NCBI GenBank assembly: GCA_020059585.1
Contig: JAGVBU010000008.1
Coordinates: forward strand, 22,163 to 86,162
Source: Minisyncoccota bacterium
GTDB taxonomy: Bacteria > Patescibacteriota > Minisyncoccia > UBA6257 > GWB1-50-10
Reading direction: 5' to 3'
Length of the DNA stretch: 64,000 nt
Part shown: positions 1 through 64,000 of the stretch, one piece after another
Position numbering within the stretch: position 1 is the stretch's first letter
Layout: each line of letters begins with the position of its first letter
Translations under genes and position numbers: made by a program
Notes under the pieces: generated by a model
The model's input: the letters and a program-made list of their open reading frames with translations, nothing else
Database searches by the model: none
Told to the model about the DNA's origin: nothing

Positions 1-112
1 ATGGTTATGTTGTCAAGGGATAGGTGTGGAGTTATCCACAAGGCATGGAGAAACAAGTTTCACCATCTCATAAGCACCCTCAACGCAAAAAAGTTTCTGA
101 TTTTATCTATTG

Positions 113-1594
113 TTATTTTACATCCTTCGGGGTATTCCAGAATCCAAGGCGGAATTTTCCGCCGATCATAAGACGCGTCTGCGCTTCAAGCGCCGGAACA
201 CTTCCAAAAACGATAAAAGTCACGGGCGTCAGGATCCATTGAAGGAAATAAAGTGCCGTATGTTTTTTTGTAAATCCCTTCATGTGGGGAGGGAGGAGAA
301 ACACGCTTAATACCGCCGACGTCACAATACCGATCGAAGCTATATTTACAAGCATTCCCGTGATGCGCGGAAGATTATAGGAAAATACCGTCGTGTGAAA
401 GAGATCGTCTCCGAGGATATTCGGGAGCCATCCAAAAAGAAATATAATAAACGAACTTGTGGCCCATGAATAAAATCCGTCAAAAATACGCCATATCCAA
501 AACCTCTTCACTTTCCCCGGAATATCTTTTCTTCGCCAGAACTCTTCCATAACATATGGAAAATTTTCAATCCCCCACGCCCATCGCCTTTGTTGTTTAT
601 AGAGATTCTTAAGCGCGTTCCAAAATCCCGTTCCGGTCACCGCGTCCATATAGATAGGGTAGAGAAGAGGTTCAACCTTCCAATCTCCCTTGTAATGAAG
701 CATACATTGGAAAAAAATTCGGGAATCTTCAGAAGTGACATCGGTATGCCAGTATCCTATTTCCGGAAGCGCGGCAAAAGGCATTGAATGCGAAGAAAAT
801 GTGACGAGTTGTTCGGGGCGTCCCTGCTGCATAAGCTGCCAAAACGTAGAGGTGAAACCGATAAGACGCGCAAACGGAGATACGCGATGCACATTATTCG
901 TAAAAAGAGGAATGGGCTGAAAACTCGAACGCTGCGGCTTTTCAACGGTAAGGAATTTATACGAAAGAATACCGAAATATTGATTTCCCGGGCGGGTGTC
1001 AATATCAAAGACGGATATCATTACGCGCTCATATGGAATGCGATTGGCATCTATCACTTTTTCCTTCACTTCTTTCGTCGCCCACGTCTCGTTTGATCCT
1101 TTTCCTTGTATTTCCCCCGGAAGATCCGCGGGATGAGTTGTTATGAGAAAATGCCCGAATCGGGATCCGAACTCATCCTGAATCCTTTGCGCGATTACCG
1201 CACTTGATTCTCCGCCTCGCGCTTCCGTCGCAAGAACCACGATCATTTTTTCAAGCGGATATGCCGTATTCGTCAGATCGATAAAACTCTCACGCACAAC
1301 CTCATATGGTTCCTTATACATAGGAAACATTACGATATGCCACAATTTTTCCCATTCTCCCGACTTCTCATTTTCTAGTTTCGCGCGCCAATCAATCGCG
1401 GTATTTTTCCGTAATTTCGAAAAAGAATGCTGGAGATAGAAGAAAAGGTAGATTGTCTTCAAGAGCCAGAAGAGATCAAAAAGAATTATAAAAAGGACGA
1501 CCCATATCGGAAATTTCCACGAAAAAAAGACGAGCCCAAGAAGGGTGATCCACGCACTTGCACCGGGTAATATTTCGAAAAATCTTCGCGCCAT
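113..1594 (-). CDS. Family-2 glycosyltransferase, processive (cellulose-synthase-like) membrane protein
   Basis: 493-aa ORF with N- and C-terminal TM helices; FDID (DxD-like) motif and QQRRW (QxxRW) motif typical of processive GT2 synthases. Confidence 0.55.
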   Translation of the reverse strand: MARRFFEILPGASAWITLLGLVFFSWKFPIWVVLFIILFDLFWLLKTIYLFFYLQHSFSKLRKNTAIDWRAKLENEKSGEWEKLWHIVMFPMYKEPYEVVRESFIDLTNTAYPLEKMIVVLATEARGGESSAVIAQRIQDEFGSRFGHFLITTHPADLPGEIQGKGSNETWATKEVKEKVIDANRIPYERVMISVFDIDTRPGNQYFGILSYKFLTVEKPQRSSFQPIPLFTNNVHRVSPFARLIGFTSTFWQLMQQGRPEQLVTFSSHSMPFAALPEIGYWHTDVTSEDSRIFFQCMLHYKGDWKVEPLLYPIYMDAVTGTGFWNALKNLYKQQRRWAWGIENFPYVMEEFWRRKDIPGKVKRFWIWRIFDGFYSWATSSFIIFLFGWLPNILGDDLFHTTVFSYNLPRITGMLVNIASIGIVTSAVLSVFLLPPHMKGFTKKHTALYFLQWILTPVTFIVFGSVPALEAQTRLMIGGKFRLGFWNTPKDVK

Positions 1595-1647
1595 AACTCG
1601 GCGTCAGTATACGAGCACTTTTGCCGTTCGTAAACCCTTTGCTGTCG

Positions 1648-2049
1648 TTAATATAATATTATGCTGAAAAATCCATCAAAATCCGCCGCACCACCGCCAA
1701 CCGCGGCGAGTACCATAAAAGCCGCCAAGAGTACTAGATCGAACTCATATTCTTTCATACTCTTCAATCTCTTTAATTTCACGAGAATCACTAAAAACTG
1801 AATTATAAAAAGAAGGGAAATCGCTTGAGTCAAAAACCCAATCAGGATAAAGACTCCCCCTACGGTCTCGAGAATCCCCGTGATACGCGCCCAGAATATC
1901 CCCGGACGAAATCCCATCTTTGAAAAAGATTCTCCCGTCATGGATGGATTTTTTAACTTAGGAATCCCGTGATAAATCATCACCGCGGCAAGTACGATTC
2001 GGAGGATAAAAAATGCCCAATCGCTGAATACAAAAAATGGTTGAATCAT
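1648..2049 (-). CDS. DoxX-family small membrane protein
   Basis: 133 aa with 3-4 hydrophobic helices; DoxX-like conserved segment RIVLAAVMIYHGIPKL. Confidence 0.45.
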   Translation of the reverse strand: MIQPFFVFSDWAFFILRIVLAAVMIYHGIPKLKNPSMTGESFSKMGFRPGIFWARITGILETVGGVFILIGFLTQAISLLFIIQFLVILVKLKRLKSMKEYEFDLVLLAAFMVLAAVGGGAADFDGFFSIILY

Positions 2050-2114
2050 AAAGATAGTATACAGTATTGAGCGTTGTACTTGATACCAAGTACCAAATGC
2101 TGAATACTTTCCCT

Positions 2115-3158
2115 ATGAGAATACTCTCTATAGAGACATCGTGCGATGACACCGCGCTTGCGCTTATAGACGCGTCGGGGGGCATCCGTTCTCCAAAATT
2201 TAAAATATTGGAAAGCATCATATCTTCACAGATAGACACCCATCGCCCATGGGGAGGCGTCGTTCCGAATCTCGCAAAAAGAGAGCATATTGCGAACCTC
2301 CCAAAGATTTTTAAAAAAATGAATACAGGAAAAAGGAATGTTGATGCGGTCTCCGTCACCGTTGGACCAGGATTGGAACCCGCACTTTGGGCCGGAATCT
2401 CGTTTGCAAAAGAAATATACGACGAGCTGAAGAAAAAAAATCCAAAATTGAAACTGATGGGAGTGAATCATCTTGAGGGGCACCTATACAGTTTTTTGCT
2501 TTCGCAAAAAACTGAATTTCCAAATTCCAAATTCCAATTTTCGAAACAAAAATTATTCCCAGCGGTCGCACTCATCGTTTCAGGAGGGCACACCATCCTC
2601 CTAAAAATGGATTCACTCACAAAATGGAAAAAACTCGGAGAGACGCGCGATGATGCGGTTGGAGAATCATTTGATAAGGTGGCAAAAATGCTCGGTTTTC
2701 CCTATCCCGGCGGACCGGAAATCCAGCGCGCGGCGGAAAAAGGAGATCCAAAAAGTATTTCGTTCCCCCGCCCCATGATAGGGACCAAAGATTACGACTT
2801 TAGTTATTCAGGACTTAAAACCTCAGTACTCTATTATCTTCGCGACCATATACGAGCAAAAAAAACTGACGTTGCGGCAAGTTTTCAGGAAGCCGCGCTT
2901 GACGTTCTTATAAGAAAAACAGAACGCGCCGCGCTTGAGTTTAATGCAAAAAGCATCTTTCTCTCCGGCGGTGTCGCGGCAAACAAAGAACTGCGAAAAA
3001 AGCTTGGTATTATAAGCAAGAAATTGGATATTAATTTCATTGCCCCTCCCCAAAATTTCAACACCGACAACGCGGTCATGATCGGGGTTGCGACGTATAT
3101 GGGAATACTCAAGAAAAAAAAGTACGCGCTCACCGCACACGGAAACTTAAACATATAA
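2115..3158 (+). CDS. tsaD: tRNA N6-adenosine threonylcarbamoyltransferase (Kae1/TsaD)
   Basis: Motifs ILSIETSCDDTA, GVNHLEGHL, VSGGHT, GGVAANKELR; start placed at internal ATG matching the conserved N-terminus (ORF-track start 2067 is the alternative). Confidence 0.8.
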   Translation: MRILSIETSCDDTALALIDASGGIRSPKFKILESIISSQIDTHRPWGGVVPNLAKREHIANLPKIFKKMNTGKRNVDAVSVTVGPGLEPALWAGISFAKEIYDELKKKNPKLKLMGVNHLEGHLYSFLLSQKTEFPNSKFQFSKQKLFPAVALIVSGGHTILLKMDSLTKWKKLGETRDDAVGESFDKVAKMLGFPYPGGPEIQRAAEKGDPKSISFPRPMIGTKDYDFSYSGLKTSVLYYLRDHIRAKKTDVAASFQEAALDVLIRKTERAALEFNAKSIFLSGGVAANKELRKKLGIISKKLDINFIAPPQNFNTDNAVMIGVATYMGILKKKKYALTAHGNLNI

Positions 3159-3242
3159 TTCAGGAATCAAACAAAGATTTGAAATTGAATTCATTAAAAG
3201 TACCCTTTATTTTCGATATAAATCAGGGGTATAATCGATGAT

Positions 3243-5435
3243 ATGGAATCAATTTCAGGCGCATACGATCCTAAAAACATCGAGGGTGTGCTCTATAAAA
3301 AATGGGAAGTGTCGGGCTATTTTAATCCCGACAATCTCTCCGAGAATGAAGGTGAAAATTATATCGCCTATATGCCTCTTCCGAATGTAACGGGAACGCT
3401 CCATATGGGACACGCGCTGAATAACACGCTTCAGGACATCCTTATTCGCTTCTATCGTATGCGCGGAAAAAAAACGCTCTGGTTTCCAGGTACTGATCAC
3501 GCGGGAATTGCCACGCAATTTGTCGTTGAAAAACAGCTCAAAAAAGAGGGTACGAGCCGATTCGCGCTTGGACGGGAAAAATTTATAGAGAAAGTGTGGG
3601 AATGGAAAAATCAGTATGGAAATATTATCTATGACCAACTGAAAAAGCTCGGGGTTTCGTGCGATTGGTCGCGGGTACGGTTCACTATGGACGACACGTA
3701 CGCGAAAGACGTGCAGAACGCATTCATTCATTATCATGAAAAAGGTTTTCTCTACAGAGGATATCGAACCGTGAATTGGTGTCCGCGGTGCGCGACAAGC
3801 CTTTCTGAACTTGAACTTGAGTATAAGGAGGAAGAATCAAAACTTTACTTTATAAAATACGGACCCTTTACGCTTGCTACTACTCGTCCTGAAACAAAAT
3901 TCGGAGATACGGGACTCGCGGTGAATCCGCGGGATGCGCGCTATAAGGAATACGTCGGAAAGGAACTTGAGATTGAATCTCTTTCTATTGAAGGGTCTCT
4001 CGACGAACCCTCAAAGAAGAAGAATATAATTATCGTCGTCGCGGATGATGCCGTTGACGTCGAATTCGGCACCGGCATAGTGAAGGTTACTCCCGCACAC
4101 GATCTTGTTGATTTTGAAATCGGATCTCGTCACAACCTTCCTCTCGTGGAAGTGATTAATGAACGGGGAGAAATGAATTCGCGGGCGGGAAAATACGCAG
4201 GAATGAAGACTGGCGATGCAAGAAGGAAGATAGTCGAAGATTTGAAGACAACGGGACTCCTTGAAAAGGAAGAGGCGTACACGCACAACGTCGCCGTGTG
4301 TTATCGGTGCGGACACGTCATTGAACCGATTCCTTCAAGGCAATGGTTCTTGAAAATGGAGGCGCTCGCGGACACCGCGCTTGATGCCGTAAAAAATGGG
4401 AAGGTAAAAATTCATCCTGAAAATTTCGAAAAGCCGTATACCGTATGGCTTGAGCATATAAAAGACTGGACGGTCTCGCGGCAAATCTGGTGGGGACACC
4501 AACTTCCTGTTTATTTTTGCAAAAATAAACAGGAAGCAAGTTCTAATTCTCAATTTCCAATTTCCAATGGAGAGCAGGAAGAAAAATACGTGGTTTCGAT
4601 GAAGAAACCCGAGAAGTGTCCGTTTTGTGAAACATGTGAAATGGAGCAATCACCCGACGTGCTTGACACGTGGTTCTCATCCGCGCTCTGGCCCTTTGCG
4701 GGACTTTCCGAATCGGATAGAAAAAAATATTATCCAGGAACAACGCTCATCACCGCGCGCGATATTTTGAATCTCTGGGTTGCACGGATGATTTATTCGG
4801 GAATCGAATTTCAAAACGAGATTCCTTTCAAAGACGTATTAATCCACGGCACTATTCTCACGAAAGACGGAAAACGAATGTCAAAAAGTCTCGGTACGGG
4901 TATAGATCCCTTAAAGTATATCGAGGCGTATGGCGCGGACGCGACTCGATTCGGAATTGTCTGGCAAGCAAACGGACAGGATATTCGATGGGACGAGACG
5001 GCAATTACCGCGGGAAAAAAGTTTTTAAACAAGTTATGGAACGCGTCGCGGTTTGTGCAAACACAAACAGAAAAAGACGACTCTCGATCGCTTAAAATAC
5101 CCGAAGCAAAAACTGATGCCGATAGAAACATACTGGCGGCGCTTGCTAAAATTACAAAAGACACGGAGACAAATCTCCGCATGTTTGAATTCAGCAAGTC
5201 AATCCGCGATCTTTATGAGTTCTTCTGGCACGACTTCTGCGATACGTATCTTGAGATATCAAAAAAGCAGCTTTCAGAATTATCCACCAAAGAAAATACT
5301 GAACACATACTCCTTTTCACACTTCGCGAAACATTGAAACTTTTTCATCCTTTCGTCCCGTTTATCACCGAAGAAATATATGGACGATTTTCATTTGACC
5401 AAAAAAAGGAATTCCTTATGGTAGAACGCGCATAG
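3243..5435 (+). CDS. valS: Valine--tRNA ligase (short form without C-terminal coiled coil)
   Basis: Class I aaRS motifs PNVTGTLHMGHA, GTDHAGIATQ (ValRS-type) and KMSKS-like RMSKSLGTG; 730 aa. Confidence 0.7.
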   Translation: MESISGAYDPKNIEGVLYKKWEVSGYFNPDNLSENEGENYIAYMPLPNVTGTLHMGHALNNTLQDILIRFYRMRGKKTLWFPGTDHAGIATQFVVEKQLKKEGTSRFALGREKFIEKVWEWKNQYGNIIYDQLKKLGVSCDWSRVRFTMDDTYAKDVQNAFIHYHEKGFLYRGYRTVNWCPRCATSLSELELEYKEEESKLYFIKYGPFTLATTRPETKFGDTGLAVNPRDARYKEYVGKELEIESLSIEGSLDEPSKKKNIIIVVADDAVDVEFGTGIVKVTPAHDLVDFEIGSRHNLPLVEVINERGEMNSRAGKYAGMKTGDARRKIVEDLKTTGLLEKEEAYTHNVAVCYRCGHVIEPIPSRQWFLKMEALADTALDAVKNGKVKIHPENFEKPYTVWLEHIKDWTVSRQIWWGHQLPVYFCKNKQEASSNSQFPISNGEQEEKYVVSMKKPEKCPFCETCEMEQSPDVLDTWFSSALWPFAGLSESDRKKYYPGTTLITARDILNLWVARMIYSGIEFQNEIPFKDVLIHGTILTKDGKRMSKSLGTGIDPLKYIEAYGADATRFGIVWQANGQDIRWDETAITAGKKFLNKLWNASRFVQTQTEKDDSRSLKIPEAKTDADRNILAALAKITKDTETNLRMFEFSKSIRDLYEFFWHDFCDTYLEISKKQLSELSTKENTEHILLFTLRETLKLFHPFVPFITEEIYGRFSFDQKKEFLMVERA

Positions 5436-5459
5436 GAGCTCCTGTATAATAGGAAGTGC

Positions 5460-6170
5460 ATGAATATTCTCTCTCTCGTTCTCGCAATTGTTGCCGCGTG
5501 CATTCCAGGAATCATATGGTTCGCTTTTTTTTCGAAGAAAGACACGAACCCCGAACCGAAACGGCTCATTGTTTATACATTCAGCGCGGGGGTTTTCATC
5601 AGCATCTTCGTACTCATCGTCCAATATTTCTTCCAATCATTCATTCCCATACCCGCGCAATGGGTTCTTCTATCAATAATAGGACTCGCGTTCATAGAAG
5701 AGTTTTTTAAATTCCTTGCAGCATATTGGGCGGTACGGAAAGATCGCGCATTCGACGAACTCGTTGACGCGATGATTTATATGATCGCCGCGGCGCTTGG
5801 CTTTGCAACCGTCGAGAATATTTTTGTCATAGCGAATTCTCTTTGGAGCATTACCGCATCTCCCATAGAAACCGTCCTTGAAACGACTGCTCTTCGCCTC
5901 ATTGGCGCGACACTCCTTCACACTCTTTCTTCCGCAATCATAGGATATTATTGGGCAAAAGGAATCCTTCGAAGAAAAGAAAAAAGATTTGCCACATGGG
6001 GAATCCTTATCGGCACCGCGGTACACGTTGCGTTCAATTACCTTATACTCACCTTTCAAAATAAAAATCTCCTTATATACCCAAGTCTATTTCTTGTGGT
6101 CATCGCGTTCTTTGTGCTTATAGAATTTGACCGATTAAAAGAATTCCGCGCGCGAGCGGGAGAAAAATAA
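5460..6170 (+). CDS. PrsW-family intramembrane protease-like protein
   Basis: Polytopic membrane protein with EExxK motif (FIEEFFKFLAAY), conserved Glu (ATVENIF) and His (HTLSSAIIGYYWA) in the PrsW arrangement. Confidence 0.5.
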   Translation: MNILSLVLAIVAACIPGIIWFAFFSKKDTNPEPKRLIVYTFSAGVFISIFVLIVQYFFQSFIPIPAQWVLLSIIGLAFIEEFFKFLAAYWAVRKDRAFDELVDAMIYMIAAALGFATVENIFVIANSLWSITASPIETVLETTALRLIGATLLHTLSSAIIGYYWAKGILRRKEKRFATWGILIGTAVHVAFNYLILTFQNKNLLIYPSLFLVVIAFFVLIEFDRLKEFRARAGEK

Positions 6171-6193
6171 CGCATATGCTATACTGAACACAT

Positions 6194-6649
6194 ATGGATG
6201 ATTCTAAAAAAGATTCCCGCAATATTTTTATGGAACTGGCAAAGGTGCGAACCCAACCAACCCCCATTAGCGTTGATTCCGAGGAAATTTCAAGCGCGCT
6301 TGATATTGATGACGAAATGGAGGGGCAGCTTACTGTGGATGTGTATCAAGATAAAGATAACATCGTTGTACAATCTACCGTTGCCGGCGTTGAACCGGAT
6401 GATCTCGAAATTAACATTACGAACGAATCAATCACTATACACGGACGCCGTGAGAGAAAAGAAACAATCGAAGAAAAAGATTACTTTTATCAGGAGTGTT
6501 TCTGGGGACGTTTTTCAAGATCTATTATTCTTCCCGCGGAGGTGGATTCAGAACGGTCCGTCGCATCGCTAAAAAACGGAGTTCTTACGGTAAAAATGCC
6601 GAAACTCGAACGACGAAAAGCAAAAAAACTCAAGGTAAAAATAGACTAA
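6194..6649 (+). CDS. Hsp20 / alpha-crystallin small heat-shock protein
   Basis: Alpha-crystallin domain pattern (LTVDVYQDKDNIVV ... GVLTVKMPK). Confidence 0.8.
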   Translation: MDDSKKDSRNIFMELAKVRTQPTPISVDSEEISSALDIDDEMEGQLTVDVYQDKDNIVVQSTVAGVEPDDLEINITNESITIHGRRERKETIEEKDYFYQECFWGRFSRSIILPAEVDSERSVASLKNGVLTVKMPKLERRKAKKLKVKID

Positions 6650-6682
6650 AAAACCTCCGCGTAACGCGGAGGTTTTTTTATT
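6648..6682. terminator. Bidirectional rho-independent terminator between convergent hsp20 and murD
   Basis: A-tract, 8-bp GC-rich stem CCTCCGCG/CGCGGAGG with 3-nt loop, then TTTTTTT. Confidence 0.6.
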
Positions 6683-8117
6683 TTTCCCCGAATATTTTTT
6701 GTACAAGCGCGTTGAATTTCTCGCCACGATCGAATTCATTTTTAAATTTCTCGAAACTCGCCGCTCCGGGACTGAATACTACTGTTGAGAAAAAATCTCG
6801 TCGCATCATTCTTTTTTCCACCGCGCGCATCACTCCACGCAAATCACTGAATATCGCGGGGCGATTTTTTTCGAAGTATCTCATCTTATTGAGTGCGTGG
6901 ATCATTTTTTTTGTCGCGCTTCCTCCAAGAAAGAATAGATTTTCGGGAGGAACATTTTTCTTCACGTGCTTTGCCCATTCTTTATATTCAAGATTCTTGT
7001 CGGTTCCGCCTGTAATAAAGATTGTCTGAAAACTTCCAAAACGATTAATCGCGGCAATCGCTCCTTCGGGAGAGGTTGCCGTCGTATCGTTTACTACCGT
7101 GATACCATTTTTTTTAAAAACAATTTCTTGGCGATATTGTATTGCGGGAAGATTTTCCGCGCGAGTCGCAATGTCTTTCCACGTAATTCCCGCGTGATAA
7201 GCGGCAAGTGCCGCGCAAAGAAAATTATACATATTATGATCTCCTCGCCTATGTATCATATCGACAATACTCGGCGAAAAAACCATTTTCTTTTTTCCAC
7301 GTTCAAAAAAGAATACTCCTCGTGAACTTACAGAAAGTCCATTACGCATATTTTGTCCTTCCTTCGAAATAAAGTATATTCGGCTTTTCGGCTTTGTCTT
7401 GAGAAAATACGTGGTCCATGCGTTATCCTTATTTAAAATCAGTATCTGCCTTGAGGTCTGATACTTGAATATATTTGCCTTCGCGCGCGCATATTCGCGC
7501 ATTGAACCGTGACGATTTAGGTGATCTCGAAAAAGATTCGTAATAATCGCAATATCAGGAGTTCTTTTTGTGTTTTCAGCACATTCAAGTTGAAAAGAGG
7601 AAAGTTCAAGGATCGCGGGGATTTTTTTCTTTTTTTCGATACGCGGAAGAAGTTCTAGAAGCGCGTCGCGTGATGAATTTCCGCTCGCTTTCACTCCTGT
7701 ATATTTTCCAGAGAGAAAATGCGCGATCCAATTTGTTGTAGTCGTCTTTCCACGTGTTCCCGTAACCGCAATGACTGGATTTTTCACTTCATTCAAGAAA
7801 ATACCAAGATCATTAATAATTGGAATTCCTTTTTTCTTCGCGCGCGCGAGGAACGCGTTCCCGCGAATACGGACCGCGGGATTCACCACGACGCCATCGT
7901 GTGAAACGAAATCTTCTTTTTCATGTCTCCCGAACACGAAACGTATCTTCCTCCCCCTCAACCCGATTGCTTTGACGGAATCTTTTAAAAGCTCTCTCGT
8001 CCGAAGGTCAGTCACGGTAACCTGCGCGCCGCGCGCGAGAAGCCATCGCACGGTCGCGATCCCACCGCCAAGCGTGCCTAATCCCACCACGAGAATTTTT
8101 TTATTCTTGAAATTCAT
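6678..8117 (-). CDS. murD: UDP-N-acetylmuramoylalanine--D-glutamate ligase
   Basis: N-terminal Rossmann VVGLGTLGGG and Mur-ligase P-loop VTGTRGKTTTT; 479 aa. Confidence 0.75.
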   Translation of the reverse strand: MNFKNKKILVVGLGTLGGGIATVRWLLARGAQVTVTDLRTRELLKDSVKAIGLRGRKIRFVFGRHEKEDFVSHDGVVVNPAVRIRGNAFLARAKKKGIPIINDLGIFLNEVKNPVIAVTGTRGKTTTTNWIAHFLSGKYTGVKASGNSSRDALLELLPRIEKKKKIPAILELSSFQLECAENTKRTPDIAIITNLFRDHLNRHGSMREYARAKANIFKYQTSRQILILNKDNAWTTYFLKTKPKSRIYFISKEGQNMRNGLSVSSRGVFFFERGKKKMVFSPSIVDMIHRRGDHNMYNFLCAALAAYHAGITWKDIATRAENLPAIQYRQEIVFKKNGITVVNDTTATSPEGAIAAINRFGSFQTIFITGGTDKNLEYKEWAKHVKKNVPPENLFFLGGSATKKMIHALNKMRYFEKNRPAIFSDLRGVMRAVEKRMMRRDFFSTVVFSPGAASFEKFKNEFDRGEKFNALVQKIFGEK

Positions 8118-8128
8118 CTCCTGAAAGG

Positions 8129-8608
8129 TTACCAGATCTTCTTTATGAGAAGTTTTTTTTCTTTCTGCCCTATCTTAAATGATGTTTTCTCTCCTTCCTT
8201 TTTCCCAAGGAGCGCTTTGCCGATAGGCGTATCGGGAGTGATGCTCATATACGAATCGAGCGTCTCATCGTCCCACGCTTCGATGCCCGAACCCCCAGGG
8301 AGCACGATATATCTCTTTTCAATTCCCGAATCTTCGACAAGTACGCACGCTCCTAAATTTATATCGGAAGCCCTTTCGGGAAGTGCTACATTCTTTATTG
8401 CCTCAGATTGAATTTTTTTCTGCTGTATCATTGTCCCGATGTTTCCCTCTGATACCTTATTTTGAAATTTCGAGGTATCGCTATGGGATTGCATTGCTCC
8501 AGGAGCCTCAACACTTGCTTCGTGCGCCGAAGACGCGCTTTCCTCAAGTTCCACAATTTCTTTTTCTAATTTTTCCAATATTTTTCTTATAAGATTTTCT
8601 TTATTCAT
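8129..8608 (-). CDS. greA: Transcription elongation factor GreA
   Basis: N-terminal coiled coil plus C-terminal FKBP-like domain (RYIVLPGGSGIEAWDDETLDSYMSITPDTPIGKALLGKKEGE). Confidence 0.8.
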   Translation of the reverse strand: MNKENLIRKILEKLEKEIVELEESASSAHEASVEAPGAMQSHSDTSKFQNKVSEGNIGTMIQQKKIQSEAIKNVALPERASDINLGACVLVEDSGIEKRYIVLPGGSGIEAWDDETLDSYMSITPDTPIGKALLGKKEGEKTSFKIGQKEKKLLIKKIW

Positions 8609-8660
8609 ACATCACAAAGATACCATATCCGTCAAAAAAAACATCCGCGCGCTCCATATT

Positions 8661-8688
8661 AAAACCCGGCCCATAAGGCCGGGTTTTC
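8661..8688. terminator. Rho-independent terminator downstream of the H+-PPase gene (minus strand)
   Basis: Stem CCCGGCC/GGCCGGG with 5-nt loop flanked by A/T tracts. Confidence 0.55.
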
Positions 8689-8702
8689 GGAAAAAATCAA
8701 TT

Positions 8703-10664
8703 CTAGAACATGAACGGAGCAATAAGAAGCGCGATAATAGACATGAGTTTTATCAGAATATTAAGAGAAGGTCCTGCGGTATCCTTAAATGGATCTCCGA
8801 CAGTATCTCCCACCACTGCCGCTTTATGCGCCGCACTCCCTTTTCCCCCAAGATTTCCTGCTTCAATATATTTCTTCGCGTTATCCCATGATCCGCCCGA
8901 ATTTGCCATAAGCACCGCGAGCATGAATCCGCTTGCTACCGCACCGAGGAGAAATCCTCCAAGCGCCTCCTTCCCCAAAAGGAATCCCACAACAACAGGT
9001 GCAAGTATTGCGATAATTCCCGGCGCGATCATTTCTCTCAATGCGGCCTTCGTGCTGATTGCGACACACTGCGCATAGTCGGGTTTTGCGTTTCCTTCTG
9101 CAAGACCAGGAATTTCTTTCCATTGTCTCCGAACCTCACTCACAATACCAAAGGCCGCGCGCCCAACCGCGCTCATCGAAAAAGAAGAAAAGAGAAAAGG
9201 AAGGAATCCTCCAATAAGCACGCCGACAAGCACATTAATGTCGATCATATTGATCACCTCAAGTTCCGCAATATGCGCATAACTCACTCCAAGCACAACC
9301 GCGGTGAGCGCCGCCGATCCTATTGCGAATCCCTTTCCTATCGCCGCGGTAGTATTCCCCACTGAATCAAGTTCTTCGGCACGGCGGCGCGTTTCTTCCC
9401 CAAGATGCGCCATTTCCGCAATCCCCGCGGCATTATCTGCAACCGGACCATATGTATCAGCGGCAAGCGTAATACCAAGCGTTGAAAGCATTCCAACGGC
9501 CGCCATCGCAACTCCATATACACCGCTCATTTTGTAAGAGATTAATATCGTTGCGGCAATAATAAGTACCGGTATTCCGATACTCATCATTCCAAGCCCC
9601 AATCCCTCGATGATGTTCGTTCCCGCACCCGTTTCTGCCGCCGCGGAAACTTTCTTTGTCGGAGAAAAACGGGCCGATGTGTAGTATTCGGTCACTACAC
9701 CGATAATAATCCCTGCGATAAGTCCCGATGCGATCGCGTAAAACACATACACATTATTCAGAAGATATACCGCACCGAAAAAGGATGCGATAAGCGAAAG
9801 TACCGCAGCAGACCATATTCCAAAGTTCAGCACAAAATGTGGTTTTGCGTTTTTAAGAAACGAAGCGAATATACTCCCAAGAATGCTCGCGAGAATACCG
9901 AATGCCGCGATAACAAGCGGAAATACAACCGCATATCCGCCAAGCGCGACACTTGCGGTTCCTAAAACCATCGCCACAATAATCGAATCAACATAACTCT
10001 CAAAAAGATCCGCGCCCATTCCCGCGACATCACCGACGTTGTCTCCAACATTATCCGCGATAACCGCAGGATTTCTCGGATCGTCTTCAGGAATGCCTGC
10101 CTCAACTTTTCCCACAAGATCCGCGCCCACGTCAGCGGCCTTCGTGTAGATACCTCCCCCGACGCGCGCAAAGAGCGCGATAAGTGACGCTCCAAATCCA
10201 AATCCATAAATGATTTCAGGATCACCGTACATAATATACAAAATGCTCACGCCGAGAAGCCCTAAGCTCACCACAGAAAGTCCCATAACCGTCCCCGACG
10301 AGAACGCAATCCTCAATCCCTTCGAAATATTTTCTTTCACCGCCCATGCTGTTCTTCCATTCGCTGCGGTCGCAATTCTCATTCCGATATTTCCCGATAT
10401 TGCCGAAAAAAGCGATCCCGCAACAAACGCGATCGCGATTCGCGAATCAAGAAGGAACGCGAGAAGCGCCGCTACCACAACCGCGAATATCACGATCACC
10501 TGATATTCTTTCTTAAGAAACGCAATAGCGCCTTCACGGATATATGAGGATATCATCCGTACTTCTTCAGACCCCTCATCCGCTTTTTTTACTTTCCATG
10601 CGAGAACCGCACTAAAAAGCAATCCGAGAACGGATATGCCTATAACAAAAAATTCATTCCACAT
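8703..10664 (-). CDS. hppA: Membrane-bound proton/sodium-translocating pyrophosphatase
   Basis: 653-aa polytopic protein with characteristic [23 protein letters not shown] and [18 protein letters not shown] motifs. Confidence 0.85.
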
Positions 10665-10697
10665 AATTATTGTGTCTTTATATACTACGACTTTGTT

Positions 10698-11882
10698 TTA
10701 TTGTTTTTCCTCCGCGGATTCCTGTTCTTTCGGAGCATCCGCCACTCCTCCTTCCTGTACCTCATCGGGATTCGATTGAGATCGAACATCAATCTTCCAC
10801 CCCGTAAGTCTCGCCGCGAGGCGTACATTCTGCCCACCCTTCCCTATTGCGAGAGAAAGCTGGTCTTCCGCGACAAGTACTCGAGCTTCCCGCCGAGGAA
10901 GCAATTCAACAAGCTTCACCTTCGCGGGCGAAAGTGAATGGGATATGAATTTCTCCACATCCTCAGACCATTCGACGATGTCTATTTTTTCATTTCCCAG
11001 CTCGTTGGTCACCGCCATCACGCGCATTCCTCGCTGCCCCACCGCCGATCCAACCGGATCCACTCCCTCCTGATTCGAGGCAACTGCAATTTTCGTCCTG
11101 CTTCCCGATTCACGCGCAATACCCTTTATTTCCACGATACTTTCCGCCATCTCGGGAATTTCAAGTTCGAATAATTTCACGACAAATCTCGGATGCGCGC
11201 GCGAAAGTATTATTCCGGGTCGGCGCGGATCGTCTTGTACCGCAAGAACAAAAAACCGCATACGCTGACCCACGCGATAATGCTCGCTTGGAATGCTCTC
11301 GTTGGGAAACATAATTCCAATCGCGCGTCCCAAATCCACATACACATTTCCGCGTTCAAACCGCTGAATGATACCGCTCACTATTTCCCCCTCTTTTCCC
11401 GAGAATTCCTGTTGTATTGATTTCCGTTCTGCCTCCCTAATACTTTGCAATATCACCTGCTTCGCGGTCTGCGCGGCAATGCGTCCAAAATCCGCGTGCA
11501 TCTCGAGCGGGAACTCCAATTCTTCTCCGATGACCGCGTCCTTTTTTATTTTCTTTGCATCAGCGAGAAAAATGTGGCGATCCTCGTTGTACCGCGGGAG
11601 CGCCGTTTCGTCCTCTTTCGTCTCTTTCTGTTCTTCCACCTCTTCCTCGTCGGCTACAATGCGCACTTCTTCGGGATCAACGACGGTTTTTATCTGCCAA
11701 AATTTTATATTTCCCGTAGAAAGATCGAACTTCGAGCGGATTACTTCGGTTTTTTTCCTGTATTCGCGCTTATACGCGGCGGCAATCGCCGATTCAACCG
11801 CCTCAAGCACGCGATCCGAAGGAATCCCCTTCTCCGCGGCGATCTGATCAATGGCAGTACCGAGTGATTTTATATCCATCAT
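10698..11882 (-). CDS. nusA: Transcription termination/antitermination factor NusA
   Basis: S1 and tandem KH domains; conserved GQNVRLAARLTGWKIDV. Confidence 0.85.
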   Translation of the reverse strand: MMDIKSLGTAIDQIAAEKGIPSDRVLEAVESAIAAAYKREYRKKTEVIRSKFDLSTGNIKFWQIKTVVDPEEVRIVADEEEVEEQKETKEDETALPRYNEDRHIFLADAKKIKKDAVIGEELEFPLEMHADFGRIAAQTAKQVILQSIREAERKSIQQEFSGKEGEIVSGIIQRFERGNVYVDLGRAIGIMFPNESIPSEHYRVGQRMRFFVLAVQDDPRRPGIILSRAHPRFVVKLFELEIPEMAESIVEIKGIARESGSRTKIAVASNQEGVDPVGSAVGQRGMRVMAVTNELGNEKIDIVEWSEDVEKFISHSLSPAKVKLVELLPRREARVLVAEDQLSLAIGKGGQNVRLAARLTGWKIDVRSQSNPDEVQEGGVADAPKEQESAEEKQ

Positions 11883-12146
11883 ATCTTTATTTATTTTTTT
11901 GACCTTTTTCCCTCTTGCGCGAGGTTTTTAATAAACATCCGCTCACAAGGAGCGGTCGTTTACGGTATGTGAATAGTCTACTCCCAAACACAAAATCAGT
12001 CAACAATCCTCATGTTATCCACAGGGCGCTATATGACCGCATAAATACAACACGGAAAGAGTTTTGTCTTTTTATGAAAATAAACGCGACAACAACACTA
12101 TATCTCCATAAAAATAAAAATCGTCCAAAAAACAGCAGAAAAAGCG

Positions 12147-12518
12147 CTAACAGACGTTTTCGTAGTGATGCGCCACAAAATCATTTCCCACTTTTGCGAG
12201 CGCAATGAGATCTAAACGAAATCCCACCCTATCATCCACAAGATTTTTTCTTGCGTTTGCATAAAGCGAAGAGGAATTCCTGAAATTGTTTATTTTTTGA
12301 GGCGTCATATGATCTTCCGGATGAAATCCTTCCGCGGAAAACTCTCTCGATGTTTTTACCTCAACAAACACAAGCGTTCCGTTTTTATCCCGCGCCACAA
12401 TATCTATTTCTCCGCAACGCATACGCGCGTTTTTCTCAATAATCTCGTATCCTTTCTTTTTCAGAAATTCGCACGCATACGCTTCTCCTTCAGCGCCAAG
12501 GTTGTTTTTCTCCTTCAT
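12147..12518 (-). CDS. yraN: YraN/UPF0102 family endonuclease-like protein
   Basis: 123 aa; conserved core CGEIDIVARDKNGTLVFVEVKTS. Confidence 0.65.
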   Translation of the reverse strand: MKEKNNLGAEGEAYACEFLKKKGYEIIEKNARMRCGEIDIVARDKNGTLVFVEVKTSREFSAEGFHPEDHMTPQKINNFRNSSSLYANARKNLVDDRVGFRLDLIALAKVGNDFVAHHYENVC

Positions 12519-12567
12519 TGTAATAAGTATACCTCTCCAAATGTTTCGATAAAAAAATATCTAAGGA

Positions 12568-12596
12568 TTGACAAATCTGAAACAATATTTTATTTT
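12568..12596 (+). promoter_or_regulatory. Sigma-70-like promoter candidate for the small-ORF pair at 12626
   Basis: Consensus -35 TTGACA, 17-nt spacer, -10 TATTTT; about 30 nt upstream of the ATG. Confidence 0.35.
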
Positions 12597-12625
12597 AATC
12601 TGAGCATCTTTAACAAGGACTCCAT

Positions 12626-12862
12626 ATGGACGCTATCCATTCATTTAAAGACATTCCTCTTTCGCGTATCCAAATCCACCGTTTTGGCGCAACTATCTTC
12701 CATTGCGGAAAGGTTATGAAAAATGTTTCTGTTTCCAGATTTATGCAATGTGAGAAATGCAAAAAAACAATCATGAAAGAACTAAGAAGGTTTTTCGAAT
12801 GTCCACAATGCGGAGAAATAATACCCATTTATACATTAAAAAGAAAAGGAGGTACTCCGTGA
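12626..12862 (+). CDS. Small zinc-ribbon protein (hypothetical)
   Basis: 78 aa with two CxxC pairs (CEKCKK ... CPQCGE); stop overlaps next start (GTGA). Confidence 0.3.
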   Translation: MDAIHSFKDIPLSRIQIHRFGATIFHCGKVMKNVSVSRFMQCEKCKKTIMKELRRFFECPQCGEIIPIYTLKRKGGTP

Positions 12863-13125
12863 TTGAAACTATTGTTTTCTTTTTTATCGTACTCATTACC
12901 CTCTTTGGATATTTTTGGAATGAGGAGAGAAGAAAGATTTATATTCTTCTTTCTATCATCTCAGGTATCGTTGTCTACTTTCTGGTTCCGAAAGGATCGG
13001 AGATGTATATTCTTATGATAATTATGTGTGTATTATTCTTTTTCGGGCATACGTTTATAAAAAAGGCAGTTCTTCTCTTTATGTTAGGGATAGGGAATGT
13101 GCCTGACGGCGAAAAAGAGGAATAA
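12859..13125 (+). CDS. Small two-helix membrane protein (hypothetical)
   Basis: GTG start 5 nt after strong SD AAAGGAGGT; GTGA start/stop overlap with upstream ORF; followed by terminator. Confidence 0.35.
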   Translation: MIETIVFFFIVLITLFGYFWNEERRKIYILLSIISGIVVYFLVPKGSEMYILMIIMCVLFFFGHTFIKKAVLLFMLGIGNVPDGEKEE

Positions 13126-13130
13126 ATTTT

Positions 13131-13160
13131 TAAAAACACCAGATTAATGGTGTTTTTTTT
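13131..13160 (+). terminator. Rho-independent terminator
   Basis: Stem ACACC/GGTGT with 8-nt loop followed by TTTTTTTT, immediately after the stop at 13125. Confidence 0.55.
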
Positions 13161-13202
13161 AAAGAAATAAAAAATTAATTTTTATATGTAAATTTATGTG
13201 TA

Positions 13203-13358
13203 AAAATGTTTATCGGTAAACAATTTTTTCGCCTATTTTTGAAAAATGTAGGTTTTATCGCATTATCAGGTTGTTTATACAAAATGTTTATCGGTAAACA
13301 ATTTTGGGTCATTTTTAATAAAATGTAGGTTTTATCGCATTATCAGGTTGTTAAAAAA
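13203..13358. repeat. Tandem direct repeat, 2 copies of ~78 bp
   Basis: AAAATGTTTATCGGTAAACAATTTT and AAATGTAGGTTTTATCGCATTATCAGGTTGTT each occur twice with period 78; each copy holds the inverted repeat TGTTTA-tcgg-TAAACA. Confidence 0.6.
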
Positions 13359-13450
13359 TTAACCAGTTTTTCTTGATTTTTTCTGTTTTTGAATTTTACA
13401 CAAAAAAAGACCACAAAACGGGCATTTTCTAGATTTCCTATAAACGAGGT

Positions 13451-14131
13451 TTACTTTATTGTTTCTATCCAGACCTTCCCATCCGCAAACGCGATATATG
13501 AAACGGGGGAGTCGGCCCAGGATCCCGAGTTCAGATATCGAACTCCATGTACTACCGTATCCATAGGCTGGTGAGTGTGTCCGCACACCACGTTCTTTAT
13601 GTTTTTATTCAGCGCGTGCGCCGCGGCCCCGCGCGCGACCCTCTTCGAAAGACGTAGCCACGATTTGTATCTTCGTTTTACGAACCTGCTTACAATCTGT
13701 TTCTTCCCCTCAATCTTCTGCAAAAGGCGGTAGGGCACCCCCATCGTCGTTCCCACTATCTCATTTTTTATGAGAAAACGGTCAAATTGATGTCCGTGTA
13801 TCGCAAGATACCGTTCCCCGTTATATGAGAATATATATTCGGAACAAACTTGCGCTCCAACAAGCATAAAGAAGTTCTTCGTGGAAACATCATGATTTCC
13901 CGCAATCCATATTATTTCCGTTCCGTTCCCCGACCTCTCGCGGAGAAGCGAAAGAAATTCCCAGTCCTCATTATGCAAACGGCGCGAATTCGCGCTGTCA
14001 AAGATATCTCCATTCAAAATTATTTTTTTTATCGTCCGTCCACTGAGAAATTCAGTGAGCTCTTTCACGCGCGACATATCAGATCCAAGATGCACATCTG
14101 AAACCACAAGAACGTCTAAGTGAGTGTCCAT
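13451..14131 (-). CDS. Calcineurin-like metallophosphoesterase (LpxH/YfcE-like)
   Basis: Metallophosphoesterase motifs DVHLG, GDIFD, GNHD, GHTH in canonical order. Confidence 0.6.
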   Translation of the reverse strand: MDTHLDVLVVSDVHLGSDMSRVKELTEFLSGRTIKKIILNGDIFDSANSRRLHNEDWEFLSLLRERSGNGTEIIWIAGNHDVSTKNFFMLVGAQVCSEYIFSYNGERYLAIHGHQFDRFLIKNEIVGTTMGVPYRLLQKIEGKKQIVSRFVKRRYKSWLRLSKRVARGAAAHALNKNIKNVVCGHTHQPMDTVVHGVRYLNSGSWADSPVSYIAFADGKVWIETIK

Positions 14132-14145
14132 AAATATAAAAACAC

Positions 14146-15483
14146 TTAGAGTGTACGTGATTTAATAACGCGCGTCAAAGCATTCATTTCTTTCTTTGTT
14201 GTTGCCGCGATAAAAAAGCGAATAAGCGGTTCCGTATTCGCGGGACGCACATTAATCCACGAGGTTTTAAAGATAAATGTTTTTCCATCGGTAAAGTCTA
14301 TCTTCTTTGCCTTTGCGGTTAAAAGACTTTCTATACGCGCAATATCAAGATTTATCAATGGTATGTTTACAAGATTAATAAATAAAGAGGGGAGCTGATC
14401 AAAAAACTTTCCCAATGATCCCTCTTCGTTTGAAAGCGCGGAAAGAAGGGTCATTGCGGCAAGAATTCCCGAGTCGGCAAAGAAAAAGTCTCTGAAATAA
14501 TAGTGTCCCGAATATTCTCCCGCAACCGAGGCGTTCTCTTTTCTCATCTTCTCCTTTATAAAATACGTACCCACTTTCGTCTTGAAAATTTTTCCTGAAA
14601 ATCCCACGCTCCTCAACATGTGATACATCAATATCTCACTCACAAAGGGCTCTTTAAAAACCTTAAGAAAAAGGAACATAGCGGCATATGAGGGAATTAA
14701 TCTTCCTTTTGCGTCTACAAAAAATACCCTGTCCGCATCGGCATCAAATGCAATTCCAATGTCTGCCCCTATGTCTCTCACTTTACGCGCAAGGGGAGTA
14801 AGCGCTCCGGAAGCAAGGGGGTTAGGATTCCTCTTTGGAAAACGTCCGTCGGGATTGGAAAAAAGAAAATACGCATCGATGTTCTTTACGCGCGGGATAA
14901 GCTTTCTCAATACGATACCCGCAACGCCGTTTCCGCAATCGAATATTACGCGCATTGGCCTCTTTATCTTTGTATATGATTCCAGAAAATCTACGTATTC
15001 CGGAATGACATTTTTCCGAATCACCGTTCCTCGTGTTTTTTCTTTTTTCCATTCTTTTTTTTGCATACGCGCGCGCATTACCTCCCTTCCTATCTCCCTC
15101 CCTCCAATCATGCGCGCACCCTTTCCAACCACCTTAAAACCATTCCACTCTCTTGGATTATGCGATGCGGTCACCATAATCCCCCCCGCGGCACGATGCG
15201 TATTCACGGCAAAATAGAACATGGGGGTCGTAGCCATACCTATAGTCCACACGGAAAAATTTTTGTTTTTTCTCAGTTCATCTTGAAGCGCGCGGAAAAG
15301 AGCGGGGGAACTGATACGCGCATCGTACCCGATTATCACAACGCCCTTTTTTACTATCTTTCCGAACGCGCGAGCGACGCAACGAGCCGTCTCGGTATTA
15401 AGATCGCGCCCATATACCCCGCGGACGTCGTACGTCCTGAATATCGAATCATCCATTACATTGAATTTTATTCCAATGTGCAC
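14146..15483 (-). CDS. Phosphohexose mutase family (phosphoglucosamine/phosphomannomutase)
   Basis: Active-site serine loop TASHNPREWNGFK; 445 aa, four-domain PGM/PMM length. Confidence 0.7.
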   Translation of the reverse strand: MHIGIKFNVMDDSIFRTYDVRGVYGRDLNTETARCVARAFGKIVKKGVVIIGYDARISSPALFRALQDELRKNKNFSVWTIGMATTPMFYFAVNTHRAAGGIMVTASHNPREWNGFKVVGKGARMIGGREIGREVMRARMQKKEWKKEKTRGTVIRKNVIPEYVDFLESYTKIKRPMRVIFDCGNGVAGIVLRKLIPRVKNIDAYFLFSNPDGRFPKRNPNPLASGALTPLARKVRDIGADIGIAFDADADRVFFVDAKGRLIPSYAAMFLFLKVFKEPFVSEILMYHMLRSVGFSGKIFKTKVGTYFIKEKMRKENASVAGEYSGHYYFRDFFFADSGILAAMTLLSALSNEEGSLGKFFDQLPSLFINLVNIPLINLDIARIESLLTAKAKKIDFTDGKTFIFKTSWINVRPANTEPLIRFFIAATTKKEMNALTRVIKSRTL

Positions 15484-15506
15484 TTTAATGAAATAGTATC
15501 AATTAT

Positions 15507-17606
15507 ATGAGCAGATCAAAAAAGAACGGGAAACGGAAAGAACAGCGAACGCCACAATCCCAGCAAAGGATAACTATTCGTGAATCAATCCACCCTGATA
15601 TCGCAAAGACCATTATGGTCGTTTTTTTCTTGGGTATCGCCGTACTCTTTATTCTCGCGGGAGTCGGACAGGCGGGGCCATGGGGAGAAGCATCATATCA
15701 CGGACTTTCAAAACTCTTTGGTCTTGGATATTTCCTTTTTCCCCTCATCTTCTTCATTCTCGCGTTCTCTTTTATTTCAAAAGAGGCTTATGAAGACAAT
15801 CGCGTTATTGGCATCACCGCGGGTGCAAGCATATTTCTTTTTCTCTCAGGGCTCGGACTCATTGACCTCATTCTTCCGGACCGCGGGGGATTTGTAGGAA
15901 AATTTGTCGGATCTCTCGAATCTCCATTTGGAATTCCCGCGGCCTTCGTCATTATGCTCGTGGTAGTGATTATCTCATTTCTTGTCGCGTTAAATCGTCC
16001 CCTTAATTTGAATCTTTTCTCATTAAAGAAAAAAAGAGAGATTGAGCCTGAAGAAAAGAAAGTGGCGATAACGCTTCCTGAGGCAATACCCACTTCCACT
16101 AAAAAAGAAGAAGAAAAACCGAAAGAAAAAAAGAGAGATGAGGAGGAAAAGAAAATGACTACTATGGACGACATTCCATCACTCTCCGAAGGAAAGGCAA
16201 AACCGATAAAAAACTATGTCGCGCCGCCCCTCTCACTTCTTTCATCCGTCGTTGAGAAACCGACGATCGGCGATCTCCACGCGAACGCAAATATCATCAA
16301 ACGCACTCTTGAAAGTTTCGGCATTTCCGTTGAGATGGGAGAGATAAACGTAGGACCGACGGTCACGCGCTATACATTGAAACCCGCCGAAGGCGTACGC
16401 CTTTCCCGCATTCTTGCGCTCGGACAGGATCTTGCGCTTGCGCTTGCGGCGCATCCGATCCGCATTGAGGCGCCGATCCCTGGAAAATCCCTCGTCGGCA
16501 TTGAGGTTCCAAACAAGGCCGCGGCAACAGTACGCCTTGGAAGCATTCTCCTTTATCCTGAATTCCAAAAGCTTGGCGCTCTCGCGTTCGGACTCGGAAG
16601 AAATGTGAGCGGAGAACCAATCTTCCAAGACATCGGAAAAATGCCTCATCTTCTTGTCGCGGGAGCAACCGGGAGCGGAAAATCAATCACGCTTCATGCC
16701 GTACTTCTTTCTCTTTTATTTAAAAACTCTCCTGAGATGCTTCAATTTATTATGGTGGATCCCAAACGCGTCGAGCTTTCGATATATGGGGGCATTCCGC
16801 ATCTTTTAACCCCCGTGATCACCGACAATAAAAAAGCTCTCGGTGCGCTTCGGTGGGCAATACAGGAAATGGATCGCCGCTATCAGCTTCTCCTCGAATC
16901 CGGATCGCGTGATATAAAAAGCTATCACAAAAACCACGGAAGTCTTCCTTATATCATTATTGTCATTGATGAACTTGCTGATCTTATGTCCTCATACGGC
17001 AGGGAGGTGGAGGGCGCCATTATTCGGCTTGCCCAGATGGCACGCGCAACGGGAATTCATCTCATTGTTTCAACTCAACGCCCTTCGGTTGAGGTCATCA
17101 CTGGGCTTATTAAGGCAAACATTACGACGCGCATCGCGCTTCAGGTCGCGAGTCAGATTGATTCCCGCACCATTATCGATAGCGCAGGCGCCGAAAAACT
17201 TCTTGGGCGAGGCGATCTTCTCTTTGTTTCCGCCGAACTCTCAAAACCAAAACGCGTGCAAGGAGCCTTTATTACCGAGGACGAAATAAAGAGCGTCGTC
17301 AGTTTTATAAAGAAAAATAATCAAACACTCACCTCGGAACATATAAACACCACGACTCTTGAAGAAGCGAATGATCGGCCATCTTTGAATTTCGAGGATT
17401 TTGAGGCAAAAGGAGATGGTGACGATGATGAATTATACGAAGAGGCGGTTGAGGTGATACGAAACGCGGGAAAAGCATCCGCGTCTCTTCTCCAGCGCAG
17501 ACTTAAAGTCGGATACGCCCGCGCGGCCCGTCTTCTTGATATGATGGAGGAACGAGGCGTAGTGGGACCCGGTGATGGCGCAAAACCGAGAGACGTACTC
17601 TTATAA
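15507..17606 (+). CDS. ftsK: DNA translocase FtsK/SpoIIIE
   Basis: N-terminal TM segments, Walker A GATGSGKS, Walker B IIVIDELADL, C-terminal winged-helix gamma domain (LYEEAVEVIRNAGKASASLLQRRLKVGYARAARLLDMME). Confidence 0.85.
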   Translation: MSRSKKNGKRKEQRTPQSQQRITIRESIHPDIAKTIMVVFFLGIAVLFILAGVGQAGPWGEASYHGLSKLFGLGYFLFPLIFFILAFSFISKEAYEDNRVIGITAGASIFLFLSGLGLIDLILPDRGGFVGKFVGSLESPFGIPAAFVIMLVVVIISFLVALNRPLNLNLFSLKKKREIEPEEKKVAITLPEAIPTSTKKEEEKPKEKKRDEEEKKMTTMDDIPSLSEGKAKPIKNYVAPPLSLLSSVVEKPTIGDLHANANIIKRTLESFGISVEMGEINVGPTVTRYTLKPAEGVRLSRILALGQDLALALAAHPIRIEAPIPGKSLVGIEVPNKAAATVRLGSILLYPEFQKLGALAFGLGRNVSGEPIFQDIGKMPHLLVAGATGSGKSITLHAVLLSLLFKNSPEMLQFIMVDPKRVELSIYGGIPHLLTPVITDNKKALGALRWAIQEMDRRYQLLLESGSRDIKSYHKNHGSLPYIIIVIDELADLMSSYGREVEGAIIRLAQMARATGIHLIVSTQRPSVEVITGLIKANITTRIALQVASQIDSRTIIDSAGAEKLLGRGDLLFVSAELSKPKRVQGAFITEDEIKSVVSFIKKNNQTLTSEHINTTTLEEANDRPSLNFEDFEAKGDGDDDELYEEAVEVIRNAGKASASLLQRRLKVGYARAARLLDMMEERGVVGPGDGAKPRDVLL

Positions 17607-17628
17607 AAAGAAATTACACGCGCTCTTT

Positions 17629-17656
17629 GCCAGCCCATCTATTGCGATGGGCTGGC
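17629..17656 (+). terminator. Stem-loop after ftsK (weak T-tract)
   Basis: 11-bp stem GCCAGCCCATC/GATGGGCTGGC with 6-nt loop. Confidence 0.4.
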
Positions 17657-17696
17657 GAGTATTGAGTGTTCATGATAAAGAATATACTATAAACGC

Positions 17697-18428
17697 ATGG
17701 AGGAACGTTCCGCATCAGAAATATTCACCGACGCCATGAAAGCAAAGGGGCTTTCGGTGGAAAAGCTCGCGCAAATAACCGGAATTTCCGACCGATTTCT
17801 CTCGTTACTCCTCGATGATCGGTTCGATAAACTTCCTTCGGCGCCGTACGTTCACGGATATATACTCAAGATAGCGGAAACTCTCAATCTCGACGGAGAA
17901 GAGTTGTGGCGAACATATTTTAAACACACGGGAATCGTCAAAAAATCAGGAGCAGAAGACGCGCTCCCCAAGAACAGATTTCGTTCGCACGTGATAAACA
18001 AGAAGGTGTTTCTGTGGGGTGTATTCATATTTTTCGTGGCCGCGTACGTGCTTACCCAGCTTTTCTCATTTTTTAAAAATCCAGGCGTCTTTCTCGAGGG
18101 TATTGATGATAATACCGTAGTCACGACATCCTCGTTCCATCTCATAGGTAAAGCCGATCCCAAAGACAATATTATATTAAACGGAGAACAATTATATCCG
18201 CGAGACGACGGATCATTCGAAAAAAACCTTATACTCGCTCCAGGATTTAACACTCTCACATTTGAAGTAAAAAAATTCCTAGGGAAGGAATACTCTTTTG
18301 AAAGACAGTTGTTTTACGAAGCGCCCACAAGCACAGAACGCGAACCAATAATCGAAGAAGCGGAAGTTGAAGAATCAGGAGGGGGATCCTCTTTGGAAGA
18401 TAGTACCGAAACTTCAGACGGGTTATAA
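17697..18428 (+). CDS. RodZ-like HTH membrane protein
   Basis: N-terminal XRE-type HTH ([20 protein letters not shown]), single TM helix, C-terminal extracytoplasmic domain. Confidence 0.45.
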
Positions 18429-18435
18429 TAGCCCT

Positions 18436-19482
18436 ATGGCATTCAAAAAGAAACAAAAAGAAGATAAAAAGGAGCAGCATTCCGTCGGAGACATCACTTC
18501 GCTTATGGAATCGCTTCAATCAAGATTTGGAGAAGGCTCTGTAATGACGCTCGGGAGCCAACTCCACACAAAGGTAGAAACCGTTCCCTCCGGATCATTC
18601 TCTCTTGATATTGCGCTAGGAGGAGGATTTCCAAAAGGGAGAGTCATAGAAATTTTCGGTCCTGAGAGTTCCGGAAAGACGACGCTTGCCCTTCATGCAA
18701 TCGCGGAAGTTCAAAAAAAAGGGGGGAGGGCCGCTTTTATTGACGCGGAACACGCGCTCGATCCTGAATATGCCGCGAAGATAGGGGTAAAAGTTAAAGA
18801 TCTCATTATTTCACAACCAGACAATGGAGAGGAGGCTTTAAACATTCTCGAAAGCGTCGTTCGATCAGGAATTATTAGTATCGTCGTCGTAGATTCTGTT
18901 GCCGCACTCACACCTCGCGCTGAAATAGAAGGAGAGATGGGAGCGTCTCATGTTGGACTCCAAGCTCGTCTTCTTTCGCAAGCACTTCGTAAGCTCACCG
19001 CGATCGCCGCAAAAACAGGGACAATTATCATATTCATCAATCAGCTCCGCATGAAGATTGGAATTATGTTCGGGAATCCGGAAACCACTCCGGGAGGCAT
19101 GGCACTTAAGTTTTACGCATCAGTGCGAGTAGACGTGCGCCGTATCGCGCAGGTGAAAAAAGGAGAAGACGTTATAGGAAACCGCACGAAAGCAAAGGTG
19201 GTAAAAAATAAGGTTGCTCCTCCGTTTAAAATTGCTGAATTTGATATTATGTACGGGGAAGGAATTTCGTATGAAGCTGACGTTCTTACTACGGCACTCA
19301 AATATGGCGTCGTGACGAAAGCAGGCGCAAGTTTCTCGTTTGACACGGAAAAGCTCGGTGTCGGCTTTGATAATGTAAGAATAAAGCTTAAAGAAGAAAA
19401 GAAGCTTCTTGAATCCATAAAAAAGAAAACAAAAGAAATGTCTGAGAAAAAGATAGTAGTAGGGGAAATAGAGGAAAAATAA
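18436..19482 (+). CDS. recA: Recombinase RecA
   Basis: Walker [11 protein letters not shown]1/L2 loops, RecA signature [14 protein letters not shown]; start at internal ATG just after upstream stop. Confidence 0.9.
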
Positions 19483-19528
19483 AAAATCCCCCGCCAAAAC
19501 TTTTAAATATTGGCGGGGGATTTTTTTA
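19481..19528. terminator. Bidirectional rho-independent terminator between recA and folD
   Basis: 12-bp stem ATCCCCCGCCAA/TTGGCGGGGGAT flanked by A- and T-tracts. Confidence 0.6.
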
Positions 19529-19529
19529 A

Positions 19530-20351
19530 TTAATTTTTTTCTTGAGATGACGTTACAAAGAAATTTTCCATAAGTTTCATTACGAGAATAGGCCCCGTTC
19601 CACCCGGAGTGGGGGTATATGATATCGAAGATTCTTCTGGAAGCGATTCCGCGTCGAAATCTCCGCACAGCTCCCCGTCTTCCTTTCCATATCCGAAATC
19701 AATTATGTACGCATCCTTCTTTACCATATCAGGGCGTATAAGCTTCGGAATTCCCGTTCCTAATATCACGATATCCACGTGACGCAACACTTCAAAATCG
19801 TCTCCTTTTTTAAGGATAATAAGTTTCTTGCATTTTTCCTTAAGCCATAAGGAAACAGGAGTACCTATGAGCCTTCCCGTCCCCACTACCGCGACAATTT
19901 TTTCTTTCATCGGAAGGTGTCTCGTTATTTCAAAGACCACTCCCGCGGGCGGTGGAATAATGAAACTCATCCCATCACGAAAATCTGCGCGGGCGTTCGT
20001 ACTTAGCACGTCAACATCTTTCTCTTTGGGAATCGAATCGAGTATGTATTGAGTATCATACGCGCAAGGAAGGGGAAGTTGCACAAGCGCGCCACCGCAC
20101 GCATCTTCTCCCACAATATCCTGTATTTTTTTCCTCAATTGATCACTTGTTGTCGCATTTTCAGAAAAATTATATCTGCGGAAATCAATACCAAGTTCTC
20201 GGGCGACTTTCTCTTTCTGGTGTATAAAACTTTTCGACGCCGCGTCATCTCCCACAGAAAACACAGCGAGAAATTTATCCGTATGCTCTTTCCGGAGACG
20301 CGCGGCAATGTGTTCCGCGATGCTTTTTCCATCGACAATCATATGAACCAA
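19530..20351 (-). CDS. folD: Bifunctional methylenetetrahydrofolate dehydrogenase/cyclohydrolase
   Basis: FolD motifs VVGTGRLIGTPVSLWL and TPTPGGTGPILVMKLMEN. Confidence 0.85.
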   Translation of the reverse strand: MVHMIVDGKSIAEHIAARLRKEHTDKFLAVFSVGDDAASKSFIHQKEKVARELGIDFRRYNFSENATTSDQLRKKIQDIVGEDACGGALVQLPLPCAYDTQYILDSIPKEKDVDVLSTNARADFRDGMSFIIPPPAGVVFEITRHLPMKEKIVAVVGTGRLIGTPVSLWLKEKCKKLIILKKGDDFEVLRHVDIVILGTGIPKLIRPDMVKKDAYIIDFGYGKEDGELCGDFDAESLPEESSISYTPTPGGTGPILVMKLMENFFVTSSQEKN

Positions 20352-20371
20352 TCATACAGTTGTCTTTTCGT

Positions 20372-20406
20372 TTCTTCAAATAAAAACCCCGCAGGAAATG
20401 CGGGGA
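20372..20406 (-). terminator. Rho-independent terminator downstream of the 20417..21790 gene
   Basis: Stem CCCCGCA/TGCGGGG, 5-nt loop; T-tract on the minus strand. Confidence 0.5.
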
Positions 20407-20416
20407 ATGTATTTTG

Positions 20417-21790
20417 CTATCGTATCATATGCGCGGACACTAATGCGTTCCACATCGTTTCTCTTGATGGATTTTTTTCTCCATCGAGAATCGTCGCGAG
20501 AATTTCCGACGGTGAATTCTTCTTATATCTCATAACGAACTCATTGAGCCTCTCGCTTGTATCAATTCCCATAACGCGAAGTCCATATATCGCTCGAGTT
20601 ATCTCCATTTCCAAAGCTTCTTTAATAGAGACGCGCTCCAATAATCCGCCGTTATTTATCCATACAAGAGCATGCGTTCCATAAAGAAGTGCGCTCAGCC
20701 TATTTTCCTTCACGAGTTCAAATGGAAGCAATACCTCTCTCGTATGTGCCGCATAAAGAAGTCTGCCGACGAACGCAAGCGCGAACGATATCTCATCATC
20801 GGGAAACGGCTGCGTGGGAAGCATTCTAAATTCCACCACCGCGTCATTTCCTATTATCTTTAACCGCGTATCAAGCCAATGGAGTCCTATTCCTATGCGC
20901 AACGCCATCTCGGGAGCATACAGAATGAATGGATACCTTGATACACGCGAAAAATAATCTTCAATTCCCAAAAAATATCTCTCCGGAAGCCCTATGCGCG
21001 TTTTCATTCCCCGTATTACGTCGCGTACCGTTCGTGTGTCGTGGCTCGATTCCCACGAGAGAATGCGTATATCGTTTATACCGGTATCAGTACACTCAAG
21101 ATACCGGGAATTTCCGCCGATTCCCATAAGATACGGTCCGATCATAAATGCGTAATTCATAAGCATGACTGCGTCATTAAGAGATGAGGATCCCACATTC
21201 ACCTGAAATGACTGGAAGAGGGATACTATTGACGCGTCTCCTATATTCACCCGCGTTCCGCGTATTCCCATATGAATATCCGTATATTCTCTCCGGTGAA
21301 CATTCTGGAAATCAGGAACTTGCACGTATTTCTCCTTTTTCGTTCTTGGAGTTCCATGAATGCGCACAAACGGGTTTGTCCCGCACCTTAACGTTGAAAA
21401 CCCATGTTTCCTCGCAATGCGTTCGGCGGTATCGGTGATGCTTCGATATTTCTTTTCAAGAGATTCAAGTCCTTCTTGAGAAAAAATCCCTATCGGCGGC
21501 GTGCGGAGTTCAAGCTGAAACGCTCCGAGTTCAACATCCGCGCCCTCACCTCCGACCTCCGCCACTATCGCATCACGCACCGCTACCGTATCGGATTCCG
21601 TACTTTTAAGGTTAAAAACGCCTATTTCAGATTCAAGACCAATCTTCATGTCTTCGGGCCGGCGAACAAAAAGTTGCTTTTGAGAAATGATTCTCTTGGC
21701 TTCCTTATTGAATGCGCTACGCATTTCCCTTTCTTTTTTGCGATTATTCATCACACACCTCTGGTTATTTGTGTAAGAAATTCCGCCCAA
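20417..21790 (-). CDS. Carboxylate-amine ligase, glutamate-cysteine ligase family 2 (GCS2)-like, long form
   Basis: GxExE N-terminal motif (KIGLESEIGVF) and GCS2-like C-terminal signatures (TDIHMGI, AVVEFRMLPTQP). Confidence 0.45.
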   Translation of the reverse strand: MGGISYTNNQRCVMNNRKKEREMRSAFNKEAKRIISQKQLFVRRPEDMKIGLESEIGVFNLKSTESDTVAVRDAIVAEVGGEGADVELGAFQLELRTPPIGIFSQEGLESLEKKYRSITDTAERIARKHGFSTLRCGTNPFVRIHGTPRTKKEKYVQVPDFQNVHRREYTDIHMGIRGTRVNIGDASIVSLFQSFQVNVGSSSLNDAVMLMNYAFMIGPYLMGIGGNSRYLECTDTGINDIRILSWESSHDTRTVRDVIRGMKTRIGLPERYFLGIEDYFSRVSRYPFILYAPEMALRIGIGLHWLDTRLKIIGNDAVVEFRMLPTQPFPDDEISFALAFVGRLLYAAHTREVLLPFELVKENRLSALLYGTHALVWINNGGLLERVSIKEALEMEITRAIYGLRVMGIDTSERLNEFVMRYKKNSPSEILATILDGEKNPSRETMWNALVSAHMIR

Positions 21791-22509
21791 TATATTATTT
21801 CATCTTCGTGCGGCGTTATTCCGAACATCCTGCATTCCACTGTTCCGTGCACACTAATACGCACAAAATGGTAACAGCGTTTCGGATCGTCGGCGAATCC
21901 TTCTCTTAAGGCGGTTTCGAGGAAGTGTTCCGTATTTTCATATGTCGGAGGTTCCCATTTTTCCGCCATTTCCTTATAAAGCGCTATTCGTTCTCCGGAA
22001 GAATGGTCTCCCATGCGGATAAGTTCTTCCATATGTTCCACACACGCGTTATGAGTGGATATCGCGTCTTTAACGGAACCCACTCCGATATGTATATGTA
22101 TTCCCGCGACACGGCACGCGGAACGCAGACGATCAGTGCTGATAGCACGGGAGATATTTTCATATCGTTCCGTGGGAAACACGTCAAGCGGCATATCATA
22201 TGAAGCAACTTCTTCGCACACTAGTTTAGTTCCTATTTTTTCCGCGACAAGGATTCCACTATTCGTATTCCGAATAAGATCATATTTCAACTCAAGAAGA
22301 TTATCTCGCGGATCTGTTCTGTCCTCTACCTGACACGCGGAAAGCTCATACGTCCAGCGCGGATCTTTTATCTCCGAAAGAAACCTCTTTGCCTGAGGAA
22401 CATATATTCCCTCGGTATTTTTTAAGAACCGTTCGCGTTCAACTCCAACATAGTTTCTCATCGCGCCCGAAAATGAGAAATGAGAAAGGAATTTTTCCAT
22501 TGTATTCAT
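21751..22509 (-). CDS. Carboxylate-amine ligase, GCS2 family (YbdK-like), short form
   Basis: YVGVERERF, GIHIHIGVGS and HGTVECRMFG match the YbdK/GCS2 pattern HVHVG...TVEVRVMD. Confidence 0.5.
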   Translation of the reverse strand: MNTMEKFLSHFSFSGAMRNYVGVERERFLKNTEGIYVPQAKRFLSEIKDPRWTYELSACQVEDRTDPRDNLLELKYDLIRNTNSGILVAEKIGTKLVCEEVASYDMPLDVFPTERYENISRAISTDRLRSACRVAGIHIHIGVGSVKDAISTHNACVEHMEELIRMGDHSSGERIALYKEMAEKWEPPTYENTEHFLETALREGFADDPKRCYHFVRISVHGTVECRMFGITPHEDEIIYWAEFLTQITRGV

Positions 22510-22551
22510 TGTGTCTTCTCCATTATTTAGTTTTTAAATTACGCGGAAGAA

Positions 22552-22585
22552 ACAAAAAACCTCTTCCGAGGAAGAGGTTTTAAAA
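22552..22585. terminator. Bidirectional rho-independent terminator
   Basis: 7-bp stem CCTCTTC/GAAGAGG with 4-nt loop flanked by A- and T-tracts. Confidence 0.5.
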
Positions 22586-22672
22586 AGACGAATGAGTTTG
22601 CGTTAAAACACCTTCCCCGAGCGAGGTTTGTTCGTAAACCAATATGAGAAAGCGTGTATTGACTGTTGCATA

Positions 22673-23494
22673 TTACTTTTTCAGTGTACCTCGGCGCCGT
22701 GGAGTTTGTAAAGACCCATTCCATTGGCGCATGAAATTTCTTACTATTTTTCTTCCTACCGCATCCGTCGATCGTATTGAGGAAAGAAAATTCCCAACCC
22801 CCCTCCTTCCCCCGAATCCCTCCTCTTCAAGAGCTTTCATGCGCATACGTCCGATCGCGCGGATGTGAGAAACCCTCATTTCGGGATGAAATTGTAGAAG
22901 TCGAATACACTCACCGATTCCAATCGCCTCAATACGCGTCTTTTCGGAACTTCCGAGAAGCATCCATCCGGGGAGCATTTCTTTCACCATATAGCGATGG
23001 CTTTCCATCGACACAAACGAACTCTTCACTCCGCAGAAAAGATAATCGTCTATTCCTTTTTTTGTGAGAGTAATACGCGTATTTCCGAAATCGCGTCCGT
23101 TTTTATTCTCCACGATATCCCCATTGAGAGCCCGCACCGTAAATTGAAGTCCGCCGCATATTCCGAGAATTGGAATATTTTCTTTTTTTAATTTTCTTAT
23201 AAATGCGTAGGTTTTTTTCATCCATACGCTTTCGGATCCGCGAACAGGATTCTCAACAGACCCTCCGATGAATACCATGCGAATACGCGCCGTATCCGGA
23301 AATCTCCCTCGCGAGGCGTCAATCTCAAAAAAATCATTCTTCGAAATACCCGAAAAACGCCGCACGCTCTCTCCATAGGAAATTCCCCTATATACGGTAG
23401 TAGCGGTGCGTTCTTTTATTTTTTTATCTCCCGAAAGAATATCCAGAAATAATATTTTCTTCATTTGTTTCATGTTGATTGTACAATATATCAC
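22673..23494 (-). CDS. Class I glutamine amidotransferase-like / peptidase C26 (gamma-glutamyl hydrolase, PuuD-like)
   Basis: Nucleophile-elbow ILGICGGLQF and C-terminal His region (LLQFHPE) typical of GATase1/C26. Confidence 0.55.
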   Translation of the reverse strand: MIYCTINMKQMKKILFLDILSGDKKIKERTATTVYRGISYGESVRRFSGISKNDFFEIDASRGRFPDTARIRMVFIGGSVENPVRGSESVWMKKTYAFIRKLKKENIPILGICGGLQFTVRALNGDIVENKNGRDFGNTRITLTKKGIDDYLFCGVKSSFVSMESHRYMVKEMLPGWMLLGSSEKTRIEAIGIGECIRLLQFHPEMRVSHIRAIGRMRMKALEEEGFGGRRGVGNFLSSIRSTDAVGRKIVRNFMRQWNGSLQTPRRRGTLKK

Positions 23495-23521
23495 CCGGGA
23501 GAAGAATCTCCCGGGATATTT

Positions 23522-24445
23522 TTATATGAGGGGACTGAGTATCCTTCGCACAAAAGAAAACTGGTCTTTTATCGAAGAATCTTTCTTTCTCGCGCACGGA
23601 CGTATCTCGACACAGAGCTTTTCTCCGTAGCGCTTCAATCTGAAATGCCACCATACGGATCGTATGAAAAGAGGGATATTGAAAGAGGACGTTTCCTCGT
23701 GCGATATAAGCGTATTTCCGACTACGATAGCATGCTCCGCGAGGCGCGCGCAGTAATCCTCAATGCCGCCGAATAAAAGGGGTCCTCCATACCGATCGCT
23801 GCGATATCCTGCGCGCGATGAAGATATGTATCTTTTCCATAGCGCGTCCTGAGGATAATCCGAGAGGAACGCTTCAACATTCTCTCCAAGCGTATTCAGA
23901 ACATATATTGCATCCTCTGGACGCACATCAACAGTAAACTGGACTGATGAGGTCCGCGCGAGAAGGTTCAGCGCTTCCGGTCCGTCGAGCGCGAGCCATG
24001 CCGCGTCGCGTTCATCCGGCACTACAAGAAGATTCTCATCTGAATCGATGATCGGTCCGAAAAAAGGATACGCACCGCAGGCATTCGCGTTTTCTTCGAG
24101 AATCCACAATCCGCGTTGAGCTTCATCCACCGCGACATTCTTGTGTTTCGGAGAAAAACTGAGCTCTATATTATGCCTTCCAAGCTCATAAAGCATCCTA
24201 TCATTCCTCCATAAAGAAGTGAGTTCGGTGATCATCTTGTTTCTTTTCGCGGTGACAACCCACTCTCCATATCGCGTATCAGAATGAAATAGGTGAAATA
24301 TTTTCTTCGCGGTATCAATTGATATCGGAAAACCGGAACGATCGACAAACTGCGTTTCCACCTCGATCCCTATCATGGTACCGGTTGTGTATGCGCCTAT
24401 CCCCTCGGTAAAATAGCGTACCAACCGTGCTACTGTGTTTTTCAT
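23522..24445 (-). CDS. Carboxylate-amine ligase, GCS2 family
   Basis: N-terminal IGIEVETQFVD (GxExE) and C-terminal CVEIRPC region like the GCS2 RxxxVExRxxD. Confidence 0.5.
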   Translation of the reverse strand: MKNTVARLVRYFTEGIGAYTTGTMIGIEVETQFVDRSGFPISIDTAKKIFHLFHSDTRYGEWVVTAKRNKMITELTSLWRNDRMLYELGRHNIELSFSPKHKNVAVDEAQRGLWILEENANACGAYPFFGPIIDSDENLLVVPDERDAAWLALDGPEALNLLARTSSVQFTVDVRPEDAIYVLNTLGENVEAFLSDYPQDALWKRYISSSRAGYRSDRYGGPLLFGGIEDYCARLAEHAIVVGNTLISHEETSSFNIPLFIRSVWWHFRLKRYGEKLCVEIRPCARKKDSSIKDQFSFVRRILSPLI

Positions 24446-24490
24446 GACATACCTCTATTTATTTATAAATGTTCTTTTCCCTCCGAAAAC

Positions 24491-24517
24491 AAAAATCCCT
24501 CCGAAGGGAGGGTTGGT
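24491..24517 (-). terminator. Rho-independent terminator, likely for glyA
   Basis: Stem CCCTCC/GGAGGG with GAAG loop; T-tract on the minus strand. Confidence 0.45.
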
Positions 24518-24649
24518 TTCGTTCCTAATGATAAAACGTCCGAGGTGCGTCTACGTGCACAAAACCAATCCTCCCCAAAGAGAGATATCAGTATGGTTAC
24601 GATATGTCGCACAAAGCATGCTCATGTGTATAATATGCCATAAATTCCC

Positions 24650-25867
24650 TTATCGAGCAATAGGGAATTTTTTTGCGAGTATTTTTATCATTTTTTTTGT
24701 TTCCGCGACATTTTTCTTCAAAAGAATTGCGTGTATATATCCCGCAATATACCGCATCTCTCTCATCCCCATTCCTCGGGTAGTCATCGCGGGCGTTCCA
24801 ATTCTGATTCCCGAAGGATCTCCCGGCGTACGCGCATCAAACGGTATCATATTTTTATTGAGAATGATTCCCGCCTTTTCAAGCTCCCTGCTTGCGACCC
24901 CTCCTGAAATTCCTCTATGCGCCACATCAACGAGAAAAAGATGCGTATCGGTCCCATTTGAAACAATTCTCCACCCAAGGCGTTCTAATTCGTTCGCGAG
25001 CGCCTTCGCATTCTCAATGACGCGTGATGCGTATTTTCTGAACGCGGGCGTTCCTGCTTCGTGTAACGCAACCGCAATCGCGGCAACCTGATTCATATGA
25101 GGTCCCCCCTGTATTCCCGGAAACACAGCTTTATTGATTGCGGGGGAATAATTTTTCTTCGAAAAAATCATTGCCGCGCGAGGACCACGCAGTGTTTTGT
25201 GCGTAGTTGTTGTCACTACGTCCGCATAGGGGAACGGAGAAGGATACATCTTTCCCGCAACAAGCCCCGCGAAATGAGACATATCCACAAAAAGAATTGA
25301 TCCCGCCTCATCCGCAATCGTTCTCATTCTCTTAAAGTCTATCTTCCGTGCGTATGCGCTGCCTCCCGCGATGATACATTTAGGACGCGCGACAAGCGCG
25401 ATGTGCAGAAGTTCTCCATAATCAATTTCTTCGCGCAATCTATCAACGCCGTATGGAACCTGCTCCCATATTTTTCCGGTGACACTTGCCTTATGTCCGT
25501 GAGTCAGATGTCCTCCCATCGCAAGAGACATTGCCATTATCTTCTCTCCGCGGGGAATAAGCGCATGAAGCACCGCAAGATTTGCGGGAGATCCGGAATA
25601 GGGCTGCACGTTCACATCCCATTCTCCCGAAGAAACAGAAAACAGCTTCCGCGCTCTTTGTATTGCGAGTTTTTCAAGCGCATCAATCACACCGTTCCCC
25701 GCGTAATAACGCTCCGCAGGATATCCTTCCGCGTATTTATCGAGAAAAACGCTCCCAAGGGCTTCCCGTACGTCCTTGGACGCATAATTTTCCGACGCGA
25801 TAAGATTAATAGAATCGTCACGCCTTTGCGTTTCTTCGCGAATAAGTTTTCTTACTTCTTTATCCAT
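24650..25867 (-). CDS. glyA: Serine hydroxymethyltransferase
   Basis: PLP-lysine motif VTTTTHKTLRGPRAAMIF, YAGNGVID, N-terminal DDSINLIASENYAS. Confidence 0.9.
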   Translation of the reverse strand: MDKEVRKLIREETQRRDDSINLIASENYASKDVREALGSVFLDKYAEGYPAERYYAGNGVIDALEKLAIQRARKLFSVSSGEWDVNVQPYSGSPANLAVLHALIPRGEKIMAMSLAMGGHLTHGHKASVTGKIWEQVPYGVDRLREEIDYGELLHIALVARPKCIIAGGSAYARKIDFKRMRTIADEAGSILFVDMSHFAGLVAGKMYPSPFPYADVVTTTTHKTLRGPRAAMIFSKKNYSPAINKAVFPGIQGGPHMNQVAAIAVALHEAGTPAFRKYASRVIENAKALANELERLGWRIVSNGTDTHLFLVDVAHRGISGGVASRELEKAGIILNKNMIPFDARTPGDPSGIRIGTPAMTTRGMGMREMRYIAGYIHAILLKKNVAETKKMIKILAKKFPIAR

Positions 25868-25947
25868 TATATGCGATGATTATTTTCTTCAATGTACTCC
25901 AAAATAAAAAAAACCGCCACTATATATGGCGGGGGAATAACAATTTT

Positions 25948-26046
25948 TCAGAAAAAGACAGGCATATAGGCGAGGATAAGCCCCAATGCAAGAAAAAACA
26001 CAACCACGATCACCAACACTCTGTTCTTTTTTGGGTTAAGAAACAT
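25948..26046 (-). CDS. Possible 32-aa hydrophobic micro-protein, not in the ORF track
   Basis: MFLNPKKNRVLVIVVVFFLALGLILAYMPVFF; stem-loop plus T-tract terminator immediately downstream on the minus strand (25905..25940). Confidence 0.2.
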   Translation of the reverse strand: MFLNPKKNRVLVIVVVFFLALGLILAYMPVFF

Positions 26047-26124
26047 AACAACGTATTTTTATGGACACAAAAAACCTTTTCCTTATAGTATCATATTTCA
26101 ATACGTTTTTCCCTTTAAAACCAT

Positions 26125-26724
26125 CTACCACAAGCTCGCTTGGGGATTTGGCTCCTCCTCCTTGTAAGGAAGGAGCACTCTTGCCATTTCCGGAGAATTA
26201 CGCTGGGGAATCCATAAATATCCTCTCTCTCTGATAAGATCGAAAATATCCTTTGTTATTTTTACATCCTGCGTACAGTATTCTTTCAATTTATCCATCT
26301 CACCGTTCCGATACCAATCAATTGCATCAAGTCCGTGTCCCGTTTTTTTTGCGTTTACATTCGCCTCTCCGAGGAGATCAAGGCTTATGCGCCTCCCCCA
26401 CGCGTTCTCTATTTCCTCAAGAATATCATAATGGGGGATCGCGGCGAGATTGAATTTGAAATATTTATTCAATACAGGTACATCAAATCTCTTACTCGAA
26501 AATCCAACAAGAAGATGCGCGCGCTGAAGTATGTCGCCTAATGCGCTAAATTCATGTTCCTCAAAGCAGGTATACGCATCTTTCTCATATGAATAAATGC
26601 ACACCACCGATACATCGAGTTTGTCGATGTTTCTGTCTCCGCCTACATCCGCGAATGTATTTTTCGTTTCTATGTCAAATACTATTGTGTCCATATTCCA
26701 ATTTATTAAAGGTATGACGTCCAC
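26125..26724 (-). CDS. DEDD-family 3'-5' exonuclease (DnaQ/epsilon-like)
   Basis: Exo I IVFDIETKN, Exo II LLVGFSSKRFDVPVLNK, Exo III HGLDAIDWY...YCTQDVKIT. Confidence 0.5.
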   Translation of the reverse strand: MDVIPLINWNMDTIVFDIETKNTFADVGGDRNIDKLDVSVVCIYSYEKDAYTCFEEHEFSALGDILQRAHLLVGFSSKRFDVPVLNKYFKFNLAAIPHYDILEEIENAWGRRISLDLLGEANVNAKKTGHGLDAIDWYRNGEMDKLKEYCTQDVKITKDIFDLIRERGYLWIPQRNSPEMARVLLPYKEEEPNPQASLW

Positions 26725-27116
26725 GTACTCATGTCAATAAATCACGATGGTTATAATAATAAAATCCCGCCGAGAATATTCCGGCGGGTATCTTTTTAGA
26801 AAAGAAAGTTCTTTTTTTTATCGAAAAAAATCTTCTTTGCTTCGTCTTCATCCCGCGCAACCCCTTCGCGTATGAGGATTCCGTATATACCTCGTTCCAT
26901 AATACATTCCATCGCGTCGTCGAACGAATTGAAAAACGGTTTTCTTTTCATCACGAGGAGGTGATTAAGAAGGAGCAAAAAATTTTTTTCTCCAATTTCT
27001 TCTATTATCTTCTTCACGCTATACTCTCTTATTTATTTCAAAAAACTTTGTTTAGGAAACCATATTTAACACTCGTTGTCAAACAGCTAGGAAAATACTC
27101 ACAGACTCTTGGATGA

Positions 27117-28496
27117 TTATTTTTTCACCTTCTTTATAAGACTTGCAAGTATAGGAGGAGTGAAGAGTGTTGTAAAAACAACCATAACGATAATAACCGA
27201 AAAAAGTTCGTCATTTATAACTCCCAATGTTTTTCCAATTGTCGCAAAAATAAGCCCGACTTCTCCACGGGGCACCATACCCCATCCTACAACCCATTTT
27301 TTTACCTTCCCAGCAACCATCCCAGCCGCTATTTTCCCTATAAATGCTGCTATCGTAATACCAAGCGCAGTCAGAAGCACTGGAAGATTCAATATCGTTT
27401 CTATTCTCACCCCCATCCCCGTAATCACAAAAAAAAGTGGGACCAAAAAAAATGAAAGGGGTTCAATAAGATCCTCAATATGTCGATGGGAGTGATACAT
27501 AAGCGTTTTTTCCATCTTTTCTTTTATAGCGTCCCCTGCGCTCATTATTTCTTTTCTCACGTCTTCTACAACGTGAGGATCTTTAAAATATGCAAAATGA
27601 ACAGGATCTAAAACTAATCCCGCGGCAAATGCTCCAACTATAGGAGCAAGTCCCATTTCCCCGGCCACATACGCAAACACAAGACAAAAAGAAATCGCAA
27701 GAGTGAACTTCATTCCTATCCCTGTGTGTATTTTCGAAAATAACCTTCCCATATATGGCGCGGAAAAATAACCAAGTACAATGGCCCCTACGAGAAATAA
27801 TACTGCTTTTGCTGTAATCCAAGACACTACACCAAGACTTACGGACCCAGCAGACGCAATTGCAGATACAACCGCAAGAATAATGAGTCCAAGCACATCA
27901 TCAATAACCGCGGCGCCAAGTACTATTTGGGCTTCGTTTGATTTGAGAAAGTGTAAATCTTTGAAAACACGCGCGGTGATACCAACAGATGTCGCAGTGA
28001 GCGAAGCACCAAGAAAAAGGTACGCAATAGACTGAAGACCTGGAAACACGAGAGGGCCGACAACATACGTACCAAGAACAAAGGGGAGAATAACTCCCAC
28101 TGCCGCCACAAGAAACGCGCGTAATCCCACCTCTCTCATTTTTTGTATATTACTCTCAAGCCCTATCTGGAAAAGAAGAATTACCACTCCAAGTTCAGCG
28201 AGAAATGAAATTATTTCGTTGCCCCTGAAAGAATCAAAGAAATGAAATCCTACAAGTCCAAGATTTCCGATAATCACCCCTATAATAAGTTCTCCCAACA
28301 CAGAAGGCTGACCGAAGCGCTCTATAAGCCCCCCAAGTTTCGCCGCCATAAGAAGAATTGCAATACCAAAAAACGTGAACGCAACACTACCATGACCCCC
28401 TTCTTCTGCAAATATTAAAGAAGGGATAAGCGTACACAGAAACAAAAGAGTATAAAATATATTTTTTCTTTCTAATATTTTTTTTATGAAATTCAT
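27117..28496 (-). CDS. Monovalent cation:proton antiporter (CPA2/Kef-type)
   Basis: 459 aa, about 12 TM helices, sodium/hydrogen-exchanger-family layout. Confidence 0.7.
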   Translation of the reverse strand: MNFIKKILERKNIFYTLLFLCTLIPSLIFAEEGGHGSVAFTFFGIAILLMAAKLGGLIERFGQPSVLGELIIGVIIGNLGLVGFHFFDSFRGNEIISFLAELGVVILLFQIGLESNIQKMREVGLRAFLVAAVGVILPFVLGTYVVGPLVFPGLQSIAYLFLGASLTATSVGITARVFKDLHFLKSNEAQIVLGAAVIDDVLGLIILAVVSAIASAGSVSLGVVSWITAKAVLFLVGAIVLGYFSAPYMGRLFSKIHTGIGMKFTLAISFCLVFAYVAGEMGLAPIVGAFAAGLVLDPVHFAYFKDPHVVEDVRKEIMSAGDAIKEKMEKTLMYHSHRHIEDLIEPLSFFLVPLFFVITGMGVRIETILNLPVLLTALGITIAAFIGKIAAGMVAGKVKKWVVGWGMVPRGEVGLIFATIGKTLGVINDELFSVIIVMVVFTTLFTPPILASLIKKVKK

Positions 28497-28614
28497 TTTT
28501 TAAAAACAATGTAAAATCTTCTTTTCCCTGACGCGTGTCGAGATCTTATCTATACTCAAATAACTTCCTTAAACCAAGATGGAATCCTTAACTCTTTATA
28601 TATCCCGCGCAAAG

Positions 28615-28688
28615 TGGGCGGCAGAGGACTCGAACCTCTGACCTTCTCGGTGTAAACGAGACGCTCTAACCAACTGAGCTAGCCGCCC
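28615..28688 (-). tRNA. tRNA-Val (anticodon UAC)
   Basis: 74-nt cloverleaf: acceptor GGGCGGC/GCCGCCC, D-arm GCTC..GAGC, anticodon stem TCTCG/CGAGA with loop TTTACAC, T-arm AGAGG-TTCGAGT-CCTCT. Confidence 0.8.
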
Positions 28689-28863
28689 ACTTTAAGCGGA
28701 ATTATGATTTGTTTTTTAAAAATTTTACACTTACTTGAATTTTTAAACAAATCAGAAATAAAGGAACGATCTTCGCCTAAACACACTGTTTGATACAAGC
28801 GAATAACTAACTAAGCGCGCATCGGAAAGGTTTAGGTTGTGCAGAATTCTCACACTCCATCTG

Positions 28864-28935
28864 TCGGTCTGGCAGGATTCGAACCTGCAACCGATCGTGT
28901 ATAAGACGATTGCTCTACCGTTGAGCTACAGACCG
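28864..28935 (-). tRNA. tRNA-Ile (anticodon UAU)
   Basis: 72-nt cloverleaf: acceptor CGGTCTG/CAGACCG, D-arm GCTC-AACGGTA-GAGC, anticodon stem ATCGT/ACGAT with loop CTTATAC, T-arm GCAGG-TTCGAAT-CCTGC. Confidence 0.7.
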
Positions 28936-29075
28936 ATTACACAGACAGGGGTAAAGATACTTGCGCCACCACTAAACTACAGGACATTGATATCATCACA
29001 AGGAAAAACGCAACGCCCATTATCCCGCATCCACTGCGATGTTTTTATACCACGTTCAAAGACGTGAGGCAATTC

Positions 29076-30914
29076 CTATCGTATTGAGATCTGCCTCATT
29101 CCATATTCCTTCATAAGATCCGAAAACTCTTGCTGTTCAATCGTCTCCTTCTCAATGAGGGTTTTTGCAATCGCGTCAAGCGCGTTCTTGTGTCCGATGA
29201 TTATTTTCTTCGCAATATCAAATGATTTTTTCACAAAACGGCTTACCTCCTCATCGATAATTTCGCTGGTCTTTTCTGAATAATCTTTCTCCGCGGAAAT
29301 TTCACGTCCCAAAAATATCATCTCGTGATTTTTTCCAAGCGTCCGCGGTCCGAGTTTTTCACTCATACCGTATTGCGTCACGATTTTGTTCGCGATTTCG
29401 GTAGCGTATTTCAAATCACTTGAAGACCCCGTGCTCACATCTCCAAATACCGTTGATTCGGCAACAAATCCTCCTAACGCAACAGCAAGGTCCGCGAGAA
29501 ATTGGGTCTTTGTTTTCAATCGCCGTTCTTCCGTGGGAAGCTTGAGCGTATATCCTCCCGCAAGTCCGCGGCTGATTATCGTCACCTTATGTACGGGATC
29601 GCTGTCCTTGAGTCCCGCCGCAACAAGCGCGTGCCCCGCCTCGTGATACGCGGTAATTTGTTTTTCGTTTTCCGTTATCGCCCGTGACTTCCGCGCAGGA
29701 CCAAGCATCACTTTCTCAATTGAATTAAAGAAATCGTCTTGTGTGATTATCTTTCGATTCGAGCGTGCCGCAAGAATCGCGGCCTCATTCGCGAGATTCG
29801 CGAGATCCGCGCCGGAGAATCCCGGCGTACGCACCGCAACCGCGCGTAAATCAACATTCTGAACGGGTTTTCCTTTCGCGTGTATCTTGAGAATTTCTTC
29901 GCGATCGTTCAAATCGGGCATATCAAGCACCACGCGCCTATCGAACCTTCCGGGGCGAAGGAGCGCCGCATCAAGTACATCGGGGCGGTTCGTCGCCGCC
30001 ATAATAATTACATTTGTATCTCTTTCAAAGCCGTCCATTTCCACAAGTATCTGGTTTAGTGTCTGTTCACGTTCGTCATGCCCGCCCCCAAGTCCGGTGC
30101 CGCGCTCGCGTCCCACCGCGTCTATCTCGTCAATAAATACAATAGAGGGAGCGGCCTTCTTTGCGGTTTCAAAGAGATCTCTTACGCGCGATGCCCCAAC
30201 GCCGACAAACATCTCAACAAACTCCGATGCCGACATATGGAAAAAAGGAACATTTCCCTCTCCCGCGACGGCACGCGCGAGAAGTGTTTTTCCCGTTCCC
30301 GGCTGTCCCATAAGAAGAACGCCGCGGGGAATTTTCGCCCCCATATCAATGAACTTCTGGGGGTTTCTCAGAAAATCCACCACCTCTTCAAGTTCTTCTT
30401 TCGCCTCTCTTAATCCCGCAACATCCTTAAATTTTATCTTTTCCCCCGCGCCACTCCATAGTTTCATATTTGCTTTCCCGAATGAGAACGCCTGATTGGC
30501 ACCCGTCTTCGCCTGTCGAAATATAAACCAAAAAAGGGCGACCATAAGGATGACCGGAAGGAGAGTCGGAATGAGAATACCCATCCAATATTTAAATCCG
30601 CTTGGTTCCTCAACTGATATCTCCATTGTACGCAACATCTCCGGAGCCACTCCGTAATTTACGATTGTTTCAGAAAACCCCGTCTCGGTTTCTTTCCGTG
30701 ATATCACTTCTCCTCCGTCTTTAAGCGAAACCTTTAATTCCTCTCCATTTACCACAACGCGCGTCACCTCTCCATCGCTTATCTTCGCCGCAAGCTCACT
30801 CAACGTGATAACCTTCGGATCCGCATTATCCGTTTCAGCAAAAAAAGAAAAGACCGCGGTAACCGCGAAGAGGAGAAATACAGCGAAAAATAAATTTTTA
30901 CTCAGATTTTTCAT
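29076..30914 (-). CDS. ftsH: ATP-dependent zinc metalloprotease FtsH
   Basis: Two N-terminal TMs, AAA Walker A GQPGTGKT, Walker B/SRH, zinc motif HEAGHA; start set at MKNLSKNL, internal to ORF-track start 31007. Confidence 0.9.
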
Positions 30915-31028
30915 ATATGATTCATGTGCCCACTCATCATATCGCCCAGTAAAAAAATATGCAAAAAAATGCTGCGGATAAGTCCGCAGCATATGCATAT
31001 TTGTCATGGAAACGGAAAAATAAATGAA

Positions 31029-31280
31029 CTATTCCTCCATTGTATCCAATTTACTCAAAATCATTTTTTTCATCTCGTCAAAGGGCATACCTGCGTGTTC
31101 CTCCGAAAAACGTGATACTTCTTTATTTTTATGAAGCACCACGACTTCAGGAACTCCTTTTTTAGGAACAATCCTTTTCGCCTCTAAAAGAATGTTTTTC
31201 TTTTTCAGGCTTATCGAGACGGAAATCAATGTCCCCATCAGCGCGTTTAACATGTCAGAATTCTTATGCTTTCTCGGCAT
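31029..31280 (-). CDS. Hypothetical small protein
   Basis: 83-aa ORF between ftsH and rpsA, same strand; no recognisable motif. Confidence 0.25.
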   Translation of the reverse strand: MPRKHKNSDMLNALMGTLISVSISLKKKNILLEAKRIVPKKGVPEVVVLHKNKEVSRFSEEHAGMPFDEMKKMILSKLDTMEE

Positions 31281-31375
31281 ACCGCAACTCCATTTTTTTG
31301 AATAAATAAGTTATTTTATTAAAAAGCCAGACCTACTTTATACAATAAAAAAGAGCCCTTTGCAAGGGCCCTTCT

Positions 31376-32467
31376 TTATTTCAATTTCAAAAGTATCTTT
31401 CGCTCCTCGGGGTTCAGCGTTTCGATAATGAATTTATACTGTTCTCCCTGTTGTAATTTCTTCTTCATTTCCTCAACACTCCCAAAAGAAGCAACGTGTA
31501 CCTGCCCCTGTATTTCGCCATCGAGATCAATGATTGCTCCGAATGGATGGAAACTGTGCACTTTTCCTTGTACCTCCTGCCCCTCCTTATATACATCTCG
31601 CATCCGCGTCCACGGATCCACCTTGAGCGCTTTAAGTGAAAGGGATATTCTTCCTTCTTTTATCTCTACTATCTTCGCCCTCACCGCGTCATCAATGTGC
31701 ACGAGCTCCTTCGGATTTTCCACAATCTTGTATCCGAGTTCAGAAATATGAATAAGTCCCTCCACCGCCGGATTATCAGTAAAGCGCACGAATACTCCGA
31801 AATCCGCGATTCCTGAAACCACTCCGTCGATTTCCTGTCCCACGGAATAGTTCTGGACCAATTCCTTCATACTCACTTCCTTAGCTGCCTTTTCTGAAAC
31901 AATAAGCTTGTTTGTTCTTGAATTCACATCAATGATTCTCACCGCTATTTCCTGTCCGATAAGTCCCTCGAGAATCTTCACTATCTCTTCCTTGTTATTT
32001 ATTTCGTCCTTACCTTCAAATCCGTTTACGATTTGCGATACCGGAAGAAATGCCGAAAGTCCGTACAAATCGGCAATAAGCCCTCCCTTGTTGCACGCGG
32101 TCGTCTTTATCTTCAAAATCTCCTCTTGCTCTTTTAGATCCTGTACCAACTCCCATGATTTCTGTTTGTCTGCCTGAGAAAGAGAAAGTTCTATAAATCC
32201 TTCGTCGTTGTCCGTGTCTATGACCTTCCCATTAATAGTGTCCCCCGAATTTAATCCGCGCACTACATCCCGCGCATTTTGAATTTCCCCGCGATACACT
32301 GCCCCCGTTCCATAAGGACCAAGATCAATCGTAATCATTCGACTCCCTTTTTCGAGAATAGTTCCCTCAACAAGATCGCCTATACGAAGCACTTTCAGTG
32401 CTCCGATTTCCGACTTTGTGAGAGACGCAACATTTTGCTCGTCTTGTTTTTGTGCTGTCGTCGTCAT
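31376..32467 (-). CDS. rpsA: 30S ribosomal protein S1-like (four S1 domains)
   Basis: Four tandem S1/OB repeats (GxV..I...G.FV... patterns); 363 aa. Confidence 0.75.
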   Translation of the reverse strand: MTTTAQKQDEQNVASLTKSEIGALKVLRIGDLVEGTILEKGSRMITIDLGPYGTGAVYRGEIQNARDVVRGLNSGDTINGKVIDTDNDEGFIELSLSQADKQKSWELVQDLKEQEEILKIKTTACNKGGLIADLYGLSAFLPVSQIVNGFEGKDEINNKEEIVKILEGLIGQEIAVRIIDVNSRTNKLIVSEKAAKEVSMKELVQNYSVGQEIDGVVSGIADFGVFVRFTDNPAVEGLIHISELGYKIVENPKELVHIDDAVRAKIVEIKEGRISLSLKALKVDPWTRMRDVYKEGQEVQGKVHSFHPFGAIIDLDGEIQGQVHVASFGSVEEMKKKLQQGEQYKFIIETLNPEERKILLKLK

Positions 32468-32600
32468 AATAATAGGTATTGTTCACGCCCCAGAGGGCGT
32501 AAAACACATATAACAATATTGATAAATCAGCGCCATGTCAAATGACACAACGATAATTTCTCATTGAAAAAATGTCCGTGAGACAATACAATGAGTACAT

Positions 32601-33179
32601 ATGATCATTACCCGACAAGAGGAAAATTACATAAAGATCCAATCCGGCGATACTACGCTTCTCATTGATCCCACAAGTCAGCGATCTTTTAAGGGCGCGG
32701 CGGCGGCAATTAATACCGTACGACCCTCCTATATAGAATATGATGGCCTTGGCGACTGTTTTTGGATCGATCACCAAGGAGAATATGAGATACAGGGAAT
32801 CCATATACGCGGATGGAGCGCGGGGAACGAAGAGGGAACTGAAAAAACAATCTATCGTATTGAATTCGACGACATCATACTCTCTATTCTTGGACACATC
32901 ACTCAGGAACCATCAAAGGAGTTTATAGAATATCTCGACGGCACCGATATTATGATCGTCCCCGCGGGGGGAAAACCGTGGGTATCGCAAGTTTCTCTTG
33001 CAAAGTTCATTCGACAAATAGAACCAAGCGTGATTATTCCCTCTCTTTTTAAAGACTTAAAACCGTTCCTTAAAGAATGCAATGTCGCCGAAGCGATACA
33101 AGAAGAAAAATTCGTATTCAAGAAAAAAGATCTCACGACGGGCGCGATGGAAATACGAAATATAGAAGAAAAGAAATAA
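32601..33179 (+). CDS. Metallo-beta-lactamase-fold hydrolase-like protein
   Basis: 192 aa; N-terminal ITRQEENYIKIQSGDTTLLIDP beta-strand pattern of UPF0173/MBL-like proteins; canonical HxHxDH motif not evident. Confidence 0.4.
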   Translation: MIITRQEENYIKIQSGDTTLLIDPTSQRSFKGAAAAINTVRPSYIEYDGLGDCFWIDHQGEYEIQGIHIRGWSAGNEEGTEKTIYRIEFDDIILSILGHITQEPSKEFIEYLDGTDIMIVPAGGKPWVSQVSLAKFIRQIEPSVIIPSLFKDLKPFLKECNVAEAIQEEKFVFKKKDLTTGAMEIRNIEEKK

Positions 33180-33180
33180 C

Positions 33181-33585
33181 ATGAGCGTCCATTCATTCCC
33201 GCAAAAAATACGCGCGTTTACCCGAAAATTGCAACGCGCGAACACCGCGACAAAGCGGCGATGGTTCTTCGGAAGCGCCGCCATTTCTTTTGTGTTTGTG
33301 TTTGCCGCGTGGGTTGTGTACGTCAGTAACGCGATTGTTCCTATATCAGGAAGAACACAATCCGAAAACTCTACGTCTTTTGGAAGCACGTTTAAGGCGG
33401 GAATCGGAAATCTCACGAGAGATCTCGGTCAGAAATATGATGTATTCAGGAAAAATCTCGATAAAAACCTTAAAATTATAGAGGATAAAATCACTGAGAC
33501 GAATACTATCACCATCGATGGATCGGATACGGTGCCGTTTGTTCCCGCGCCGCTTGAAAATACATCCTTAATTCCGCTACCATAA
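33181..33585 (+). CDS. Hypothetical membrane-anchored protein
   Basis: 134 aa with one N-terminal TM helix; ATG overlaps upstream stop. Confidence 0.3.
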   Translation: MSVHSFPQKIRAFTRKLQRANTATKRRWFFGSAAISFVFVFAAWVVYVSNAIVPISGRTQSENSTSFGSTFKAGIGNLTRDLGQKYDVFRKNLDKNLKIIEDKITETNTITIDGSDTVPFVPAPLENTSLIPLP

Positions 33586-33620
33586 AGCACGCAGCACACC
33601 CACACATAACAACCTAACGT

Positions 33621-36116
33621 ATGAAAAAAACTAAAGCGCTCCCCGAAGAAAAAAATCCCTATATCCCCGAGGATCACATACGCGATCGGGAAATCACCAC
33701 GGAATTAAAGGAATCGTATCTCGATTACGCGATGTCCGTCATCGTATCCCGCGCGCTTCCTGATGTGCGGGACGGATTAAAACCCGTACAAAGAAGGATA
33801 CTCTGGAGTATGTGGGAATCCGGATTAAAACATTCGGTGAAGTTCAGAAAATCAGCAAATATCGTCGGAGGCGTCATGGCACACTATCACCCACACGGGG
33901 ATTCTTCCATTTACGATGCGGTTGCGCGCATGGCGCAGGATTTCTCACTCCGTTATCCTCTTGTTCAAGGACAGGGAAACTGGGGGTCGGTCGACGGCGA
34001 CGCTCCCGCGGCAATGAGGTATACCGAAGCGCGTCTTTCAAAAATCGCGGAGGAAATGCTTCTTGATATTGAAAAAGATACCGTTGATTGGAACTCAAAC
34101 TATGATAATTCAAAAACCGAACCAAGAGTCCTTCCCGCAAAACTCCCAAATCTTCTCCTTAACGGATCCGTTGGAATCGCGGTCGGTATGGCGACAAACA
34201 TCCCTCCGCATAATCTTTCTGAAATTGCCGATGCCGTCATTCATATTACAGAAAACCCGGATGCGGACGTGAAGGAGCTTATGAAGTTTGTTCCGGGACC
34301 CGATTTTCCTACGGGAGGAATTATTTACGACAAGAAGGCGATAGAAACCGCGTATACCACGGGGAGGGGAGGTATCACCATGCGCGCGCTCGCGCAGATT
34401 GAAGAGAAAAAGAGCGGCAGTTTCCATATCGTCATCACGGAAATTCCATATCAGGTAAACAAATCCGCCTTACTCGAAAAAATCGCGGAACTTGTGCAAG
34501 AAAAAAAGATAGAAGGCATCCGCGATCTCCGAGACGAATCAGATAGAGAGGGATTGAGAATTGTCGTTGAAATGAAAAACGACGCAGCGCCCCAAAAAAT
34601 CTTGAATCAGTTGTATCAGTACACGGAACTTCAGAAAAATTTTAATTTTAATATGCTTGCCCTCTCAGAAGGAGGACTCCAGCCGCAAATACTTTCTCTT
34701 AAAGAGATTCTTGTCGCGCATATTGATCATAGAAAGATAATTATTCGAAGGCGCACAGAATTTGATTTGAAAAAAGCCGAAGAACGCGCTCATATTCTCG
34801 AAGGACTCGTAAAGGCGCTCGATTCTATCGATAAAATAATCGCCACCATAAAAAAATCAAAAGATAAGGAATCGGCCGCGGAAAATCTCATAAAGAATTT
34901 CAAACTTACTGCCGTACAAGCGCACGCCATTCTTGAAATGAGACTTCAAACGCTTGCGGCTCTCGAACGCAAAAAACTCGAAGATGAGCTTGAAGAAAAA
35001 AAGGCGCTTATAAAAGAACTCCAGCTCATACTCAAAAACCCAAAAAAAATAATAGACATAATTCGCGCCGAGCTTATTGATCTTAAGAAAAACTTCCCTG
35101 ATCCGCGGCGAACAAAAATAGTGCCGTCGAGCCTTACCGAATTCCGTGAAGAAGATCTCGTGCCGAACGAAGAGGCGGTCATTATGCTTACGTTGAGCGG
35201 ATATATAAAACGACTTCCTCCCACAAACTTCCGCGCGCAGAAAAGAGGCGGAAAAGGGCTTATAGGATTCGATTTAAAAGAAGAAGATTTCATAGATCAG
35301 CTCATCTCCGCGAATACGCACGACAACATTCTTTTCTTTACTGATAAAGGAAAAGTATTTCAAACGAAGGTGTATGAAATTCCCGCGGCGTCGCGCACGG
35401 CAAAAGGGAAATCGATACACAATTATCTTGAGATCCCTTCCGAAGAACGAGTGAGTGCTCTTATCGCGTATCCTAATTCATCCTCGGCTATTGAATCGCA
35501 ATTTCTCGTAATGGCGACAAAGAACGGAATAATAAAAAAGACTCCTCTAAAGGATTTCACGAATGTGCGCCGCACCGGTATCATTGCGCTCACCCTCAAA
35601 AACGATCTGCTCCGGTGGGTGAAAATATCCTCAGGAAAAGACGAAATAATCCTCTCAACTTCGAATGGGCAGGCAATCCGCTTTAAGGAGAAGGATATTC
35701 GTCCAATGGGGCGCACCGCGTCCGGAGTGAAGGGAATAGGACTCAAAAAAGGCGACTTCGTCGCGGGACTTGATATAATAAAAACAGGAGAAGTTGATTC
35801 GAAAACACTGAAGAATCTTCGCCTTCTCGCCGTCATGAATAAGGGTTTTGCAAAACAAACACCCCTTAAGGAGTATAAGACGCAAAAGAGAGGGGGGTCT
35901 GGAATAAAGACCGCAAAAGTCACCGAAAAAACTGGCGTAGTCATCGAGACGCATGTTGTCGATGAAACAATTGAGGAGATTCTCGCGTTTTCAAAAAAAG
36001 GGCAGGCGATTCGCACCCACATCAACGATGTCCGTATCGCCGGTCGCGCTACTCAGGGAGTGCGCATCATGAATCTCCCGAAAGACGATGAACTCATAGG
36101 CGTCGTCTGCTTATAA
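33621..36116 (+). CDS. gyrA: DNA gyrase subunit A
   Basis: [10 protein letters not shown] with catalytic Tyr, YHPHGD, C-terminal beta-pinwheel repeats; 831 aa. Confidence 0.9.
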
Positions 36117-36121
36117 AAGCA

Positions 36122-37450
36122 ATGCATACTATTAATACACGAATAATCCTTTTCTCCGTTATCGGAGTGGTAGTTCTTATATTTCTTCTTATTCTTTCGG
36201 GTGTTATTCCGGGATTGAAAAGTAACAACCCTAAAACAGAAGGGCCCTCAGGCACGATCAATATGTGGGTGATCCAAGATCGCCAATCTGCATACGAGGC
36301 CGCGATAAAAAAATTTACAGATGTATACCCGGGAATACGCGTATCCTTTAAAACATTTCCAAATGAAACGACGTATCGCAACGCCCTTCTTGAGGGATTC
36401 GCGACAAATCAGGGTCCTGACATATTCCTTGTTGATAACGCAAGCGTGTTGCGTGACGCCAATAAGATAGAACCGCTCCCGAAACAAAAAATGTCCCTTC
36501 TACAGCTTCAGAATTTCTTTCCACGAGTGGTGGAGCGTGATTTTGTGAGTAAGGACGGGCGCATTTTTGGGATCCCTCTTTCTATCGATACGCTCGTCAT
36601 GATATACAACAAGGATATTTTCGATACGGAACAGATAGCAGAAATTCCCAAAACGTGGGAAGAATTCAACGCTATAGTACCAAAAATCACAAAAATAGAG
36701 GGAGGCACCCGCATTACGCGCGCGGGCGCCGCAATCGGGGGATCGGAAAAAAATATCGAACGCGCAAGCGATCTCCTTCAACTTATTATGATGCAATCGG
36801 GAGTATCTATGATGAAAGCATCGCCGTTTTCAGCATCGTTCTCACCCTCTGGAGAAGATGCGCTTCGCTTTTATGTCGGATTTTCAAATGCAAAAAACAG
36901 CGTATATACATGGAATTCGATCATGCCCTCCGCCATCGACTCGTTTGCGGAAGGAAAAACGGCGATACTTTTTGATTACGCATCATCACTTGATACGATA
37001 AGGAATAAAAATCAGTGGATACACGCGGGCATCGCCCCAGTCCCATATCCCGCGCAAACTAAATGCCAGAACGAATATGAATGCCGTACCGCGTATGCTC
37101 GCTATTACGGGTATACCGTCTCAAAACAAAGCGAATTAAAGAGTGTCGCGTGGGATCTCGTACTCTTTATGACGACTCAAAGCGATACCGCGGGCGATTA
37201 TATGACTAAAACAAAAAAACCTCCCGCGCTCAGATTCCTGATAGGACAAACATCCCAAGATCCCGAACTTGGAGTGCAGGCCGCGCAAGCGCTTATTGCA
37301 AAATCATGGCAGCAGCCCGATCGCGATGCGGTATCCTCTCTCTTTTCTGAAGCAATAGATCTCGTGATCTCAGGAAAAAAAGATGTCTCTTCCGCGCTCC
37401 GCCAGACGCAGGACGGAGTGAATCAACTTATAAAAGAAAAAGGATTATAA
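36122..37450 (+). CDS. Extracellular solute-binding protein (ABC-type, family 1-like), orphan
   Basis: N-terminal TM/signal anchor and bilobed SBP-like layout; no permease or ATPase gene adjacent. Confidence 0.5.
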   Translation: MHTINTRIILFSVIGVVVLIFLLILSGVIPGLKSNNPKTEGPSGTINMWVIQDRQSAYEAAIKKFTDVYPGIRVSFKTFPNETTYRNALLEGFATNQGPDIFLVDNASVLRDANKIEPLPKQKMSLLQLQNFFPRVVERDFVSKDGRIFGIPLSIDTLVMIYNKDIFDTEQIAEIPKTWEEFNAIVPKITKIEGGTRITRAGAAIGGSEKNIERASDLLQLIMMQSGVSMMKASPFSASFSPSGEDALRFYVGFSNAKNSVYTWNSIMPSAIDSFAEGKTAILFDYASSLDTIRNKNQWIHAGIAPVPYPAQTKCQNEYECRTAYARYYGYTVSKQSELKSVAWDLVLFMTTQSDTAGDYMTKTKKPPALRFLIGQTSQDPELGVQAAQALIAKSWQQPDRDAVSSLFSEAIDLVISGKKDVSSALRQTQDGVNQLIKEKGL

Positions 37451-37463
37451 TATTCGATATACT

Positions 37464-37952
37464 ATGAGAAAAAATATCATTCTTCTTTTCATCGCCGTAC
37501 TCGTTGTTATTCCTCTTTCCGCGCACGCGTTATCATTTGATATCTGGGAAAACACCGAAAAGACGATTACTTATGCAAGCGGAACAATGAGAGCAACAAC
37601 CACTGAAAACTGCAACATAGTTGGATCGTGCAATCTCTGCGATGCTCTTCAGGTTTTCAAAAACATCGTGAATATACTTTTCACAATCGCAATACCTCTT
37701 GCGGTTGCGCTCATTATATATGGAGGCATACGCATTATGACGGCAGGAGGATCCGAACAAAACGTAGCGGAGGCGAGAAATATAATCACAAGCGCGCTTA
37801 TCGGTCTCGCAATCGCCCTCGCGGCATGGATGATTGTGAGTGTCGTCATCTCGGTTATTGCTCAATCAAGCTTTCCCACAACCACGGGGAGTACGATTGA
37901 TTTTAAATTTTGGAATAATATCGATTGTACCGTATCCCCGCAGATAAATTAG
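37464..37952 (+). CDS. VirB2/TrbC-like pilin paralog 1
   Basis: Signal peptide then two hydrophobic helices flanking a conserved GGSEQNV loop. Confidence 0.5.
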   Translation: MRKNIILLFIAVLVVIPLSAHALSFDIWENTEKTITYASGTMRATTTENCNIVGSCNLCDALQVFKNIVNILFTIAIPLAVALIIYGGIRIMTAGGSEQNVAEARNIITSALIGLAIALAAWMIVSVVISVIAQSSFPTTTGSTIDFKFWNNIDCTVSPQIN

Positions 37953-37975
37953 AAAAATTGTTTTATAATAAAGTT

Positions 37976-38320
37976 ATGACTCCGAGAAAAAAAATAGTTT
38001 CGATTGCGTGGGGAGGTCTTGCTGCCCTGCTTATAGCTCCATTGAAAGCGCGCGGCGCGCAGATACGGCTTGAAAATCCTTTGAGAACCGACGATCCTAT
38101 CGAGCTTCTGGGATCTATTGTGGATTGGCTCATTATTGCGGGTGCCCCAATCGCGGTTGTTATGGTTATATATGGCGCCTTCCAAATTATGACCGCGCAA
38201 GGAGATACCGAAAAATTCACTTCAGGAAGAAAAACAATTGTGTACGCCATCGTCGGCTATGGTATAATTATTTGCGCATGGGGCATCGTTGCGGTCATCC
38301 AAAGCGTATTAGAGGAATAA
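37976..38320 (+). CDS. VirB2/TrbC-like pilin paralog 2
   Basis: Same topology as paralog 1; loop motif QGDTEKF. Confidence 0.5.
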   Translation: MTPRKKIVSIAWGGLAALLIAPLKARGAQIRLENPLRTDDPIELLGSIVDWLIIAGAPIAVVMVIYGAFQIMTAQGDTEKFTSGRKTIVYAIVGYGIIICAWGIVAVIQSVLEE

Positions 38321-38364
38321 GCCCCGGAAAGGTCGAGAACAGAAACATCATATATATTTATTAT

Positions 38365-38733
38365 ATGTCAAAGAAACTCACTATAATTGTCGCGTCTGCG
38401 CTTGTTCTTTTGCCTGTCCTTGTGGGAGCTCAGGGAGGTGTCACGGTTCCCGACGCATCTCAAACTATTTTGGCGGGAGGGTATCAGGGAATTGCCGATA
38501 CGCTTTCCACGATCGCGAACTGGATGCTTGGTGTTCTCCTTTTACTTGCGGTAATCTTTTTCATCTATGCGGGATTTTTGTATCTCACTTCCGGTGGAGA
38601 GGAAGACAAGGTAAAGAAAGCGAAGGATTTCCTCGTGTACGGACTTATCGCCGTCGCGGTGGGACTTTTAGCGAAAGGTCTTGTTTCCGTTGTCTCAAAC
38701 CTTGTAATAGGAGGAGAGGCTCCGATAAACTAA
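38365..38733 (+). CDS. VirB2/TrbC-like pilin paralog 3
   Basis: Signal peptide; IANWMLGVLLLLAVIFFIYAGFLYLTSGGEEDKVKKAKDFLVYGLIAVAVGLLAKG, closely related to paralog 4. Confidence 0.5.
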   Translation: MSKKLTIIVASALVLLPVLVGAQGGVTVPDASQTILAGGYQGIADTLSTIANWMLGVLLLLAVIFFIYAGFLYLTSGGEEDKVKKAKDFLVYGLIAVAVGLLAKGLVSVVSNLVIGGEAPIN

Positions 38734-38751
38734 TTTCGAATTTATCCGTCT

Positions 38752-39072
38752 ATGAAGAAATTTCTCTATATCCTGTTTTTCCCTCTTGTATTCTTTCCGC
38801 TTATTTCTTCAGCGGCGACGAGCACTATACAGGATGCTCAAGACGTCGTTGATCTCATTACAAAGATAGGAAATTGGATGTACGGGATACTTCTCGGACT
38901 TGCGGTAATATTCATCATCTTTGCGGCATACAATTTCATGACAAGCGGAGGATCTGAAGAAAAAGTGAAAGAAGCGAAAAATCAGGTTCTCTATACGCTT
39001 ATTGCCGTGGCGGTTGCGATGCTTGCGAAGGGATTTATATCGATTATTGAAAGTCTTGTGCTTACGAACTAA
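38752..39072 (+). CDS. VirB2/TrbC-like pilin paralog 4
   Basis: Signal peptide; IGNWMYGILLGLAVIFIIFAAYNFMTSGGSEEKVKEAKNQVLYTLIAVAVAMLAKG. Confidence 0.5.
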   Translation: MKKFLYILFFPLVFFPLISSAATSTIQDAQDVVDLITKIGNWMYGILLGLAVIFIIFAAYNFMTSGGSEEKVKEAKNQVLYTLIAVAVAMLAKGFISIIESLVLTN

Positions 39073-39100
39073 TTTTTGTCCGCTATTGCATTAAGACCGC

Positions 39101-39140
39101 GCGTCCGCCTCTCCGTCAGTTGGAGAGGCGGACTCGTTAT
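39101..39140 (+). terminator. Stem-loop terminator after the pilin array
   Basis: 12-bp stem GTCCGCCTCTCC/GGAGAGGCGGAC with 6-nt loop. Confidence 0.5.
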
Positions 39141-39161
39141 ACGACACAAAAAATTTATCAT

Positions 39162-39243
39162 GCCGAGGTGGCGAAACTGGCAGACGCACTAGCTTTAGGA
39201 GCTAGCACCGAAAGGTATGCGGGTTCAAATCCCGCCCTCGGCA
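39162..39243 (+). tRNA. tRNA-Leu (anticodon UAG), class II with long variable arm
   Basis: 82 nt: acceptor GCCGAGG/CCTCGGC, anticodon stem CTAGC/GCTAG with loop TTTAGGA, extended variable arm, T-arm GCGGG-TTCAAAT-CCCGC. Confidence 0.85.
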
Positions 39244-39265
39244 CAATAAAAACAAAATATCCCCG

Positions 39266-40156
39266 TCACTTTTTTCTCCTTCTTCCATGAAATGCTTTAT
39301 GGATGTCTCTTAGCTCTTTGTTCGTAAGATGCGTATATATCTGCGTTGTAGAAACATTCGCGTGCCCAAGAAGAGACTGGACCGAACGGAGATCGGCGCC
39401 GTTTATAAGAAGGTCTGTCGCGAATGAGTGACGCAACTGATGAGGGTGGATTTTTTTGGGAATTCCCGCCGCGCGGGCATAAAAATCAACAAGACGCTCC
39501 ACCGAACGGGGAGTTATCCGTCCTATCACGTTTCCTGACCTGCTTAAACTTACGAAAAGCGCTTCTTCCGGATCGGTTCTTTTGTCTAGATACTTTCGAA
39601 TTGCTTTTCGCGCGCCCTCAGAGAGAAATACTACCCTAAGTTTGTCTCCTTTTCCCCGCACCGACACCTCACCTCGTTCAAGATCTATATATCGCTTAAG
39701 AGAACAGAGTTCGGAAAGACGGAGCCCCGTAGAAAAGAAGGTTTCAAGGATCGCTTTGTCGCGAAGCGCGCGAAGCGTCTCTCCTTCGGGAGCGCCTATA
39801 AGGCGTTCGAGTTCCCGGTAATCAAGCACCTCAATATCGCGTCTCGATGTTTTTGGTAGTTCTATCCTTTCCGGAGGAAGAGTTTCGTATCCTTGTTTTA
39901 TGAGATATTTAAGAAAATTTCTGATCGCGATCACGTAATATCCCTGCGTGTTTTTTTTAAGTTCTTTCCCCGACAAATGAACGCGAAAGTTTCGTACTTT
40001 TTCCGGAGTAATGTGCGAAAGTTTTCTTATTTTCTGATCCTCGAAAAACGCGAGAAGATACCTACTGTAGTTTTCGCGTGTTTTCCGAGATCTGTTTTTC
40101 TCTATCTCAAGATAATCGAGATACTGCTCAAGAAGTGTATACGCCTCTTCTTTCAT
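39266..40156 (-). CDS. Tyrosine site-specific recombinase, XerC/XerD-like
   Basis: 296 aa; N-terminal core-binding domain (LEQYLDYLEIEKNRSRKTRENY), catalytic R..HxxR..Y set (RDKAILETFFSTGLRLSEL; HQLRHSFAT; IYTHL). Confidence 0.75.
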   Translation of the reverse strand: MKEEAYTLLEQYLDYLEIEKNRSRKTRENYSRYLLAFFEDQKIRKLSHITPEKVRNFRVHLSGKELKKNTQGYYVIAIRNFLKYLIKQGYETLPPERIELPKTSRRDIEVLDYRELERLIGAPEGETLRALRDKAILETFFSTGLRLSELCSLKRYIDLERGEVSVRGKGDKLRVVFLSEGARKAIRKYLDKRTDPEEALFVSLSRSGNVIGRITPRSVERLVDFYARAAGIPKKIHPHQLRHSFATDLLINGADLRSVQSLLGHANVSTTQIYTHLTNKELRDIHKAFHGRRRKK

Positions 40157-40254
40157 ATATTTGCACTATATCACATCTGTCGCACAATAATCATGGGGAG
40201 TTCTTTCCGTGAAAACTTTTGACAATTCCTTGGTTTTGGGGTACGATTGACCAT

Positions 40255-40521
40255 ATGCTTTCAAAGCAAAAAAAACAGGCGGCGACTCGCGAATATAAAC
40301 GGCACGATACCGACACTGGTTCTGCCGAATTTCAAATCGCGCTCCTGACCCGTCAGATAAAAGCACTCGCGGATCATTTGAAAAAGAATTCGAAAGATAA
40401 TCATTCGCGAAGAGGCCTTCTTATGATGGTGGGGAAGCGAAGACGATTTCTTCAGTATCTTGAAAAAAATGACGAAAAAAAATACAGCTCGCTTATCAAG
40501 AAACTGAAATTAGACATGTAA
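40255..40521 (+). CDS. rpsO: 30S ribosomal protein S15
   Basis: 89 aa; conserved TGSAEFQIALLT..I..L..HLKKNSKDNHSRRGLLMMVGKRRRFLQYL. Confidence 0.85.
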   Translation: MLSKQKKQAATREYKRHDTDTGSAEFQIALLTRQIKALADHLKKNSKDNHSRRGLLMMVGKRRRFLQYLEKNDEKKYSSLIKKLKLDM

Positions 40522-40592
40522 AGGCGAGGGCGCTCATTTTTGCTTCCCACAACGGGAAGCAAAAATTTTATCTCTTCACAAAGAACACGAAT

Positions 40593-41150
40593 ATGTATCC
40601 AAACCAACGCGTAGGCATTTTCATTGACGTCCAGAATATTTATCACTCGGCAAAAAACCTTTATCAGGCCCGAGTGAACTTCGATCATTTGATAAAAACA
40701 CTCACTAAAGATCGATTTCTCATACGAACGATCGCGTATGTCGTAAAAAGCGAAGGACTCGTGCCTCAGGAACACCCAGGGGGGGAGGAGTCTTTTTTTG
40801 ACGCGCTTCGTAAAGCGGGTATAGAACTTCGTCTCAAAGACATTCAAGTATTCCCCGGCGGAGCAAAAAAGGCCGATTGGGATGTCGGACTCGCTGTTGA
40901 CGCAATCAGGATGGGGCAAACACTTGATACCATTATTCTCGTTACGGGCGACGGGGACTTCGTTCCTCTTGTGGAATACCTGAAATGGGGTATGGGAAAA
41001 CAAATAGAGGTCGCCGCGTTTTCCCGAACGACATCGGCGCGACTCAAAGAATCCGCAGATACATTTATAGAACTTGAATCAATCCCAAAAATCCTTTTAC
41101 GTATAAGAAAAAACATAAAACAAAATAATAAAAAATATGGAACTACATAG
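40593..41150 (+). CDS. NYN/LabA-like (PIN-fold) domain protein
   Basis: VGIFIDVQNIYHSA N-terminus and TGDGDFVPLVEYLKWGMGKQIEV typical of NYN/LabA. Confidence 0.6.
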   Translation: MYPNQRVGIFIDVQNIYHSAKNLYQARVNFDHLIKTLTKDRFLIRTIAYVVKSEGLVPQEHPGGEESFFDALRKAGIELRLKDIQVFPGGAKKADWDVGLAVDAIRMGQTLDTIILVTGDGDFVPLVEYLKWGMGKQIEVAAFSRTTSARLKESADTFIELESIPKILLRIRKNIKQNNKKYGTT

Positions 41151-43188
41151 AAAAATATTTTCGACGGAAATAGACGGAACTCCCGTCTCAATCGAAGTGT
41201 CCGAACTCGCGGGACAGGCAAACGCCGCGGTTATCGGGAAGCATGGAAATACCATTGTGCTTGCTACGGTCGTTATGGGAAAAGAGGATAAAGGAGGAGA
41301 CTTCTTTCCTCTCACCGTTGATTATGAGGAACGTTTTTATGCCGCGGGGAAAATAATCGGGAGCAGATTTGTACGACGCGAGGGACGTCCTTCTGATGAG
41401 GCCACTCTCTCGGCGCGACTTATTGACCGGACCATCCGCCCTCTTTTTGATCATCGCCTTCGCAGGGAGGTGCAGGTTGTAGTCACGATACTTTCTTATG
41501 ATGAGCAGAACGATCCTGATGTGATCGGTCTTCTGGCGGCATCAACCGCGCTCCATATTTCTGATATCCCATGGAACGGTCCTGTTGCGGGAGTGCAGAC
41601 GGTAAAGAAAGACGCTTCGAATAACCTTCTCTTCAAATCATTTTTTGCGGGACCGGAACAGTATGTAAATATGATCGAATTCGAAGGAAAGGAAATAAAT
41701 GAAGCAGAAGCGACAGCGGCATTCGAAGAATCCCACGAAAAAATTAAAAAACTCGTTGCGTTTCAAAATGACATCAGGAAAGATATAGGGAAAGAAAAGA
41801 CCGAAGTATTACTCCCCGCACACGACGAGGCGTTATATCAAGAGGTATCTTCTTTTCTTGAAAAGGATCTTGGCGCGGCGTTCAAGGAAAAAAGAGTAGA
41901 TTCATTGAAACGGGCGTTATTTGATCATATCAGCGCGCACGAAACACTATGTGAAAAAATTAAAGAGGTGGAAGCGATATTCGAGCAAATTGCGGACTCA
42001 TTCGTCCATACCGAAGCGCTTGTTTATAATCGGCGCGTTGACGGAAGAGCTCTCGATGAGATACGCCCTCTTTATGCCGAAACCAGAATCTTTCCCACCA
42101 CACATGGATCAGGGCTTTTTATCCGAGGAAATACACAGGTTCTTGCGATGACCACGCTCGCGTCATCATCCGCGGAGCAACTCGTTGAGACTATGGAAAC
42201 CACGGGGAGGAAACGTTTTATGCTTCATTACAACTTTCCTAATTTCTCTGTGGGGGAAACAGGCAGATCACGCGGACCTGGGAGAAGGGAAATCGGTCAT
42301 GGCGCGCTCGCGGCAAAAGCGCTCGCGGCAATGATTCCCGACAAAGAAGAGTTTCCCTACACTATCCGAATAGTCGCGGAAACACTTTCTTCAAACGGAT
42401 CATCGTCTATGGCATCAACATGCGCATCATGCCTCTCCCTTATGGATGCGGGTGTCCCTATGAAAAAACATGTTGCGGGAATCGCAATGGGACTCATGCT
42501 TGATACTGAAAAAAATACTTATAAAATACTCACCGATATACAGGGACCCGAGGATCATTATGGAGATATGGATTTCAAAGTCGCTGGAACCGTAGATGGT
42601 ATCACCGCAATACAGATGGACGTAAAAATAAACGGCATCACGGGAACGATATTCAAGGAGGCGCTCGCGGCAGCGAAAAATGCACGTCTTCATATTATTA
42701 ACACCGTCATGCGTCCAGCACTTCCGGCCGCGCGACCGGAGGTTTCTCCTTACGCTCCGAAGATACTTACACTTGTTGTCCCTAAGGAAAAAATAGGAGA
42801 AATAATTGGACCTGGCGGACGTAACATCAACGCGGTTATCGCTGCGAGTCTCGATAAAATAACCATTGACATCGAAGAAGACGGCACCGTCTATATCGCG
42901 GGAGTAGAAAAGGAACTCGTAGAGCGGGCATATAATTCAATAAAGGCGGCGGTACGTGAATATACCGTGGGAGAAATAGTGAACGGGAAGGTGGTTCGTA
43001 TTCTCGAATTCGGAGCAATTGTCGATCTTGGAGGCGGAAGAGATGGAATGATACACGTTTCCGAACTAAAGGAGGGGTTTGTAAAAAAAGTTGAAGATGT
43101 GGTGCATATGGGAGACGAGGTGGTAGCAAAAGTAATCCGCGTCGATCCAGAGGGAAAAATAGGGCTTTCCCTAAAAAATCTCGTATAA
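41137..43188 (+). CDS. pnp: Polyribonucleotide nucleotidyltransferase (PNPase)
   Basis: Two RNase PH domains, KH and C-terminal S1; 683 aa. Confidence 0.9.
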   Translation: MELHRKIFSTEIDGTPVSIEVSELAGQANAAVIGKHGNTIVLATVVMGKEDKGGDFFPLTVDYEERFYAAGKIIGSRFVRREGRPSDEATLSARLIDRTIRPLFDHRLRREVQVVVTILSYDEQNDPDVIGLLAASTALHISDIPWNGPVAGVQTVKKDASNNLLFKSFFAGPEQYVNMIEFEGKEINEAEATAAFEESHEKIKKLVAFQNDIRKDIGKEKTEVLLPAHDEALYQEVSSFLEKDLGAAFKEKRVDSLKRALFDHISAHETLCEKIKEVEAIFEQIADSFVHTEALVYNRRVDGRALDEIRPLYAETRIFPTTHGSGLFIRGNTQVLAMTTLASSSAEQLVETMETTGRKRFMLHYNFPNFSVGETGRSRGPGRREIGHGALAAKALAAMIPDKEEFPYTIRIVAETLSSNGSSSMASTCASCLSLMDAGVPMKKHVAGIAMGLMLDTEKNTYKILTDIQGPEDHYGDMDFKVAGTVDGITAIQMDVKINGITGTIFKEALAAAKNARLHIINTVMRPALPAARPEVSPYAPKILTLVVPKEKIGEIIGPGGRNINAVIAASLDKITIDIEEDGTVYIAGVEKELVERAYNSIKAAVREYTVGEIVNGKVVRILEFGAIVDLGGGRDGMIHVSELKEGFVKKVEDVVHMGDEVVAKVIRVDPEGKIGLSLKNLV

Positions 43189-43284
43189 AAGATCGCAAAA
43201 TACGACATTAATCCCCGCGTTTCCTCGGGGATTTTTGAAAATAGGAGGTGACCACGAATCCTAAATAGTATATAATGATACACA

Positions 43285-44388
43285 ATGAACGAAGGAAATA
43301 ATATGCCTCCATTGGGGAATTTCCCCGCAATAGGAGACGGAGAGGGAGAAATTCCTCTTGCAAAACAACCAAACGAAAAAGTCGATGTGCGCACGATGGC
43401 GTCAGATATCGCGTCCATACAGGAAACGGGTGGTGCCACGCCTCGCCCTTATACCCCCGGAACGAAAGAGAATCTCGGTACACTAGAAGATAAGACCGCG
43501 GAACAGCATGCGTTCGTGCAACCAACCAATCCTCCCGTACCGCCTGAGACGAATGCGCCCCAGACCCTTTCACCAGACACGGCAAAGAAAAAAAATCCAT
43601 TCGGATTAATATTGGGAATTATCGTGCTTATAGGAATTGCGGCGGGAATATATTTCTTCGTTGTTCCTATGTTCACTACTCCCCCCGAAGAGGATCTCTC
43701 AATTGTTACTGAGACGCCCCCAGAAAGTCAGATACCCCAAGAAGAACCTACGGTTCCTCCTGAAAACGAAGTTATTGTTCCAGAGACACAGGGAGACATT
43801 TCAGGAACACCTCTTCCCTCGGGACAAACGCTTGAGGTGCACGCTTCTTTTCTTAAGGATCCCGCAGATCTTGTATTCGACGCAAAACTCTCTTCTTTCG
43901 GACTCGCTGATATGATTGGCGCGCTCGAGTTTACTTCGACTTCAATCCCTGTATTTAAGGAGGTGGTATTCAAGACAATGGAGAACAAGCCCGTGTCTTT
44001 TGAATACGTCGCGTCAAGATTTTTTCCCTCGTTCTTTGTCACGGAAACTATGGAAAAATTCCAAAGCGACGGAACTGTGTTTAGCTATACCAACACAACA
44101 GGGACGTGGCTGGGAATTATCGCGAAATTGAAAGACGGAACCCCCATCGCCCCAGTGCAAGACTCTATGGCGACACTCCAGAAGAGTCCCGATCTTAAAA
44201 ATATATTTATCGTCGATCCGGGCGCGCAGGGTGCGTGGAAAGACGGAAAAATTGCGGAGAAACCAAGTTCGCTTGTTTCGTTTTCTAAAAATGGAGCGAC
44301 GCTTAGTTATACTTGGTTTGATCGTTTCCTTCTCATAGGAACAAATATAGAAGGATCGAATGAAGCGGCAAAAAGACTTGGATATTAA
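43285..44388 (+). CDS. Hypothetical membrane-anchored protein with Pro-rich linker and extracytoplasmic domain
   Basis: Cytoplasmic N-terminus, single TM (FGLILGIIVLIGIAAGIYFFVV), PE/PT-rich linker, ~230-aa C-terminal domain. Confidence 0.35.
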   Translation: MNEGNNMPPLGNFPAIGDGEGEIPLAKQPNEKVDVRTMASDIASIQETGGATPRPYTPGTKENLGTLEDKTAEQHAFVQPTNPPVPPETNAPQTLSPDTAKKKNPFGLILGIIVLIGIAAGIYFFVVPMFTTPPEEDLSIVTETPPESQIPQEEPTVPPENEVIVPETQGDISGTPLPSGQTLEVHASFLKDPADLVFDAKLSSFGLADMIGALEFTSTSIPVFKEVVFKTMENKPVSFEYVASRFFPSFFVTETMEKFQSDGTVFSYTNTTGTWLGIIAKLKDGTPIAPVQDSMATLQKSPDLKNIFIVDPGAQGAWKDGKIAEKPSSLVSFSKNGATLSYTWFDRFLLIGTNIEGSNEAAKRLGY

Positions 44389-44392
44389 AAGT

Positions 44393-44734
44393 ATGCATCT
44401 CACTAATGAAAAAATTGCGGAGTTCAAACGCATTCTCGAAGAAGAACGTGATAATATCGCGGCACAGATACAGCGCGTAGGTACCGGAATGGATTTCGGA
44501 AACGATATCGACGCGGGAGATGAAGAAACCGACGAAGCGGAGGAGATTGGAAATATGGAAGGCGTAAAATTCGTATTGGAGGAAAAATTGAAGAGCGTGA
44601 ATAGGGCTCTGGAAAAAATAGACAGTGGCTCTTATGGAATGTGTGAGACATGCAAGAAGGAAATAGAACCCGAACTTCTGAATATCGCCCCCGAATCTCA
44701 CTTGTGCAAAAACTGTAAACAGCATCCCGACTAA
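44393..44734 (+). CDS. DksA/TraR-family C4 zinc-finger protein
   Basis: Coiled-coil N-terminus and C-terminal CxxC-(17)-CxxC (CETCKKEIEPELLNIAPESHLCKNC). Confidence 0.5.
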   Translation: MHLTNEKIAEFKRILEEERDNIAAQIQRVGTGMDFGNDIDAGDEETDEAEEIGNMEGVKFVLEEKLKSVNRALEKIDSGSYGMCETCKKEIEPELLNIAPESHLCKNCKQHPD

Positions 44735-44744
44735 CAAAAAAACA

Positions 44745-46292
44745 ATGCGGGTCGTTCCAAAAATTTTCTCTGCGGAAATAGACGGAATAGATGCCGAATG
44801 TATTGAGGTGGAGGCCGACTTAAACGTCGGCCTCCATTCTTTTAATATTGTGGGTCTCGCCGATAAAGCGGTAAGCGAGGCGAAAGAGAGGGTTAACTCC
44901 GCATTAAAAAATTCAGGAATAAAACCGCCGTCCAGAGAAAATAGAAAAATTACGATAAATCTTGCTCCCGCGGATATAAAAAAGGCAGGTTCAAGATTTG
45001 ATCTTCCTATCGCAGTCGCGTATCTTCTCGCAACGGGACAAATGCGTCCGTTTGATACGTCTGGTAAAATTTTTGTAGGAGAATTGTCTCTCGACGGAAA
45101 TGTGCGTCCTATAAACGGCGTTCTGAGTATTGCGCGTCTTGCCGCGCGTATCGGCTTTGAAGAAATATTTGTTCCATCCGAAAACTGCGCCGAAGCGGCG
45201 GTGGTGGAATCGATCCGCGCGTTTCCCGTGCGTTCACTCCAGGCGCTTCTTGATCATTTTGAATCGAGAAACACGATTAACCCCATACCCCGTCCAAATA
45301 TCGTTCCCTCCCGCCCGCCTTCAGGTGTTTCTATAGACGATATACGAGGGCAAGATGCCGCGAAACGGGCGCTTACAATTGCGGCAGCAGGAGGACACAA
45401 CATACTCCTTTCCGGACCTCCGGGAACCGGAAAAACCATGCTTGCAGAGGCACTCGCGTCAATTCTTCCCCCTCCCTCCCACGAAGAAATTCTTGAAATA
45501 ACGCAGATTCATAGTATCGCGGGATTCACCGCAAAAGACACTCCTTTTATCTACTGGAGGCCATTCCGTTCTCCGCATCACAGCGCATCAACGGTTTCCA
45601 TAATCGGAGGAGGAGCAAATCCAAAACCAGGGGAGATAAGTCTTGCACATCGCGGCATATTATTTCTTGATGAACTTCCCGAATTTCACAAGGATGTGCT
45701 TGAAAGCCTTCGACAGCCTCTTGAAGACGGCACGGTTCGTGTCGCGCGCGCGAAAAAATCAGTATCGTTTCCCGCCCGTTTTATGCTTGCCGCGGCGATG
45801 AATCCGTGTCCGTGCGGATATTTCGAGGACGCGGAAAAGGAATGCTCGTGCACCGCGCACGAAATCCTCCGCTATCAGAAAAAAATATCAGGGCCGCTTC
45901 TTGATCGCATCGACATCCAAATTCACGTACCCAGAATACCCATTGCCGATTTGCGCGTCCCAAGGGATGCAACACAAAGCACATCGCCTGCGATTGTAGG
46001 AAAGATATCCGCTGCGCGAGCGCTTCAAAGATCCCGATTTTCGTCGATAAAAATCCCGATACATTCAAATTCAGAAATGAGTTCGAAAACAGTAGACGCA
46101 ATGATTCAGCTTGATAACAGCGCCGAAACATTTCTGAAACATGCGCTTGAAAAATCTTTTATCTCTCCTCGTGGATACTACCGCGCGCTGAAAGTGGCGC
46201 AGACAATAGCAGATATTGACGGAGCGCCCTCAATAAAAAAAGAGCACCTTGCGGAGGCGTTCCATTACAGGCTGAAAACGGAAACGTACTGA
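44745..46292 (+). CDS. comM: Mg-chelatase-like AAA+ ATPase YifB/ComM
   Basis: N-terminal Lon-like domain, Walker A GPPGTGKT, Walker B FLDELPEF, C-terminal ChlI domain. Confidence 0.8.
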   Translation: MRVVPKIFSAEIDGIDAECIEVEADLNVGLHSFNIVGLADKAVSEAKERVNSALKNSGIKPPSRENRKITINLAPADIKKAGSRFDLPIAVAYLLATGQMRPFDTSGKIFVGELSLDGNVRPINGVLSIARLAARIGFEEIFVPSENCAEAAVVESIRAFPVRSLQALLDHFESRNTINPIPRPNIVPSRPPSGVSIDDIRGQDAAKRALTIAAAGGHNILLSGPPGTGKTMLAEALASILPPPSHEEILEITQIHSIAGFTAKDTPFIYWRPFRSPHHSASTVSIIGGGANPKPGEISLAHRGILFLDELPEFHKDVLESLRQPLEDGTVRVARAKKSVSFPARFMLAAAMNPCPCGYFEDAEKECSCTAHEILRYQKKISGPLLDRIDIQIHVPRIPIADLRVPRDATQSTSPAIVGKISAARALQRSRFSSIKIPIHSNSEMSSKTVDAMIQLDNSAETFLKHALEKSFISPRGYYRALKVAQTIADIDGAPSIKKEHLAEAFHYRLKTETY

Positions 46293-46298
46293 CATGAT

Positions 46299-47282
46299 CT
46301 ACTGAAGCGCGAAAGGATTTTTCGCGCCAAGAACCTCGAAATGCACATGACATCCAGTCACTCCCTCTGTATTTCCGGTATTTCCCAATAGAGCTATTTT
46401 CGATCCTTGCGCCACCACATCACCAACACTCACAAGGTTTTTTGAAGTGTGCGCATATCGCGTGCGAATCCCATTTTCGTGTTCTATAAGAATAAAGTTT
46501 CCATATCCGCTGTTCCATGAATCATCGGAAGATTCATCAACTATCACTCCCGCTGCCGACGCAAATACCGGAGTGCCACACGCGTTCGCGATATCTACCG
46601 CATTCGTCTCGTGAAGTTTTCCCCAATTCCATCCTTTTGCCGGAAGTGTGAAAAATCCTCTGAGCGTGGGGAGTCCTTCTTCCGTTTCTCCCTCGCGTAG
46701 TACTATTCCTTTTTCTTCCGCATCGGGTATTACAATAAACGCGCCCGGAGTTTCAAAAATCTTCTCATATCCCGCGTTGAATGATTTTATTGCCTCCGCG
46801 TTCACCCTGAAAGAACGCGCCACCTCATACAATGAATCTTCCGTGCGTATCCGATAGAGAATCCCCGAGACCGGAGGTATGGGAATCTCCTTTTTCTCCT
46901 CCAACAATTCACTTCCCTCGTTTGCGGATATGATCGTCTCCGCGCTTACTCCAAATTGCGCGGCAACAGACGCAAGAGTGTCTCCCTTTCGTATTTTATA
47001 CATCTTCATGTCGCGCCGTTTCTGATTTTCTTCCGGTACCGCGCGCGATATCCCCGTCAACGTATCACGATATATCACGTCATCAATAGGTGCGGCAGCA
47101 TATTCATTCATCGACATCGCGTCCGCTTGGGGGCCAAAAAATTCCGAAATAGGTCCGCCGGATCCCCATGAAGCGGAGGTGCTTATATATCCCGAAAAAC
47201 CCCCCTCGGGACGGACAAAAAGAACCGAAAATATCAGTGTTCCCCCAAGAAAAAACAAGGACCACCATTCAGTCGTCTTCAA
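46299..47282 (-). CDS. LysM-domain M23 family metallopeptidase (peptidoglycan hydrolase)
   Basis: LysM (YKIRKGDTLASVAAQFGVSAETIISAN) plus M23 motifs HTSKNLVSVGD..GNTGNTEGVTGCHVHFEV. Confidence 0.75.
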   Translation of the reverse strand: MKTTEWWSLFFLGGTLIFSVLFVRPEGGFSGYISTSASWGSGGPISEFFGPQADAMSMNEYAAAPIDDVIYRDTLTGISRAVPEENQKRRDMKMYKIRKGDTLASVAAQFGVSAETIISANEGSELLEEKKEIPIPPVSGILYRIRTEDSLYEVARSFRVNAEAIKSFNAGYEKIFETPGAFIVIPDAEEKGIVLREGETEEGLPTLRGFFTLPAKGWNWGKLHETNAVDIANACGTPVFASAAGVIVDESSDDSWNSGYGNFILIEHENGIRTRYAHTSKNLVSVGDVVAQGSKIALLGNTGNTEGVTGCHVHFEVLGAKNPFALQ

Positions 47283-47360
47283 TAGCCCGCGTATGTGTTC
47301 TTCTATCTTACGAATACCTTCACGCTACCATAATATCGGAAAATCCTCAATAATAAGGAA

Positions 47361-48140
47361 ATGGGAAGAAAACTTGGACAGCATTTTCTCAAAAACAACG
47401 CCATTCTCGATTCTGTCGCGTCGTCGATCGATATTTCCGGAAAATCGACAATTATCGAGATAGGGCCGGGACATGGGGAGCTGACCGAAAGAATAAAAAT
47501 CCGCCTTCTTAAGGAAGATCCGCAAAAGAAGATTAAGATCGTCGCGATAGAGAAGGATCCTTTTCTTGCCGCGGAGCTTCAAAAAAAGTTTGCAAATGAA
47601 AAACACGTCACCGTTATATGCGGCGACGCGCGAAGCGAATTGAAAAAAATTGCCGATCTAATTTCCACAGAGTACGTTGTTTTGGGAAACATACCGTATT
47701 ACATAACCGGATACATCTTCCGCATTATAGGATCACTCCGCAAAAAGCCGGCGCAGGTGCTCTTTGTGATACAAAAAGAGGTAGCTGAACGCATCGTCGC
47801 AAATCCGCCGAGAATGAATCTTCTCGCGGCGTGCGTTCAGGTGTGGGCATCTCCCGCAATAAAAAAGATAATATCCAAAAAAGAATTTTCACCTCCTCCA
47901 AAGGTGGATTCGGCATTTATCGAACTCTCCGCGAAAGAAATACACGTCCCCGATTCCTATTATCAGACCGCGAAAATCATATTCACTCACCCGAGGAAAA
48001 CACTTCTCAATAATCTTTCATTAAAAATATCCAAAGAAGAAACCGAGGCGTATATGAAAGAACTCGGCATCTCCCCGCGCGCGAGACCTCAGGACATCTC
48101 TATCGCGCAAATATTCCAACTTACAGAAAAAATAAAATAG
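47361..48140 (+). CDS. rsmA: 16S rRNA (adenine1518/1519-N6)-dimethyltransferase
   Basis: KsgA N-terminus GQHFLKN, SAM motif IEIGPGHGELT, NIPYYIT. Confidence 0.85.
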   Translation: MGRKLGQHFLKNNAILDSVASSIDISGKSTIIEIGPGHGELTERIKIRLLKEDPQKKIKIVAIEKDPFLAAELQKKFANEKHVTVICGDARSELKKIADLISTEYVVLGNIPYYITGYIFRIIGSLRKKPAQVLFVIQKEVAERIVANPPRMNLLAACVQVWASPAIKKIISKKEFSPPPKVDSAFIELSAKEIHVPDSYYQTAKIIFTHPRKTLLNNLSLKISKEETEAYMKELGISPRARPQDISIAQIFQLTEKIK

Positions 48141-48158
48141 AGTACAATAAAAACATCT

Positions 48159-48677
48159 ATGAAAACCTATCAAAAAATACTCATTGCGGCATTTCTCTCG
48201 CTTATATTTCTTATGCCGTATAAAACAGACGCAATAGGTATTTTCACGCCGTTTGGGGGAAAAATTTTGACGTGGAGCCCCGTCGCCCCCGGATGCGCTC
48301 CATTTACCACGGCGGTATGCGTTGCCACACTCGGTACGATCTGTCCCACCGTTGAGGAACTCATCATCGCGCCTCCGAAGGGGGGTACGTTCGGAATATT
48401 GCGCGTCGACGGGATGACAATACCCGGACTCACCACAATATACGAAAAATACCTGTATCAGACGCCAGCCATCACCGTTCTCGGGAAATCAATAAATATA
48501 TGCAATATGTGCGATAACCTCTCCGGTATACCAGGGATAGGATCGATCACTGATGTAGTGTGCGACATTCCCGCGGTAAGCGATATCGTGGACACGCTCT
48601 GTGACTTTGTGGGGAGCGCGTGTCCCGTCGGGAACCTCATTTATAAAATGGGAACAAGTGGGGTGCCTTCATTGTAG
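48159..48677 (+). CDS. Cys-rich secreted protein (hypothetical), first gene of the T4SS-like block
   Basis: Signal peptide (cleavage near TDA-IG), 10 Cys in 150 residues, no TM. Confidence 0.4.
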   Translation: MKTYQKILIAAFLSLIFLMPYKTDAIGIFTPFGGKILTWSPVAPGCAPFTTAVCVATLGTICPTVEELIIAPPKGGTFGILRVDGMTIPGLTTIYEKYLYQTPAITVLGKSINICNMCDNLSGIPGIGSITDVVCDIPAVSDIVDTLCDFVGSACPVGNLIYKMGTSGVPSL

Positions 48678-48792
48678 GGTTCTCCGTGCGTGCTGTGTTA
48701 CCCTGTAACGCGTTATGTTGTATAATAAAAAGAGTATCACGCAAGTAAAATAGCGGGAATTCTTGTGAGTGCCGCTTTTTATCTCAACACAC

Positions 48793-49581
48793 ATGACACT
48801 TTCATCAAAAAGCAAAAAACTCACCGCGGCCGTAATTGTGGGCGCGGGAATCATCGGAACATACCTCATACTCTCCTCCGAACGTGCTAATGGAAACGTC
48901 TTTTTTGACGTGGATTTCAAAAAAAACAGCGACGCGGCTCTCGGATTTCAAAAAGGAGATGTTGTTCCGAATAATCCGAATAACACATTTGATCCAAACA
49001 ACCTTACGGACGTATTTCTCAGTAAATACGCGGCCGAGATATTAAAGAAGAACCCCCAAGGACCCCTCGATCTAGAAGGTCAGAGAAAGATAACAATCCC
49101 ATCACAGGAATCGCTCGAAAAAATAATTCAAGAGGAGATGGAACAGGGAGTCGCGATACAAGAAGTCACCTCGCGGGAAATAAAACACACCACCGACGAT
49201 TCTCCGGCGGCAGCGCTTTCATACATACAAAGCATCATCTCAGCGAATGAGCGTATGTCAAAGAAAACAAACAACAACCTTGGGGAGGTGGCGTATTTAT
49301 GGCTTGAAAAAAACAATGCCGATCCCATCACAAAACAGATGGACGCGCTTTCGGTGCTCGTGTCTGATCTTCTCGCGGTGCCGGTACCTCCCTCATGGAA
49401 AGACGTTCATCTCTCCATGATCAACCTCCAGCAAAAAAAAATTACAGTGCTTCAGAGTATCTTTGATATTAACAGCGATCCCGTAAAAGCGCTTGCCGCG
49501 GCGCACATTATAGAAACACTCTCACTTGAAGAGCAGGATGTCGCGCGTATGATCCGGACAAAAGCACAAAAAATCCTCTAA
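48793..49581 (+). CDS. Membrane-anchored hypothetical protein (VirB8-like candidate by topology only)
   Basis: N-terminal TM helix (LTAAVIVGAGIIGTYLILS) followed by ~230-aa extracytoplasmic domain. Confidence 0.35.
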   Translation: MTLSSKSKKLTAAVIVGAGIIGTYLILSSERANGNVFFDVDFKKNSDAALGFQKGDVVPNNPNNTFDPNNLTDVFLSKYAAEILKKNPQGPLDLEGQRKITIPSQESLEKIIQEEMEQGVAIQEVTSREIKHTTDDSPAAALSYIQSIISANERMSKKTNNNLGEVAYLWLEKNNADPITKQMDALSVLVSDLLAVPVPPSWKDVHLSMINLQQKKITVLQSIFDINSDPVKALAAAHIIETLSLEEQDVARMIRTKAQKIL

Positions 49582-49584
49582 ACG

Positions 49585-51276
49585 ATGAAAAATCCGTATC
49601 TCAAAATATTTACCTCTTTCTTTATATCGGTGTTTCTCGCAACGAACGTCTTTTTACTTATCCCTCCAAAGCCGGTTCAGGCACAGGGACTTGTCGCTGA
49701 TCTTGCGGAAGCGTGCGTGGGAGGACTCGTAAAAACTCTTCTTGGAGATGAAATTGCGGGAGCTCTGGAAGACGCGGTAGATTGGGCAAAGGGAGCGCTG
49801 GGGCTCAGCGTGCTGGATAATAAGGTCCCCACAGACGATTCAAAAACACAGGGACAGATAAAGCTCTCAACTATTGAGGTGTGTCTCACCGCGGTGAAAG
49901 AAATTGCGATCCGTATCGCGCGGGCAATTTTGAAGAAGCAGCTTCTCGATCAGATTGTTGATCAGACTATCCAATGGATACAGGACGGCACTCAGCCGAA
50001 ATTCGTAGGTAACTTCGGGGAATTCTTCAACGATGCAGTTGATGCGGGAATAGGAGAAACAATACGAGAGATAGGACTCGGAGAATTTTGCGACGGACCC
50101 GTAAAGGCGAAAATACAGATAAACCTCACGAAGCCGGCGCGATTTTATGAACGCGCATCCTGTACTCTGAGCGATGTGGTGGGAAACATAGAGGCATTCA
50201 AGGAAAATTTCAAAAACGGATCATGGATAGGGATTCAGGAGGCGGTAAGTCCCCAAAACAACAGACACGGCATATATCTCCTCGCGATGGAAAAAATGCT
50301 TGAGGAGACCGAGAAAGAGGATAAGGCGGCGCAGGCCGAAATCGTAGGAAGCGGGGGATTCAACGCGCAAAAAACATGCGTGCTCTGGGTGCTTACCGAT
50401 ATCAATAAACGATATCTCGCTGACACAAGCGGAAGTCTTATATATGACTACACTGAGAAAAGCATCAATGATCCGCCGCCACCGCCCGCAAACGCGCCAG
50501 CAGGAAGTACGTTTATCTGCGATCCTATGGGAGAGGTTGTTGTCACGCCCGCAAAAACAATCGGTGATTCCGTATCGAAAGCGGTGACTTCTGATATCGA
50601 CTACATATTGAATGCCGAGGATCTCGAAACGTACGCGAGCGCGATTCTTGATGCCGCGATAAACCGTCTCACGAAAGATGCGGTAACAGGAATCAGAAAT
50701 CTCGGCACCACATCACAATCAGATCACCAACAAAACATAACTAATGCGTCTGGTGAATATAATAATGCGATGAGCGGGCAGAGTCTCGCGGCAGGAATTG
50801 AGGCGGGAGTGCGCGGACAAATTACAGCTCAAGCGAACGGGCTCTCGGGAGGACTCGATCAGGCATCCTCAACTCTCGACGCGATTGCGATCGCGAACGA
50901 AGCGCTTATAAAGGTTCTTGATAATTCAGGGACTCCGCGCGGACTCACTCAATGTATAGCAACCAACGCACAATTCGTGATAACCCCCTCTACATTCTCT
51001 CCGAATGCGGTGCTCTCCGACGCGCTTTCAAGGAAAAACACGTGGATTCCTCAGGAAATACAGAACCTTGCGCAGGCGCGGCAATCAACGGCTCAACTCA
51101 TATCAAATCTCGGCGGAAATTCAATGACGGTGAATATACTTTCCCAGATACTGCAGGGATTACAGGAAACGGTAACTGAGAAAAACGCGGAATATCAATC
51201 CATACTCTCAGAGATTACCGCTGACACGGGCACGGCCACCACAAACAGGGACGCGTGCGGAGGCGGAGGAAATTAA
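49585..51276 (+). CDS. Large secreted protein (hypothetical)
   Basis: Signal peptide (…KPVQA-QG), 563 aa, PPPPPANAPAG linker, C-terminal GGGGN. Confidence 0.4.
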   Translation: MKNPYLKIFTSFFISVFLATNVFLLIPPKPVQAQGLVADLAEACVGGLVKTLLGDEIAGALEDAVDWAKGALGLSVLDNKVPTDDSKTQGQIKLSTIEVCLTAVKEIAIRIARAILKKQLLDQIVDQTIQWIQDGTQPKFVGNFGEFFNDAVDAGIGETIREIGLGEFCDGPVKAKIQINLTKPARFYERASCTLSDVVGNIEAFKENFKNGSWIGIQEAVSPQNNRHGIYLLAMEKMLEETEKEDKAAQAEIVGSGGFNAQKTCVLWVLTDINKRYLADTSGSLIYDYTEKSINDPPPPPANAPAGSTFICDPMGEVVVTPAKTIGDSVSKAVTSDIDYILNAEDLETYASAILDAAINRLTKDAVTGIRNLGTTSQSDHQQNITNASGEYNNAMSGQSLAAGIEAGVRGQITAQANGLSGGLDQASSTLDAIAIANEALIKVLDNSGTPRGLTQCIATNAQFVITPSTFSPNAVLSDALSRKNTWIPQEIQNLAQARQSTAQLISNLGGNSMTVNILSQILQGLQETVTEKNAEYQSILSEITADTGTATTNRDACGGGGN

Positions 51277-51289
51277 TTTTCAGAATCTG

Positions 51290-53449
51290 ATGAAATCGCA
51301 TATACAAAAAATACTCGGATCGGCGCTTACGCTTTTCTTTGCGTTTCTTGCGATCCCTTTCCCCGCTGACGCGCTCTTTTTCCTCGGACCGCTCGCCGTC
51401 GCGGCAATCGCGTACGCGGTACTCTATATCCTCCAATACATTGGCGCGATGTTCTTCAGTCTCGCGGGATATCTCGTTGGATTTTTCCTCGATTTCAATT
51501 ACCAGATACTCTCGCCGAATAATATGGTGGTTACGATTGGATGGGAGATCACACGTGACATCGCAAACCTCGGGTTCGTGCTTGTAATCATAATTATTGC
51601 GCTCGCAACCATCATCCGTTATCAGGATTACGGCGCGAAAAAACTTCTTCCCCGTCTCATCGGAGCCGCGCTCCTCGTAAATTTCAGTCTCTCTCTTGCG
51701 GGAGTGTTTATCGGGTTCTCTCACGTGATCACGCGCTATTTCTTTAACGCGGTTGCGGAGAAGGATAATATTGTCGATCTCGTAAAGACACTTTCTGGCG
51801 CGTTTGATCCGCAGGCGCTTTTTACCGAACCATCGGAACCAGAGCCTGTTGATCCCGATGAAGAAGCGGGAGGGCTTTCGGGATTCGGCACCGCGGTGCT
51901 TATGAACATCACGGGATTATTCTTCGTGGTAATTTTCACATTCATCGCATCGTTCGTGCTTCTCGCGTTCGCCCTTATGCTTCTTATCCGCTACGTCGCG
52001 CTCTCATTTCTTATGATCCTCGCTCCAATCGCGTGGCTTTTCTGGGTGATTCCCTCACTTGAAAGCCAATTCTCTAAATGGTGGAGCAGGTTTCTTAAAT
52101 GGGTATTTTTCGCCCCCGCCGTTTCCTTCTTCTTTTATCTCGCGCTGGTGAGCATTGGAAGAATGAAACAGGGTACGGGCGCCGTCACTCCCACTCAATT
52201 TTTCAAAAACGGATTTATATCGGCGATGATGCAGCAGGGCGCGCGCATGGCGATTCTTATCGGACTCCTCATTGGGGGACTTATGGTTGCCGACAGTATG
52301 GGCACCACGGGCGCCAAGGGCGCGATGAACCTCCTGAACAAAGGTGTGGATAAGAGCAAGAAATGGCTTGGAGCAAAGGCAAAGGAGGGCGCGACACGCG
52401 CCGCAACCGCGCCTCTCAGGACCGATACGGGAAGGAGTTTTGTAAACAAGCTTCAGACCCTCGGCAAGGATAGTAAATGGGGTGGTGCAGCCGCACCGTT
52501 ACGAATGATGGGATCAAGCCTTGCTGGTGTTACCGCAAAAGCGGAACAACAATACCAAACAACGAAGGCGAAGTTTGAAAAAATGAGTACGGAAAAAATT
52601 GCGGCGGGACACGCAAACGCAAACGACGAGGAACGCGCAGCAGGCGTTGACGTAATCGCGGAGAGAGGAAAGAAAATCGGAGACGCGCTTATTGACGCAG
52701 AAAAAGAGATTGAACGGTCCGTGAGAGCACTCGAAAAAGCGAAAGAAAGCGGCGATCAAAACTCTATAGTTGCCGCGGAAGAGCGTCTCGATAAGGCAAA
52801 CGAGAAGAAAGGAGCGGTTAAGAAGGAACAATATCAATACGAGGAAGCGCTCAAGAATCTCCCCGCAAATACTCGTGATGGAATTGGAAATATAGGACAA
52901 TATGTCTCCGACAAACAAAATAAAGTCCCCACAAAACAATTTGATATTGCTAACATTACAACGAAAGAGGATGGTGTCCTCTTCCGAAGAACAAAGAGGG
53001 GAGCACGGTACATCGCAACACGAAAAGCCCCCACCGAAGGAGAATTAAACGATGCGCGACAAGCAATACCTTCCGCCCAAAATAAACTGAACGCCTCTGT
53101 TGCGAATGCCGCAACAGCACGGACAAATCTTGCTGGATTTAGAACCGCAAGAACAACCGCAGAAGCAGATAAGAGAAATGCCCAGATAGAGCATGATAGA
53201 TTTGCAAACCAAAAAACATTCAATCAAGCGGATGAAAACGCGAGACTAAATAACCTCGCGGCGGCAAAAAGAAGATTAGATAATGCAACGCAACAAACAA
53301 AGGATATTGAAGAGGAGATAAAAGATACCGAGCAAAAGATACGTGAAGAAACAAAGGCTCGTGATGATCTTGCAAAAGCCCAGCAAAAACTACAAAATCT
53401 TGAACGCCAGAATCGAGAAGGATGGAGAAGAAAAGAGCACAAGCCATAA
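51290..53449 (+). CDS. VirB6/TrbL-like polytopic membrane protein with C-terminal coiled-coil tail
   Basis: ~330-aa N-terminal domain with at least 6 TM helices, then ~390-aa Ala/Lys/Glu/Gln-rich predicted coiled coil. Confidence 0.5.
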   Translation: MKSHIQKILGSALTLFFAFLAIPFPADALFFLGPLAVAAIAYAVLYILQYIGAMFFSLAGYLVGFFLDFNYQILSPNNMVVTIGWEITRDIANLGFVLVIIIIALATIIRYQDYGAKKLLPRLIGAALLVNFSLSLAGVFIGFSHVITRYFFNAVAEKDNIVDLVKTLSGAFDPQALFTEPSEPEPVDPDEEAGGLSGFGTAVLMNITGLFFVVIFTFIASFVLLAFALMLLIRYVALSFLMILAPIAWLFWVIPSLESQFSKWWSRFLKWVFFAPAVSFFFYLALVSIGRMKQGTGAVTPTQFFKNGFISAMMQQGARMAILIGLLIGGLMVADSMGTTGAKGAMNLLNKGVDKSKKWLGAKAKEGATRAATAPLRTDTGRSFVNKLQTLGKDSKWGGAAAPLRMMGSSLAGVTAKAEQQYQTTKAKFEKMSTEKIAAGHANANDEERAAGVDVIAERGKKIGDALIDAEKEIERSVRALEKAKESGDQNSIVAAEERLDKANEKKGAVKKEQYQYEEALKNLPANTRDGIGNIGQYVSDKQNKVPTKQFDIANITTKEDGVLFRRTKRGARYIATRKAPTEGELNDARQAIPSAQNKLNASVANAATARTNLAGFRTARTTAEADKRNAQIEHDRFANQKTFNQADENARLNNLAAAKRRLDNATQQTKDIEEEIKDTEQKIREETKARDDLAKAQQKLQNLERQNREGWRRKEHKP

Positions 53450-53458
53450 CACGCAACT

Positions 53459-55132
53459 ATGGATCAAAAAGACATATTAAACGCGTCACCGGAAAATCTT
53501 TTAACCTCTTTTCCTGTATGGGAAGAAAGCGTGTGGACCGCGCTTCAAAAAAAAGATTATGCGGAAGCGGCGGATAAACTTCAGGACACTCTAGAATATT
53601 TTACCGACGAGGGTCTCTCCCAAATACTATGGAAATCTCTTTTGGAGGGTATTCCTGCAGTTCGTGGCGCCCTTTCTTCTGATGAGTGGAATAGCGAAGT
53701 CCTTCCCTTTCTCGCACTTGCATTCATTAATTTTGCTGATGGACGCGCAATCGCCGATACATATCAAAGAACATCCCTTGAAATAATAAAAAAATTTCAC
53801 CCTCTTGTTGTAGATTCGATTCCCGGAGAAACTCCTGAAGAAAAAGTCGCGCTTCTTAAAACCTCCGCGTCATCAACGTACATCTATCTCACCGCAAGTC
53901 CCGCGCAGATTTTCGGACTCGGACTCTTTCCTATTCCCCAAAAACTCCCCTCGAATGAAAAAAAGAAGCCCGAGTATCAACTTGGATTTCTCTCGGAGAT
54001 ATTACGATATGGAATCTTCTCGTTCGACACCGCCCAAGATCTTTTTCTTATTGCTCAAAATAGAAAATTAGACGAAAAAAAGATGAGCGCGCTCGCGTAT
54101 GCGACGGGATCCGTACTCTTGGGAATTATAGCCCTCGATGATTTTTCCACCGCGCTGAAAGAAATAATTGATACACCTCCCGAAGAATGCGACTTCATCG
54201 CGAAAGAAATACGGGAAAAGATATTGGAGAAACACCGAAGGGAGATAAAGGAATTATTTGAAGGAACAAAAGAGGCCACAATCCCATCCGGAGAAACCGT
54301 CTCTCTGGAAGTGTTCGGATTTGACGGAGAAAAAGCAAAAGAAGCCGCTCCCGTGAAAATCACGCCGGAAAAAACGAGCGCGCCAGAAACGGCTCCTCTT
54401 GTGATACACAGAGAAAAACCGTCTCCTTTCGGATTTCAGAACGCGGGATCAAAACAATCATCCGGAAAAAGCTTTTCGCTTCCTTTTGGTTTTTTCAAAT
54501 CCAAATCGGATAATGCTTCTCCGAATCCGGTGCGCGCCACGATAGAGCTTCCAAAAATCCTCAAGCCGGAGGAAAAGAAAACTATTCATTATAGTGAACT
54601 CAGAACTCCCATTACTCCGTTTCAAAAAGAAAAGGCATTTATCAGTACCGACACGGAAAAGAGCGGGAAGGGTGATGATCAGAAAAAAACACCCGCGGAT
54701 ATCATACAGAAAAAAGAGGATAACGCGCTTAATCTTTCTTTAGTAGACACGAAAAAAGATCTTCAAAAAGAGAGGGCTCGCGTGAAAGAGGTGTTTTCCT
54801 CTATTTCTGCCGGTTCCGCGTCCTCGCAGAAAAACATTATAAAAGAAGATACCCGTCCGACGGCTATTTTGAAAAAAGAATATACTCTTATAAACAAATC
54901 TCCGGAAAAAATACCCCCATCTTCTAATATATCCTCCGATACCCCCCTTAAGAAACAGGTTCAGGCAGATTTGAAAAACGTCAGCGCAAAAACCCCGCAA
55001 GAAAAACCCCAACTCACCGGAAAGGGATTCTTTTGGGGGTTTCCAAAAAAGAAACCCGCCGAAGCACCCGCCGTTAAAAGACCCGAAACAGGTCCGGAAA
55101 TCGAGGGAAATAAACTTAATCTCAAAAAATAA
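53459..55132 (+). CDS. Hypothetical protein; structured N-terminal half, disordered K/E/P-rich C-terminal half
   Basis: 557 aa, no signal peptide or TM; low-complexity C-terminus. Confidence 0.35.
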   Translation: MDQKDILNASPENLLTSFPVWEESVWTALQKKDYAEAADKLQDTLEYFTDEGLSQILWKSLLEGIPAVRGALSSDEWNSEVLPFLALAFINFADGRAIADTYQRTSLEIIKKFHPLVVDSIPGETPEEKVALLKTSASSTYIYLTASPAQIFGLGLFPIPQKLPSNEKKKPEYQLGFLSEILRYGIFSFDTAQDLFLIAQNRKLDEKKMSALAYATGSVLLGIIALDDFSTALKEIIDTPPEECDFIAKEIREKILEKHRREIKELFEGTKEATIPSGETVSLEVFGFDGEKAKEAAPVKITPEKTSAPETAPLVIHREKPSPFGFQNAGSKQSSGKSFSLPFGFFKSKSDNASPNPVRATIELPKILKPEEKKTIHYSELRTPITPFQKEKAFISTDTEKSGKGDDQKKTPADIIQKKEDNALNLSLVDTKKDLQKERARVKEVFSSISAGSASSQKNIIKEDTRPTAILKKEYTLINKSPEKIPPSSNISSDTPLKKQVQADLKNVSAKTPQEKPQLTGKGFFWGFPKKKPAEAPAVKRPETGPEIEGNKLNLKK

Positions 55133-55203
55133 GGGGAAATTGTGAGAATCAGCGAACGGCGATATACTAAAGATGATATATTGCCGTTTTTTTTCATACC
55201 ATT

Positions 55204-55704
55204 ATGGCAACCTTTCAAGTTCCCCAATTTATAGATCAGAAACCGAAAATCGTAGGTCCCCTTACGCTCCAGCAATTTGCGTTTGTCGGAAGCGCGGCGC
55301 TTCTCAGTTTTATCTTCTATTACACATTTGATACGTTTCTCTGGATATTTTTTTCCATTGTTCTTGGATCAATCGCCCTCCTCCTCGCGTTCGGAAAAGT
55401 GAACGGGCAGGAGGCAACCATCGTCCTGAAATCCCTTTTTAAATTTCTTCTTGAGCCCAGGCTTTTTCTTTGGGAAAAAAACTTCTCCGAGAAAAAAAAG
55501 GAAGAGTCAGCGGAAAGTATCGCATCGGTCAGAAACACAATGAGCATCCAGCAGAAACTCAAATCGATAACACTGAACATAACGACGGGGAAGGCGTTTT
55601 CACCAAAAATATCCCAAGAAACGCAGAAAAAGGAGGGCTTCCAAGTGGCTACATTTTCCACCGGAGAGAAAAAATTTGTAAAAAAAGTCGACTACAGCGA
55701 ATAG
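55204..55704 (+). CDS. PrgI/VirB3-like small membrane protein
   Basis: N-terminus MATFQVPQFIDQKPKIVGPLTLQQFAFVGSAALLSF then a second TM, matching the PrgI-family signature and position immediately upstream of VirB4. Confidence 0.5.
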   Translation: MATFQVPQFIDQKPKIVGPLTLQQFAFVGSAALLSFIFYYTFDTFLWIFFSIVLGSIALLLAFGKVNGQEATIVLKSLFKFLLEPRLFLWEKNFSEKKKEESAESIASVRNTMSIQQKLKSITLNITTGKAFSPKISQETQKKEGFQVATFSTGEKKFVKKVDYSE

Positions 55705-55746
55705 GAATTCTTCGCATAACAAAAAGGAATCGATTACAATATCAAT

Positions 55747-56400
55747 ATGCCACCAAAGAGCCAACCAGACGCAAAGCCATCACAAGAATTTGTTGCGGTG
55801 AAGAAAATACACGATGGCGTTCTCTACCTGAAAAAGGGTGGAATTTGCCGCGTACTTATTGTAAGCGGGATTAATTTTGATCTGAAATCAGAAGCGGAAC
55901 AAAATATGATACTTTCAAGTTTTCAAAATTTCCTCAACACCCTTGACTTCTCCGTCCAATTTTTCATCCACTCAAGAAAAGTAAATATTGAAGAATACAT
56001 GGAGAAAATGAAAGAACGGAAAGAGCAGGAAACAAATGAGCTCCTAAAAATACAAATCGAAGAATACATGAATTTTATACAATCCTTCGTTGATCAAAAT
56101 GATATTGTGACAAAATCCTTTTTCATTGTGGTGCCCTATGAATCAGTACACGTCGTCAATCAAGCACGGGGAGTATTGTCCCTCTTCAAAAAATCAGCCC
56201 CCCAATCCACGGAAACTATCGCCCAAGAGGATATACAACAATTAAACCATCGGGTGGATCAGGTAACCCTAGGACTCGAGCAAATAGGTCTCCGCGTAGC
56301 CCCTCTCGAAGACGATGAGCTTCTCGAGTTGTTCTACAACCTTTACAATCCTCGCCTCGTCGAAAAAAAAGGACTTGAGTTGTCACATAAAGAAAAATAA
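55747..56400 (+). CDS. VirB4/TraE-family N-terminal domain, separate ORF
   Basis: 217 aa resembling the N-terminal domain of Gram-positive VirB4 (VAVKKIHDGVLYLKKGGICRVLIVSGINFDL...); TAA stop 4 nt before the ATG of the ATPase ORF. Confidence 0.55.
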   Translation: MPPKSQPDAKPSQEFVAVKKIHDGVLYLKKGGICRVLIVSGINFDLKSEAEQNMILSSFQNFLNTLDFSVQFFIHSRKVNIEEYMEKMKERKEQETNELLKIQIEEYMNFIQSFVDQNDIVTKSFFIVVPYESVHVVNQARGVLSLFKKSAPQSTETIAQEDIQQLNHRVDQVTLGLEQIGLRVAPLEDDELLELFYNLYNPRLVEKKGLELSHKEK

Positions 56401-56404
56401 CACC

Positions 56405-58147
56405 ATGCCCACACCATATACCCCCTCGTCAGAAGATCTTCCAAATATTATCGCTCCCGCGGGAATAGAGGTAAATTCCAATTATCTTAAAATAGGGGAT
56501 TATTACGCTAAAACATTTTTCATATTCACATATCCGCGATACATCTCAAGCGGATGGTTCTCTCCCATACTTAATCTTTCCGAAATGATGGATATCTCCA
56601 TTTTTATGCATCCAATGGATACCGCGCTGACACTCCGCAATCTCACAAAGAAAGTTGCTCAAATAGAGGCGGAAATGAATGAAAAACAGGACAAAGGAAT
56701 TGTCCGCGATCCAGTGCTTCAGACCGCGCATGAAGACGTCGAGTCACTTCGCGACGCGATTCAACAGGCACGGGAGAAGTTATTTCAGGTTGGAGTATAT
56801 ATCACTATATACGGAGCCGATATAAAGAAGTTGGAACAACTCCAGAATAAAGTTGAATCAATGCTTGAAAGTAAGCTTGTTTATATAAAACCAGCGCTTT
56901 TCAGGCAGATTGAGGGGATGAACACCACATTTCCTTTCGCGAAAGATGAGCTTTCCGTTCTCACCCCTCTCAATTCAGGTCCCGCATCGTCTCTTTTTCC
57001 CTTTATATCTCCCGATCTTTCTTCCGAAAAAGGCGTTCTTTTCGGGGTAAATATGCACAACAACAGCCTTATCATCTTTGATCGTTTTTCGCTTGAAAAC
57101 GCGAACTCAGTCATCTTTGCAAAATCAGGATCCGGAAAATCATATTCCACAAAATTACAAATACTCAGATCCCTTATGATGGGAACAAACGTTGTGGTGT
57201 TGGATCCTGAAAATGAATACAAAAACCTTGCGGATGCGATTGGGGGAAGTTATTTCAAAATATCACTCACATCGGAAAGTCATGTGAATCCATTCGATAT
57301 TCCTGTTATTCCAGAGGGTGAGGATCCCGCTGACGTATTTAAATCGCACGTATTAAATCTTGCTGGACTTCTTAAATTAATGTTCGGAGAAATCACTGCG
57401 GAAGAAGAATCTATTATCGATCGTGTGCTTATAGAAACCTACGCGTCACGTGATATTACCGCCGAAAATTTCGGAGCAACGAGGGAATTAAATCCTCCAC
57501 TCCTCGAAGACCTTCAGGTGGTACTCGAAAACACCGAGGGAGGATCAGCGCTCGCGAAACGCCTTGAAAAATATACCCGCGGATCATATGCGGGATTCAC
57601 AAACGTCCCCACGAACGTTGATATTAAAAACAGACTTATCGTGTTCTCGATCCGCGATCTCGAAGAGGAGCTCCGCCCCATCGCGATGTATATTATCTTG
57701 AACTTCGTGTGGAATCTCATTCGTTCAGAATTAAAACAGCGTATTCTCGTCATTGATGAGGCGTGGATAATGATGAAAAACAAAGACAGCGCGTCATTTC
57801 TCTTTGGACTCGTAAAAAGAGCACGGAAATATTATCTCGGCGTGACGTGTATTACGCAGGACGTGGAGGATTTCCTCAAATCAGAATACGGGAAGCCTAT
57901 TATAACAAATTCCTCAATGCAGATTCTCCTCAAACAATCGCCGACAAGTATTGATTCTGTAGGAAAAACCTTCAATCTCACCGAAGGGGAGAAGGCTTTT
58001 CTCCTTGAGTGCAGCGTTGGAGAAGGATTGTTTTTTGCGGGAATGAAACATGTTGCGATAAAAATAATTCCCTCATACACCGAAGACCAGATTATCACCA
58101 CCAATCCGGAACAGATGCTTGCGATAAAAGGCCTCACTCAGCGATAG
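56405..58147 (+). CDS. VirB4/TraE-family type IV secretion ATPase, C-terminal ATPase portion
   Basis: YLKIGDYYAKTFFIFTYP signature, Walker A FAKSGSGKSYST, Walker B RILVIDEAWIMM, C-terminal CagE/TrbE region. Confidence 0.75.
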   Translation: MPTPYTPSSEDLPNIIAPAGIEVNSNYLKIGDYYAKTFFIFTYPRYISSGWFSPILNLSEMMDISIFMHPMDTALTLRNLTKKVAQIEAEMNEKQDKGIVRDPVLQTAHEDVESLRDAIQQAREKLFQVGVYITIYGADIKKLEQLQNKVESMLESKLVYIKPALFRQIEGMNTTFPFAKDELSVLTPLNSGPASSLFPFISPDLSSEKGVLFGVNMHNNSLIIFDRFSLENANSVIFAKSGSGKSYSTKLQILRSLMMGTNVVVLDPENEYKNLADAIGGSYFKISLTSESHVNPFDIPVIPEGEDPADVFKSHVLNLAGLLKLMFGEITAEEESIIDRVLIETYASRDITAENFGATRELNPPLLEDLQVVLENTEGGSALAKRLEKYTRGSYAGFTNVPTNVDIKNRLIVFSIRDLEEELRPIAMYIILNFVWNLIRSELKQRILVIDEAWIMMKNKDSASFLFGLVKRARKYYLGVTCITQDVEDFLKSEYGKPIITNSSMQILLKQSPTSIDSVGKTFNLTEGEKAFLLECSVGEGLFFAGMKHVAIKIIPSYTEDQIITTNPEQMLAIKGLTQR

Positions 58148-58153
58148 CACCAC

Positions 58154-58540
58154 ATGGAAGACAAGGGAAACAATCGCGTTGAAACACCTCGAAACGAGGA
58201 ACGGAATGATGTCACTGAAGCGGAAGCTATTGTGTGGCTCTCATTCCTTATCGGATTCGACGGAATATGCATTTTACTCGATCTCACGGGAGTCGGGATG
58301 GGTATTGCCCCATTCCTTCAGGGATTCGGCACGTTTTCTTCGGGTATGTGGTTCGAAAAAACAAAAGGAGACAAGAACGCGATGAAAATGCAGAGACAGC
58401 TTATAAAATACATCTCAAATGTCGCGCCATTCCTTCCTACACTCTCGATTGCGTTTGCGATTGAAGCGTATATGCACAACCATCCGGAAAAATTCGAGAA
58501 GATAGAGAAGGCCTTAAACACGAAAACTCCCTCGAAATAG
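58154..58540 (+). CDS. Small membrane protein (hypothetical)
   Basis: 128 aa with two or three hydrophobic helices. Confidence 0.3.
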   Translation: MEDKGNNRVETPRNEERNDVTEAEAIVWLSFLIGFDGICILLDLTGVGMGIAPFLQGFGTFSSGMWFEKTKGDKNAMKMQRQLIKYISNVAPFLPTLSIAFAIEAYMHNHPEKFEKIEKALNTKTPSK

Positions 58541-58555
58541 TGTATAATAAATGGA

Positions 58556-59245
58556 ATGAGGACACGGTTTCTTGTGATTTTTCTTGGAGTAATCGCGCTC
58601 TGCCTCGCGTCTTTTAACGTAACACAAAGTCAGACCGCGGCGCCGCAGGAAGAGGTGATATTATCGTGGCAGGCGCTTAATTTTTTCCCCGCGAATTTCG
58701 AGGGGAAGGCTCTTGCGTCTCCTTTTAGCCCTATACTTGCAAGCGTTGAGGTTATTGAAAACGGAAAATTTACCGACCTTTCTCAGTCATCAATATCATG
58801 GAAGATTGATAATAAATTTCTTCAAAGCGGTGTTGGACTCAAGGAAGTTTTATTCAGAATACAGAAAAATAAGGGTGATTTTCATATCATACAGGTTTCT
58901 ATAGAAAAAAACGGGAAGAAAAGTCAGGGAAGCGTTCTTATACCGATCGCCCCGCAGACAATTGTGGTGGAACTTCCATATTCCGGGAACACGATATTCT
59001 CCAATGTAGAGAACACCATAAAAGCGATTCCTTATTTCTTCAATATAAAAACCTTAAACGAGCTTTCTTTTTTCTGGCAGATAAACGAAAGGAAGGAGGG
59101 CGGAAAAGATAATAATGTGCTTATCCTGAAAACGAGCGCGCCTCAGACAAAAAGCCAAAGTCTCATTGAAATCACTTCATCGGCCCAAAACAACACAAAT
59201 CCCTTGGAGTTCGCGAAAACGAAGATTTGGTTGAATGTAAAATAG
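58556..59245 (+). CDS. Secreted protein (hypothetical)
   Basis: Signal peptide (CLASFNVTQS-QTA), 229 aa, beta-rich composition. Confidence 0.35.
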   Translation: MRTRFLVIFLGVIALCLASFNVTQSQTAAPQEEVILSWQALNFFPANFEGKALASPFSPILASVEVIENGKFTDLSQSSISWKIDNKFLQSGVGLKEVLFRIQKNKGDFHIIQVSIEKNGKKSQGSVLIPIAPQTIVVELPYSGNTIFSNVENTIKAIPYFFNIKTLNELSFFWQINERKEGGKDNNVLILKTSAPQTKSQSLIEITSSAQNNTNPLEFAKTKIWLNVK

Positions 59246-59260
59246 ATATAAACACCACTT

Positions 59261-60490
59261 ATGAAAACGTGGCATAAAATACTCATCATAGTAATCCTTC
59301 TCGGTATCGGAATTTTCGCGCTATTTTATTTCTTTAATAAGATAGCCGTCCCCGTCCCCATAGAGGAATCGCAGGGTGTTCTTTTTCCTGGATTTGAAAA
59401 AAACGGAGGCACCCAAGGGTTGGGGGATGTAGGGAGTCCATCCACGGAAAAAACTGCCGTACTCTCGAAAATATCAGACGTGCCTGTATTTGATTTCTGG
59501 ATATCGAAAGACACGGGAGAGTTGTATTACATCACCAACAAAGGAAGGATTTTTTCTGGGAAGGACGGATCTGATATCGATATGAATACTCAGGAACTCA
59601 GCTCCCTGAATATGATTATCCCAAGCGAAACAGGAAAGAAAATCATCGCGTCTTTCGGGGATCCGCAGAAACCCCGCTGGGGAGTGTTTGATGTTGTTGA
59701 TGGGGTGTGGAAGCCTCTTTCTGATAAAATAACTTCCGCCATGTGGGGGAAGGATGAGGATACGCTTATAGGAACCATTCAAAATGAAGATGGACATTCG
59801 ATCGCGTCTTTTGATATTTCAAAAAATCCCATAAAAAGCTCCGTCATCCTTAAGGATTTTCGGATAAAAGATGTGTCATTTTCATGGAAGAATCCCGACT
59901 CAATAATGATTCTTGAACGCTCAAGCGCGACAATAAAAGGGCGTCTTTGGGAGTTTAATACAAAAAATCTTCTCGTAAAACAGGTAGATCCCGGAACAAG
60001 CGGGCTCTCATTTCTTTGGAGCGCATCCAGAGAGTACGCGCTTAGATTTTCAAATCCAAACAATCTCCTTGTGCTTAATGGAAATCTCGAACCGGTAAAT
60101 CCTCTGACTATTACCTCCATCCCTCAAAAATGCGGATTCAGTGAGGACGCGCTCTATTGTTTTATCCCGCAGGATACCGACTCTTTTTTGGAATTCTCGC
60201 TTCCTGATGATTATTTCCAGAATAAATTTTATTCCACGGATACATTGATCTCTATCAATCTCGAAACCGATAAGATGGAAACGCTTCTACAAAGCGGTGT
60301 GGGAAATTTTTCTCCGATTGACGGACGGCATCCGCGGGTACACGAAGGAGATGTATTTTTCGTGAATAAATATGACTGGTTCGTGTATCGCGTCCATATT
60401 TCAGAAGAGGGAGAGGGACTAGAAAAATCTAATGAAGTAAACCAAAACGAAGAAAACCAAATTTACAATGAACCTTCCCCGTTTAATTAA
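59261..60490 (+). CDS. Membrane-anchored extracytoplasmic protein (hypothetical; possible beta-propeller)
   Basis: N-terminal TM anchor (ILIIVILLGIGIFALFYFF), 409 aa, repeated beta-strand-like segments. Confidence 0.35.
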   Translation: MKTWHKILIIVILLGIGIFALFYFFNKIAVPVPIEESQGVLFPGFEKNGGTQGLGDVGSPSTEKTAVLSKISDVPVFDFWISKDTGELYYITNKGRIFSGKDGSDIDMNTQELSSLNMIIPSETGKKIIASFGDPQKPRWGVFDVVDGVWKPLSDKITSAMWGKDEDTLIGTIQNEDGHSIASFDISKNPIKSSVILKDFRIKDVSFSWKNPDSIMILERSSATIKGRLWEFNTKNLLVKQVDPGTSGLSFLWSASREYALRFSNPNNLLVLNGNLEPVNPLTITSIPQKCGFSEDALYCFIPQDTDSFLEFSLPDDYFQNKFYSTDTLISINLETDKMETLLQSGVGNFSPIDGRHPRVHEGDVFFVNKYDWFVYRVHISEEGEGLEKSNEVNQNEENQIYNEPSPFN

Positions 60491-61919
60491 ATTTATTGTA
60501 CTTTTCGCGTGTGTGGCGGTGTTTTTTACGCCTGCGGTGTTTGCGCAAACCCCCATCACGATTGATACTACGTTTCTCACTCCCGATACAAACGCTTCGA
60601 GCGTCCCACAATTCATATCGAAATTTTATGAGCTCGGACTCGGTATTGCTGGTATTATCGCGGTCGGGATGATTGTTGTGGGCGCAATATTTTACACAAT
60701 ATCAGGCGCAAGCCCTCAGAAAAAAGGGGAGGCAAAAGATATTATTTTTTCGGCCATATGGGGGGTAGTGCTTCTTTTCGGCTCGTATGTAATATTGAAA
60801 TCAATAAACCCTCAACTTATAGAGCTCCGCGATCCAGGAAGCGGTCTTGGGGGAGAATTGCCGAGTCCTATGGATACAGGAAACTGTTCTTCAACAACTC
60901 CTATTGTTGATATAAATGGAAATCCAAATCCAAACGGGGCGACCTTAAATCCGTGCGCTGAAGGAGAACCACCAATAAATCCGGAGACAGGATACTGCCA
61001 ATGTTACAAAAGAGAAATAGCACCCATAGCGTGTCCCATCGAACTTGAGCCTGTCTCATATAGAAACAACGATGGAAGTCTCCCGACATATCGATGGACG
61101 ATGTCAGGAGAAAAAGTAAATTCAACAAATACGCACCCCCCAGGAAGAACAAGTGCTGGTGACAATATATGCGCGAGGAAGGTTCTTATTCCTGAGCACA
61201 CCGACTTCTACACTGTTGATTGCGATCCGTGTGAAGAGGGATGGCCGAGTAGTGGGTTCTTTGGTTATGCGGACGATGAACACAACTTCGAAAAGAACAC
61301 CACAGGATGGGTGTGGCCGTACTATCCTAAACTAGCGGGAGGTTCCGCTGAAACAGCACCACAGTACGCGCTTTGCGTGATGTATGCCTACTATGATCCT
61401 GAAGACGAGGAGATTGTCCGCGCGGATCTCGATGGATTGAAACCTTGTGTTGAATTTTCCTCATCCACACCAAGAGCAACAGGGAATTACGAGCAAGCTG
61501 GGTGGGAATCAAGAAATAACGAGATTCTCCAAAGATTACAAAACGCCGGTATATCTGTCACAAGTAGTGGAAATTGCGGAGATCCGAACAATCCTAGTTG
61601 CACCAATGTTGGGGGGCTCCCTGATTATGCCGTCGATCAGATTATCTATATAAAACAGAATTGCAACTGTGAGGTGAGGGTTACAGGGGGAGCTGAGACA
61701 GGACACCAATCACACGGATTAAACCGTCCTGTGTTTGATCTTGCATCAAATCAGACGCTTGCCCAATATCTCTTCAATAATCGAACAGGAAATGGGCTTG
61801 GTTTCGTCCAACAAATATGCACTACAAACGCATACAGCCAGTATCGATTTAATTGTGGAAGTTACACCGAAGCACAAGAACACCTCCATGTGAAAACTGG
61901 AATAAATTGGAGTCCTTAG
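60468..61919 (+). CDS. VirB2/TrbC-like pilin module fused to a ~370-aa Cys-rich extracellular domain
   Basis: N-terminal 115 aa repeat the pilin-paralog topology and loop motif (TISGASPQKKGEAKD); C-terminal domain has 16 Cys and a possible HxnD...ExxH metal-site pattern. Confidence 0.5.
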   Translation: MNLPRLIKFIVLFACVAVFFTPAVFAQTPITIDTTFLTPDTNASSVPQFISKFYELGLGIAGIIAVGMIVVGAIFYTISGASPQKKGEAKDIIFSAIWGVVLLFGSYVILKSINPQLIELRDPGSGLGGELPSPMDTGNCSSTTPIVDINGNPNPNGATLNPCAEGEPPINPETGYCQCYKREIAPIACPIELEPVSYRNNDGSLPTYRWTMSGEKVNSTNTHPPGRTSAGDNICARKVLIPEHTDFYTVDCDPCEEGWPSSGFFGYADDEHNFEKNTTGWVWPYYPKLAGGSAETAPQYALCVMYAYYDPEDEEIVRADLDGLKPCVEFSSSTPRATGNYEQAGWESRNNEILQRLQNAGISVTSSGNCGDPNNPSCTNVGGLPDYAVDQIIYIKQNCNCEVRVTGGAETGHQSHGLNRPVFDLASNQTLAQYLFNNRTGNGLGFVQQICTTNAYSQYRFNCGSYTEAQEHLHVKTGINWSP

Positions 61920-61922
61920 TTA

Positions 61923-61950
61923 CAAAAAACCGCCCTTCGGCGGTTTTTTA
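61923..61950. terminator. Bidirectional rho-independent terminator between the cluster and jag
   Basis: A-tract, stem CCGCC/GGCGG with CTTC loop, then TTTTTT; overlaps the jag stop codon. Confidence 0.55.
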
Positions 61951-62376
61951 TTCGATCCTCCGTATCACCACTCTCCTTTCCTTTCCCTCTCCCGTGCTTT
62001 CCGTACGAAGCTCAGGATGGGTTGCTATTTCCATATGGACAAGTCTTCGCTCATATCCATTCATAGAAGGAAGTTCTACGTCCTGCTTTGTAATTATTGC
62101 TTTTTTCGCGGCCGCGCGCGCGAGTTCTGATATTAGGCGCTCCCGCTCTTTCCGATAATAATTCACGTCAATCACAAACGGATTCTGTTTTTCCTTTCTG
62201 AAGATAAGCCCAAGAAGGTGATCGAGCGCAGGAAGAAATGTGGTCACATTTTCAGAGACAACCCTATCTTCGATCATAAAGGATATTTTTCTATGTTCCT
62301 CATCGATGTGTGTTTCCACACCTTGGAACCCTCCAAGTTCCACTATTTTTTTAACTTTTTCGAATAATTCTTGCAT
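61948..62376 (-). CDS. jag: RNA-binding protein Jag/KhpB (KH + R3H)
   Basis: C-terminal R3H signature (LPSMNGYERRLVHMEIATHPELRTESTGEG); conserved position next to yidC. Confidence 0.75.
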   Translation of the reverse strand: MQELFEKVKKIVELGGFQGVETHIDEEHRKISFMIEDRVVSENVTTFLPALDHLLGLIFRKEKQNPFVIDVNYYRKERERLISELARAAAKKAIITKQDVELPSMNGYERRLVHMEIATHPELRTESTGEGKERRVVIRRIE

Positions 62377-62386
62377 AGTGACAATG

Positions 62387-63070
62387 TTATTTTTTCTCCG
62401 TTGCCGACTTCTCGTTTATCTTCTTATTGATGTATACCTGCTGGCCTATAGAGAACAGCGTAGAGACTATCCAATATACACCAAGCGCGGATGGAAGGGA
62501 AAAGAGTATTACAAGCGTGATTGCGGGCCCTATTATCACCATCATCTTTCCTATGGACGCCGCGGGATTGTTATTCCCCGATCCCGCAGTCGCAAGCGCC
62601 ATTTTCCCCTGTATATATTGGAGTCCCGCGGCAATAACCGCGAGGACAACACTCTTCTCACTAAGATTAATTAAGCCGAAAAGAGCGACGCTGTCAAACG
62701 CGACGTTCGAGAGTTCGCGAGAAAATATCTGGAAAAGCGCGAGAAAAATAGGAAGTTGCACAAGAAGGAGAAGGAATCCCGAAAATGGATTCAGGTTGTT
62801 TTCTTTATAAAGCGCCATTAAAGCCTGCGCCTGCGCCTCCTTGTTTCCCTTGAATTTCTCCTGTATCTCTTTCATCTTCGGTTGTATCTTCTGCATTAGC
62901 GTCTGATCTTTCGCGCTTTTATAGAAAATAGGGAAAAGGATTATCCTTGTGGCAATCGTAAGTATCGCGATGGCGATTCCCAAATCGTGGAATGCCATGT
63001 TTTCATATATAAAAACAAGCGCCCCAAGTATCGGTGCGTATATATACACGTGAAATATATTAGATATCAT
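62387..63070 (-). CDS. yidC: Membrane protein insertase YidC, short form
   Basis: 227 aa with 5 TM helices and conserved YidC/Oxa1 core; rnpA-yidC-jag synteny. Confidence 0.8.
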   Translation of the reverse strand: MISNIFHVYIYAPILGALVFIYENMAFHDLGIAIAILTIATRIILFPIFYKSAKDQTLMQKIQPKMKEIQEKFKGNKEAQAQALMALYKENNLNPFSGFLLLLVQLPIFLALFQIFSRELSNVAFDSVALFGLINLSEKSVVLAVIAAGLQYIQGKMALATAGSGNNNPAASIGKMMVIIGPAITLVILFSLPSALGVYWIVSTLFSIGQQVYINKKINEKSATEKK

Positions 63071-63074
63071 GGTA

Positions 63075-63350
63075 TCAGAGTCTAGGAAAGTCTTTCTTCA
63101 ACTCCTCGAATGATACCATGCGAGCTGCGGGTTTTACAACAACACAGTACGATCCTTGTATTTTTCCGATTGATCGAAAAATCGCGCGCACCCTTCTTTT
63201 CAGGAGATTGCGCGTTACCGCTTCTTTTGCGACATTTTTTGATACAGAAACAAAAAACGGCTTCTTTCCGCCGCGTACCCTATGTATAGCAAAAAACCTC
63301 GTGGTGATTACACCGAAAGCTTCTTTCTTCCCTTTGCTCGGCGGCGTTGC
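63075..63350 (-). CDS. rnpA: RNase P protein component; 5' end unresolved
   Basis: Conserved RnpA core GKKEAFGV...[38 protein letters not shown] aligns with the RNR-box region of bacterial RnpA; no canonical start codon between the conserved N-terminus and the rpmH stop. Confidence 0.6.
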
Positions 63351-63442
63351 AGCACATTCTTTCCCCCTGGAGTTCTCTTTCGCACGAGAAATCCGTGTGT
63401 TTTCTTTCTTTTTCTCTTGTTTGGTTGGTATGTTCTTGACAT
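63308..63442 (-). CDS. rpmH: 50S ribosomal protein L34
   Basis: Hand translation of the minus strand gives [44 protein letters not shown], a complete L34; it lies in a different frame inside the 151-aa ORF-track entry 63075..63530. Confidence 0.85.
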
Positions 63443-63448
63443 AATCCA

Positions 63449-63457
63449 TTATCCACA
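63449..63457. promoter_or_regulatory. Perfect DnaA box TTATCCACA in the divergent rpmH/dnaA intergenic region
   Basis: Exact match to the consensus 9-mer, 7 nt upstream of rpmH and ~130 nt upstream of dnaA. Confidence 0.5.
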
Positions 63458-63499
63458 ATTCATCAACAATTAAATCACATATCTCTTTCCAAATCAATA

Positions 63500-63527
63500 T
63501 TGAAACAGTGTAGAATAAGGGTATCAT
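63500..63527 (+). promoter_or_regulatory. Candidate dnaA promoter
   Basis: TTGAAA (-35), 16-nt spacer, TATCAT (-10). Confidence 0.35.
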
Positions 63528-63589
63528 CAATACATGCTGTGAAGAAAAAGTTTTTCGACACGCATCACTTTGATCGTATTTCTAAACGT

Positions 63590-64000
63590 ATGCAACACCA
63601 CGAATTATGGCAAGCGGTTCTCGGAGAAATAGAACTCCAGATATCAAAACCCAATTTCCTCACGTGGATGAAACACAGCCAACTCATCGAGAAAAAAGAG
63701 GAGAGTGGAGTTGCTCTTGTGGGACTTCCGAATAACTTCGCAAAGGAGTGGGTAAAAAACAGATATCATAAAATTATACTTGGATCACTTCGTAATTTTG
63801 ATTCTTCAATCAAGAATGTGACGTATGCGGTTGTACATCAAAATACCGCTCCCATAAAGGAGGTTGTTTCCGCGTCTGATAAAAAACACGATGATTCTCC
63901 AAACACACCCCTTCCTCTCGAATTGAAAATAGATCCTAAATCAAACCTCAACCCTAAATACGATCTTTCTTCGTTTATCGTAGGATCATCAAACGAACTC
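63590..64000 (+). CDS. dnaA: Chromosomal replication initiator DnaA, N-terminal part; continues beyond the window
   Basis: MQHHELWQAVLGEIELQISKPNFLTWM matches the DnaA N-terminus; ends with NPKYDLSSFIVGSSNEL, the start of the AAA+ domain. An in-frame GTG at 63539 is the alternative start. Not in the ORF track because it has no stop. Confidence 0.85.
   Translation, partial: MQHHELWQAVLGEIELQISKPNFLTWMKHSQLIEKKEESGVALVGLPNNFAKEWVKNRYHKIILGSLRNFDSSIKNVTYAVVHQNTAPIKEVVSASDKKHDDSPNTPLPLELKIDPKSNLNPKYDLSSFIVGSSNEL

Follow-up and report, generated by a model that had tools for sequence, protein, structure and literature searches.

A Patescibacteria gene block of predicted glutamate-cysteine ligase-fold enzymes and a GGP1-like amidotransferase-family protein, possibly for making and cleaving a gamma-glutamyl amide

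We describe a block of four minus-strand genes, which encode three ligases of predicted glutamate-cysteine ligase (GCL) fold and a candidate gamma-glutamyl peptidase, in the window, that is, the whole stretch of 64,000 nucleotides (64 kb) analysed here. We give an about even chance to the block being a Patescibacteria-specific module for making and cleaving a small-molecule gamma-glutamyl amide. In such a module, each ligase would use ATP to activate a carboxylate by phosphorylation and then couple it to an amine, the likeliest carboxylate being that at the gamma position of glutamate. The GGP1-like cysteine hydrolase would break gamma-glutamyl bonds of this type, allowing turnover or recycling. 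The acceptor would most probably be an amino acid. Ligases 2 and 3 may work successively to assemble a dipeptide or tripeptide with a gamma-glutamyl bond, which could be a thiol of the gamma-Glu-Cys type, and ligase 1 and the peptidase may form a separate pair. We infer the reaction, its substrates and the action of the hydrolase on the ligase product from the observed folds, motifs, gene order and partner genes. Paired gamma-glutamyl ligation and de-glutamylation had been the core idea of the initial annotation, and the GCL folds, the metal-ligand motifs, the GGP1-like hydrolase and the recurrent amide-hydrolase partners all argue for it.

The coordinates, lengths and strand previously given for the six open reading frames (ORFs) of the region were reproduced in every case. 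All lie on the minus strand, in the order glyA (serine hydroxymethyltransferase, 405 aa, 24650..25867; Pfam SHMT, 1.4e-149), ligase 1 (307 aa, 23522..24445), a class-I glutamine amidotransferase (GATase)/peptidase C26-type protein, ligase 2 (252 aa, 21751..22509), ligase 3, and folD (methylenetetrahydrofolate dehydrogenase/cyclohydrolase, 270-273 aa, 19530..20351; Pfam THF_DHG_CYH and THF_DHG_CYH_C). Gene calls of a relative with 97-100% identity suggest three start corrections: the GATase likely has 263 aa (22673..23464; the 273-aa ORF runs to 23494), ligase 3 likely has 444 aa (20417..21751; the 457-aa ORF runs to 21790), and FolD likely has 270 aa. The stop codon of ligase 2 and the ATG of ligase 3 share one base in TGATG, through which the two genes are predicted to be translationally coupled. 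Internal terminators had also been noted, and terminator-like hairpins do lie between the units. Those with T-runs stand 3' of glyA, 3' of the GATase gene, where a strong predicted intrinsic terminator with an 11-bp stem (22556..22581, minus strand) precedes the ligase 2-3 pair, and 3' of ligase 3, where another predicted intrinsic terminator (20387..20405, minus strand) precedes folD. The hairpin 3' of ligase 1 is weaker: a GC-rich palindrome with a weak T-tail (23494..23515, minus strand), it may be an attenuating element or a weak terminator ahead of the GATase gene. The terminator scan returned 20 such sites in the region versus 8.0 +/- 2.8 in shuffled sequences.

Structure prediction, which the initial annotation had put forward as a check, yielded models of ligases 1 and 3 that both match GCL-fold enzymes, their best PDB matches being 2gwc, 1r8g, 1tt4 and 3ig5. 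For ligase 1 (pLDDT 94.8), the best Foldseek match is the plant glutamate-cysteine ligase 2gwc (E 1e-9, TM 0.73), followed by YbdK. The ligase 3 model (pLDDT 94.5) is closest to YbdK (2.6e-13, TMt 0.82), followed by plant GCL (9e-12) and yeast GCL (6e-9), and its family profile matches plant GCL at 1e-7. Ligase 2 is assigned to the fold by its profile, which aligns with residues 13-246 of the 372 residues of YbdK (1r8g), so that the protein appears as a shortened YbdK-like ligase without the approximately 100-residue C-terminal region. Together, the two models and the profile place all three proteins among predicted GCL-fold enzymes, and profile-profile alignments connect the three families along their full lengths. 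Sequence models are less uniform. Ligase 3 (as the 457-aa ORF) matches Pfam GCS2 (PF04107) at 1.3e-9 (38.3 bits; gathering cut-off 21), and ligase 2 matches GCS2 and Amidoligase_2 at approximately 1e-4, barely over the cut-offs (GCS2 borderline at 21.6 bits), with GCS2 matched by 38 of 42 members of its family and Amidoligase_2 by 10 of 42. For ligase 1, neither Pfam nor NCBIfam gives a match, and none of 48 members of its family is significant for GCS2. Thus, of the earlier description of three GCS2 ligases, the common fold stands for all three, and the GCS2 label of the 307-aa ORF was a guess.

Each family retains ExE, E-x6-E, Q/H and ExR residues, which we take to be the metal and ATP ligands of GCL enzymes. 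The invariant motifs of ligase 1 are ExE, E-x6-E, SVQFT and ExR (E28, E30, E87, E94, Q169, E280 and R282 in alignment A1), and those of ligase 2 are ExE, E-x6-E, HxH and ExR (E24, E26, E55, E62, H138, H140, E225 and R227 in alignment A2); in ligase 3, E40, E42, E74, E81, E307 and R309 are invariant and Q183 is nearly so (alignment A3). Compared with the canonical GshA, YbdK, EgtA and PuuA models, the ligases stand apart: none clusters with these families, and NCBIfam scores fall far under the cut-offs, with ligases 2 and 3 reaching 41 and 27.9 bits against the YbdK model TIGR02050 (cut-off 176.4) and ligase 2 reaching 49 against PRK13517 (cut-off 409). More than 253 homologs of ligase 1 share 45-65% identity, and its family, for which Pfam has no model and which occurs almost only in Patescibacteria, comprises just 128 clusters among 1.84 billion representatives; ligase 2 has 458 homologs. 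The three ligases are anciently diverged families nearly exclusive to Patescibacteria, rather than recent paralogs, and what had seemed unusual for a small genome is instead a conserved feature of a Patescibacteria subgroup. The distant fold matches include PafA and Dop, and the presence of two to three paralogous GCL-fold proteins per block is reminiscent of the PafA and Dop pair, which raises the idea of Pup-like protein or peptide tagging, or of ribosomal-peptide modification. In that reading, a GCL-fold ligase would couple the glutamate side chain of a peptide to a target, and the role of deamidase or remover would fall to a paralog or to the GATase. We regard this as very improbable: the TM-score to Dop/PafA is approximately 0.43, versus 0.66-0.82 to YbdK and GCL, the block has no small ORF conserved alongside it, those found downstream varying from locus to locus, and Iyer et al. 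likewise reached a negative verdict on tagging for analogous neighbourhoods (PMC2588565).

The GATase matches Pfam GATase (PF00117, 1.6e-17, 64.2 bits, cut-off 22.8) and Peptidase_C26 (PF07722, 3e-6, 27.5 bits, cut-off 20.5), and its Cys-His-Glu triad is intact (GICGG, HPE), with C106, H196 and E198 invariant in the family and aligned to C100, H192 and E194 of GGP1. The best PDB match of the family profile (A4) is Arabidopsis GGP1 (9k7i, E 1e-25, positions 20-249 of 256), an enzyme that hydrolyses glutathione at its gamma-Glu bond (PMC12958103; PMC9804317). The arginine of a conserved MRK motif falls within one position of GGP1 R206, which binds the P2' carboxylate, the register being uncertain. 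We regard the protein as a candidate GGP1-like gamma-glutamyl peptidase. GATases of either class can equally be ammonia donors, and the GATase could instead hydrolyse glutamine and pass ammonia to the acyl phosphate formed by a ligase, yielding a carboxamide, as in MurT/GatD, with, for instance, a carboxylate of the cell wall or of an amino acid as the target. Acyl-phosphate chemistry is compatible with amidation, and the GATases of class I or II that adjoin the ligases retain their nucleophiles; the GATase profile, moreover, matches GMP synthase subunit A (3e-21). That match, however, covers only core positions 88-202 and ranks behind GGP1, the closest full-length relative thus being a peptidase rather than a synthase subunit, and orthologous positions in other genomes hold proteins that do not supply ammonia, namely a cyclotransferase-like protein, AstE or an M20 deacylase. 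To our knowledge, no GCL-fold enzyme uses channelled ammonia. The strong predicted terminator lies between the GATase gene and the ligase 2-3 pair, which is a caveat to the gamma-glutamyl module and also counts against ammonia transfer to these two ligases, and we consider the amidotransferase role unlikely.

The order 307-GATase-252-444 was found again in at least 14 independent loci, and the arrangement is therefore more than chance. Among 72 loci with a gene downstream of ligase 1, that gene encodes an AstE/AspA deacylase in 19, a GGP1-like GATase in 15, an AIG2/GGACT-like gamma-glutamylcyclotransferase in 15 and an M20 ArgE/DapE deacylase in 4, with another 4 loci carrying the M20 gene upstream; in 2 loci (L121 and L124), a class-II GATase lies beside ligase 1. 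The partner types fall on different clades of the ligase tree, and the partner position is one of non-homologous displacement among five unrelated amide hydrolases. Ligase 2 on its own is accompanied by AstE in 6 loci, by M20 in 3, by a class-I GATase in approximately 16 and by a class-II GATase in L003/L018 and L036, the class-II proteins beginning with MC, that is, with the catalytic N-terminal cysteine. Extending gamma-glutamyl specificity to AstE and M20 is an extrapolation, because these enzymes normally cleave N-acyl amino acids. Many genomes carry ligase 1 by itself, and many carry ligase 2 by itself, which makes a fixed three-step pathway improbable.

A gene of the YerC/YecD TrpR family lies upstream of ligase 1 in 34 of 71 loci and upstream of ligase 2 in 5 loci; in the lineage of the window, no YerC-like gene adjoins the block. 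In Firmicutes, YerC is the histidine-responsive repressor HisR (PMC9413887), which points to amino-acid-linked control, and the recurrent pairing of ligases 1 and 2 with a YerC/HisR-like repressor and with one of the five amide hydrolases is in keeping with a module for the ligation and hydrolysis of gamma-glutamyl-X. A ligase working beside an enzyme that hydrolyses what it makes would nevertheless be futile unless the two were regulated or separated by a further step, and none is encoded in the block. The same partner genes bear on whether the ligases attach gamma-glutamate to an amine other than an amino acid, for example a polyamine. The purpose would be detoxification or catabolism, as in PuuA/PuuD, or temporary protection by a group that is later taken off by the hydrolase. 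Gamma-glutamyl-amines are substrates of AIG2/GGACT-type cyclotransferases, the type indicated for the partners by their Pfam GGACT match, the ligase-plus-hydrolase logic is that of PuuA/PuuD, and the GATase profile weakly matches the PuuD structure 6vtv (4e-5). The ligases, however, are of GCL fold and do not match the PuuA/GlnA type, the neighbourhoods hold no oxidase or dehydrogenase genes, and the AstE and M20 partners, along with the amino-acid-type YerC regulator, suggest a carboxylate-bearing acceptor. We therefore think a non-amino-acid amine an unlikely acceptor.

Among known systems, the gamma-glutamyl module shares with the plant glutathione enzymes (GSH1-type GCL, GGP1 and GGCT) the pairing of a GCL with a peptidase or cyclotransferase acting on gamma-Glu bonds. 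In structure, plant GCL is the nearest match of ligases 1 and 3 or one of the nearest, GGP1 is closest to the GATase family, and a gamma-glutamylcyclotransferase-fold protein is the alternative partner in other genomes. Nevertheless, sequence identity is only 11-17%, the module has three GCL-fold ligases instead of one and lacks an ATP-grasp glutathione synthetase, and its cyclotransferase partner is of the AIG2/GGACT type, as opposed to the ChaC/GGCT2 type; cysteine- or thiol-related genes were not seen in the surveyed neighbourhoods. With YbdK, an Escherichia coli carboxylate-amine ligase with weak gamma-Glu-Cys ligase activity, the ligases share the fold and motifs, among them HxH in the case of ligase 2. 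PuuA/PuuD and EgtA/EgtC likewise combine a ligase with a GATase-type hydrolase that removes gamma-Glu (class I in PuuD, class II in EgtC). PuuA is a GlnA-type enzyme, unlike the GCL-fold ligases here, and the Egt system requires EgtB, EgtD and EgtE, whereas the module lacks intervening modifying enzymes: none of the three was found among the window ORFs scanned (29 of approximately 45 candidate genes) or in the surveyed loci. The neighbourhood type itself was predicted in 2008, when Iyer, Burroughs and Aravind proposed that GCS2-sized ligases beside GATase-like thiol peptidases or Aig2 cyclotransferases make glutathione-like peptides (PMC2588565). The Patescibacteria module follows the same logic, with the same proposed role and with ligase 2 touching the Amidoligase_2 model, and is a variant of that type. 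It differs in that the earlier systems were found in Proteobacteria and Firmicutes with other ligase families, in that Pfam has no model for ligase 1 and blocks contain two to three ligases, and in the additional AstE and M20 partners and YerC-like regulator.

Finally, the glyA-folD position of the block had suggested a link to folate, in which the ligases would add a FolC-independent gamma-glutamyl tail to a folate-like cofactor and the hydrolase would remove it, in concert with GlyA and FolD. Folate conjugase belongs to the C26 family and carboxypeptidase G to the M20 family, the block holds this position in the window and in L005/L006, L007 and L020, and in L005 the GATase gene begins within the 3' end of glyA. 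The glyA/folD flanks are, however, restricted to these loci and L130-L132; L005/L006, L007, L020 and L130 additionally share exonuclease, recA, HTH_25 and ftsK flanks (L131 and L132 stop at folD), and the placement is therefore one inherited arrangement, a single evolutionary event. Block neighbours in the remaining surveyed loci are unrelated, with no folate gene near approximately 15 further GTDB species loci with at least two module genes (L008-L036 and L049, L018 being a repeat of L003) or near 82 loci anchored on ligase 1. Predicted terminators set glyA and folD apart from the ligase genes in the window. Neither the Mur-ligase fold of FolC-type enzymes nor a conserved folate linkage was found, the ligases being of predicted GCL fold; the folate and F420 glutamyl ligases known to us have folds other than GCL. 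The one Mur ligase within the 64-kb window is of the MurD type. The glyA-folD position thus looks like an accident of a single lineage, glyA and folD are flanking housekeeping genes by lineage-specific synteny, outside the pathway, and a folate-like substrate is highly unlikely. The glyA side of the block shows one further feature. The predicted glyA terminator, a long imperfect hairpin with a U-run (24497..24590, minus strand; MFE -54.4 kcal/mol, z -2.2), is nearly identical in sequence in L007, versus 65-73% identity for the adjoining proteins, and is followed, upstream of the ligase 1 gene, by a conserved promoter- or operator-like stretch.

The six open reading frames (ORFs) between window positions 19530 and 25867 all lie on the minus strand, and an ORF check reproduced the coordinates and lengths of the initial annotation. 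At the two flanks of the block, folD carries both THF_DHG_CYH domains and glyA an SHMT domain (1e-149) in Pfam and NCBIfam scans. Between them, the 457-aa ORF (ligase 3; 444 aa and 20417..21751 as the predicted protein) matches GCS2 (1.3e-9), the 252-aa ORF (ligase 2; 21751..22509) gives borderline matches to GCS2 and Amidoligase_2 (~1e-4), and the 273-aa ORF (GATase; 263 aa, 22673..23464) matches class-I GATase (1.6e-17) and Peptidase_C26 (3e-6). The 307-aa ORF (ligase 1; 23522..24445) had no match in either scan. The shorter proteins follow the gene calls of a 97-100% identical relative, GCA_020724625.1, with 263 aa for the GATase, 444 aa for ligase 3, and 270 aa for FolD. The 252-aa and 444-aa genes overlap at TGATG, the stop codon of the former running into the start codon of the latter, and terminator-like hairpins with T-runs are found 3' of glyA, the GATase gene, and the 444-aa gene, with a weaker hairpin 3' of the 307-aa gene. 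Judged from the sequence, the likely transcription units are glyA, the 307-aa gene (with the GATase gene), the 252-444 pair, and folD. No known regulatory RNA family turned up in an Rfam scan of the block. The Pfam scan covered 29 window ORFs out of ~45 candidate genes and returned ordinary small-genome housekeeping genes plus a type IV secretion system (T4SS)-like region; MurD is the sole Mur-type ligase among these ORFs, which include neither folC nor thiol genes. A pattern search of the window for the P-loop of FolC/Mur enzymes returned nothing, but it also passed over the MurD gene detected by Pfam and so carries no weight.

The spacer between glyA and ligase 1 (24446-24649, minus strand) has diverged far less than the flanking proteins in a comparison with the homologous loci L007 (7867-8062) and L130 (9798-10000) of other genomes. 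Its 3' two-thirds are almost identical in L007, whereas the proteins there are 65-73% identical. The predicted fold of the spacer is a long hairpin, conserved in its stems, variable at its tip, and ending in a U-run. Next comes a conserved segment that contains the perfect palindrome ATTTATAAAT, immediately 5' of the ligase 1 ribosome-binding site. The spacer has no match in Rfam and could represent a terminator plus operator or a small structured RNA.

The initial annotation had described the ligases as three GCS2-type paralogs. The shared glutamate-cysteine ligase (GCL) fold holds for all three, but their split is not a recent one: profile-profile links among the three families are full-length, yet reach only E values of 4e-5, 8e-4, and 2e-5. 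Recent tandem duplication is therefore rejected, the families matching each other at the profile level only (E 1e-5 to 1e-3). The AlphaFold model of ligase 1 (pLDDT 94.8) has as its top match the plant glutamate-cysteine ligase 2gwc (E 1e-9, TM 0.73), followed by YbdK and then glutamine synthetases. For ligase 3 (pLDDT 94.5), the top matches are YbdK (TMt 0.82), plant GCL, and yeast GCL, and its profile matches plant GCL at 1e-7. The ligase 2 family aligns with residues 13-246 of the 372 residues of YbdK and, by this alignment, is a shortened YbdK-like enzyme. None of the ligases reaches the curated NCBIfam cut-offs of YbdK or the named GCL equivalogs. Since the motifs ExE, E-x6-E, H/Q-strand, and ExR are kept invariant in all three families, all three ligases are probably active. 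For ligase 1, more than 253 homologs were retrieved at 45-65% identity, none with a Pfam domain; for the only ~12 of them for which a source name is given, each is a 'hypothetical protein' of a Patescibacteria lineage, including Jorgensen-, Collier-, Pace-, and Saccharibacteria. An exhaustive profile search retrieved only 128 clusters among 1.84 billion representatives, and ligase 1 is ~50% identical between lineages bearing different candidate-phylum names.

A profile built from 17 GATase orthologs of the surveyed loci identified Arabidopsis gamma-glutamyl peptidase 1 (GGP1; 9k7i) as the best solved relative, at E 1e-25 and over nearly the full length; subunit A of GMP synthase scored lower and matched in the catalytic core only, and PuuD was a weak match. 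GGP1 acts on glutathione and glutathione conjugates, in which it cleaves the gamma-glutamyl isopeptide bond (PMC12958103; PMC9804317); its R206 binds the C-terminal carboxylate of the substrate. The Cys-His-Glu triad is invariant among the GATase orthologs, and a conserved arginine falls no more than one alignment position from R206. Given these similarities, the label 'C26 gamma-glutamyl-hydrolase-like' is reasonable, the sequence alone fitting either a peptidase or a glutaminase.

From the position of the block between glyA and folD, a role in folate metabolism had been proposed. In a synteny survey that used the 252-aa family as anchor and covered 43 species-representative genomes, both genes flank the block in L007 and L020 only; beyond this survey, the arrangement is shared by the window, L005/L006, and the near-identical L130-L132, of which the L131 and L132 sequences end at folD. 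Because exonuclease, recA, HTH_25, and ftsK surroundings are also common to L005/L006, L007, L020, and L130, the glyA/folD flanking is a single inherited arrangement among housekeeping genes and not independent evidence. The block lies among unrelated genes in Yanofskybacteria, Liptonbacteria, and other lineages, and folate genes are absent from the neighborhood in all 82 loci collected around the 307-aa family. Combined with the terminators beside glyA and folD, these synteny findings disfavor a functional link and render it highly improbable that the ligases and the hydrolase act in folate glutamylation. A tempting but unsupported tie to folate metabolism is thereby removed.

The order 307-GATase-252-444 recurs in 12 loci (L007, L013, L019, L020, L026, L030, L059, L064, L067, L087, L097, and L127) and, in truncated form, in L008 and L049, whereas variants in L005, L009, L012, L014, and L016 lack the 307-aa gene; in L003/L018 and L036, a class-II (Ntn, 'MC...') GATase stands 3' of the ligase pair instead of the class-I GATase. 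No conserved small ORF accompanies the block, which argues against Pup-like tagging as the function of the ligases, an explanation to which we accord very little probability. The 307-aa and 252-aa ligases each also stand alone, in strikingly similar contexts. In 34 of 71 loci, a YerC/YecD TrpR-family regulator gene precedes the 307-aa gene, and the downstream gene encodes an AstE/AspA-type deacylase (19 of 72 loci), a GGP1-like GATase (15/72), or an AIG2/GGACT-like gamma-glutamylcyclotransferase (15/72). M20 ArgE/DapE-type deacylases adjoin the 307-aa gene in 8 loci, and in 2 it is followed by a class-II GATase. In a neighbor-joining tree of ligase 1, partner types fall into separate clades, the cyclotransferase type being spread over several. 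The stand-alone 252-aa gene has a YerC-like gene upstream in 5 loci, an AstE deacylase downstream in 6, and an M20 deacylase as partner in 3. Thus, two barely detectably related ligase families have converged on the same type of regulator and the same five non-homologous hydrolase partners. The recurrent neighbors, assigned by sequence motifs, are RecR, DnaB, L21, GNAT, a tRNA-binding protein, and a phosphatase-like protein, with no thiol or cysteine genes among them.

The common denominator of the partners, namely, the GGP1-like peptidase, the class-II GATase, the cyclotransferase-fold protein, and the N-succinyl/N-acetyl-amino-acid deacylases, would be amide cleavage, with a gamma-glutamyl (succinyl-like) group as the acyl part and, in the metallo-hydrolase cases, an amine part that carries a carboxylate. 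Enzymes with these folds, namely, ChaC/GGCT, Dug3-type class-II GATase, Dug1/2 M20, and plant GGP, make up the known alternative pathways for degrading glutathione. A glutamine-dependent amidotransferase would account for the GATases but leave the cyclotransferase, AstE, and M20 partners unexplained, and we consider it improbable. The odds are likewise poor for a gamma-glutamyl-amine pathway, which matches the GGACT-type partner but is harder to reconcile with the GCL fold, with deacylases that depend on a carboxylate, and with a regulator of the amino-acid type. By analogy with YerC of Firmicutes, which is HisR, a repressor responding to histidine (PMC9413887), the regulator suggests that the module is under amino-acid-dependent control. 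An analogous neighborhood was proposed by Iyer et al. to synthesize glutathione-like peptides (PMC2588565). Considering the partner set, the HisR-type regulator, and this precedent, we favor, with about an even chance of being right, a module for ligating and hydrolyzing gamma-glutamyl-X, where X is probably an amino acid. The initial interpretation is supported in part: its logic of gamma-glutamyl ligation and hydrolysis holds, on the basis of the GCL folds, the GGP1-like GATase, and the recurrent amide-hydrolase partners, but its tie to folate fails. In this gamma-glutamyl-X module, the coupled 252-444 pair may carry out two ligations in succession. Which compound results, in what sequence the steps run, and what physiological role the module has are all inferred; the role could lie in a thiol, in buffering or storing amino acids, or in salvage. 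In a more specific reading, tentative and on balance rather unlikely, Patescibacteria would make a gamma-glutamyl di- or tripeptide, e.g., a gamma-Glu-Cys-type low-molecular-weight thiol or an amino-acid storage/buffer compound, via GCL-fold ligases alone, one of them from a family that lacks a Pfam model and is conserved throughout the radiation; interchangeable gamma-glutamyl-cleaving enzymes, controlled by an amino-acid-sensing YerC/HisR-like repressor, would provide turnover.

Patescibacteria (CPR) constitute a large, mostly uncultivated share of bacterial diversity, with strongly reduced metabolism, and are generally held to have minimal biosynthesis. Because of this reduction, enzyme families conserved in and confined to the group are clues to the compounds its members still make themselves. 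The ligase 1 family, with its confident GCL fold, is consistently paired with enzymes cleaving gamma-glutamyl or N-acyl amides, and this pairing offers a testable route to a missing Patescibacteria metabolite, be it a thiol, a gamma-glutamyl amino acid, or an amide. A GCL-like ligase beside a gamma-glutamyl-cleaving enzyme is already known as a computational prediction of 2008; for the 307-aa family, there is no Pfam model. Our literature search found no paper on these ligase and GATase families and nothing relevant on Patescibacteria/CPR in connection with carboxylate-amine ligase, glutamate-cysteine ligase, gamma-glutamylcyclotransferase, or glutathione synthesis.

Several loci display further features. 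Within the GATase1-type clade, a 113-aa putative tRNA-binding-domain protein is encoded immediately 5' of the 307-aa gene in L026, L107, and L127, and a 194-aa putative GNAT acetyltransferase immediately 3' of the 444-aa gene in L064, L067, and L087. A tryptophan 2,3-dioxygenase-like gene (PF03301, 5e-23) lies near the stand-alone 252-aa ligase and AstE-like deacylase in L032, L041, and L043, and a predicted tryptophanyl-tRNA synthetase gene (class-I HIGN/KMSKS-type motifs) is nearby in L041 and L043-L045; these neighbors hint at a link of this clade to tryptophan. In L001 (Collierbacteria, 1.09-Mb contig), L051-L056, and L126, the 307-aa ligase and an M20 deacylase, with no second or third ligase near the 307-aa gene, sit inside an aminoacyl-tRNA synthetase cluster (GlyRS, HisRS, AsnRS/AspRS-type, and TyrRS/TrpRS-type) that also contains murA and murB. 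The ligase 3 homolog is broken into two overlapping ORFs in L009 (10755-11830) and shrunk to a 113-aa ORF in L028 (9852-10193), which may reflect frameshifts, decay, or assembly errors.

Elsewhere in the window, the T4SS-like region (37464-38733 and 48769-61919) comprises three T4SS_pilin genes, a TraG/VirB4-like P-loop ATPase gene (56315-58147), and a run of large ORFs without a Pfam match (48769-55132 and 58556-60490). A tyrosine recombinase gene of the phage-integrase family (39266-40156, minus strand) adjoins a tRNA gene (39162-39243), and the pair (39162-40156), with the T4SS-pilin genes on one side and the PNPase gene on the other, may mark the border of an integrated element.

Follow-up and report, generated by a model that had tools for sequence, protein, structure and literature searches.

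Why does a Patescibacterium carry four divergent pilin-like genes side by side, and do these genes encode interchangeable variants of one subunit or different parts of one assembly? Much of bacterial diversity falls within the Patescibacteria, which live attached to other microbial cells, and the roles proposed for their type IV secretion systems (T4SSs) and pilins include effector delivery, a signalling conduit, and the uptake of nutrients or DNA. T4SSs of monoderms normally lack pili. The DNA analysed here, referred to as the window, is 64 kb of chromosomal sequence from a Patescibacterium of the class Paceibacteria that is placed near Ca. Paceibacter and Jorgensenbacteria. An earlier note had described within it a tandem array of VirB2/TrbC-like pilin genes, physically separate from the ATPase cluster, and had offered surface or antigenic variation, or a heteropolymeric pilus, as its meaning.

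Four tandem genes encode PF18895 pilins

The four consecutive small genes, designated P1 to P4, occupy 37464-39072 on the + strand and encode proteins of 106-162 aa (Table 1), as first described, with two starts now corrected. The mechanical open reading frame of P2 begins at a TTG at 37925 and yields 131 aa, and we place its start at the ATG at 37976. For P3 the mechanical start at 38125 was replaced by the ATG at 38365, because orthologue N-termini read MSKKL.../MFKK....

Table 1. Features of the window considered in this analysis (window coordinates).
Feature	Position	Strand	Basis
Membrane-anchored orphan solute-binding protein (SBP_bac_1/SBP_bac_8)	36122-37450	+	Pfam match
Pilin paralogue P1, longest, 162 aa	37464-37952	+	PF18895 45.4 bits
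Pilin paralogue P2, 114 aa from ATG	37976-38320	+	PF18895 49.2 bits
Pilin paralogue P3, 122 aa from ATG	38365-38733	+	PF18895 45.8 bits
Pilin paralogue P4, 106 aa, minimal module form	38752-39072	+	PF18895 51.6 bits
Perfect 13-bp-stem hairpin closing the array	39103-39133	+	Inverted repeat I10; fold z = -5.7
tRNA-Leu(TAG), neighbour outside the system	39162-39244	+	ARAGORN
Xer-type tyrosine recombinase	39266-40156	-	Phage_integrase and SAM_1 domains
First conserved T4SS cluster gene, 563 aa, secreted or anchored	49585-51276	+	Position shared with 572-aa gene of Jorgensenbacteria L093
Polytopic VirB6/TrbL-like channel protein, 719 aa	51290-53449	+	51% identity to L093 protein with PF19590 TrbL_3
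PrgI/VirB3-like protein	55204-55704	+	PF12666 36.1 bits
VirB4 N-terminal (TraC-like) domain, separate gene	55747-56400	+	TraC_F_IV 26.9 bits
VirB4 ATPase domain gene	56405-58147	+	P-loop_TraG 100.6 bits, AAA_10, DUF87
Three conserved cluster genes, 128, 229 and 409 aa	58154-60490	+	L093 counterparts of 131, 232 and 390 aa
483-aa protein with fifth pilin module	60468-61919	+	PF18895 35.3 bits

Each protein has a positively charged N-terminus followed by three hydrophobic segments in Kyte-Doolittle profiles, corresponding to the h-region of a signal peptide and two transmembrane (TM) helices. Candidate cleavage sites follow AHA (before LS) in P1, VGA (before QG) in P3, and SSA (before A) or SAA (before T) in P4; the candidate site in P2 is less canonical. 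An AlphaFold2 model of P4 (mean pLDDT 82.6) places a signal helix at H3-23, followed by a two-helix hairpin formed by H29-63 and H69-105. The hydropathy peaks, the -3/-1 sites and this model bear out the architecture of signal peptide plus two helices attributed to all four proteins. P1 carries in addition N- and C-terminal extensions, predicted to be extracellular, with 4 conserved Cys. A charged loop motif had also been ascribed to all four; it is literal, as TSGG-E/S-E-D/E-KVK-x-AK, only in P3 and P4, whereas P1 (TAGGSEQNVAEAR) and P2 (TAQGDTEKFTSGR) contain degenerate forms. P3 and P4 do align, with 44% identity over 113 aa; the remaining pairs share 23-36%.

P1 to P4 are paralogues within the VirB2-like T4SS-pilin family of Patescibacteria, PF18895 ('Type IV secretion system pilin'). 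Each matches the family profile with E-values of 1e-12 to 1e-13 and scores of 45-52 bits, against a curated gathering threshold of 26.6 bits, and PF18895 matches are also precomputed on identical proteins of public contigs; P4, for example, has an identical protein on 9 public contigs. Almost every homologue found carries PF18895, some carry PF04956 as well, and the family comprises 110,432 representatives at 50% identity (E<=1e-3). With a family HMM, exactly 5 pilin modules were recovered in the whole window, P1 to P4 and the N-terminus of a 483-aa protein. The description of the genes as a tandem array of paralogous VirB2/TrbC-like pilins thus holds under the PF18895 assignment, and it agrees with published Patescibacteria arrays.

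The PF04956 (TrbC/VirB2) family suggested for them was not borne out. P2 alone matches PF04956, at 21.3 bits (E 3e-4), short of the 27.9-bit cut-off, and precomputed PF04956 matches exist on some orthologues (P2 and P4 of locus L007). In an hhalign comparison of a 68-sequence family alignment with 4 genuine VirB2/TrbC sequences, drawn from Ti, pSym and Acetobacter plasmids (Agrobacterium/Sinorhizobium/Acetobacter), the probability was 3%, too low to be of use, and E was 0.013, for a small target alignment; the aligned stretch is the topologically equivalent segment before and within TM1. A family sequence profile searched against all PDB chains returned designed helical proteins and no pilin. 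Foldseek with the P4 model found nothing below E 1 in the PDB, its matches being non-specific helical hairpins, among which the Aeropyrum conjugation pilus 8dfu ranks 16th (E 2.7). We regard Foldseek as neutral on VirB2 homology, because a two-helix hairpin is too generic. Homology of P1 to P4 to classical VirB2/TrbC, as judged from sequence, thus appears weak.

Other features show both likenesses and differences. P1 to P4 share with VirB2/TrbC/TraA of Gram-negative T4SSs (PF04956 and relatives) their size, a Sec signal peptide, a helix-loop-helix hairpin with a small basic loop, and a genome that also encodes VirB3, VirB4 and VirB6 homologues. In contrast, sequence similarity is marginal, the host is a monoderm, and several paralogues replace one major pilin. 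We also compared the modules with Mbov_0395 (NCBIfam NF045849) of Mycoplasma ICEs. This protein too is small, pilin-like and two-helical, and belongs to a monoderm T4SS of MPF_FATA type. The five modules match it weakly across the whole hairpin (18.6, 24.6, 29.2, 35.5 and 20.2 bits), but all fall below its 40-bit cut-off, and Mbov_0395 occurs in single copy on a conjugative element whereas P1 to P4 form a chromosomal array.

A fifth module and a monoderm-type T4SS lie downstream

The array stands apart from the ATPase cluster, as had been noted, 16.7 kb upstream of virB4. The T4SS cluster as a whole lies 9-23 kb downstream of the array, with PrgI, a split VirB4 and the TrbL_3 orthologue 12-19 kb downstream. 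The ATPase half of VirB4, for which the mechanical start was 56315, begins at an ATG 4 nt past the preceding stop, and VirB4 is also split in L093 (223 + 587 aa). Neither the 563-aa nor the 719-aa protein has a direct Pfam match, and a Pfam search of the 128-, 229- and 409-aa proteins gave no match. The cluster adjoins KsgA and Jag/YidC/RnpA, a layout that has been published for Paceibacteria. The T4SS in the window is phylum-typical, origin-proximal and of monoderm type.

The cluster includes the 483-aa protein, whose N-terminal module, described earlier as a fifth copy, is confirmed both by its PF18895 score and by the family HMM. Its layout is a signal peptide, the pilin hairpin module (residues ~45-113), a Cys-rich region and a C-terminal domain of ~145 aa, and PF18895 is present in 20 of its 25 homologues (P0123-P0147). 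In alignments of the C-terminal domain H416, D424, H472 and H474 are invariant. The resulting pattern, H-x7-D...H-x-H, together with 'SxHYKGxxAD' in some homologues, raised the possibility of a LAS/M15-type zinc peptidase. This assignment was uncorroborated and is kept as a lead: Pfam gave nothing for the domain beyond a faint HH_signal on one homologue (E 0.15), a PDB sequence search gave no match, tblastn against phages gave nothing, and Foldseek against PDB and BFVD aligned the helical part alone. The structural model of the 483-aa protein has a pLDDT of 74.5.

The array is located outside the T4SS cluster, so its functional link to the T4SS depends on membership of the pilin family and on the fifth module.

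Relation to known pilin arrays

Arrays of VirB2-like pilins have been described in Patescibacteria in numbers (441 arrays of 2-11 copies in 383 assemblies), with a mean within-array identity of 25% and a maximum of 54%, and reach their highest reported abundance in Microgenomatia and Saccharimonadia (Quiñonero-Coronel et al. 2025, Microb Genom, PMC12102498). In that study an array consists of at least 2 highly divergent pilin genes, in tandem or one gene apart, in a genome with VirB4. P1 to P4 fall within this definition, with four adjacent genes, VirB4 at 55747-58147 and 23-44% pairwise identity. They resemble the published arrays in family, tandem arrangement, low pairwise identity, a copy number within 2-11, chromosomal location, and an origin-proximal T4SS that is MPF_FATA-like and lacks a relaxase. 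We find no essential point of difference; the present array belongs to Paceibacteria, lies 16.7 kb from virB4, and follows gyrA and a gene for a solute-binding protein (SBP), a linkage not mentioned in PMC12102498. It is a typical Paceibacteria example of arrays already described for the phylum.

In Southlakia epibionticum ML1 a pilin array is essential by Tn-seq (Wang et al. 2023, Cell, PMC10633639; also PMC12857230). There too the VirB2-like pilins are structurally similar and divergent in sequence, and the T4SS is of Gram-positive type and lacks a relaxase. The S. epibionticum array differs in placing 6 pilins within the T4SS cluster, whereas here 4 form a separate operon and one fused module lies in the cluster. 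The virB2 clusters of Bartonella and Anaplasma phagocytophilum are likewise tandem sets of divergent genes that adjoin a T4SS, and these bacteria too depend on a host. For those clusters the presumed function is antigenic variation or host range, in contrast to the stable orthologues under purifying selection described below.

A proposed assembly

The explanation we favour, and consider probable when taken as a whole, is that P1 to P4 belong functionally with the downstream monoderm-type T4SS, as PF18895 pilins that are exported as hairpins and serve as non-redundant parts of one assembly. Sec would export each protein, and cleavage of the type-I signal peptide would leave a mature protein of ~80-140 aa that would sit in the membrane as a helical hairpin with both ends outward and its short Gly/Lys-rich loop facing inward. 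A VirB4-powered machine would then recruit the subunits to build an extracellular or wall-spanning structure associated with the T4SS, either a pilus or a conduit, that contacts the host cell. As an example of how the work might be divided, P3/P4-type proteins would be the bulk subunits, and the decorated P1 and the divergent P2 minor or specialised ones.

A second reading, which we hold possible but tentative, is that PF18895 hairpins are membrane- or wall-embedded parts of a channel or stalk, as in monoderm conjugative elements, and form no long filament. All five modules match NF045849 of Mycoplasma ICEs, although below its curated cut-off, and the relatives of the VirB4 lineage include monoderm MPF_FATA systems, in which pili are lacking (PMC12102498). 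The fifth module, moreover, would act as the membrane anchor of a large secreted domain. Other lineages encode polyproteins in which 2-17 modules are fused behind a single signal peptide, and such tandem-fused hairpins (4-17) suit a fixed bundle better than a polymerising subunit. These fused chains are hard to square with a one-subunit helical pilus and may instead point to an assembly embedded in the membrane or wall. Nonetheless, the current working model in the field is a pilus-like conduit, a filament built from PF18895 proteins having been called an 'intriguing possibility' (PMC12857230), and sequence does not separate the channel from the pilus reading.

The paralogues appear to be old positional orthologues

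A further reading is that the paralogues are alternative versions of one major subunit, used singly or exchanged so as to vary the surface or match host strains. This reading was suggested by analogy to the Bartonella/Anaplasma virB2 paralogues (PMC12102498), and the high divergence of P1 to P4 (23-44% identity), a tyrosine recombinase gene adjoining the array and variation in copy number among lineages speak for it: downstream of gyrA-SBP we counted 2, 3, 4, 5 or 6-8 pilin genes. Several lines of evidence make it improbable. In loci L006, L008 and L007 reciprocal best matches pair P1 with P1, P2 with P2, P3 with P3 and P4 with P4, and the pilin genes are colinear in loci down to ~72% GyrA identity. 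Orthologues share 73-84% and 36% identity with P1, and 79-95% and 45% with P2; identity for P4 in L001-L006 is biased by how these loci were retrieved. Comparison of these loci indicates that P1 to P4 are old positional orthologues that have retained their order.

Values of dN/dS for the pilins were 0-0.11, from few genomes, and are like those of neighbouring genes; the pilins also diverge at about the rate of the adjacent SBP. Divergence between strains in P1 is concentrated in the signal peptide, which is consistent with a cleaved leader. The array contains neither long DNA repeats nor cassettes and is not flanked by inverted repeats, such repeats as occur being at chance level, and 7 of 7 strain-level assemblies were colinear, without inversions. 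An invertible or shufflon-type switch driven by the adjacent recombinase was rejected on three grounds: the lack of flanking inverted repeats, the seven colinear assemblies, and the Xer-like character of the recombinase. The genes follow gyrA-SBP in tight succession, and no sigma-70-like promoter of their own was detected for P1 to P4, which also speaks against separate use.

Of the two meanings offered at the outset, antigenic or surface variation therefore fares poorly in the face of stable orthologues, purifying selection and the absence of inversions, and a heteropolymeric or non-redundant set fits better. P1 to P4 are most likely non-redundant components of one assembly, and unlikely to be interchangeable antigenic variants, because separate, ordered orthologues under purifying selection have been kept over long divergence and because modules are fused elsewhere.

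Flanking genes

The SBP gene, which ends 13 nt upstream of P1, probably shares a transcript with the array. P1 to P4 themselves are tightly packed behind gyrA-SBP. The order SBP, then pilin array, was found in loci L001-L008 and, among more distant Paceibacteria, in each of the 9 loci tested.

At the other end, the hairpin, the tRNA-Leu gene and the tyrosine recombinase reported to follow the array were all located. The hairpin is not followed by a T-run, a terminator scan made no call there, and it may be a terminator or a processing signal. The recombinase scores 255 bits with XerC and 244 bits with XerD, lies above the cut-off of NF040815, and occupies a position conserved in relatives. It is a housekeeping neighbour, neither a mobile-element integrase nor a pilin switch. 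With an Xer-like recombinase in a conserved housekeeping context, neither this gene nor the tRNA-Leu gene marks a mobile element. Strains differ by a 170-bp indel, at whose boundaries the 3' end of the tRNA is repeated.

An integrated mobile element at tRNA-Leu was considered for the array and rejected: housekeeping genes (gyrA, rpsO, PNPase) flank it, the whole arrangement is kept across related genomes, GC content is uniform, and no relaxase or coupling protein was found within the window, where the sole FtsK-like protein combines the alpha and gamma domains of FtsK. The refuting outcome named in the earlier note did not arise: in Pfam, NCBIfam and PHROGs, holins, immunity proteins and other two-TM families did not rise above noise. 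No Pfam or NCBIfam family other than PF18895 exceeded its cut-off for P1 to P4, and PHROGs matches were noise only (E>=0.03). On reading P1 to P4 we saw no prepilin motif of the class III leader of type IV pili or Flp; instead, a conventional type-I signal peptide is followed by two TM helices in each. That the array encodes unrelated two-TM proteins (holins, bacteriocin immunity proteins or small membrane proteins) or mobile-element cargo, as the small size and two helices of the proteins, the tRNA and recombinase genes and the strain indel might suggest, is hardly credible given PF18895 as the sole family and the conserved housekeeping setting.

Implications

The invariant SBP gene invites a more specific idea, which we consider a long shot: the SBP and the ordered VirB2-like hairpins would form, with the T4SS, a hetero-oligomeric conduit that imports host-cell molecules, in place of a pilus for conjugation or effector export. 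The multi-hairpin polyproteins of other lineages fit such a conduit.

The chromosomal T4SS and pilin array of Patescibacteria is essential in the one species tested, and the overall picture of these arrays is left unchanged by P1 to P4. What is added here are paralogues that appear old, ordered and under purifying selection, an invariant linkage to an orphan SBP, and multi-module fusions in other lineages. Together, these three comparisons shift the range of hypotheses towards a multi-component assembly and leave antigenic variation less likely.

Results

Four consecutive plus-strand ORFs, P1 to P4, are present as the earlier note described, and their gene starts were set by ATG codons and orthologue N-termini. 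All four share the proposed architecture, with a basic N-terminus, a signal-peptide-like hydrophobic stretch, and two further hydrophobic helices with a short loop. Small residues occupy positions -3 and -1 of the putative signal peptides of P1 (AHA↓LS), P3 (VGA↓QG) and P4 (SSA↓A); the candidate cleavage site in P2 is less clear. The loop motif TSGG-x-E-x-KVK-x-AK, previously ascribed to every copy, is exact in P3 and P4 but degenerate in P1 and P2. P3 and P4 are 44% identical, and the remaining pairs 23-36%.

Features of the pilin array, its flanks and the T4SS cluster
Feature	Window	Strand	Size	Contig L093 (Jorgensenbacteria)
Solute-binding protein (SBP)	36122-37450	+		
P1	37464-37952	+	162 aa	
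P2	37976-38320	+	114 aa	
P3	38365-38733	+	122 aa	
P4	38752-39072	+	106 aa	
Hairpin	39103-39133		13-bp stem	
tRNA-Leu(TAG)	39162-39244			
Tyrosine recombinase	39266-40156	-		
LysM + Peptidase_M23 protein	46299-47282	-		
T4SS cluster	49585-61919			
TraC-like N-domain of VirB4, own gene	55747-56400		~220 aa	5252-5923
VirB4 P-loop ATPase, own gene	56405-58147		~580 aa	5926-7689
Pilin-fusion protein	60468-61919		483 aa	
jag-yidC-rnpA	61948-63530	-		

P1 is the decorated member, with N- and C-terminal extensions that are predicted to be extracellular and contain four conserved Cys. The first gene of an array is usually the longest; stop-to-stop ORFs reach 275-319 aa in some relatives, and the arrays of loci L012, L016, L019 and L054 provide examples. 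The conserved Cys in the P1-lineage extensions suggest a specialised first-position subunit and, because P1 is decorated and the first gene is longest in most related arrays, we speculate that it may be a minor or tip-type subunit.

P1-P4 score 45-52 bits with Pfam PF18895 (Type IV secretion system pilin), whose cut-off is 26.6, and public precomputed annotation already assigns them to this family. A family HMM run over the whole 64-kb window finds exactly five modules: one in each of P1-P4, and the copy noticed earlier at the N-terminal end of the 483-aa protein. Given these matches and this count, the array is not a chance occurrence; the PF18895-type family comprises 110,432 representatives at 50% identity (E<=1e-3). 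The expected TrbC/VirB2 profile (PF04956) fared differently and stayed below its cut-off. Comparison with genuine VirB2/TrbC sequences by hhalign gave no significant match, and a sequence-profile search for solved pilins found none. An AlphaFold2 model is a helical hairpin (pLDDT 82.6) whose structural matches are generic helical hairpins, with one archaeal conjugation pilus ranked 16th. P1-P4 are PF18895 members and VirB2 work-alikes, not established here as TrbC/VirB2 proper.

The larger ORFs scanned in the window are all housekeeping genes (including class-I aminoacyl-tRNA synthetase, MurD, H+-PPase, NusA, FtsK, RecA, SHMT, FtsH, GyrA, S15, PNPase, KsgA and Jag/YidC/RnpA), and GC content is even. 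The nearest GyrA proteins come from the SKS1.bin17 MAG (93%, partial match) and Ca. Paceibacter sp. (86%), followed by Ca. Jorgensenbacteria (80%) and Wolfebacteria (~65%), and nine public contigs, NCBI MAG GCA_020724625.1 among them, encode an identical P4. These data place the window on the chromosome of a Patescibacteria (CPR) member belonging to the class Paceibacteria.

The four pilin genes recur, in unchanged order and with no rearrangement, in seven assemblies at 89-98% nucleotide identity. In more distant relatives (P4 identity 65% and 48%) this position is likewise occupied by four genes; each window paralogue best matches the gene at its own position, and colinear mapping holds to ~72% GyrA identity. 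By these comparisons P1-P4 are old positional orthologues. Pilin dN/dS values of 0-0.11 resemble those of neighbouring genes and point to purifying selection, with the caveat that the 100% identity of P4 in loci L001-L006 stems from the way these loci were retrieved. P1 diverges mostly in its signal peptide, which is what a cleaved leader would show, and over longer distances the pilins evolve about as fast as the adjacent SBP. A search for variation machinery at the array found repeats at chance level only and a recombinase that is Xer-like. Of 42 Patescibacteria loci retrieved by way of GyrA, an array begins 1.3-3.7 kb downstream of that gene in 19, with four copies in the closest relatives and five, three (mostly Wolfebacteria), two or six to eight (Moranbacteria-like) in others; the non-Patescibacteria loci retrieved alongside them, mostly from Gammaproteobacteria, have none. 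Copy-number change is slow.

Upstream, an SBP_bac_1/8 gene directly precedes the array in the window and in every related locus checked, including all nine distant ones (L010, L019, L020, L022, L031, L036, L037, L041 and L070), even where another gene separates SBP from gyrA. The protein is TM-anchored in the window and has a lipobox-like LFSGC in Moranbacteria-like loci. Neighbours of the window SBP are gyrA and the pilins, with no adjoining ABC permease or ATPase gene.

Downstream, the succession of hairpin, tRNA-Leu and tyrosine recombinase reported earlier was recovered. The hairpin stem is perfect (z = -5.7 vs shuffles) with no T-run downstream, and the recombinase is Xer-like (XerC at 255 bits, above the NF040815 cut-off). 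Five close strains have ~170 extra bases right after tRNA-Leu (L001 6480-6683; also L002-L005), absent from the corresponding window site at 39230-39247. The insert contains a hairpin and then a T-run, and is edged by an imperfect 17-nt repeat of the tRNA-Leu 3' end (cccgccctcggcacaat / cccgctctcggcacaat); the difference looks like an att-type scar or a deletion between repeats.

The T4SS cluster lies downstream of the array, bracketed by KsgA and Jag/YidC/RnpA, the origin-proximal layout published for Paceibacteria (PMC12102498). It encodes PrgI/VirB3, a polytopic orthologue (51% identity) of a TrbL_3/VirB6-like protein, the pilin-fusion protein and several genes without a family match. VirB4 is divided between adjacent genes in different frames, TraC-like N-domain first; because the division is conserved in the Jorgensenbacteria relative, it is not a sequencing frameshift. 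Contig L093 carries the same cluster followed by dnaN and dnaA. In this part of L093 (11709-16153), dnaN-dnaA separate the cluster from rnpA-yidC-jag, which run on the plus strand, whereas in the window jag-yidC-rnpA directly follow the cluster on the minus strand; the difference points to an inversion or rearrangement at the presumed replication origin. Neither a relaxase nor a coupling protein was found in the window, and its sole FtsK-like protein shows the alpha and gamma domains of FtsK. Two genes upstream of the cluster is the LysM and Peptidase_M23 protein; association of VirB1-like proteins with M23/LysM domains with virB4 is specific to Paceibacteria (PMC12102498).

In the 483-aa protein a pilin hairpin is followed by a Cys-rich middle region and a C-terminal domain of ~145 aa. 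H416, D424, H472 and H474 are invariant among 18 homologues (H-x7-D...H-x-H), and SxHYKGxxAD in some of them is reminiscent of LAS/M15 zinc peptidases; profile and fold searches did not confirm a peptidase fold for this domain.

Discussion

Many Patescibacteria-type proteins encoded outside the window, including the strongest family matches (P0148, P0153 and P0156 among them), string together 2-17 PF18895-like hairpin modules after one signal peptide; one of 606 aa has 7 modules, and another of 1775 aa has 17 matched stretches. In these lineages the array is fused into one polypeptide and, by Rosetta-stone logic, different modules would act side by side.

Such polyproteins also favour the main rival, that these proteins may form a membrane- or wall-embedded channel component instead of a filament, as do the hits, all below threshold, that each of the five modules gives to the Mycoplasma ICE 'pilin-like conjugal transfer protein' family. 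The interpretation as a tandem VirB2/TrbC-like pilin gene array is supported, its family membership, architecture, T4SS context, conservation and selection being matters of observation. As pilins, P1-P4 would be exported by Sec, cleaved of their leaders and inserted in the membrane as N-out/C-out hairpins whose Gly/Lys loop faces inward; VirB4-dependent recruitment would then bring them into a T4SS-associated pilus or conduit, in which each of the four may have a distinct role.

Because pilin arrays of Patescibacteria have been published, the locus is of a known kind, correctly recognised. Wang et al. (2023, PMC10633639) reported a VirB2-like pilin array, essential by Tn-seq, in Southlakia epibionticum. 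Quiñonero-Coronel et al. (2025, PMC12102498) screened 3,035 Patescibacteria genomes for PF18895 and PF04956, found 441 arrays, each of 2-11 VirB2-like pilin genes, across 383 assemblies (within-array identity, mean 25%, maximum 54%), and proposed that they are analogous to the virB2 paralogues of Bartonella and Anaplasma; the SBP linkage goes unmentioned in that survey, where neither 'SBP' nor 'solute-binding' occurs. A 2025 review (PMC12857230) singled out as remarkable the six 'structurally conserved but sequence-divergent' pilins of Southlakia epibionticum, and called pilus formation an 'intriguing possibility'. Side points of interest are the SBP linkage, the ordered orthologues under purifying selection, the poly-pilin fusions and the pilin-anchored Cys-rich protein with its conserved H/D/HxH motif. 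The broader interest lies in the role of the essential Patescibacteria T4SS and its pilins.

Follow-up and report, generated by a model that had tools for sequence, protein, structure and literature searches.

In Patescibacteria, VirB4 was found in 2,417 of 3,035 genomes, mostly without a relaxase, and in Paceibacteria it lies near dnaA, ksgA, rnpA, and rpmH (Quinonero-Coronel et al., 2025; PMC12102498); this survey catalogued exactly the arrangement described here. In the Saccharibacterium Southlakia epibionticum, a cluster of this kind is essential: SEML1_0006-0019 and its pilins were required for epibiotic growth (Wang et al., 2023; PMC10633639). Both papers describe a monoderm-type VirB4 clade, a separate TrsD, pilin arrays, a missing relaxase, and proximity to dnaA, ksgA, rnpA, and rpmH. 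Because composition, position, and the missing conjugation genes were published in 2023-2025, the cluster is already known, and both papers contradict the preliminary description of its composition as essentially uncharacterised.

The locus occupies positions 48159-61919 (+ strand) of a 64-kb stretch of DNA, hereafter the window. It is very probably a vertically inherited, origin-proximal T4SS of a Paceibacteria bacterium, repurposed from monoderm MPF_FATA conjugation machinery. Matches at curated thresholds were obtained in the cluster for PrgI/VirB3, VirB4, and a VirB2-like T4SS pilin. The features are as follows.

37464-39072, + strand: four divergent VirB2-type T4SS pilin paralogs (PF18895), at 37464-37952, about 37973-38320, about 38365-38733, and 38752-39072, each +
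46299-47282, - strand: LysM-Peptidase_M23 cell-wall hydrolase (Pfam M23 1.1e-24, LysM 1.2e-14)
47361-48140, + strand: rsmA/ksgA (Pfam RrnaAD 7.3e-43), housekeeping flank, 18 nt before g01
48159-48677, + strand: g01, 172 aa, secreted, 8 Cys, hydrophobic N-terminus
48769-49581, + strand: g02, 270 aa, bitopic membrane protein, one TM segment at residues 18-36
49585-51276, + strand: g03, 563 aa, secreted or anchored
51290-53449, + strand: g04, 719 aa, "extended" VirB6/TrbL-like polytopic membrane protein
53459-55132, + strand: g05, 557 aa, no TM segment, globular N-terminal part and low-complexity half
55204-55704, + strand: g06, 166 aa, two-TM, PrgI/VirB3-like
55747-56400, + strand: g07, 217 aa, TrsD-like, free-standing homolog of the VirB4 N-terminal ~150-200 residues
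56405-58147, + strand: g08, VirB4 ATPase, monoderm MPF_FATA type (listed ORF from 56315, 610 aa)
58154-58540, + strand: g09, 128 aa, small membrane protein, hydrophobic segment
58556-59245, + strand: g10, 229 aa, secreted or anchored, hydrophobic segment at the N-terminus
59261-60490, + strand: g11, 409 aa, extracytoplasmic, N-terminally anchored, TM segment at residues 7-25
60468-61919, + strand: g12, 483 aa, last gene, VirB2-like T4SS pilin fusion
61948-64000, mixed strands: downstream origin-proximal flank as a whole (jag, yidC, rnpA, rpmH, dnaA)
61948-62376, - strand: jag (R3H Pfam match)
62387-63070, - strand: yidC (60KD_IMP Pfam match)
from 63075, - strand: rnpA (Ribonuclease_P Pfam match)
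63308-63442, - strand: rpmH (L34 ORF)
63590-64000, + strand: dnaA N-terminus (fragment matching DnaA 8btg, 1.3e-11)

The cluster is a compact co-directional run of 12 ORFs, every one intact, rather than the 14 of the preliminary description. The very short gaps reported there were measured at -23 to 91 nt (from rsmA onward: 18, 91, 3, 13, 9, 71, 42, 4, 6, 15, 15, and -23 nt). The 557-aa gene had been placed after VirB4; it follows the VirB6-like gene and precedes PrgI. The position between rsmA and jag-yidC-rnpA-rpmH-dnaA was borne out by Pfam matches, the L34 ORF, and the DnaA match, and comM, the DksA/TraR zinc finger, and the LysM-M23 peptidase were seen upstream by Pfam, as described. The remaining genes of the window are housekeeping genes, and the GC content is 45.1% in the cluster vs. 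44.7% in the window.

Same-order orthologous clusters were found in dozens of 80 related loci surveyed for synteny, and this conservation is far beyond chance. The order recurring in Paceibacteria MAGs is rsmA, g03, VirB6, PrgI, TrsD, VirB4, pilin, and jag/yidC, with VirB4 identities from 94% down to 52%, and the arrangement of rsmA, cluster, and jag-yidC-rnpA-rpmH-dnaA recurs across Paceibacteria genomes. In the survey the rsmA flank was kept in 34 loci, and the LysM-M23 gene also lay beside rsmA in 9. The organism groups with Paceibacteria/Parcubacteria genomes and is not a member of the Saccharibacteria proper.

Across the 64-kb window, family searches of all ORFs with 150 aa or more detected no VirD4/T4CP, relaxase, or VirB11, in agreement with what had been claimed, and no full Mpf-plus-relaxase set lies within the window. 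The FtsK at 15507, described with a gamma domain, contains alpha and gamma domains. The components of the cluster derive from conjugative MPF_FATA systems, genes for a tyrosine recombinase and a tRNA are located 8 kb upstream, and elsewhere in most Patescibacteria genomes VirD4-like genes are present, with relaxases in 103 of 3,035 (PMC12102498). These observations would fit an integrated conjugative element, whole or as a remnant, in which DNA transfer continues by means of a relaxase and coupling protein encoded outside the window. However, this reading is highly improbable. PNPase, comM, rsmA, and other genes stand between the recombinase and the cluster, 48 kb of upstream sequence contains no relaxase, T4CP, or VirB11, and the composition of the cluster is no different from that of the rest of the window. 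Housekeeping genes occur on both sides, and the flanks are the same across Paceibacteria genera and families. Inter-class transfer is also rare, because the closest VirB4 relatives of 99.3% of proteins fall within the same class (PMC12102498).

The ATPase of this chromosomal T4SS is encoded by g08, with Walker A (AKSGSGKS, 57119-57142) and Walker B (LVIDEAW, 57746-57766) motifs. Its true start is most likely M31 of the listed ORF, i.e., 56405; in most relatives, tblastn alignments open at residues 26-44 of that ORF. The protein scored 374.4 bits against NCBIfam conju_CD1110 (cut-off 325; profile positions 188-734 of 752) and 100.6 bits (1e-28) against Pfam P-loop_TraG, and AAA_10 was also matched. 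Among NCBIfam families it comes nearest to the VirB4s of Clostridioides CD1110 and Mycoplasma ICE, and among solved structures to the Firmicute VirB4 4ag5 (2.3e-44); TrwK was matched at 2.5e-5. Grouping with FtsK/HerA was not observed: neither was present among the PDB matches, and the match to the HerA-related Pfam family DUF87 (35.6 bits) was far weaker than that to P-loop_TraG. The preceding g07 matched NCBIfam TrsD/TraD NF041427 (1.7e-11, under the cut-off) over nearly its whole length, aligns with the CD1110 VirB4 model over positions 4-147, and matches positions 38-174 of Pfam TraC_F_IV.

The preliminary description of a VirB4 ATPase split into two ORFs was correct for the ATPase and its Walker motifs, but the two ORFs are a conserved TrsD and virB4 pair and not a broken gene. 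A frameshifted VirB4 in a decaying, non-functional cluster could be read from the N-terminal region and the ATPase occupying two ORFs in different frames; this is hardly conceivable and is refuted by the comparative data. The two genes were separate in all 74 related loci in which this was scored (different frames in 56, the same frame with a stop in 18), the gap being 1-12 nt in most of them and 4 nt here. The pair also matches the TrsD and TrsE arrangement of pGO1-type systems, no ORF of the cluster is disrupted, and TrsD is the commonest T4SS component in Patescibacteria, its S. epibionticum homolog being listed as essential (PMC12102498).

The two-TM protein g06, immediately 5' of TrsD-VirB4 in 67 of the 80 loci, exceeded the Pfam cut-off for PrgI (PF12666; E 1e-8, 36.1 vs. 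27 bits), as proposed earlier, and is a putative membrane anchor of VirB4. Hydropathy and charge place a TM region at about residues 1-345 of g04; the tail after it, some 375 aa long, is charged and probably a coiled-coil. Pfam gave no match for the window protein by itself; TrbL (PF04610) was matched by 8 of 33 orthologs (best 2.6e-8), and a profile built from these 33 had TrwI (R388 VirB6, 7o3v_F; E 1.2e-4) as its sole match below E 0.1. By profile, g04 is VirB6-like. The likeness to VirB3 and VirB6, as well as the long-tailed VirB6/TrbL-like topology first described, was thereby upheld.

As described, the last gene fuses a pilin to a Cys-rich domain: the VirB2-like pilin part of g12 has a signal peptide, two TM helices, and the pilin domain (60600-60806; T4SS_pilin PF18895, 1.2e-8), after which come a middle region rich in Cys (60840-61487) and the C-terminal domain (61500-61916). 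This last domain has a conserved H..D..HxH motif (H413, H416, D424, H472, and H474), and the H/D/H/H residues are invariant. The motif is tentatively read as a LAS-type zinc site, which would be zinc-hydrolase-like. All of the matches of the domain were sub-threshold and to LAS-fold families. Hedgehog N-domain chains gave E 0.36-1.9, and the best-scoring of these, among the matches listed, align with g12 on the zinc site; homologs of the domain gave sub-threshold matches to HH_signal (9.4e-5) and Peptidase_M15_3 (0.049). Of 1502 cluster representatives of the domain, the top-ranked 134 were scanned for fusions; pilin fusions accounted for 117, and SLT was also found in 3. The four-gene array 10 kb away does encode four pilins, as claimed, but these are VirB2-type T4SS pilins by PF18895 (all four, E 8e-12 to 1e-13) and not type IV pilins. 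Pairwise identities among them and the g12 pilin domain are 18-48%, and the array is followed by tRNA-Leu and then a Xer-type recombinase. A Mycoplasma ICE pilin-like family was also matched weakly.

Sequence and profile searches, including Pfam and PDB, detected no family for 7 of the 12 proteins (g01, g02, g03, g05, g09, g10, and g11). No match was obtained in Pfam and NCBIfam for g01 and g09 or in Pfam and PDB for g02, g05, and g10. Orthologs in the 80 loci were found for g01 in just 1, making it a weakly conserved accessory, for g02 in 5 close loci, g09 in 8 close loci, g10 in 22, and g11 in 16. The low-complexity half of g05 contains short motifs conserved in 11 orthologs. The topology of g02 is that expected of VirB8, for which it is an unproven candidate at most; a VirB8-like protein was not identified among the proteins of the cluster. 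In g03, residues from about 100 to 370 form a conserved core rich in Cys and Trp, and residues 399-559 (50779-51261) form a three-helix bundle at the C-terminus. The bundle tentatively resembles VirB5/TraC, and g03 may be a VirB5-like tip or adhesin subunit. Matches of g11 were all sub-threshold (WD40, DPPIV_N, and beta-propeller) and give only faint hints of beta-propeller character.

Domains, synteny, and housekeeping flanks support the earlier view of a reduced chromosomal VirB-like surface machine for host interaction rather than conjugation. By homology, VirB6-like g04 and PrgI/VirB3-like g06 would form a membrane platform, on which VirB4, consisting of the TrsD-like piece and the ATPase proper, would dock. 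VirB4 would supply the energy for pulling VirB2-like pilins, namely g12 and the array of four paralogs at 37.4-39.1 kb, out of the membrane and for polymerising them into a pilus or tube. The wall-spanning and distal parts would be built from the secreted or anchored g01-g03 and g09-g11, possibly with g03 as a VirB5-like tip. The wall may be opened by the neighbouring LysM-M23 peptidase, the zinc-hydrolase-like domain of g12, or both. The VirB5-like and hydrolase assignments are weak; the LysM-M23 peptidase is a candidate for a VirB1-type role, and M23/LysM domains occur in VirB1-like proteins of Patescibacteria (PMC12102498). No relaxase or coupling protein accompanies the cluster in the window, and the machine would serve not DNA conjugation but contact-dependent exchange with the host cell that the bacterium depends on. 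In one cultivated representative of the phylum, the host envelope is pierced by tubes read as possible T4SS pili (bioRxiv 10.64898/2026.06.21.733656).

Such a pilus or tube might alternatively draw host RNA, DNA, or other macromolecules into the parasite instead of exporting effectors, much as in the T4SS-like DNA-import systems Ced (archaea) and ComB (Helicobacter). This is possible, if rather doubtful. Nucleotide biosynthesis is missing in this type of organism, the cultured relative imports host RNA and has tubes penetrating the host, PNPase and a NYN RNase are encoded 5-8 kb upstream with comM adjacent, and VirB4 weakly matches CedB (3.9e-12) and CedD (3.2e-6). However, both scores (CedB, 45.6 bits; CedD, 26.1 bits) fall far short of the respective cut-offs of 700 and 600, and conjugative VirB4s were matched best. 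The preprint leaves the uptake mechanism open (bioRxiv 10.64898/2026.06.21.733656), and sequence says nothing on the direction of transport. Furthermore, T4SS essentiality is not explained by ComEC DNA uptake, because deletion of comEC in S. epibionticum abolished competence but not viability (PMC12857230).

The cluster is a real, biologically important chromosomal pilus-type T4SS of ultrasmall, host-dependent Patescibacteria/CPR. It shares homologous VirB2, VirB3, VirB4, and VirB6, a possible VirB5/TraC-like helical-bundle protein, and an inferred pilus-based action with the diderm VirB/D4 T4SSs (A. tumefaciens VirB, R388 Trw, and pKM101 Tra), but differs in its monoderm envelope and in lacking VirB7, VirB9, VirB10, VirB11, and VirD4. 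The MPF_FATA conjugative systems compared (pGO1 TrsC/TrsD/TrsE, pCF10 PrgH/PrgI/PrgJ, C. difficile CTn CD1110, and Mycoplasma ICE) have in common with it a VirB4 over the CD1110-family cut-off, a PrgI-family VirB3, and no outer-membrane core (VirB7, VirB9, and VirB10), as well as, in pGO1, a VirB4 N-terminus split off as a TrsD-like piece. In contrast to them, the present cluster is chromosomal, vertically inherited, and origin-proximal, has no relaxase, T4CP, or oriT context, and features VirB2-like pilins but no PrgB-type adhesin. Gram-positive conjugation systems generally lack VirB2-like pilins.

The near-origin cluster of S. epibionticum ML1 (SEML1_0006-0019; PMC10633639) likewise contains VirB4 with a small hypothetical gene next to it, as well as PrgI, PF18895 pilins, and a large VirB6-like protein, and no recognisable relaxase or coupling protein; its essentiality for epibiotic growth is a functional precedent. 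It belongs to the class Saccharimonadia, has six pilins inside the cluster (here, one fusion pilin inside and four 10 kb away) and peptidase and lysozyme genes downstream of its virB4, and includes an NTF2-like (VirB8-like) SEML1_0012, whereas none was recognised here. The Paceibacteria T4SS of Quinonero-Coronel et al. (2025; PMC12102498) shows no essential difference from the present cluster: both have an MPF_FATA-derived VirB4 with a TrsD-like gene directly upstream, PrgI/VirB3, VirB6, no relaxase or T4CP nearby, PF18895 VirB2-like pilins next to virB4 as well as in a divergent array of several genes, and a site beside dnaA, rnpA, rpmH, and ksgA. That paper reports neither a pilin-H..D..HxH fusion nor a VirB5-like protein in the CPR clade; the H..D..HxH domain of g12 and the VirB5/TraC-like bundle of g03, both tentative here, are the increments over the literature.

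The cluster comprised twelve co-directional ORFs with intergenic gaps of -23 to 91 nt, flanked on one side by rsmA (47361-48140) and on the other by jag (61948-62376, - strand), which is convergent with it. The preliminary description counted fourteen ORFs and placed the 557-aa protein (g05) after VirB4; its gene is actually located between those encoding the VirB6-like protein (g04) and PrgI (g06). The ORF finder set the start of virB4 (g08) at 56315, which yields a 610-aa ORF, compared with 56405 in the gene table.

Genes of the T4SS-like cluster and its flanks
Upstream flank: LysM-M23, comM, and DksA/TraR zinc finger genes
48159-48677, + strand: g01, 172-aa protein
48769-49581, + strand: g02, 270-aa protein
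49585-51276, + strand: g03, 563-aa protein
51290-53449, + strand: g04, VirB6-like protein, 719 aa
53459-55132, + strand: g05, 557-aa protein
55204-55704, + strand: g06, PrgI/VirB3 protein, 166 aa
55747-56400, + strand: g07, TrsD-like protein, 217 aa
56405-58147, + strand: g08, VirB4, 580 aa
58154-58540, + strand: g09, 128-aa protein
58556-59245, + strand: g10, 229-aa protein
59261-60490, + strand: g11, 409-aa protein
60468-61919, + strand: g12, pilin fusion protein, 483 aa
Downstream flank: jag (R3H), yidC, rnpA, rpmH (63308-63442), and the dnaA N-terminus (63590-64000)

The product of g08 was confirmed as a VirB4 ATPase, as initially read; its Walker A and B motifs are both intact. It scored 374.4 bits against NCBIfam conju_CD1110 (cut-off 325; model positions 188-734 of 752) and matched P-loop_TraG (1e-28) and AAA_10 in Pfam. 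PDB matches were limited to VirB4 proteins (4ag5, 2.3e-44; TrwK, 2.5e-5), with FtsK/HerA absent among them. The best curated families were MPF_FATA VirB4s; as family matches rather than a phylogeny, these NCBIfam scores are consistent with a place of g08 in the Patescibacteria VirB4 clade nested in MPF_FATA. The preceding gene, g07, matched positions 4-147 of the same CD1110 model, as well as NCBIfam TrsD/TraD (NF041427) at 1.7e-11 over positions 16-200 of 201, below the model cut-off. The two genes were previously regarded as a single virB4 split into two ORFs. However, the stop codon of g07 ends at 56400, and an ATG (M31 of the 610-aa ORF) occurs at 56405, four bases on; in most loci, the tblastn alignments with relatives started between residues 26 and 44 of that ORF. 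The TrsD-like gene and virB4 were separate ORFs in all 74 loci that hold both and fused in none, occupying different frames in 56 loci and the same frame with an intervening stop in 18, with a gap of mostly 1-12 nt. These loci show the split to be ancestral and functional, and this conserved two-gene arrangement rules out a frameshifted or pseudogenized VirB4. TrsD has been described as remotely homologous to the N-terminus of VirB4 and as the T4SS component that is most abundant among Patescibacteria; the S. epibionticum homolog is listed as essential (PMC12102498).

The remaining membrane components assigned in the preliminary description were also recovered. The PrgI/VirB3-like two-TM protein, g06, exceeded the Pfam PrgI cut-off (36.1 bits against 27), and its gene kept its position beside virB4 in 67 of the 80 related loci. 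The polytopic VirB6/TrbL-like protein, g04, had no Pfam match as a single sequence. A profile of its orthologs (33 N-terminal regions) matched TrwI, the VirB6 of R388, at E 1.2e-4, which was the sole match below E 0.1, and 8 of the 33 orthologs matched Pfam TrbL/VirB6 (PF04610) by themselves (best, 2.6e-8). The VirB6 membership of g04 thus rests on the family profile, because the window protein alone falls below detection. Its highly charged tail of approximately 375 residues makes it what PMC12857230 terms an "extended VirB6".

The other proteins were largely without assignment. Hydropathy indicated that g02 is bitopic, as a VirB8-like NTF2-fold protein would be, and neither Pfam nor PDB profiles matched it; PDB sequence-profile searches of g02, g03, g05, g10, and g11 gave nothing meaningful. 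Among 64 orthologs of g01, g02, g05, g09, g10, and g11, Pfam matches were stray and sub-threshold only, and nothing was found in NCBIfam for g01 to g06. In the 80-locus survey, g01, g02, g05, and g09 were restricted to close relatives. The low-complexity C-terminal half of g05, a protein matching no known family, carries short motifs kept in 11 orthologs (APLILHxEK, KxFSxPFxFxKSK, KRVVHYSELRTPxSPF, and a C-terminal IEGNxxDL[KR]), which look like the docking motifs of a disordered protein. For g03, the AF2 model was confident only for a C-terminal three-helix bundle and a small beta region. This C-terminus may be TraC/VirB5-like, although sequence searches gave no support for the likeness; it is treated as a lead only, because helical bundles match promiscuously. 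It provides one of two testable leads on the uncharacterised subunits.

VirB2-like pilins, a feature of the Patescibacteria-clade T4SS, were present both within and near the cluster. In g12, a T4SS_pilin domain (PF18895) is preceded by a signal peptide and accompanied by two hydrophobic helices. The four genes at 37464-39072, originally noted as a pilin array, all belong to PF18895; therefore, the type IV pilus reading was rejected. The four array pilins and the g12 pilin domain are 18-48% identical, and the array corresponds to the "VirB2 array" of the literature (PMC12102498). The g12 pilin domain (60600-60806) also matched, at 3.4e-4 and below the cut-off, the NCBIfam model NF045849, which describes a pilin-like protein for conjugal transfer in Mycoplasma ICEs. 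Because of this weak match, some monoderm MPF_FATA systems may have VirB2-like pilins, which bears on the origin of the pilins of CPR (Patescibacteria). The array is directly followed by tRNA-Leu(tag) (39162-39244) and an XerC/D-type tyrosine recombinase (39266-40156, - strand), which could be a housekeeping Xer or a hint of a variable, recombining pilin locus.

The other testable lead lies in residues 345-483 of g12, a C-terminal domain that carries the signature H-x(6-7)-D ... H-x-H of LAS zinc hydrolases (here, peptidase M15, VanX-VanY, and the Hedgehog N-domain). H416, D424, H472, and H474 were invariant in 11 sequences of the domain, and in a set of 142 sequences conservation was 90% or higher for H413, H416, D424, and H472. 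Its sub-threshold profile matches were all of the LAS fold (Hedgehog N-domain chains, HH_signal, Peptidase_M15_3, and M15_4), and the best Hedgehog N-domain chain alignments fell on the zinc site. An exhaustive HMMER search retrieved 1502 cluster representatives of the domain; among the best 134 of these, a T4SS pilin domain was also present in 117, TrbC/VirB2 in 13, an SLT transglycosylase in 3, and a 3D domain in 1. The fusion of a pilin with this domain is thus common among CPR bacteria and stands in a context of cell-wall lysis; PMC12102498 makes no mention of it in its survey. Judging from these sequence features, it is conceivable, if somewhat doubtful, that the pilus itself carries a wall-breaching enzyme, with g12 being a VirB2-like pilin to which a zinc peptidase-like domain of the LAS type is covalently joined. 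If so, and with g03 as a VirB5-like tip, the CPR T4SS would be a pilus-borne peptidoglycan cutter that opens a conduit, acting on either its own wall or that of the host. A pilus-borne wall enzyme would also explain why most VirB2-bearing CPR genomes have no recognisable VirB1.

The cluster occupies the Paceibacteria-type location beside dnaA, rnpA, rpmH, and ksgA, which is kept in related loci; the dnaA fragment matched DnaA 8btg at 1.3e-11. A scan of relatives, limited to one genome per species, yielded 80 loci with a VirB4 identity of 52-94%, nearly all from Patescibacteria or unclassified MAGs. One relative titled Patiriisocius sp. (L076) is probably a mis-binned contig. Relatives with lineage names were mainly Paceibacteria/Parcubacteria (Paceibacter, Jorgensen-, Giovannoni-, Yonath-, Nomura-, and Campbellbacteria), and a saccharibacterial origin was rejected on these grounds. 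Synteny near dnaA was widespread, with the order rsmA, g03, VirB6-like, PrgI, TrsD, VirB4, pilin, and jag/yidC recurring across relatives. Since order and flanks recur, the cluster represents vertically inherited chromosomal equipment. An integrated ICE was rejected given the conserved flanks in many genomes and the matching GC content (45.1% in the cluster and 44.7% in the window), and no mobile-element boundaries were found at rsmA or jag-yidC; the earlier view that the block is not obviously plasmid- or ICE-borne was thus correct. Likewise, no relaxase, TraG/VirD4/TcpA, or VirB11 was detected among window ORFs of at least 150 aa, as previously stated, and the single FtsK-like protein of the window has alpha and gamma domains and is not a coupling protein.

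The rest of the window is housekeeping in character, including gyrA, PNPase, recA, ftsK, ftsH, nusA, and an aminoacyl-tRNA synthetase, among others. An NYN-domain RNase (40593-41150) and PNPase (41137-43188) are encoded 5-8 kb upstream of the cluster; according to a 2026 preprint, PNPase and VirB4 are linked with the use of host RNA as food in the Patescibacteria phylum (bioRxiv 10.64898/2026.06.21.733656). Between PNPase and the gene for the DksA/TraR-like zinc finger is an ORF of 367 aa (43285-44388) that belongs to no Pfam family. Three adjacent genes for a GCS2-like ligase, an amidoligase/GCS2-like protein, and a class-I glutamine amidotransferase (20417-23494, - strand) form a putative small peptide-ligase-type module in a reduced genome. 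The region 46000-64000 contained 44 terminator-like hairpins, many of them intragenic and on the antisense strand, compared with 20.7 +/- 5.1 expected from shuffles. The rnpA ORF as listed (151 aa, 63075-63530) overlaps rpmH on the same strand in another frame; its true start is internal, because the match to Ribonuclease_P is confined to residues 79-149.

By homology with studied T4SSs, g04 and g06 would form a membrane platform, while g07 and g08 would act as the ATPase that pulls pilins from the membrane and drives assembly of a tube built of pilins. The cluster very probably encodes a contact-dependent host-interaction machine rather than a conjugation system. Import of nucleic acids as its direction of transport appears unlikely. 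In a cultured member of the phylum, tubes that are possibly T4SS pili penetrate the host, and host RNA is taken up by a mechanism that the preprint itself calls unresolved (bioRxiv 10.64898/2026.06.21.733656). Few machines are known to be essential to the epibiotic lifestyle by which a very large share of bacterial diversity lives; the CPR T4SS is one of them.

The overall interpretation in the preliminary description was right but not new, and its view of the composition as "essentially uncharacterised" was superseded, since every main point is already in print (Wang et al., 2023; Quinonero-Coronel et al., 2025; the 2025 review). In S. epibionticum, Tn-seq showed the counterpart of this cluster (SEML1_0006-0019) to be essential; it encodes VirB4, PrgI, VirB6-like, and NTF2-like proteins and six PF18895 pilins, and the authors pointed out that a relaxase and coupling protein are missing (Wang et al., 2023, PMC10633639). 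A survey of 3,035 genomes found VirB4 in 2,417, where it forms a Patescibacteria clade nested in MPF_FATA. The genes near virB4 encoded TrsD, PrgI, VirB6, and VirB2-like pilins; pilin arrays numbered 441, and relaxases occurred in only 103 genomes; dnaA, dnaN, rnpA, ksgA, and rpmH were the commonest virB4 neighbours in Paceibacteria and Microgenomatia (PMC12102498). Patescibacteria T4SSs form a new superfamily branch in the 2025 nomenclature review (PMC12857230). The contribution of the present analysis, beside the corrected gene map, is direct comparative proof of the ancestral TrsD/VirB4 split, and the g07/g08 arrangement agrees with the account of Patescibacteria TrsD by Quinonero-Coronel et al. 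(PMC12102498). The window adds no kind of system beyond those already known and serves as a clean example, from Paceibacteria, of the arrangement in print.
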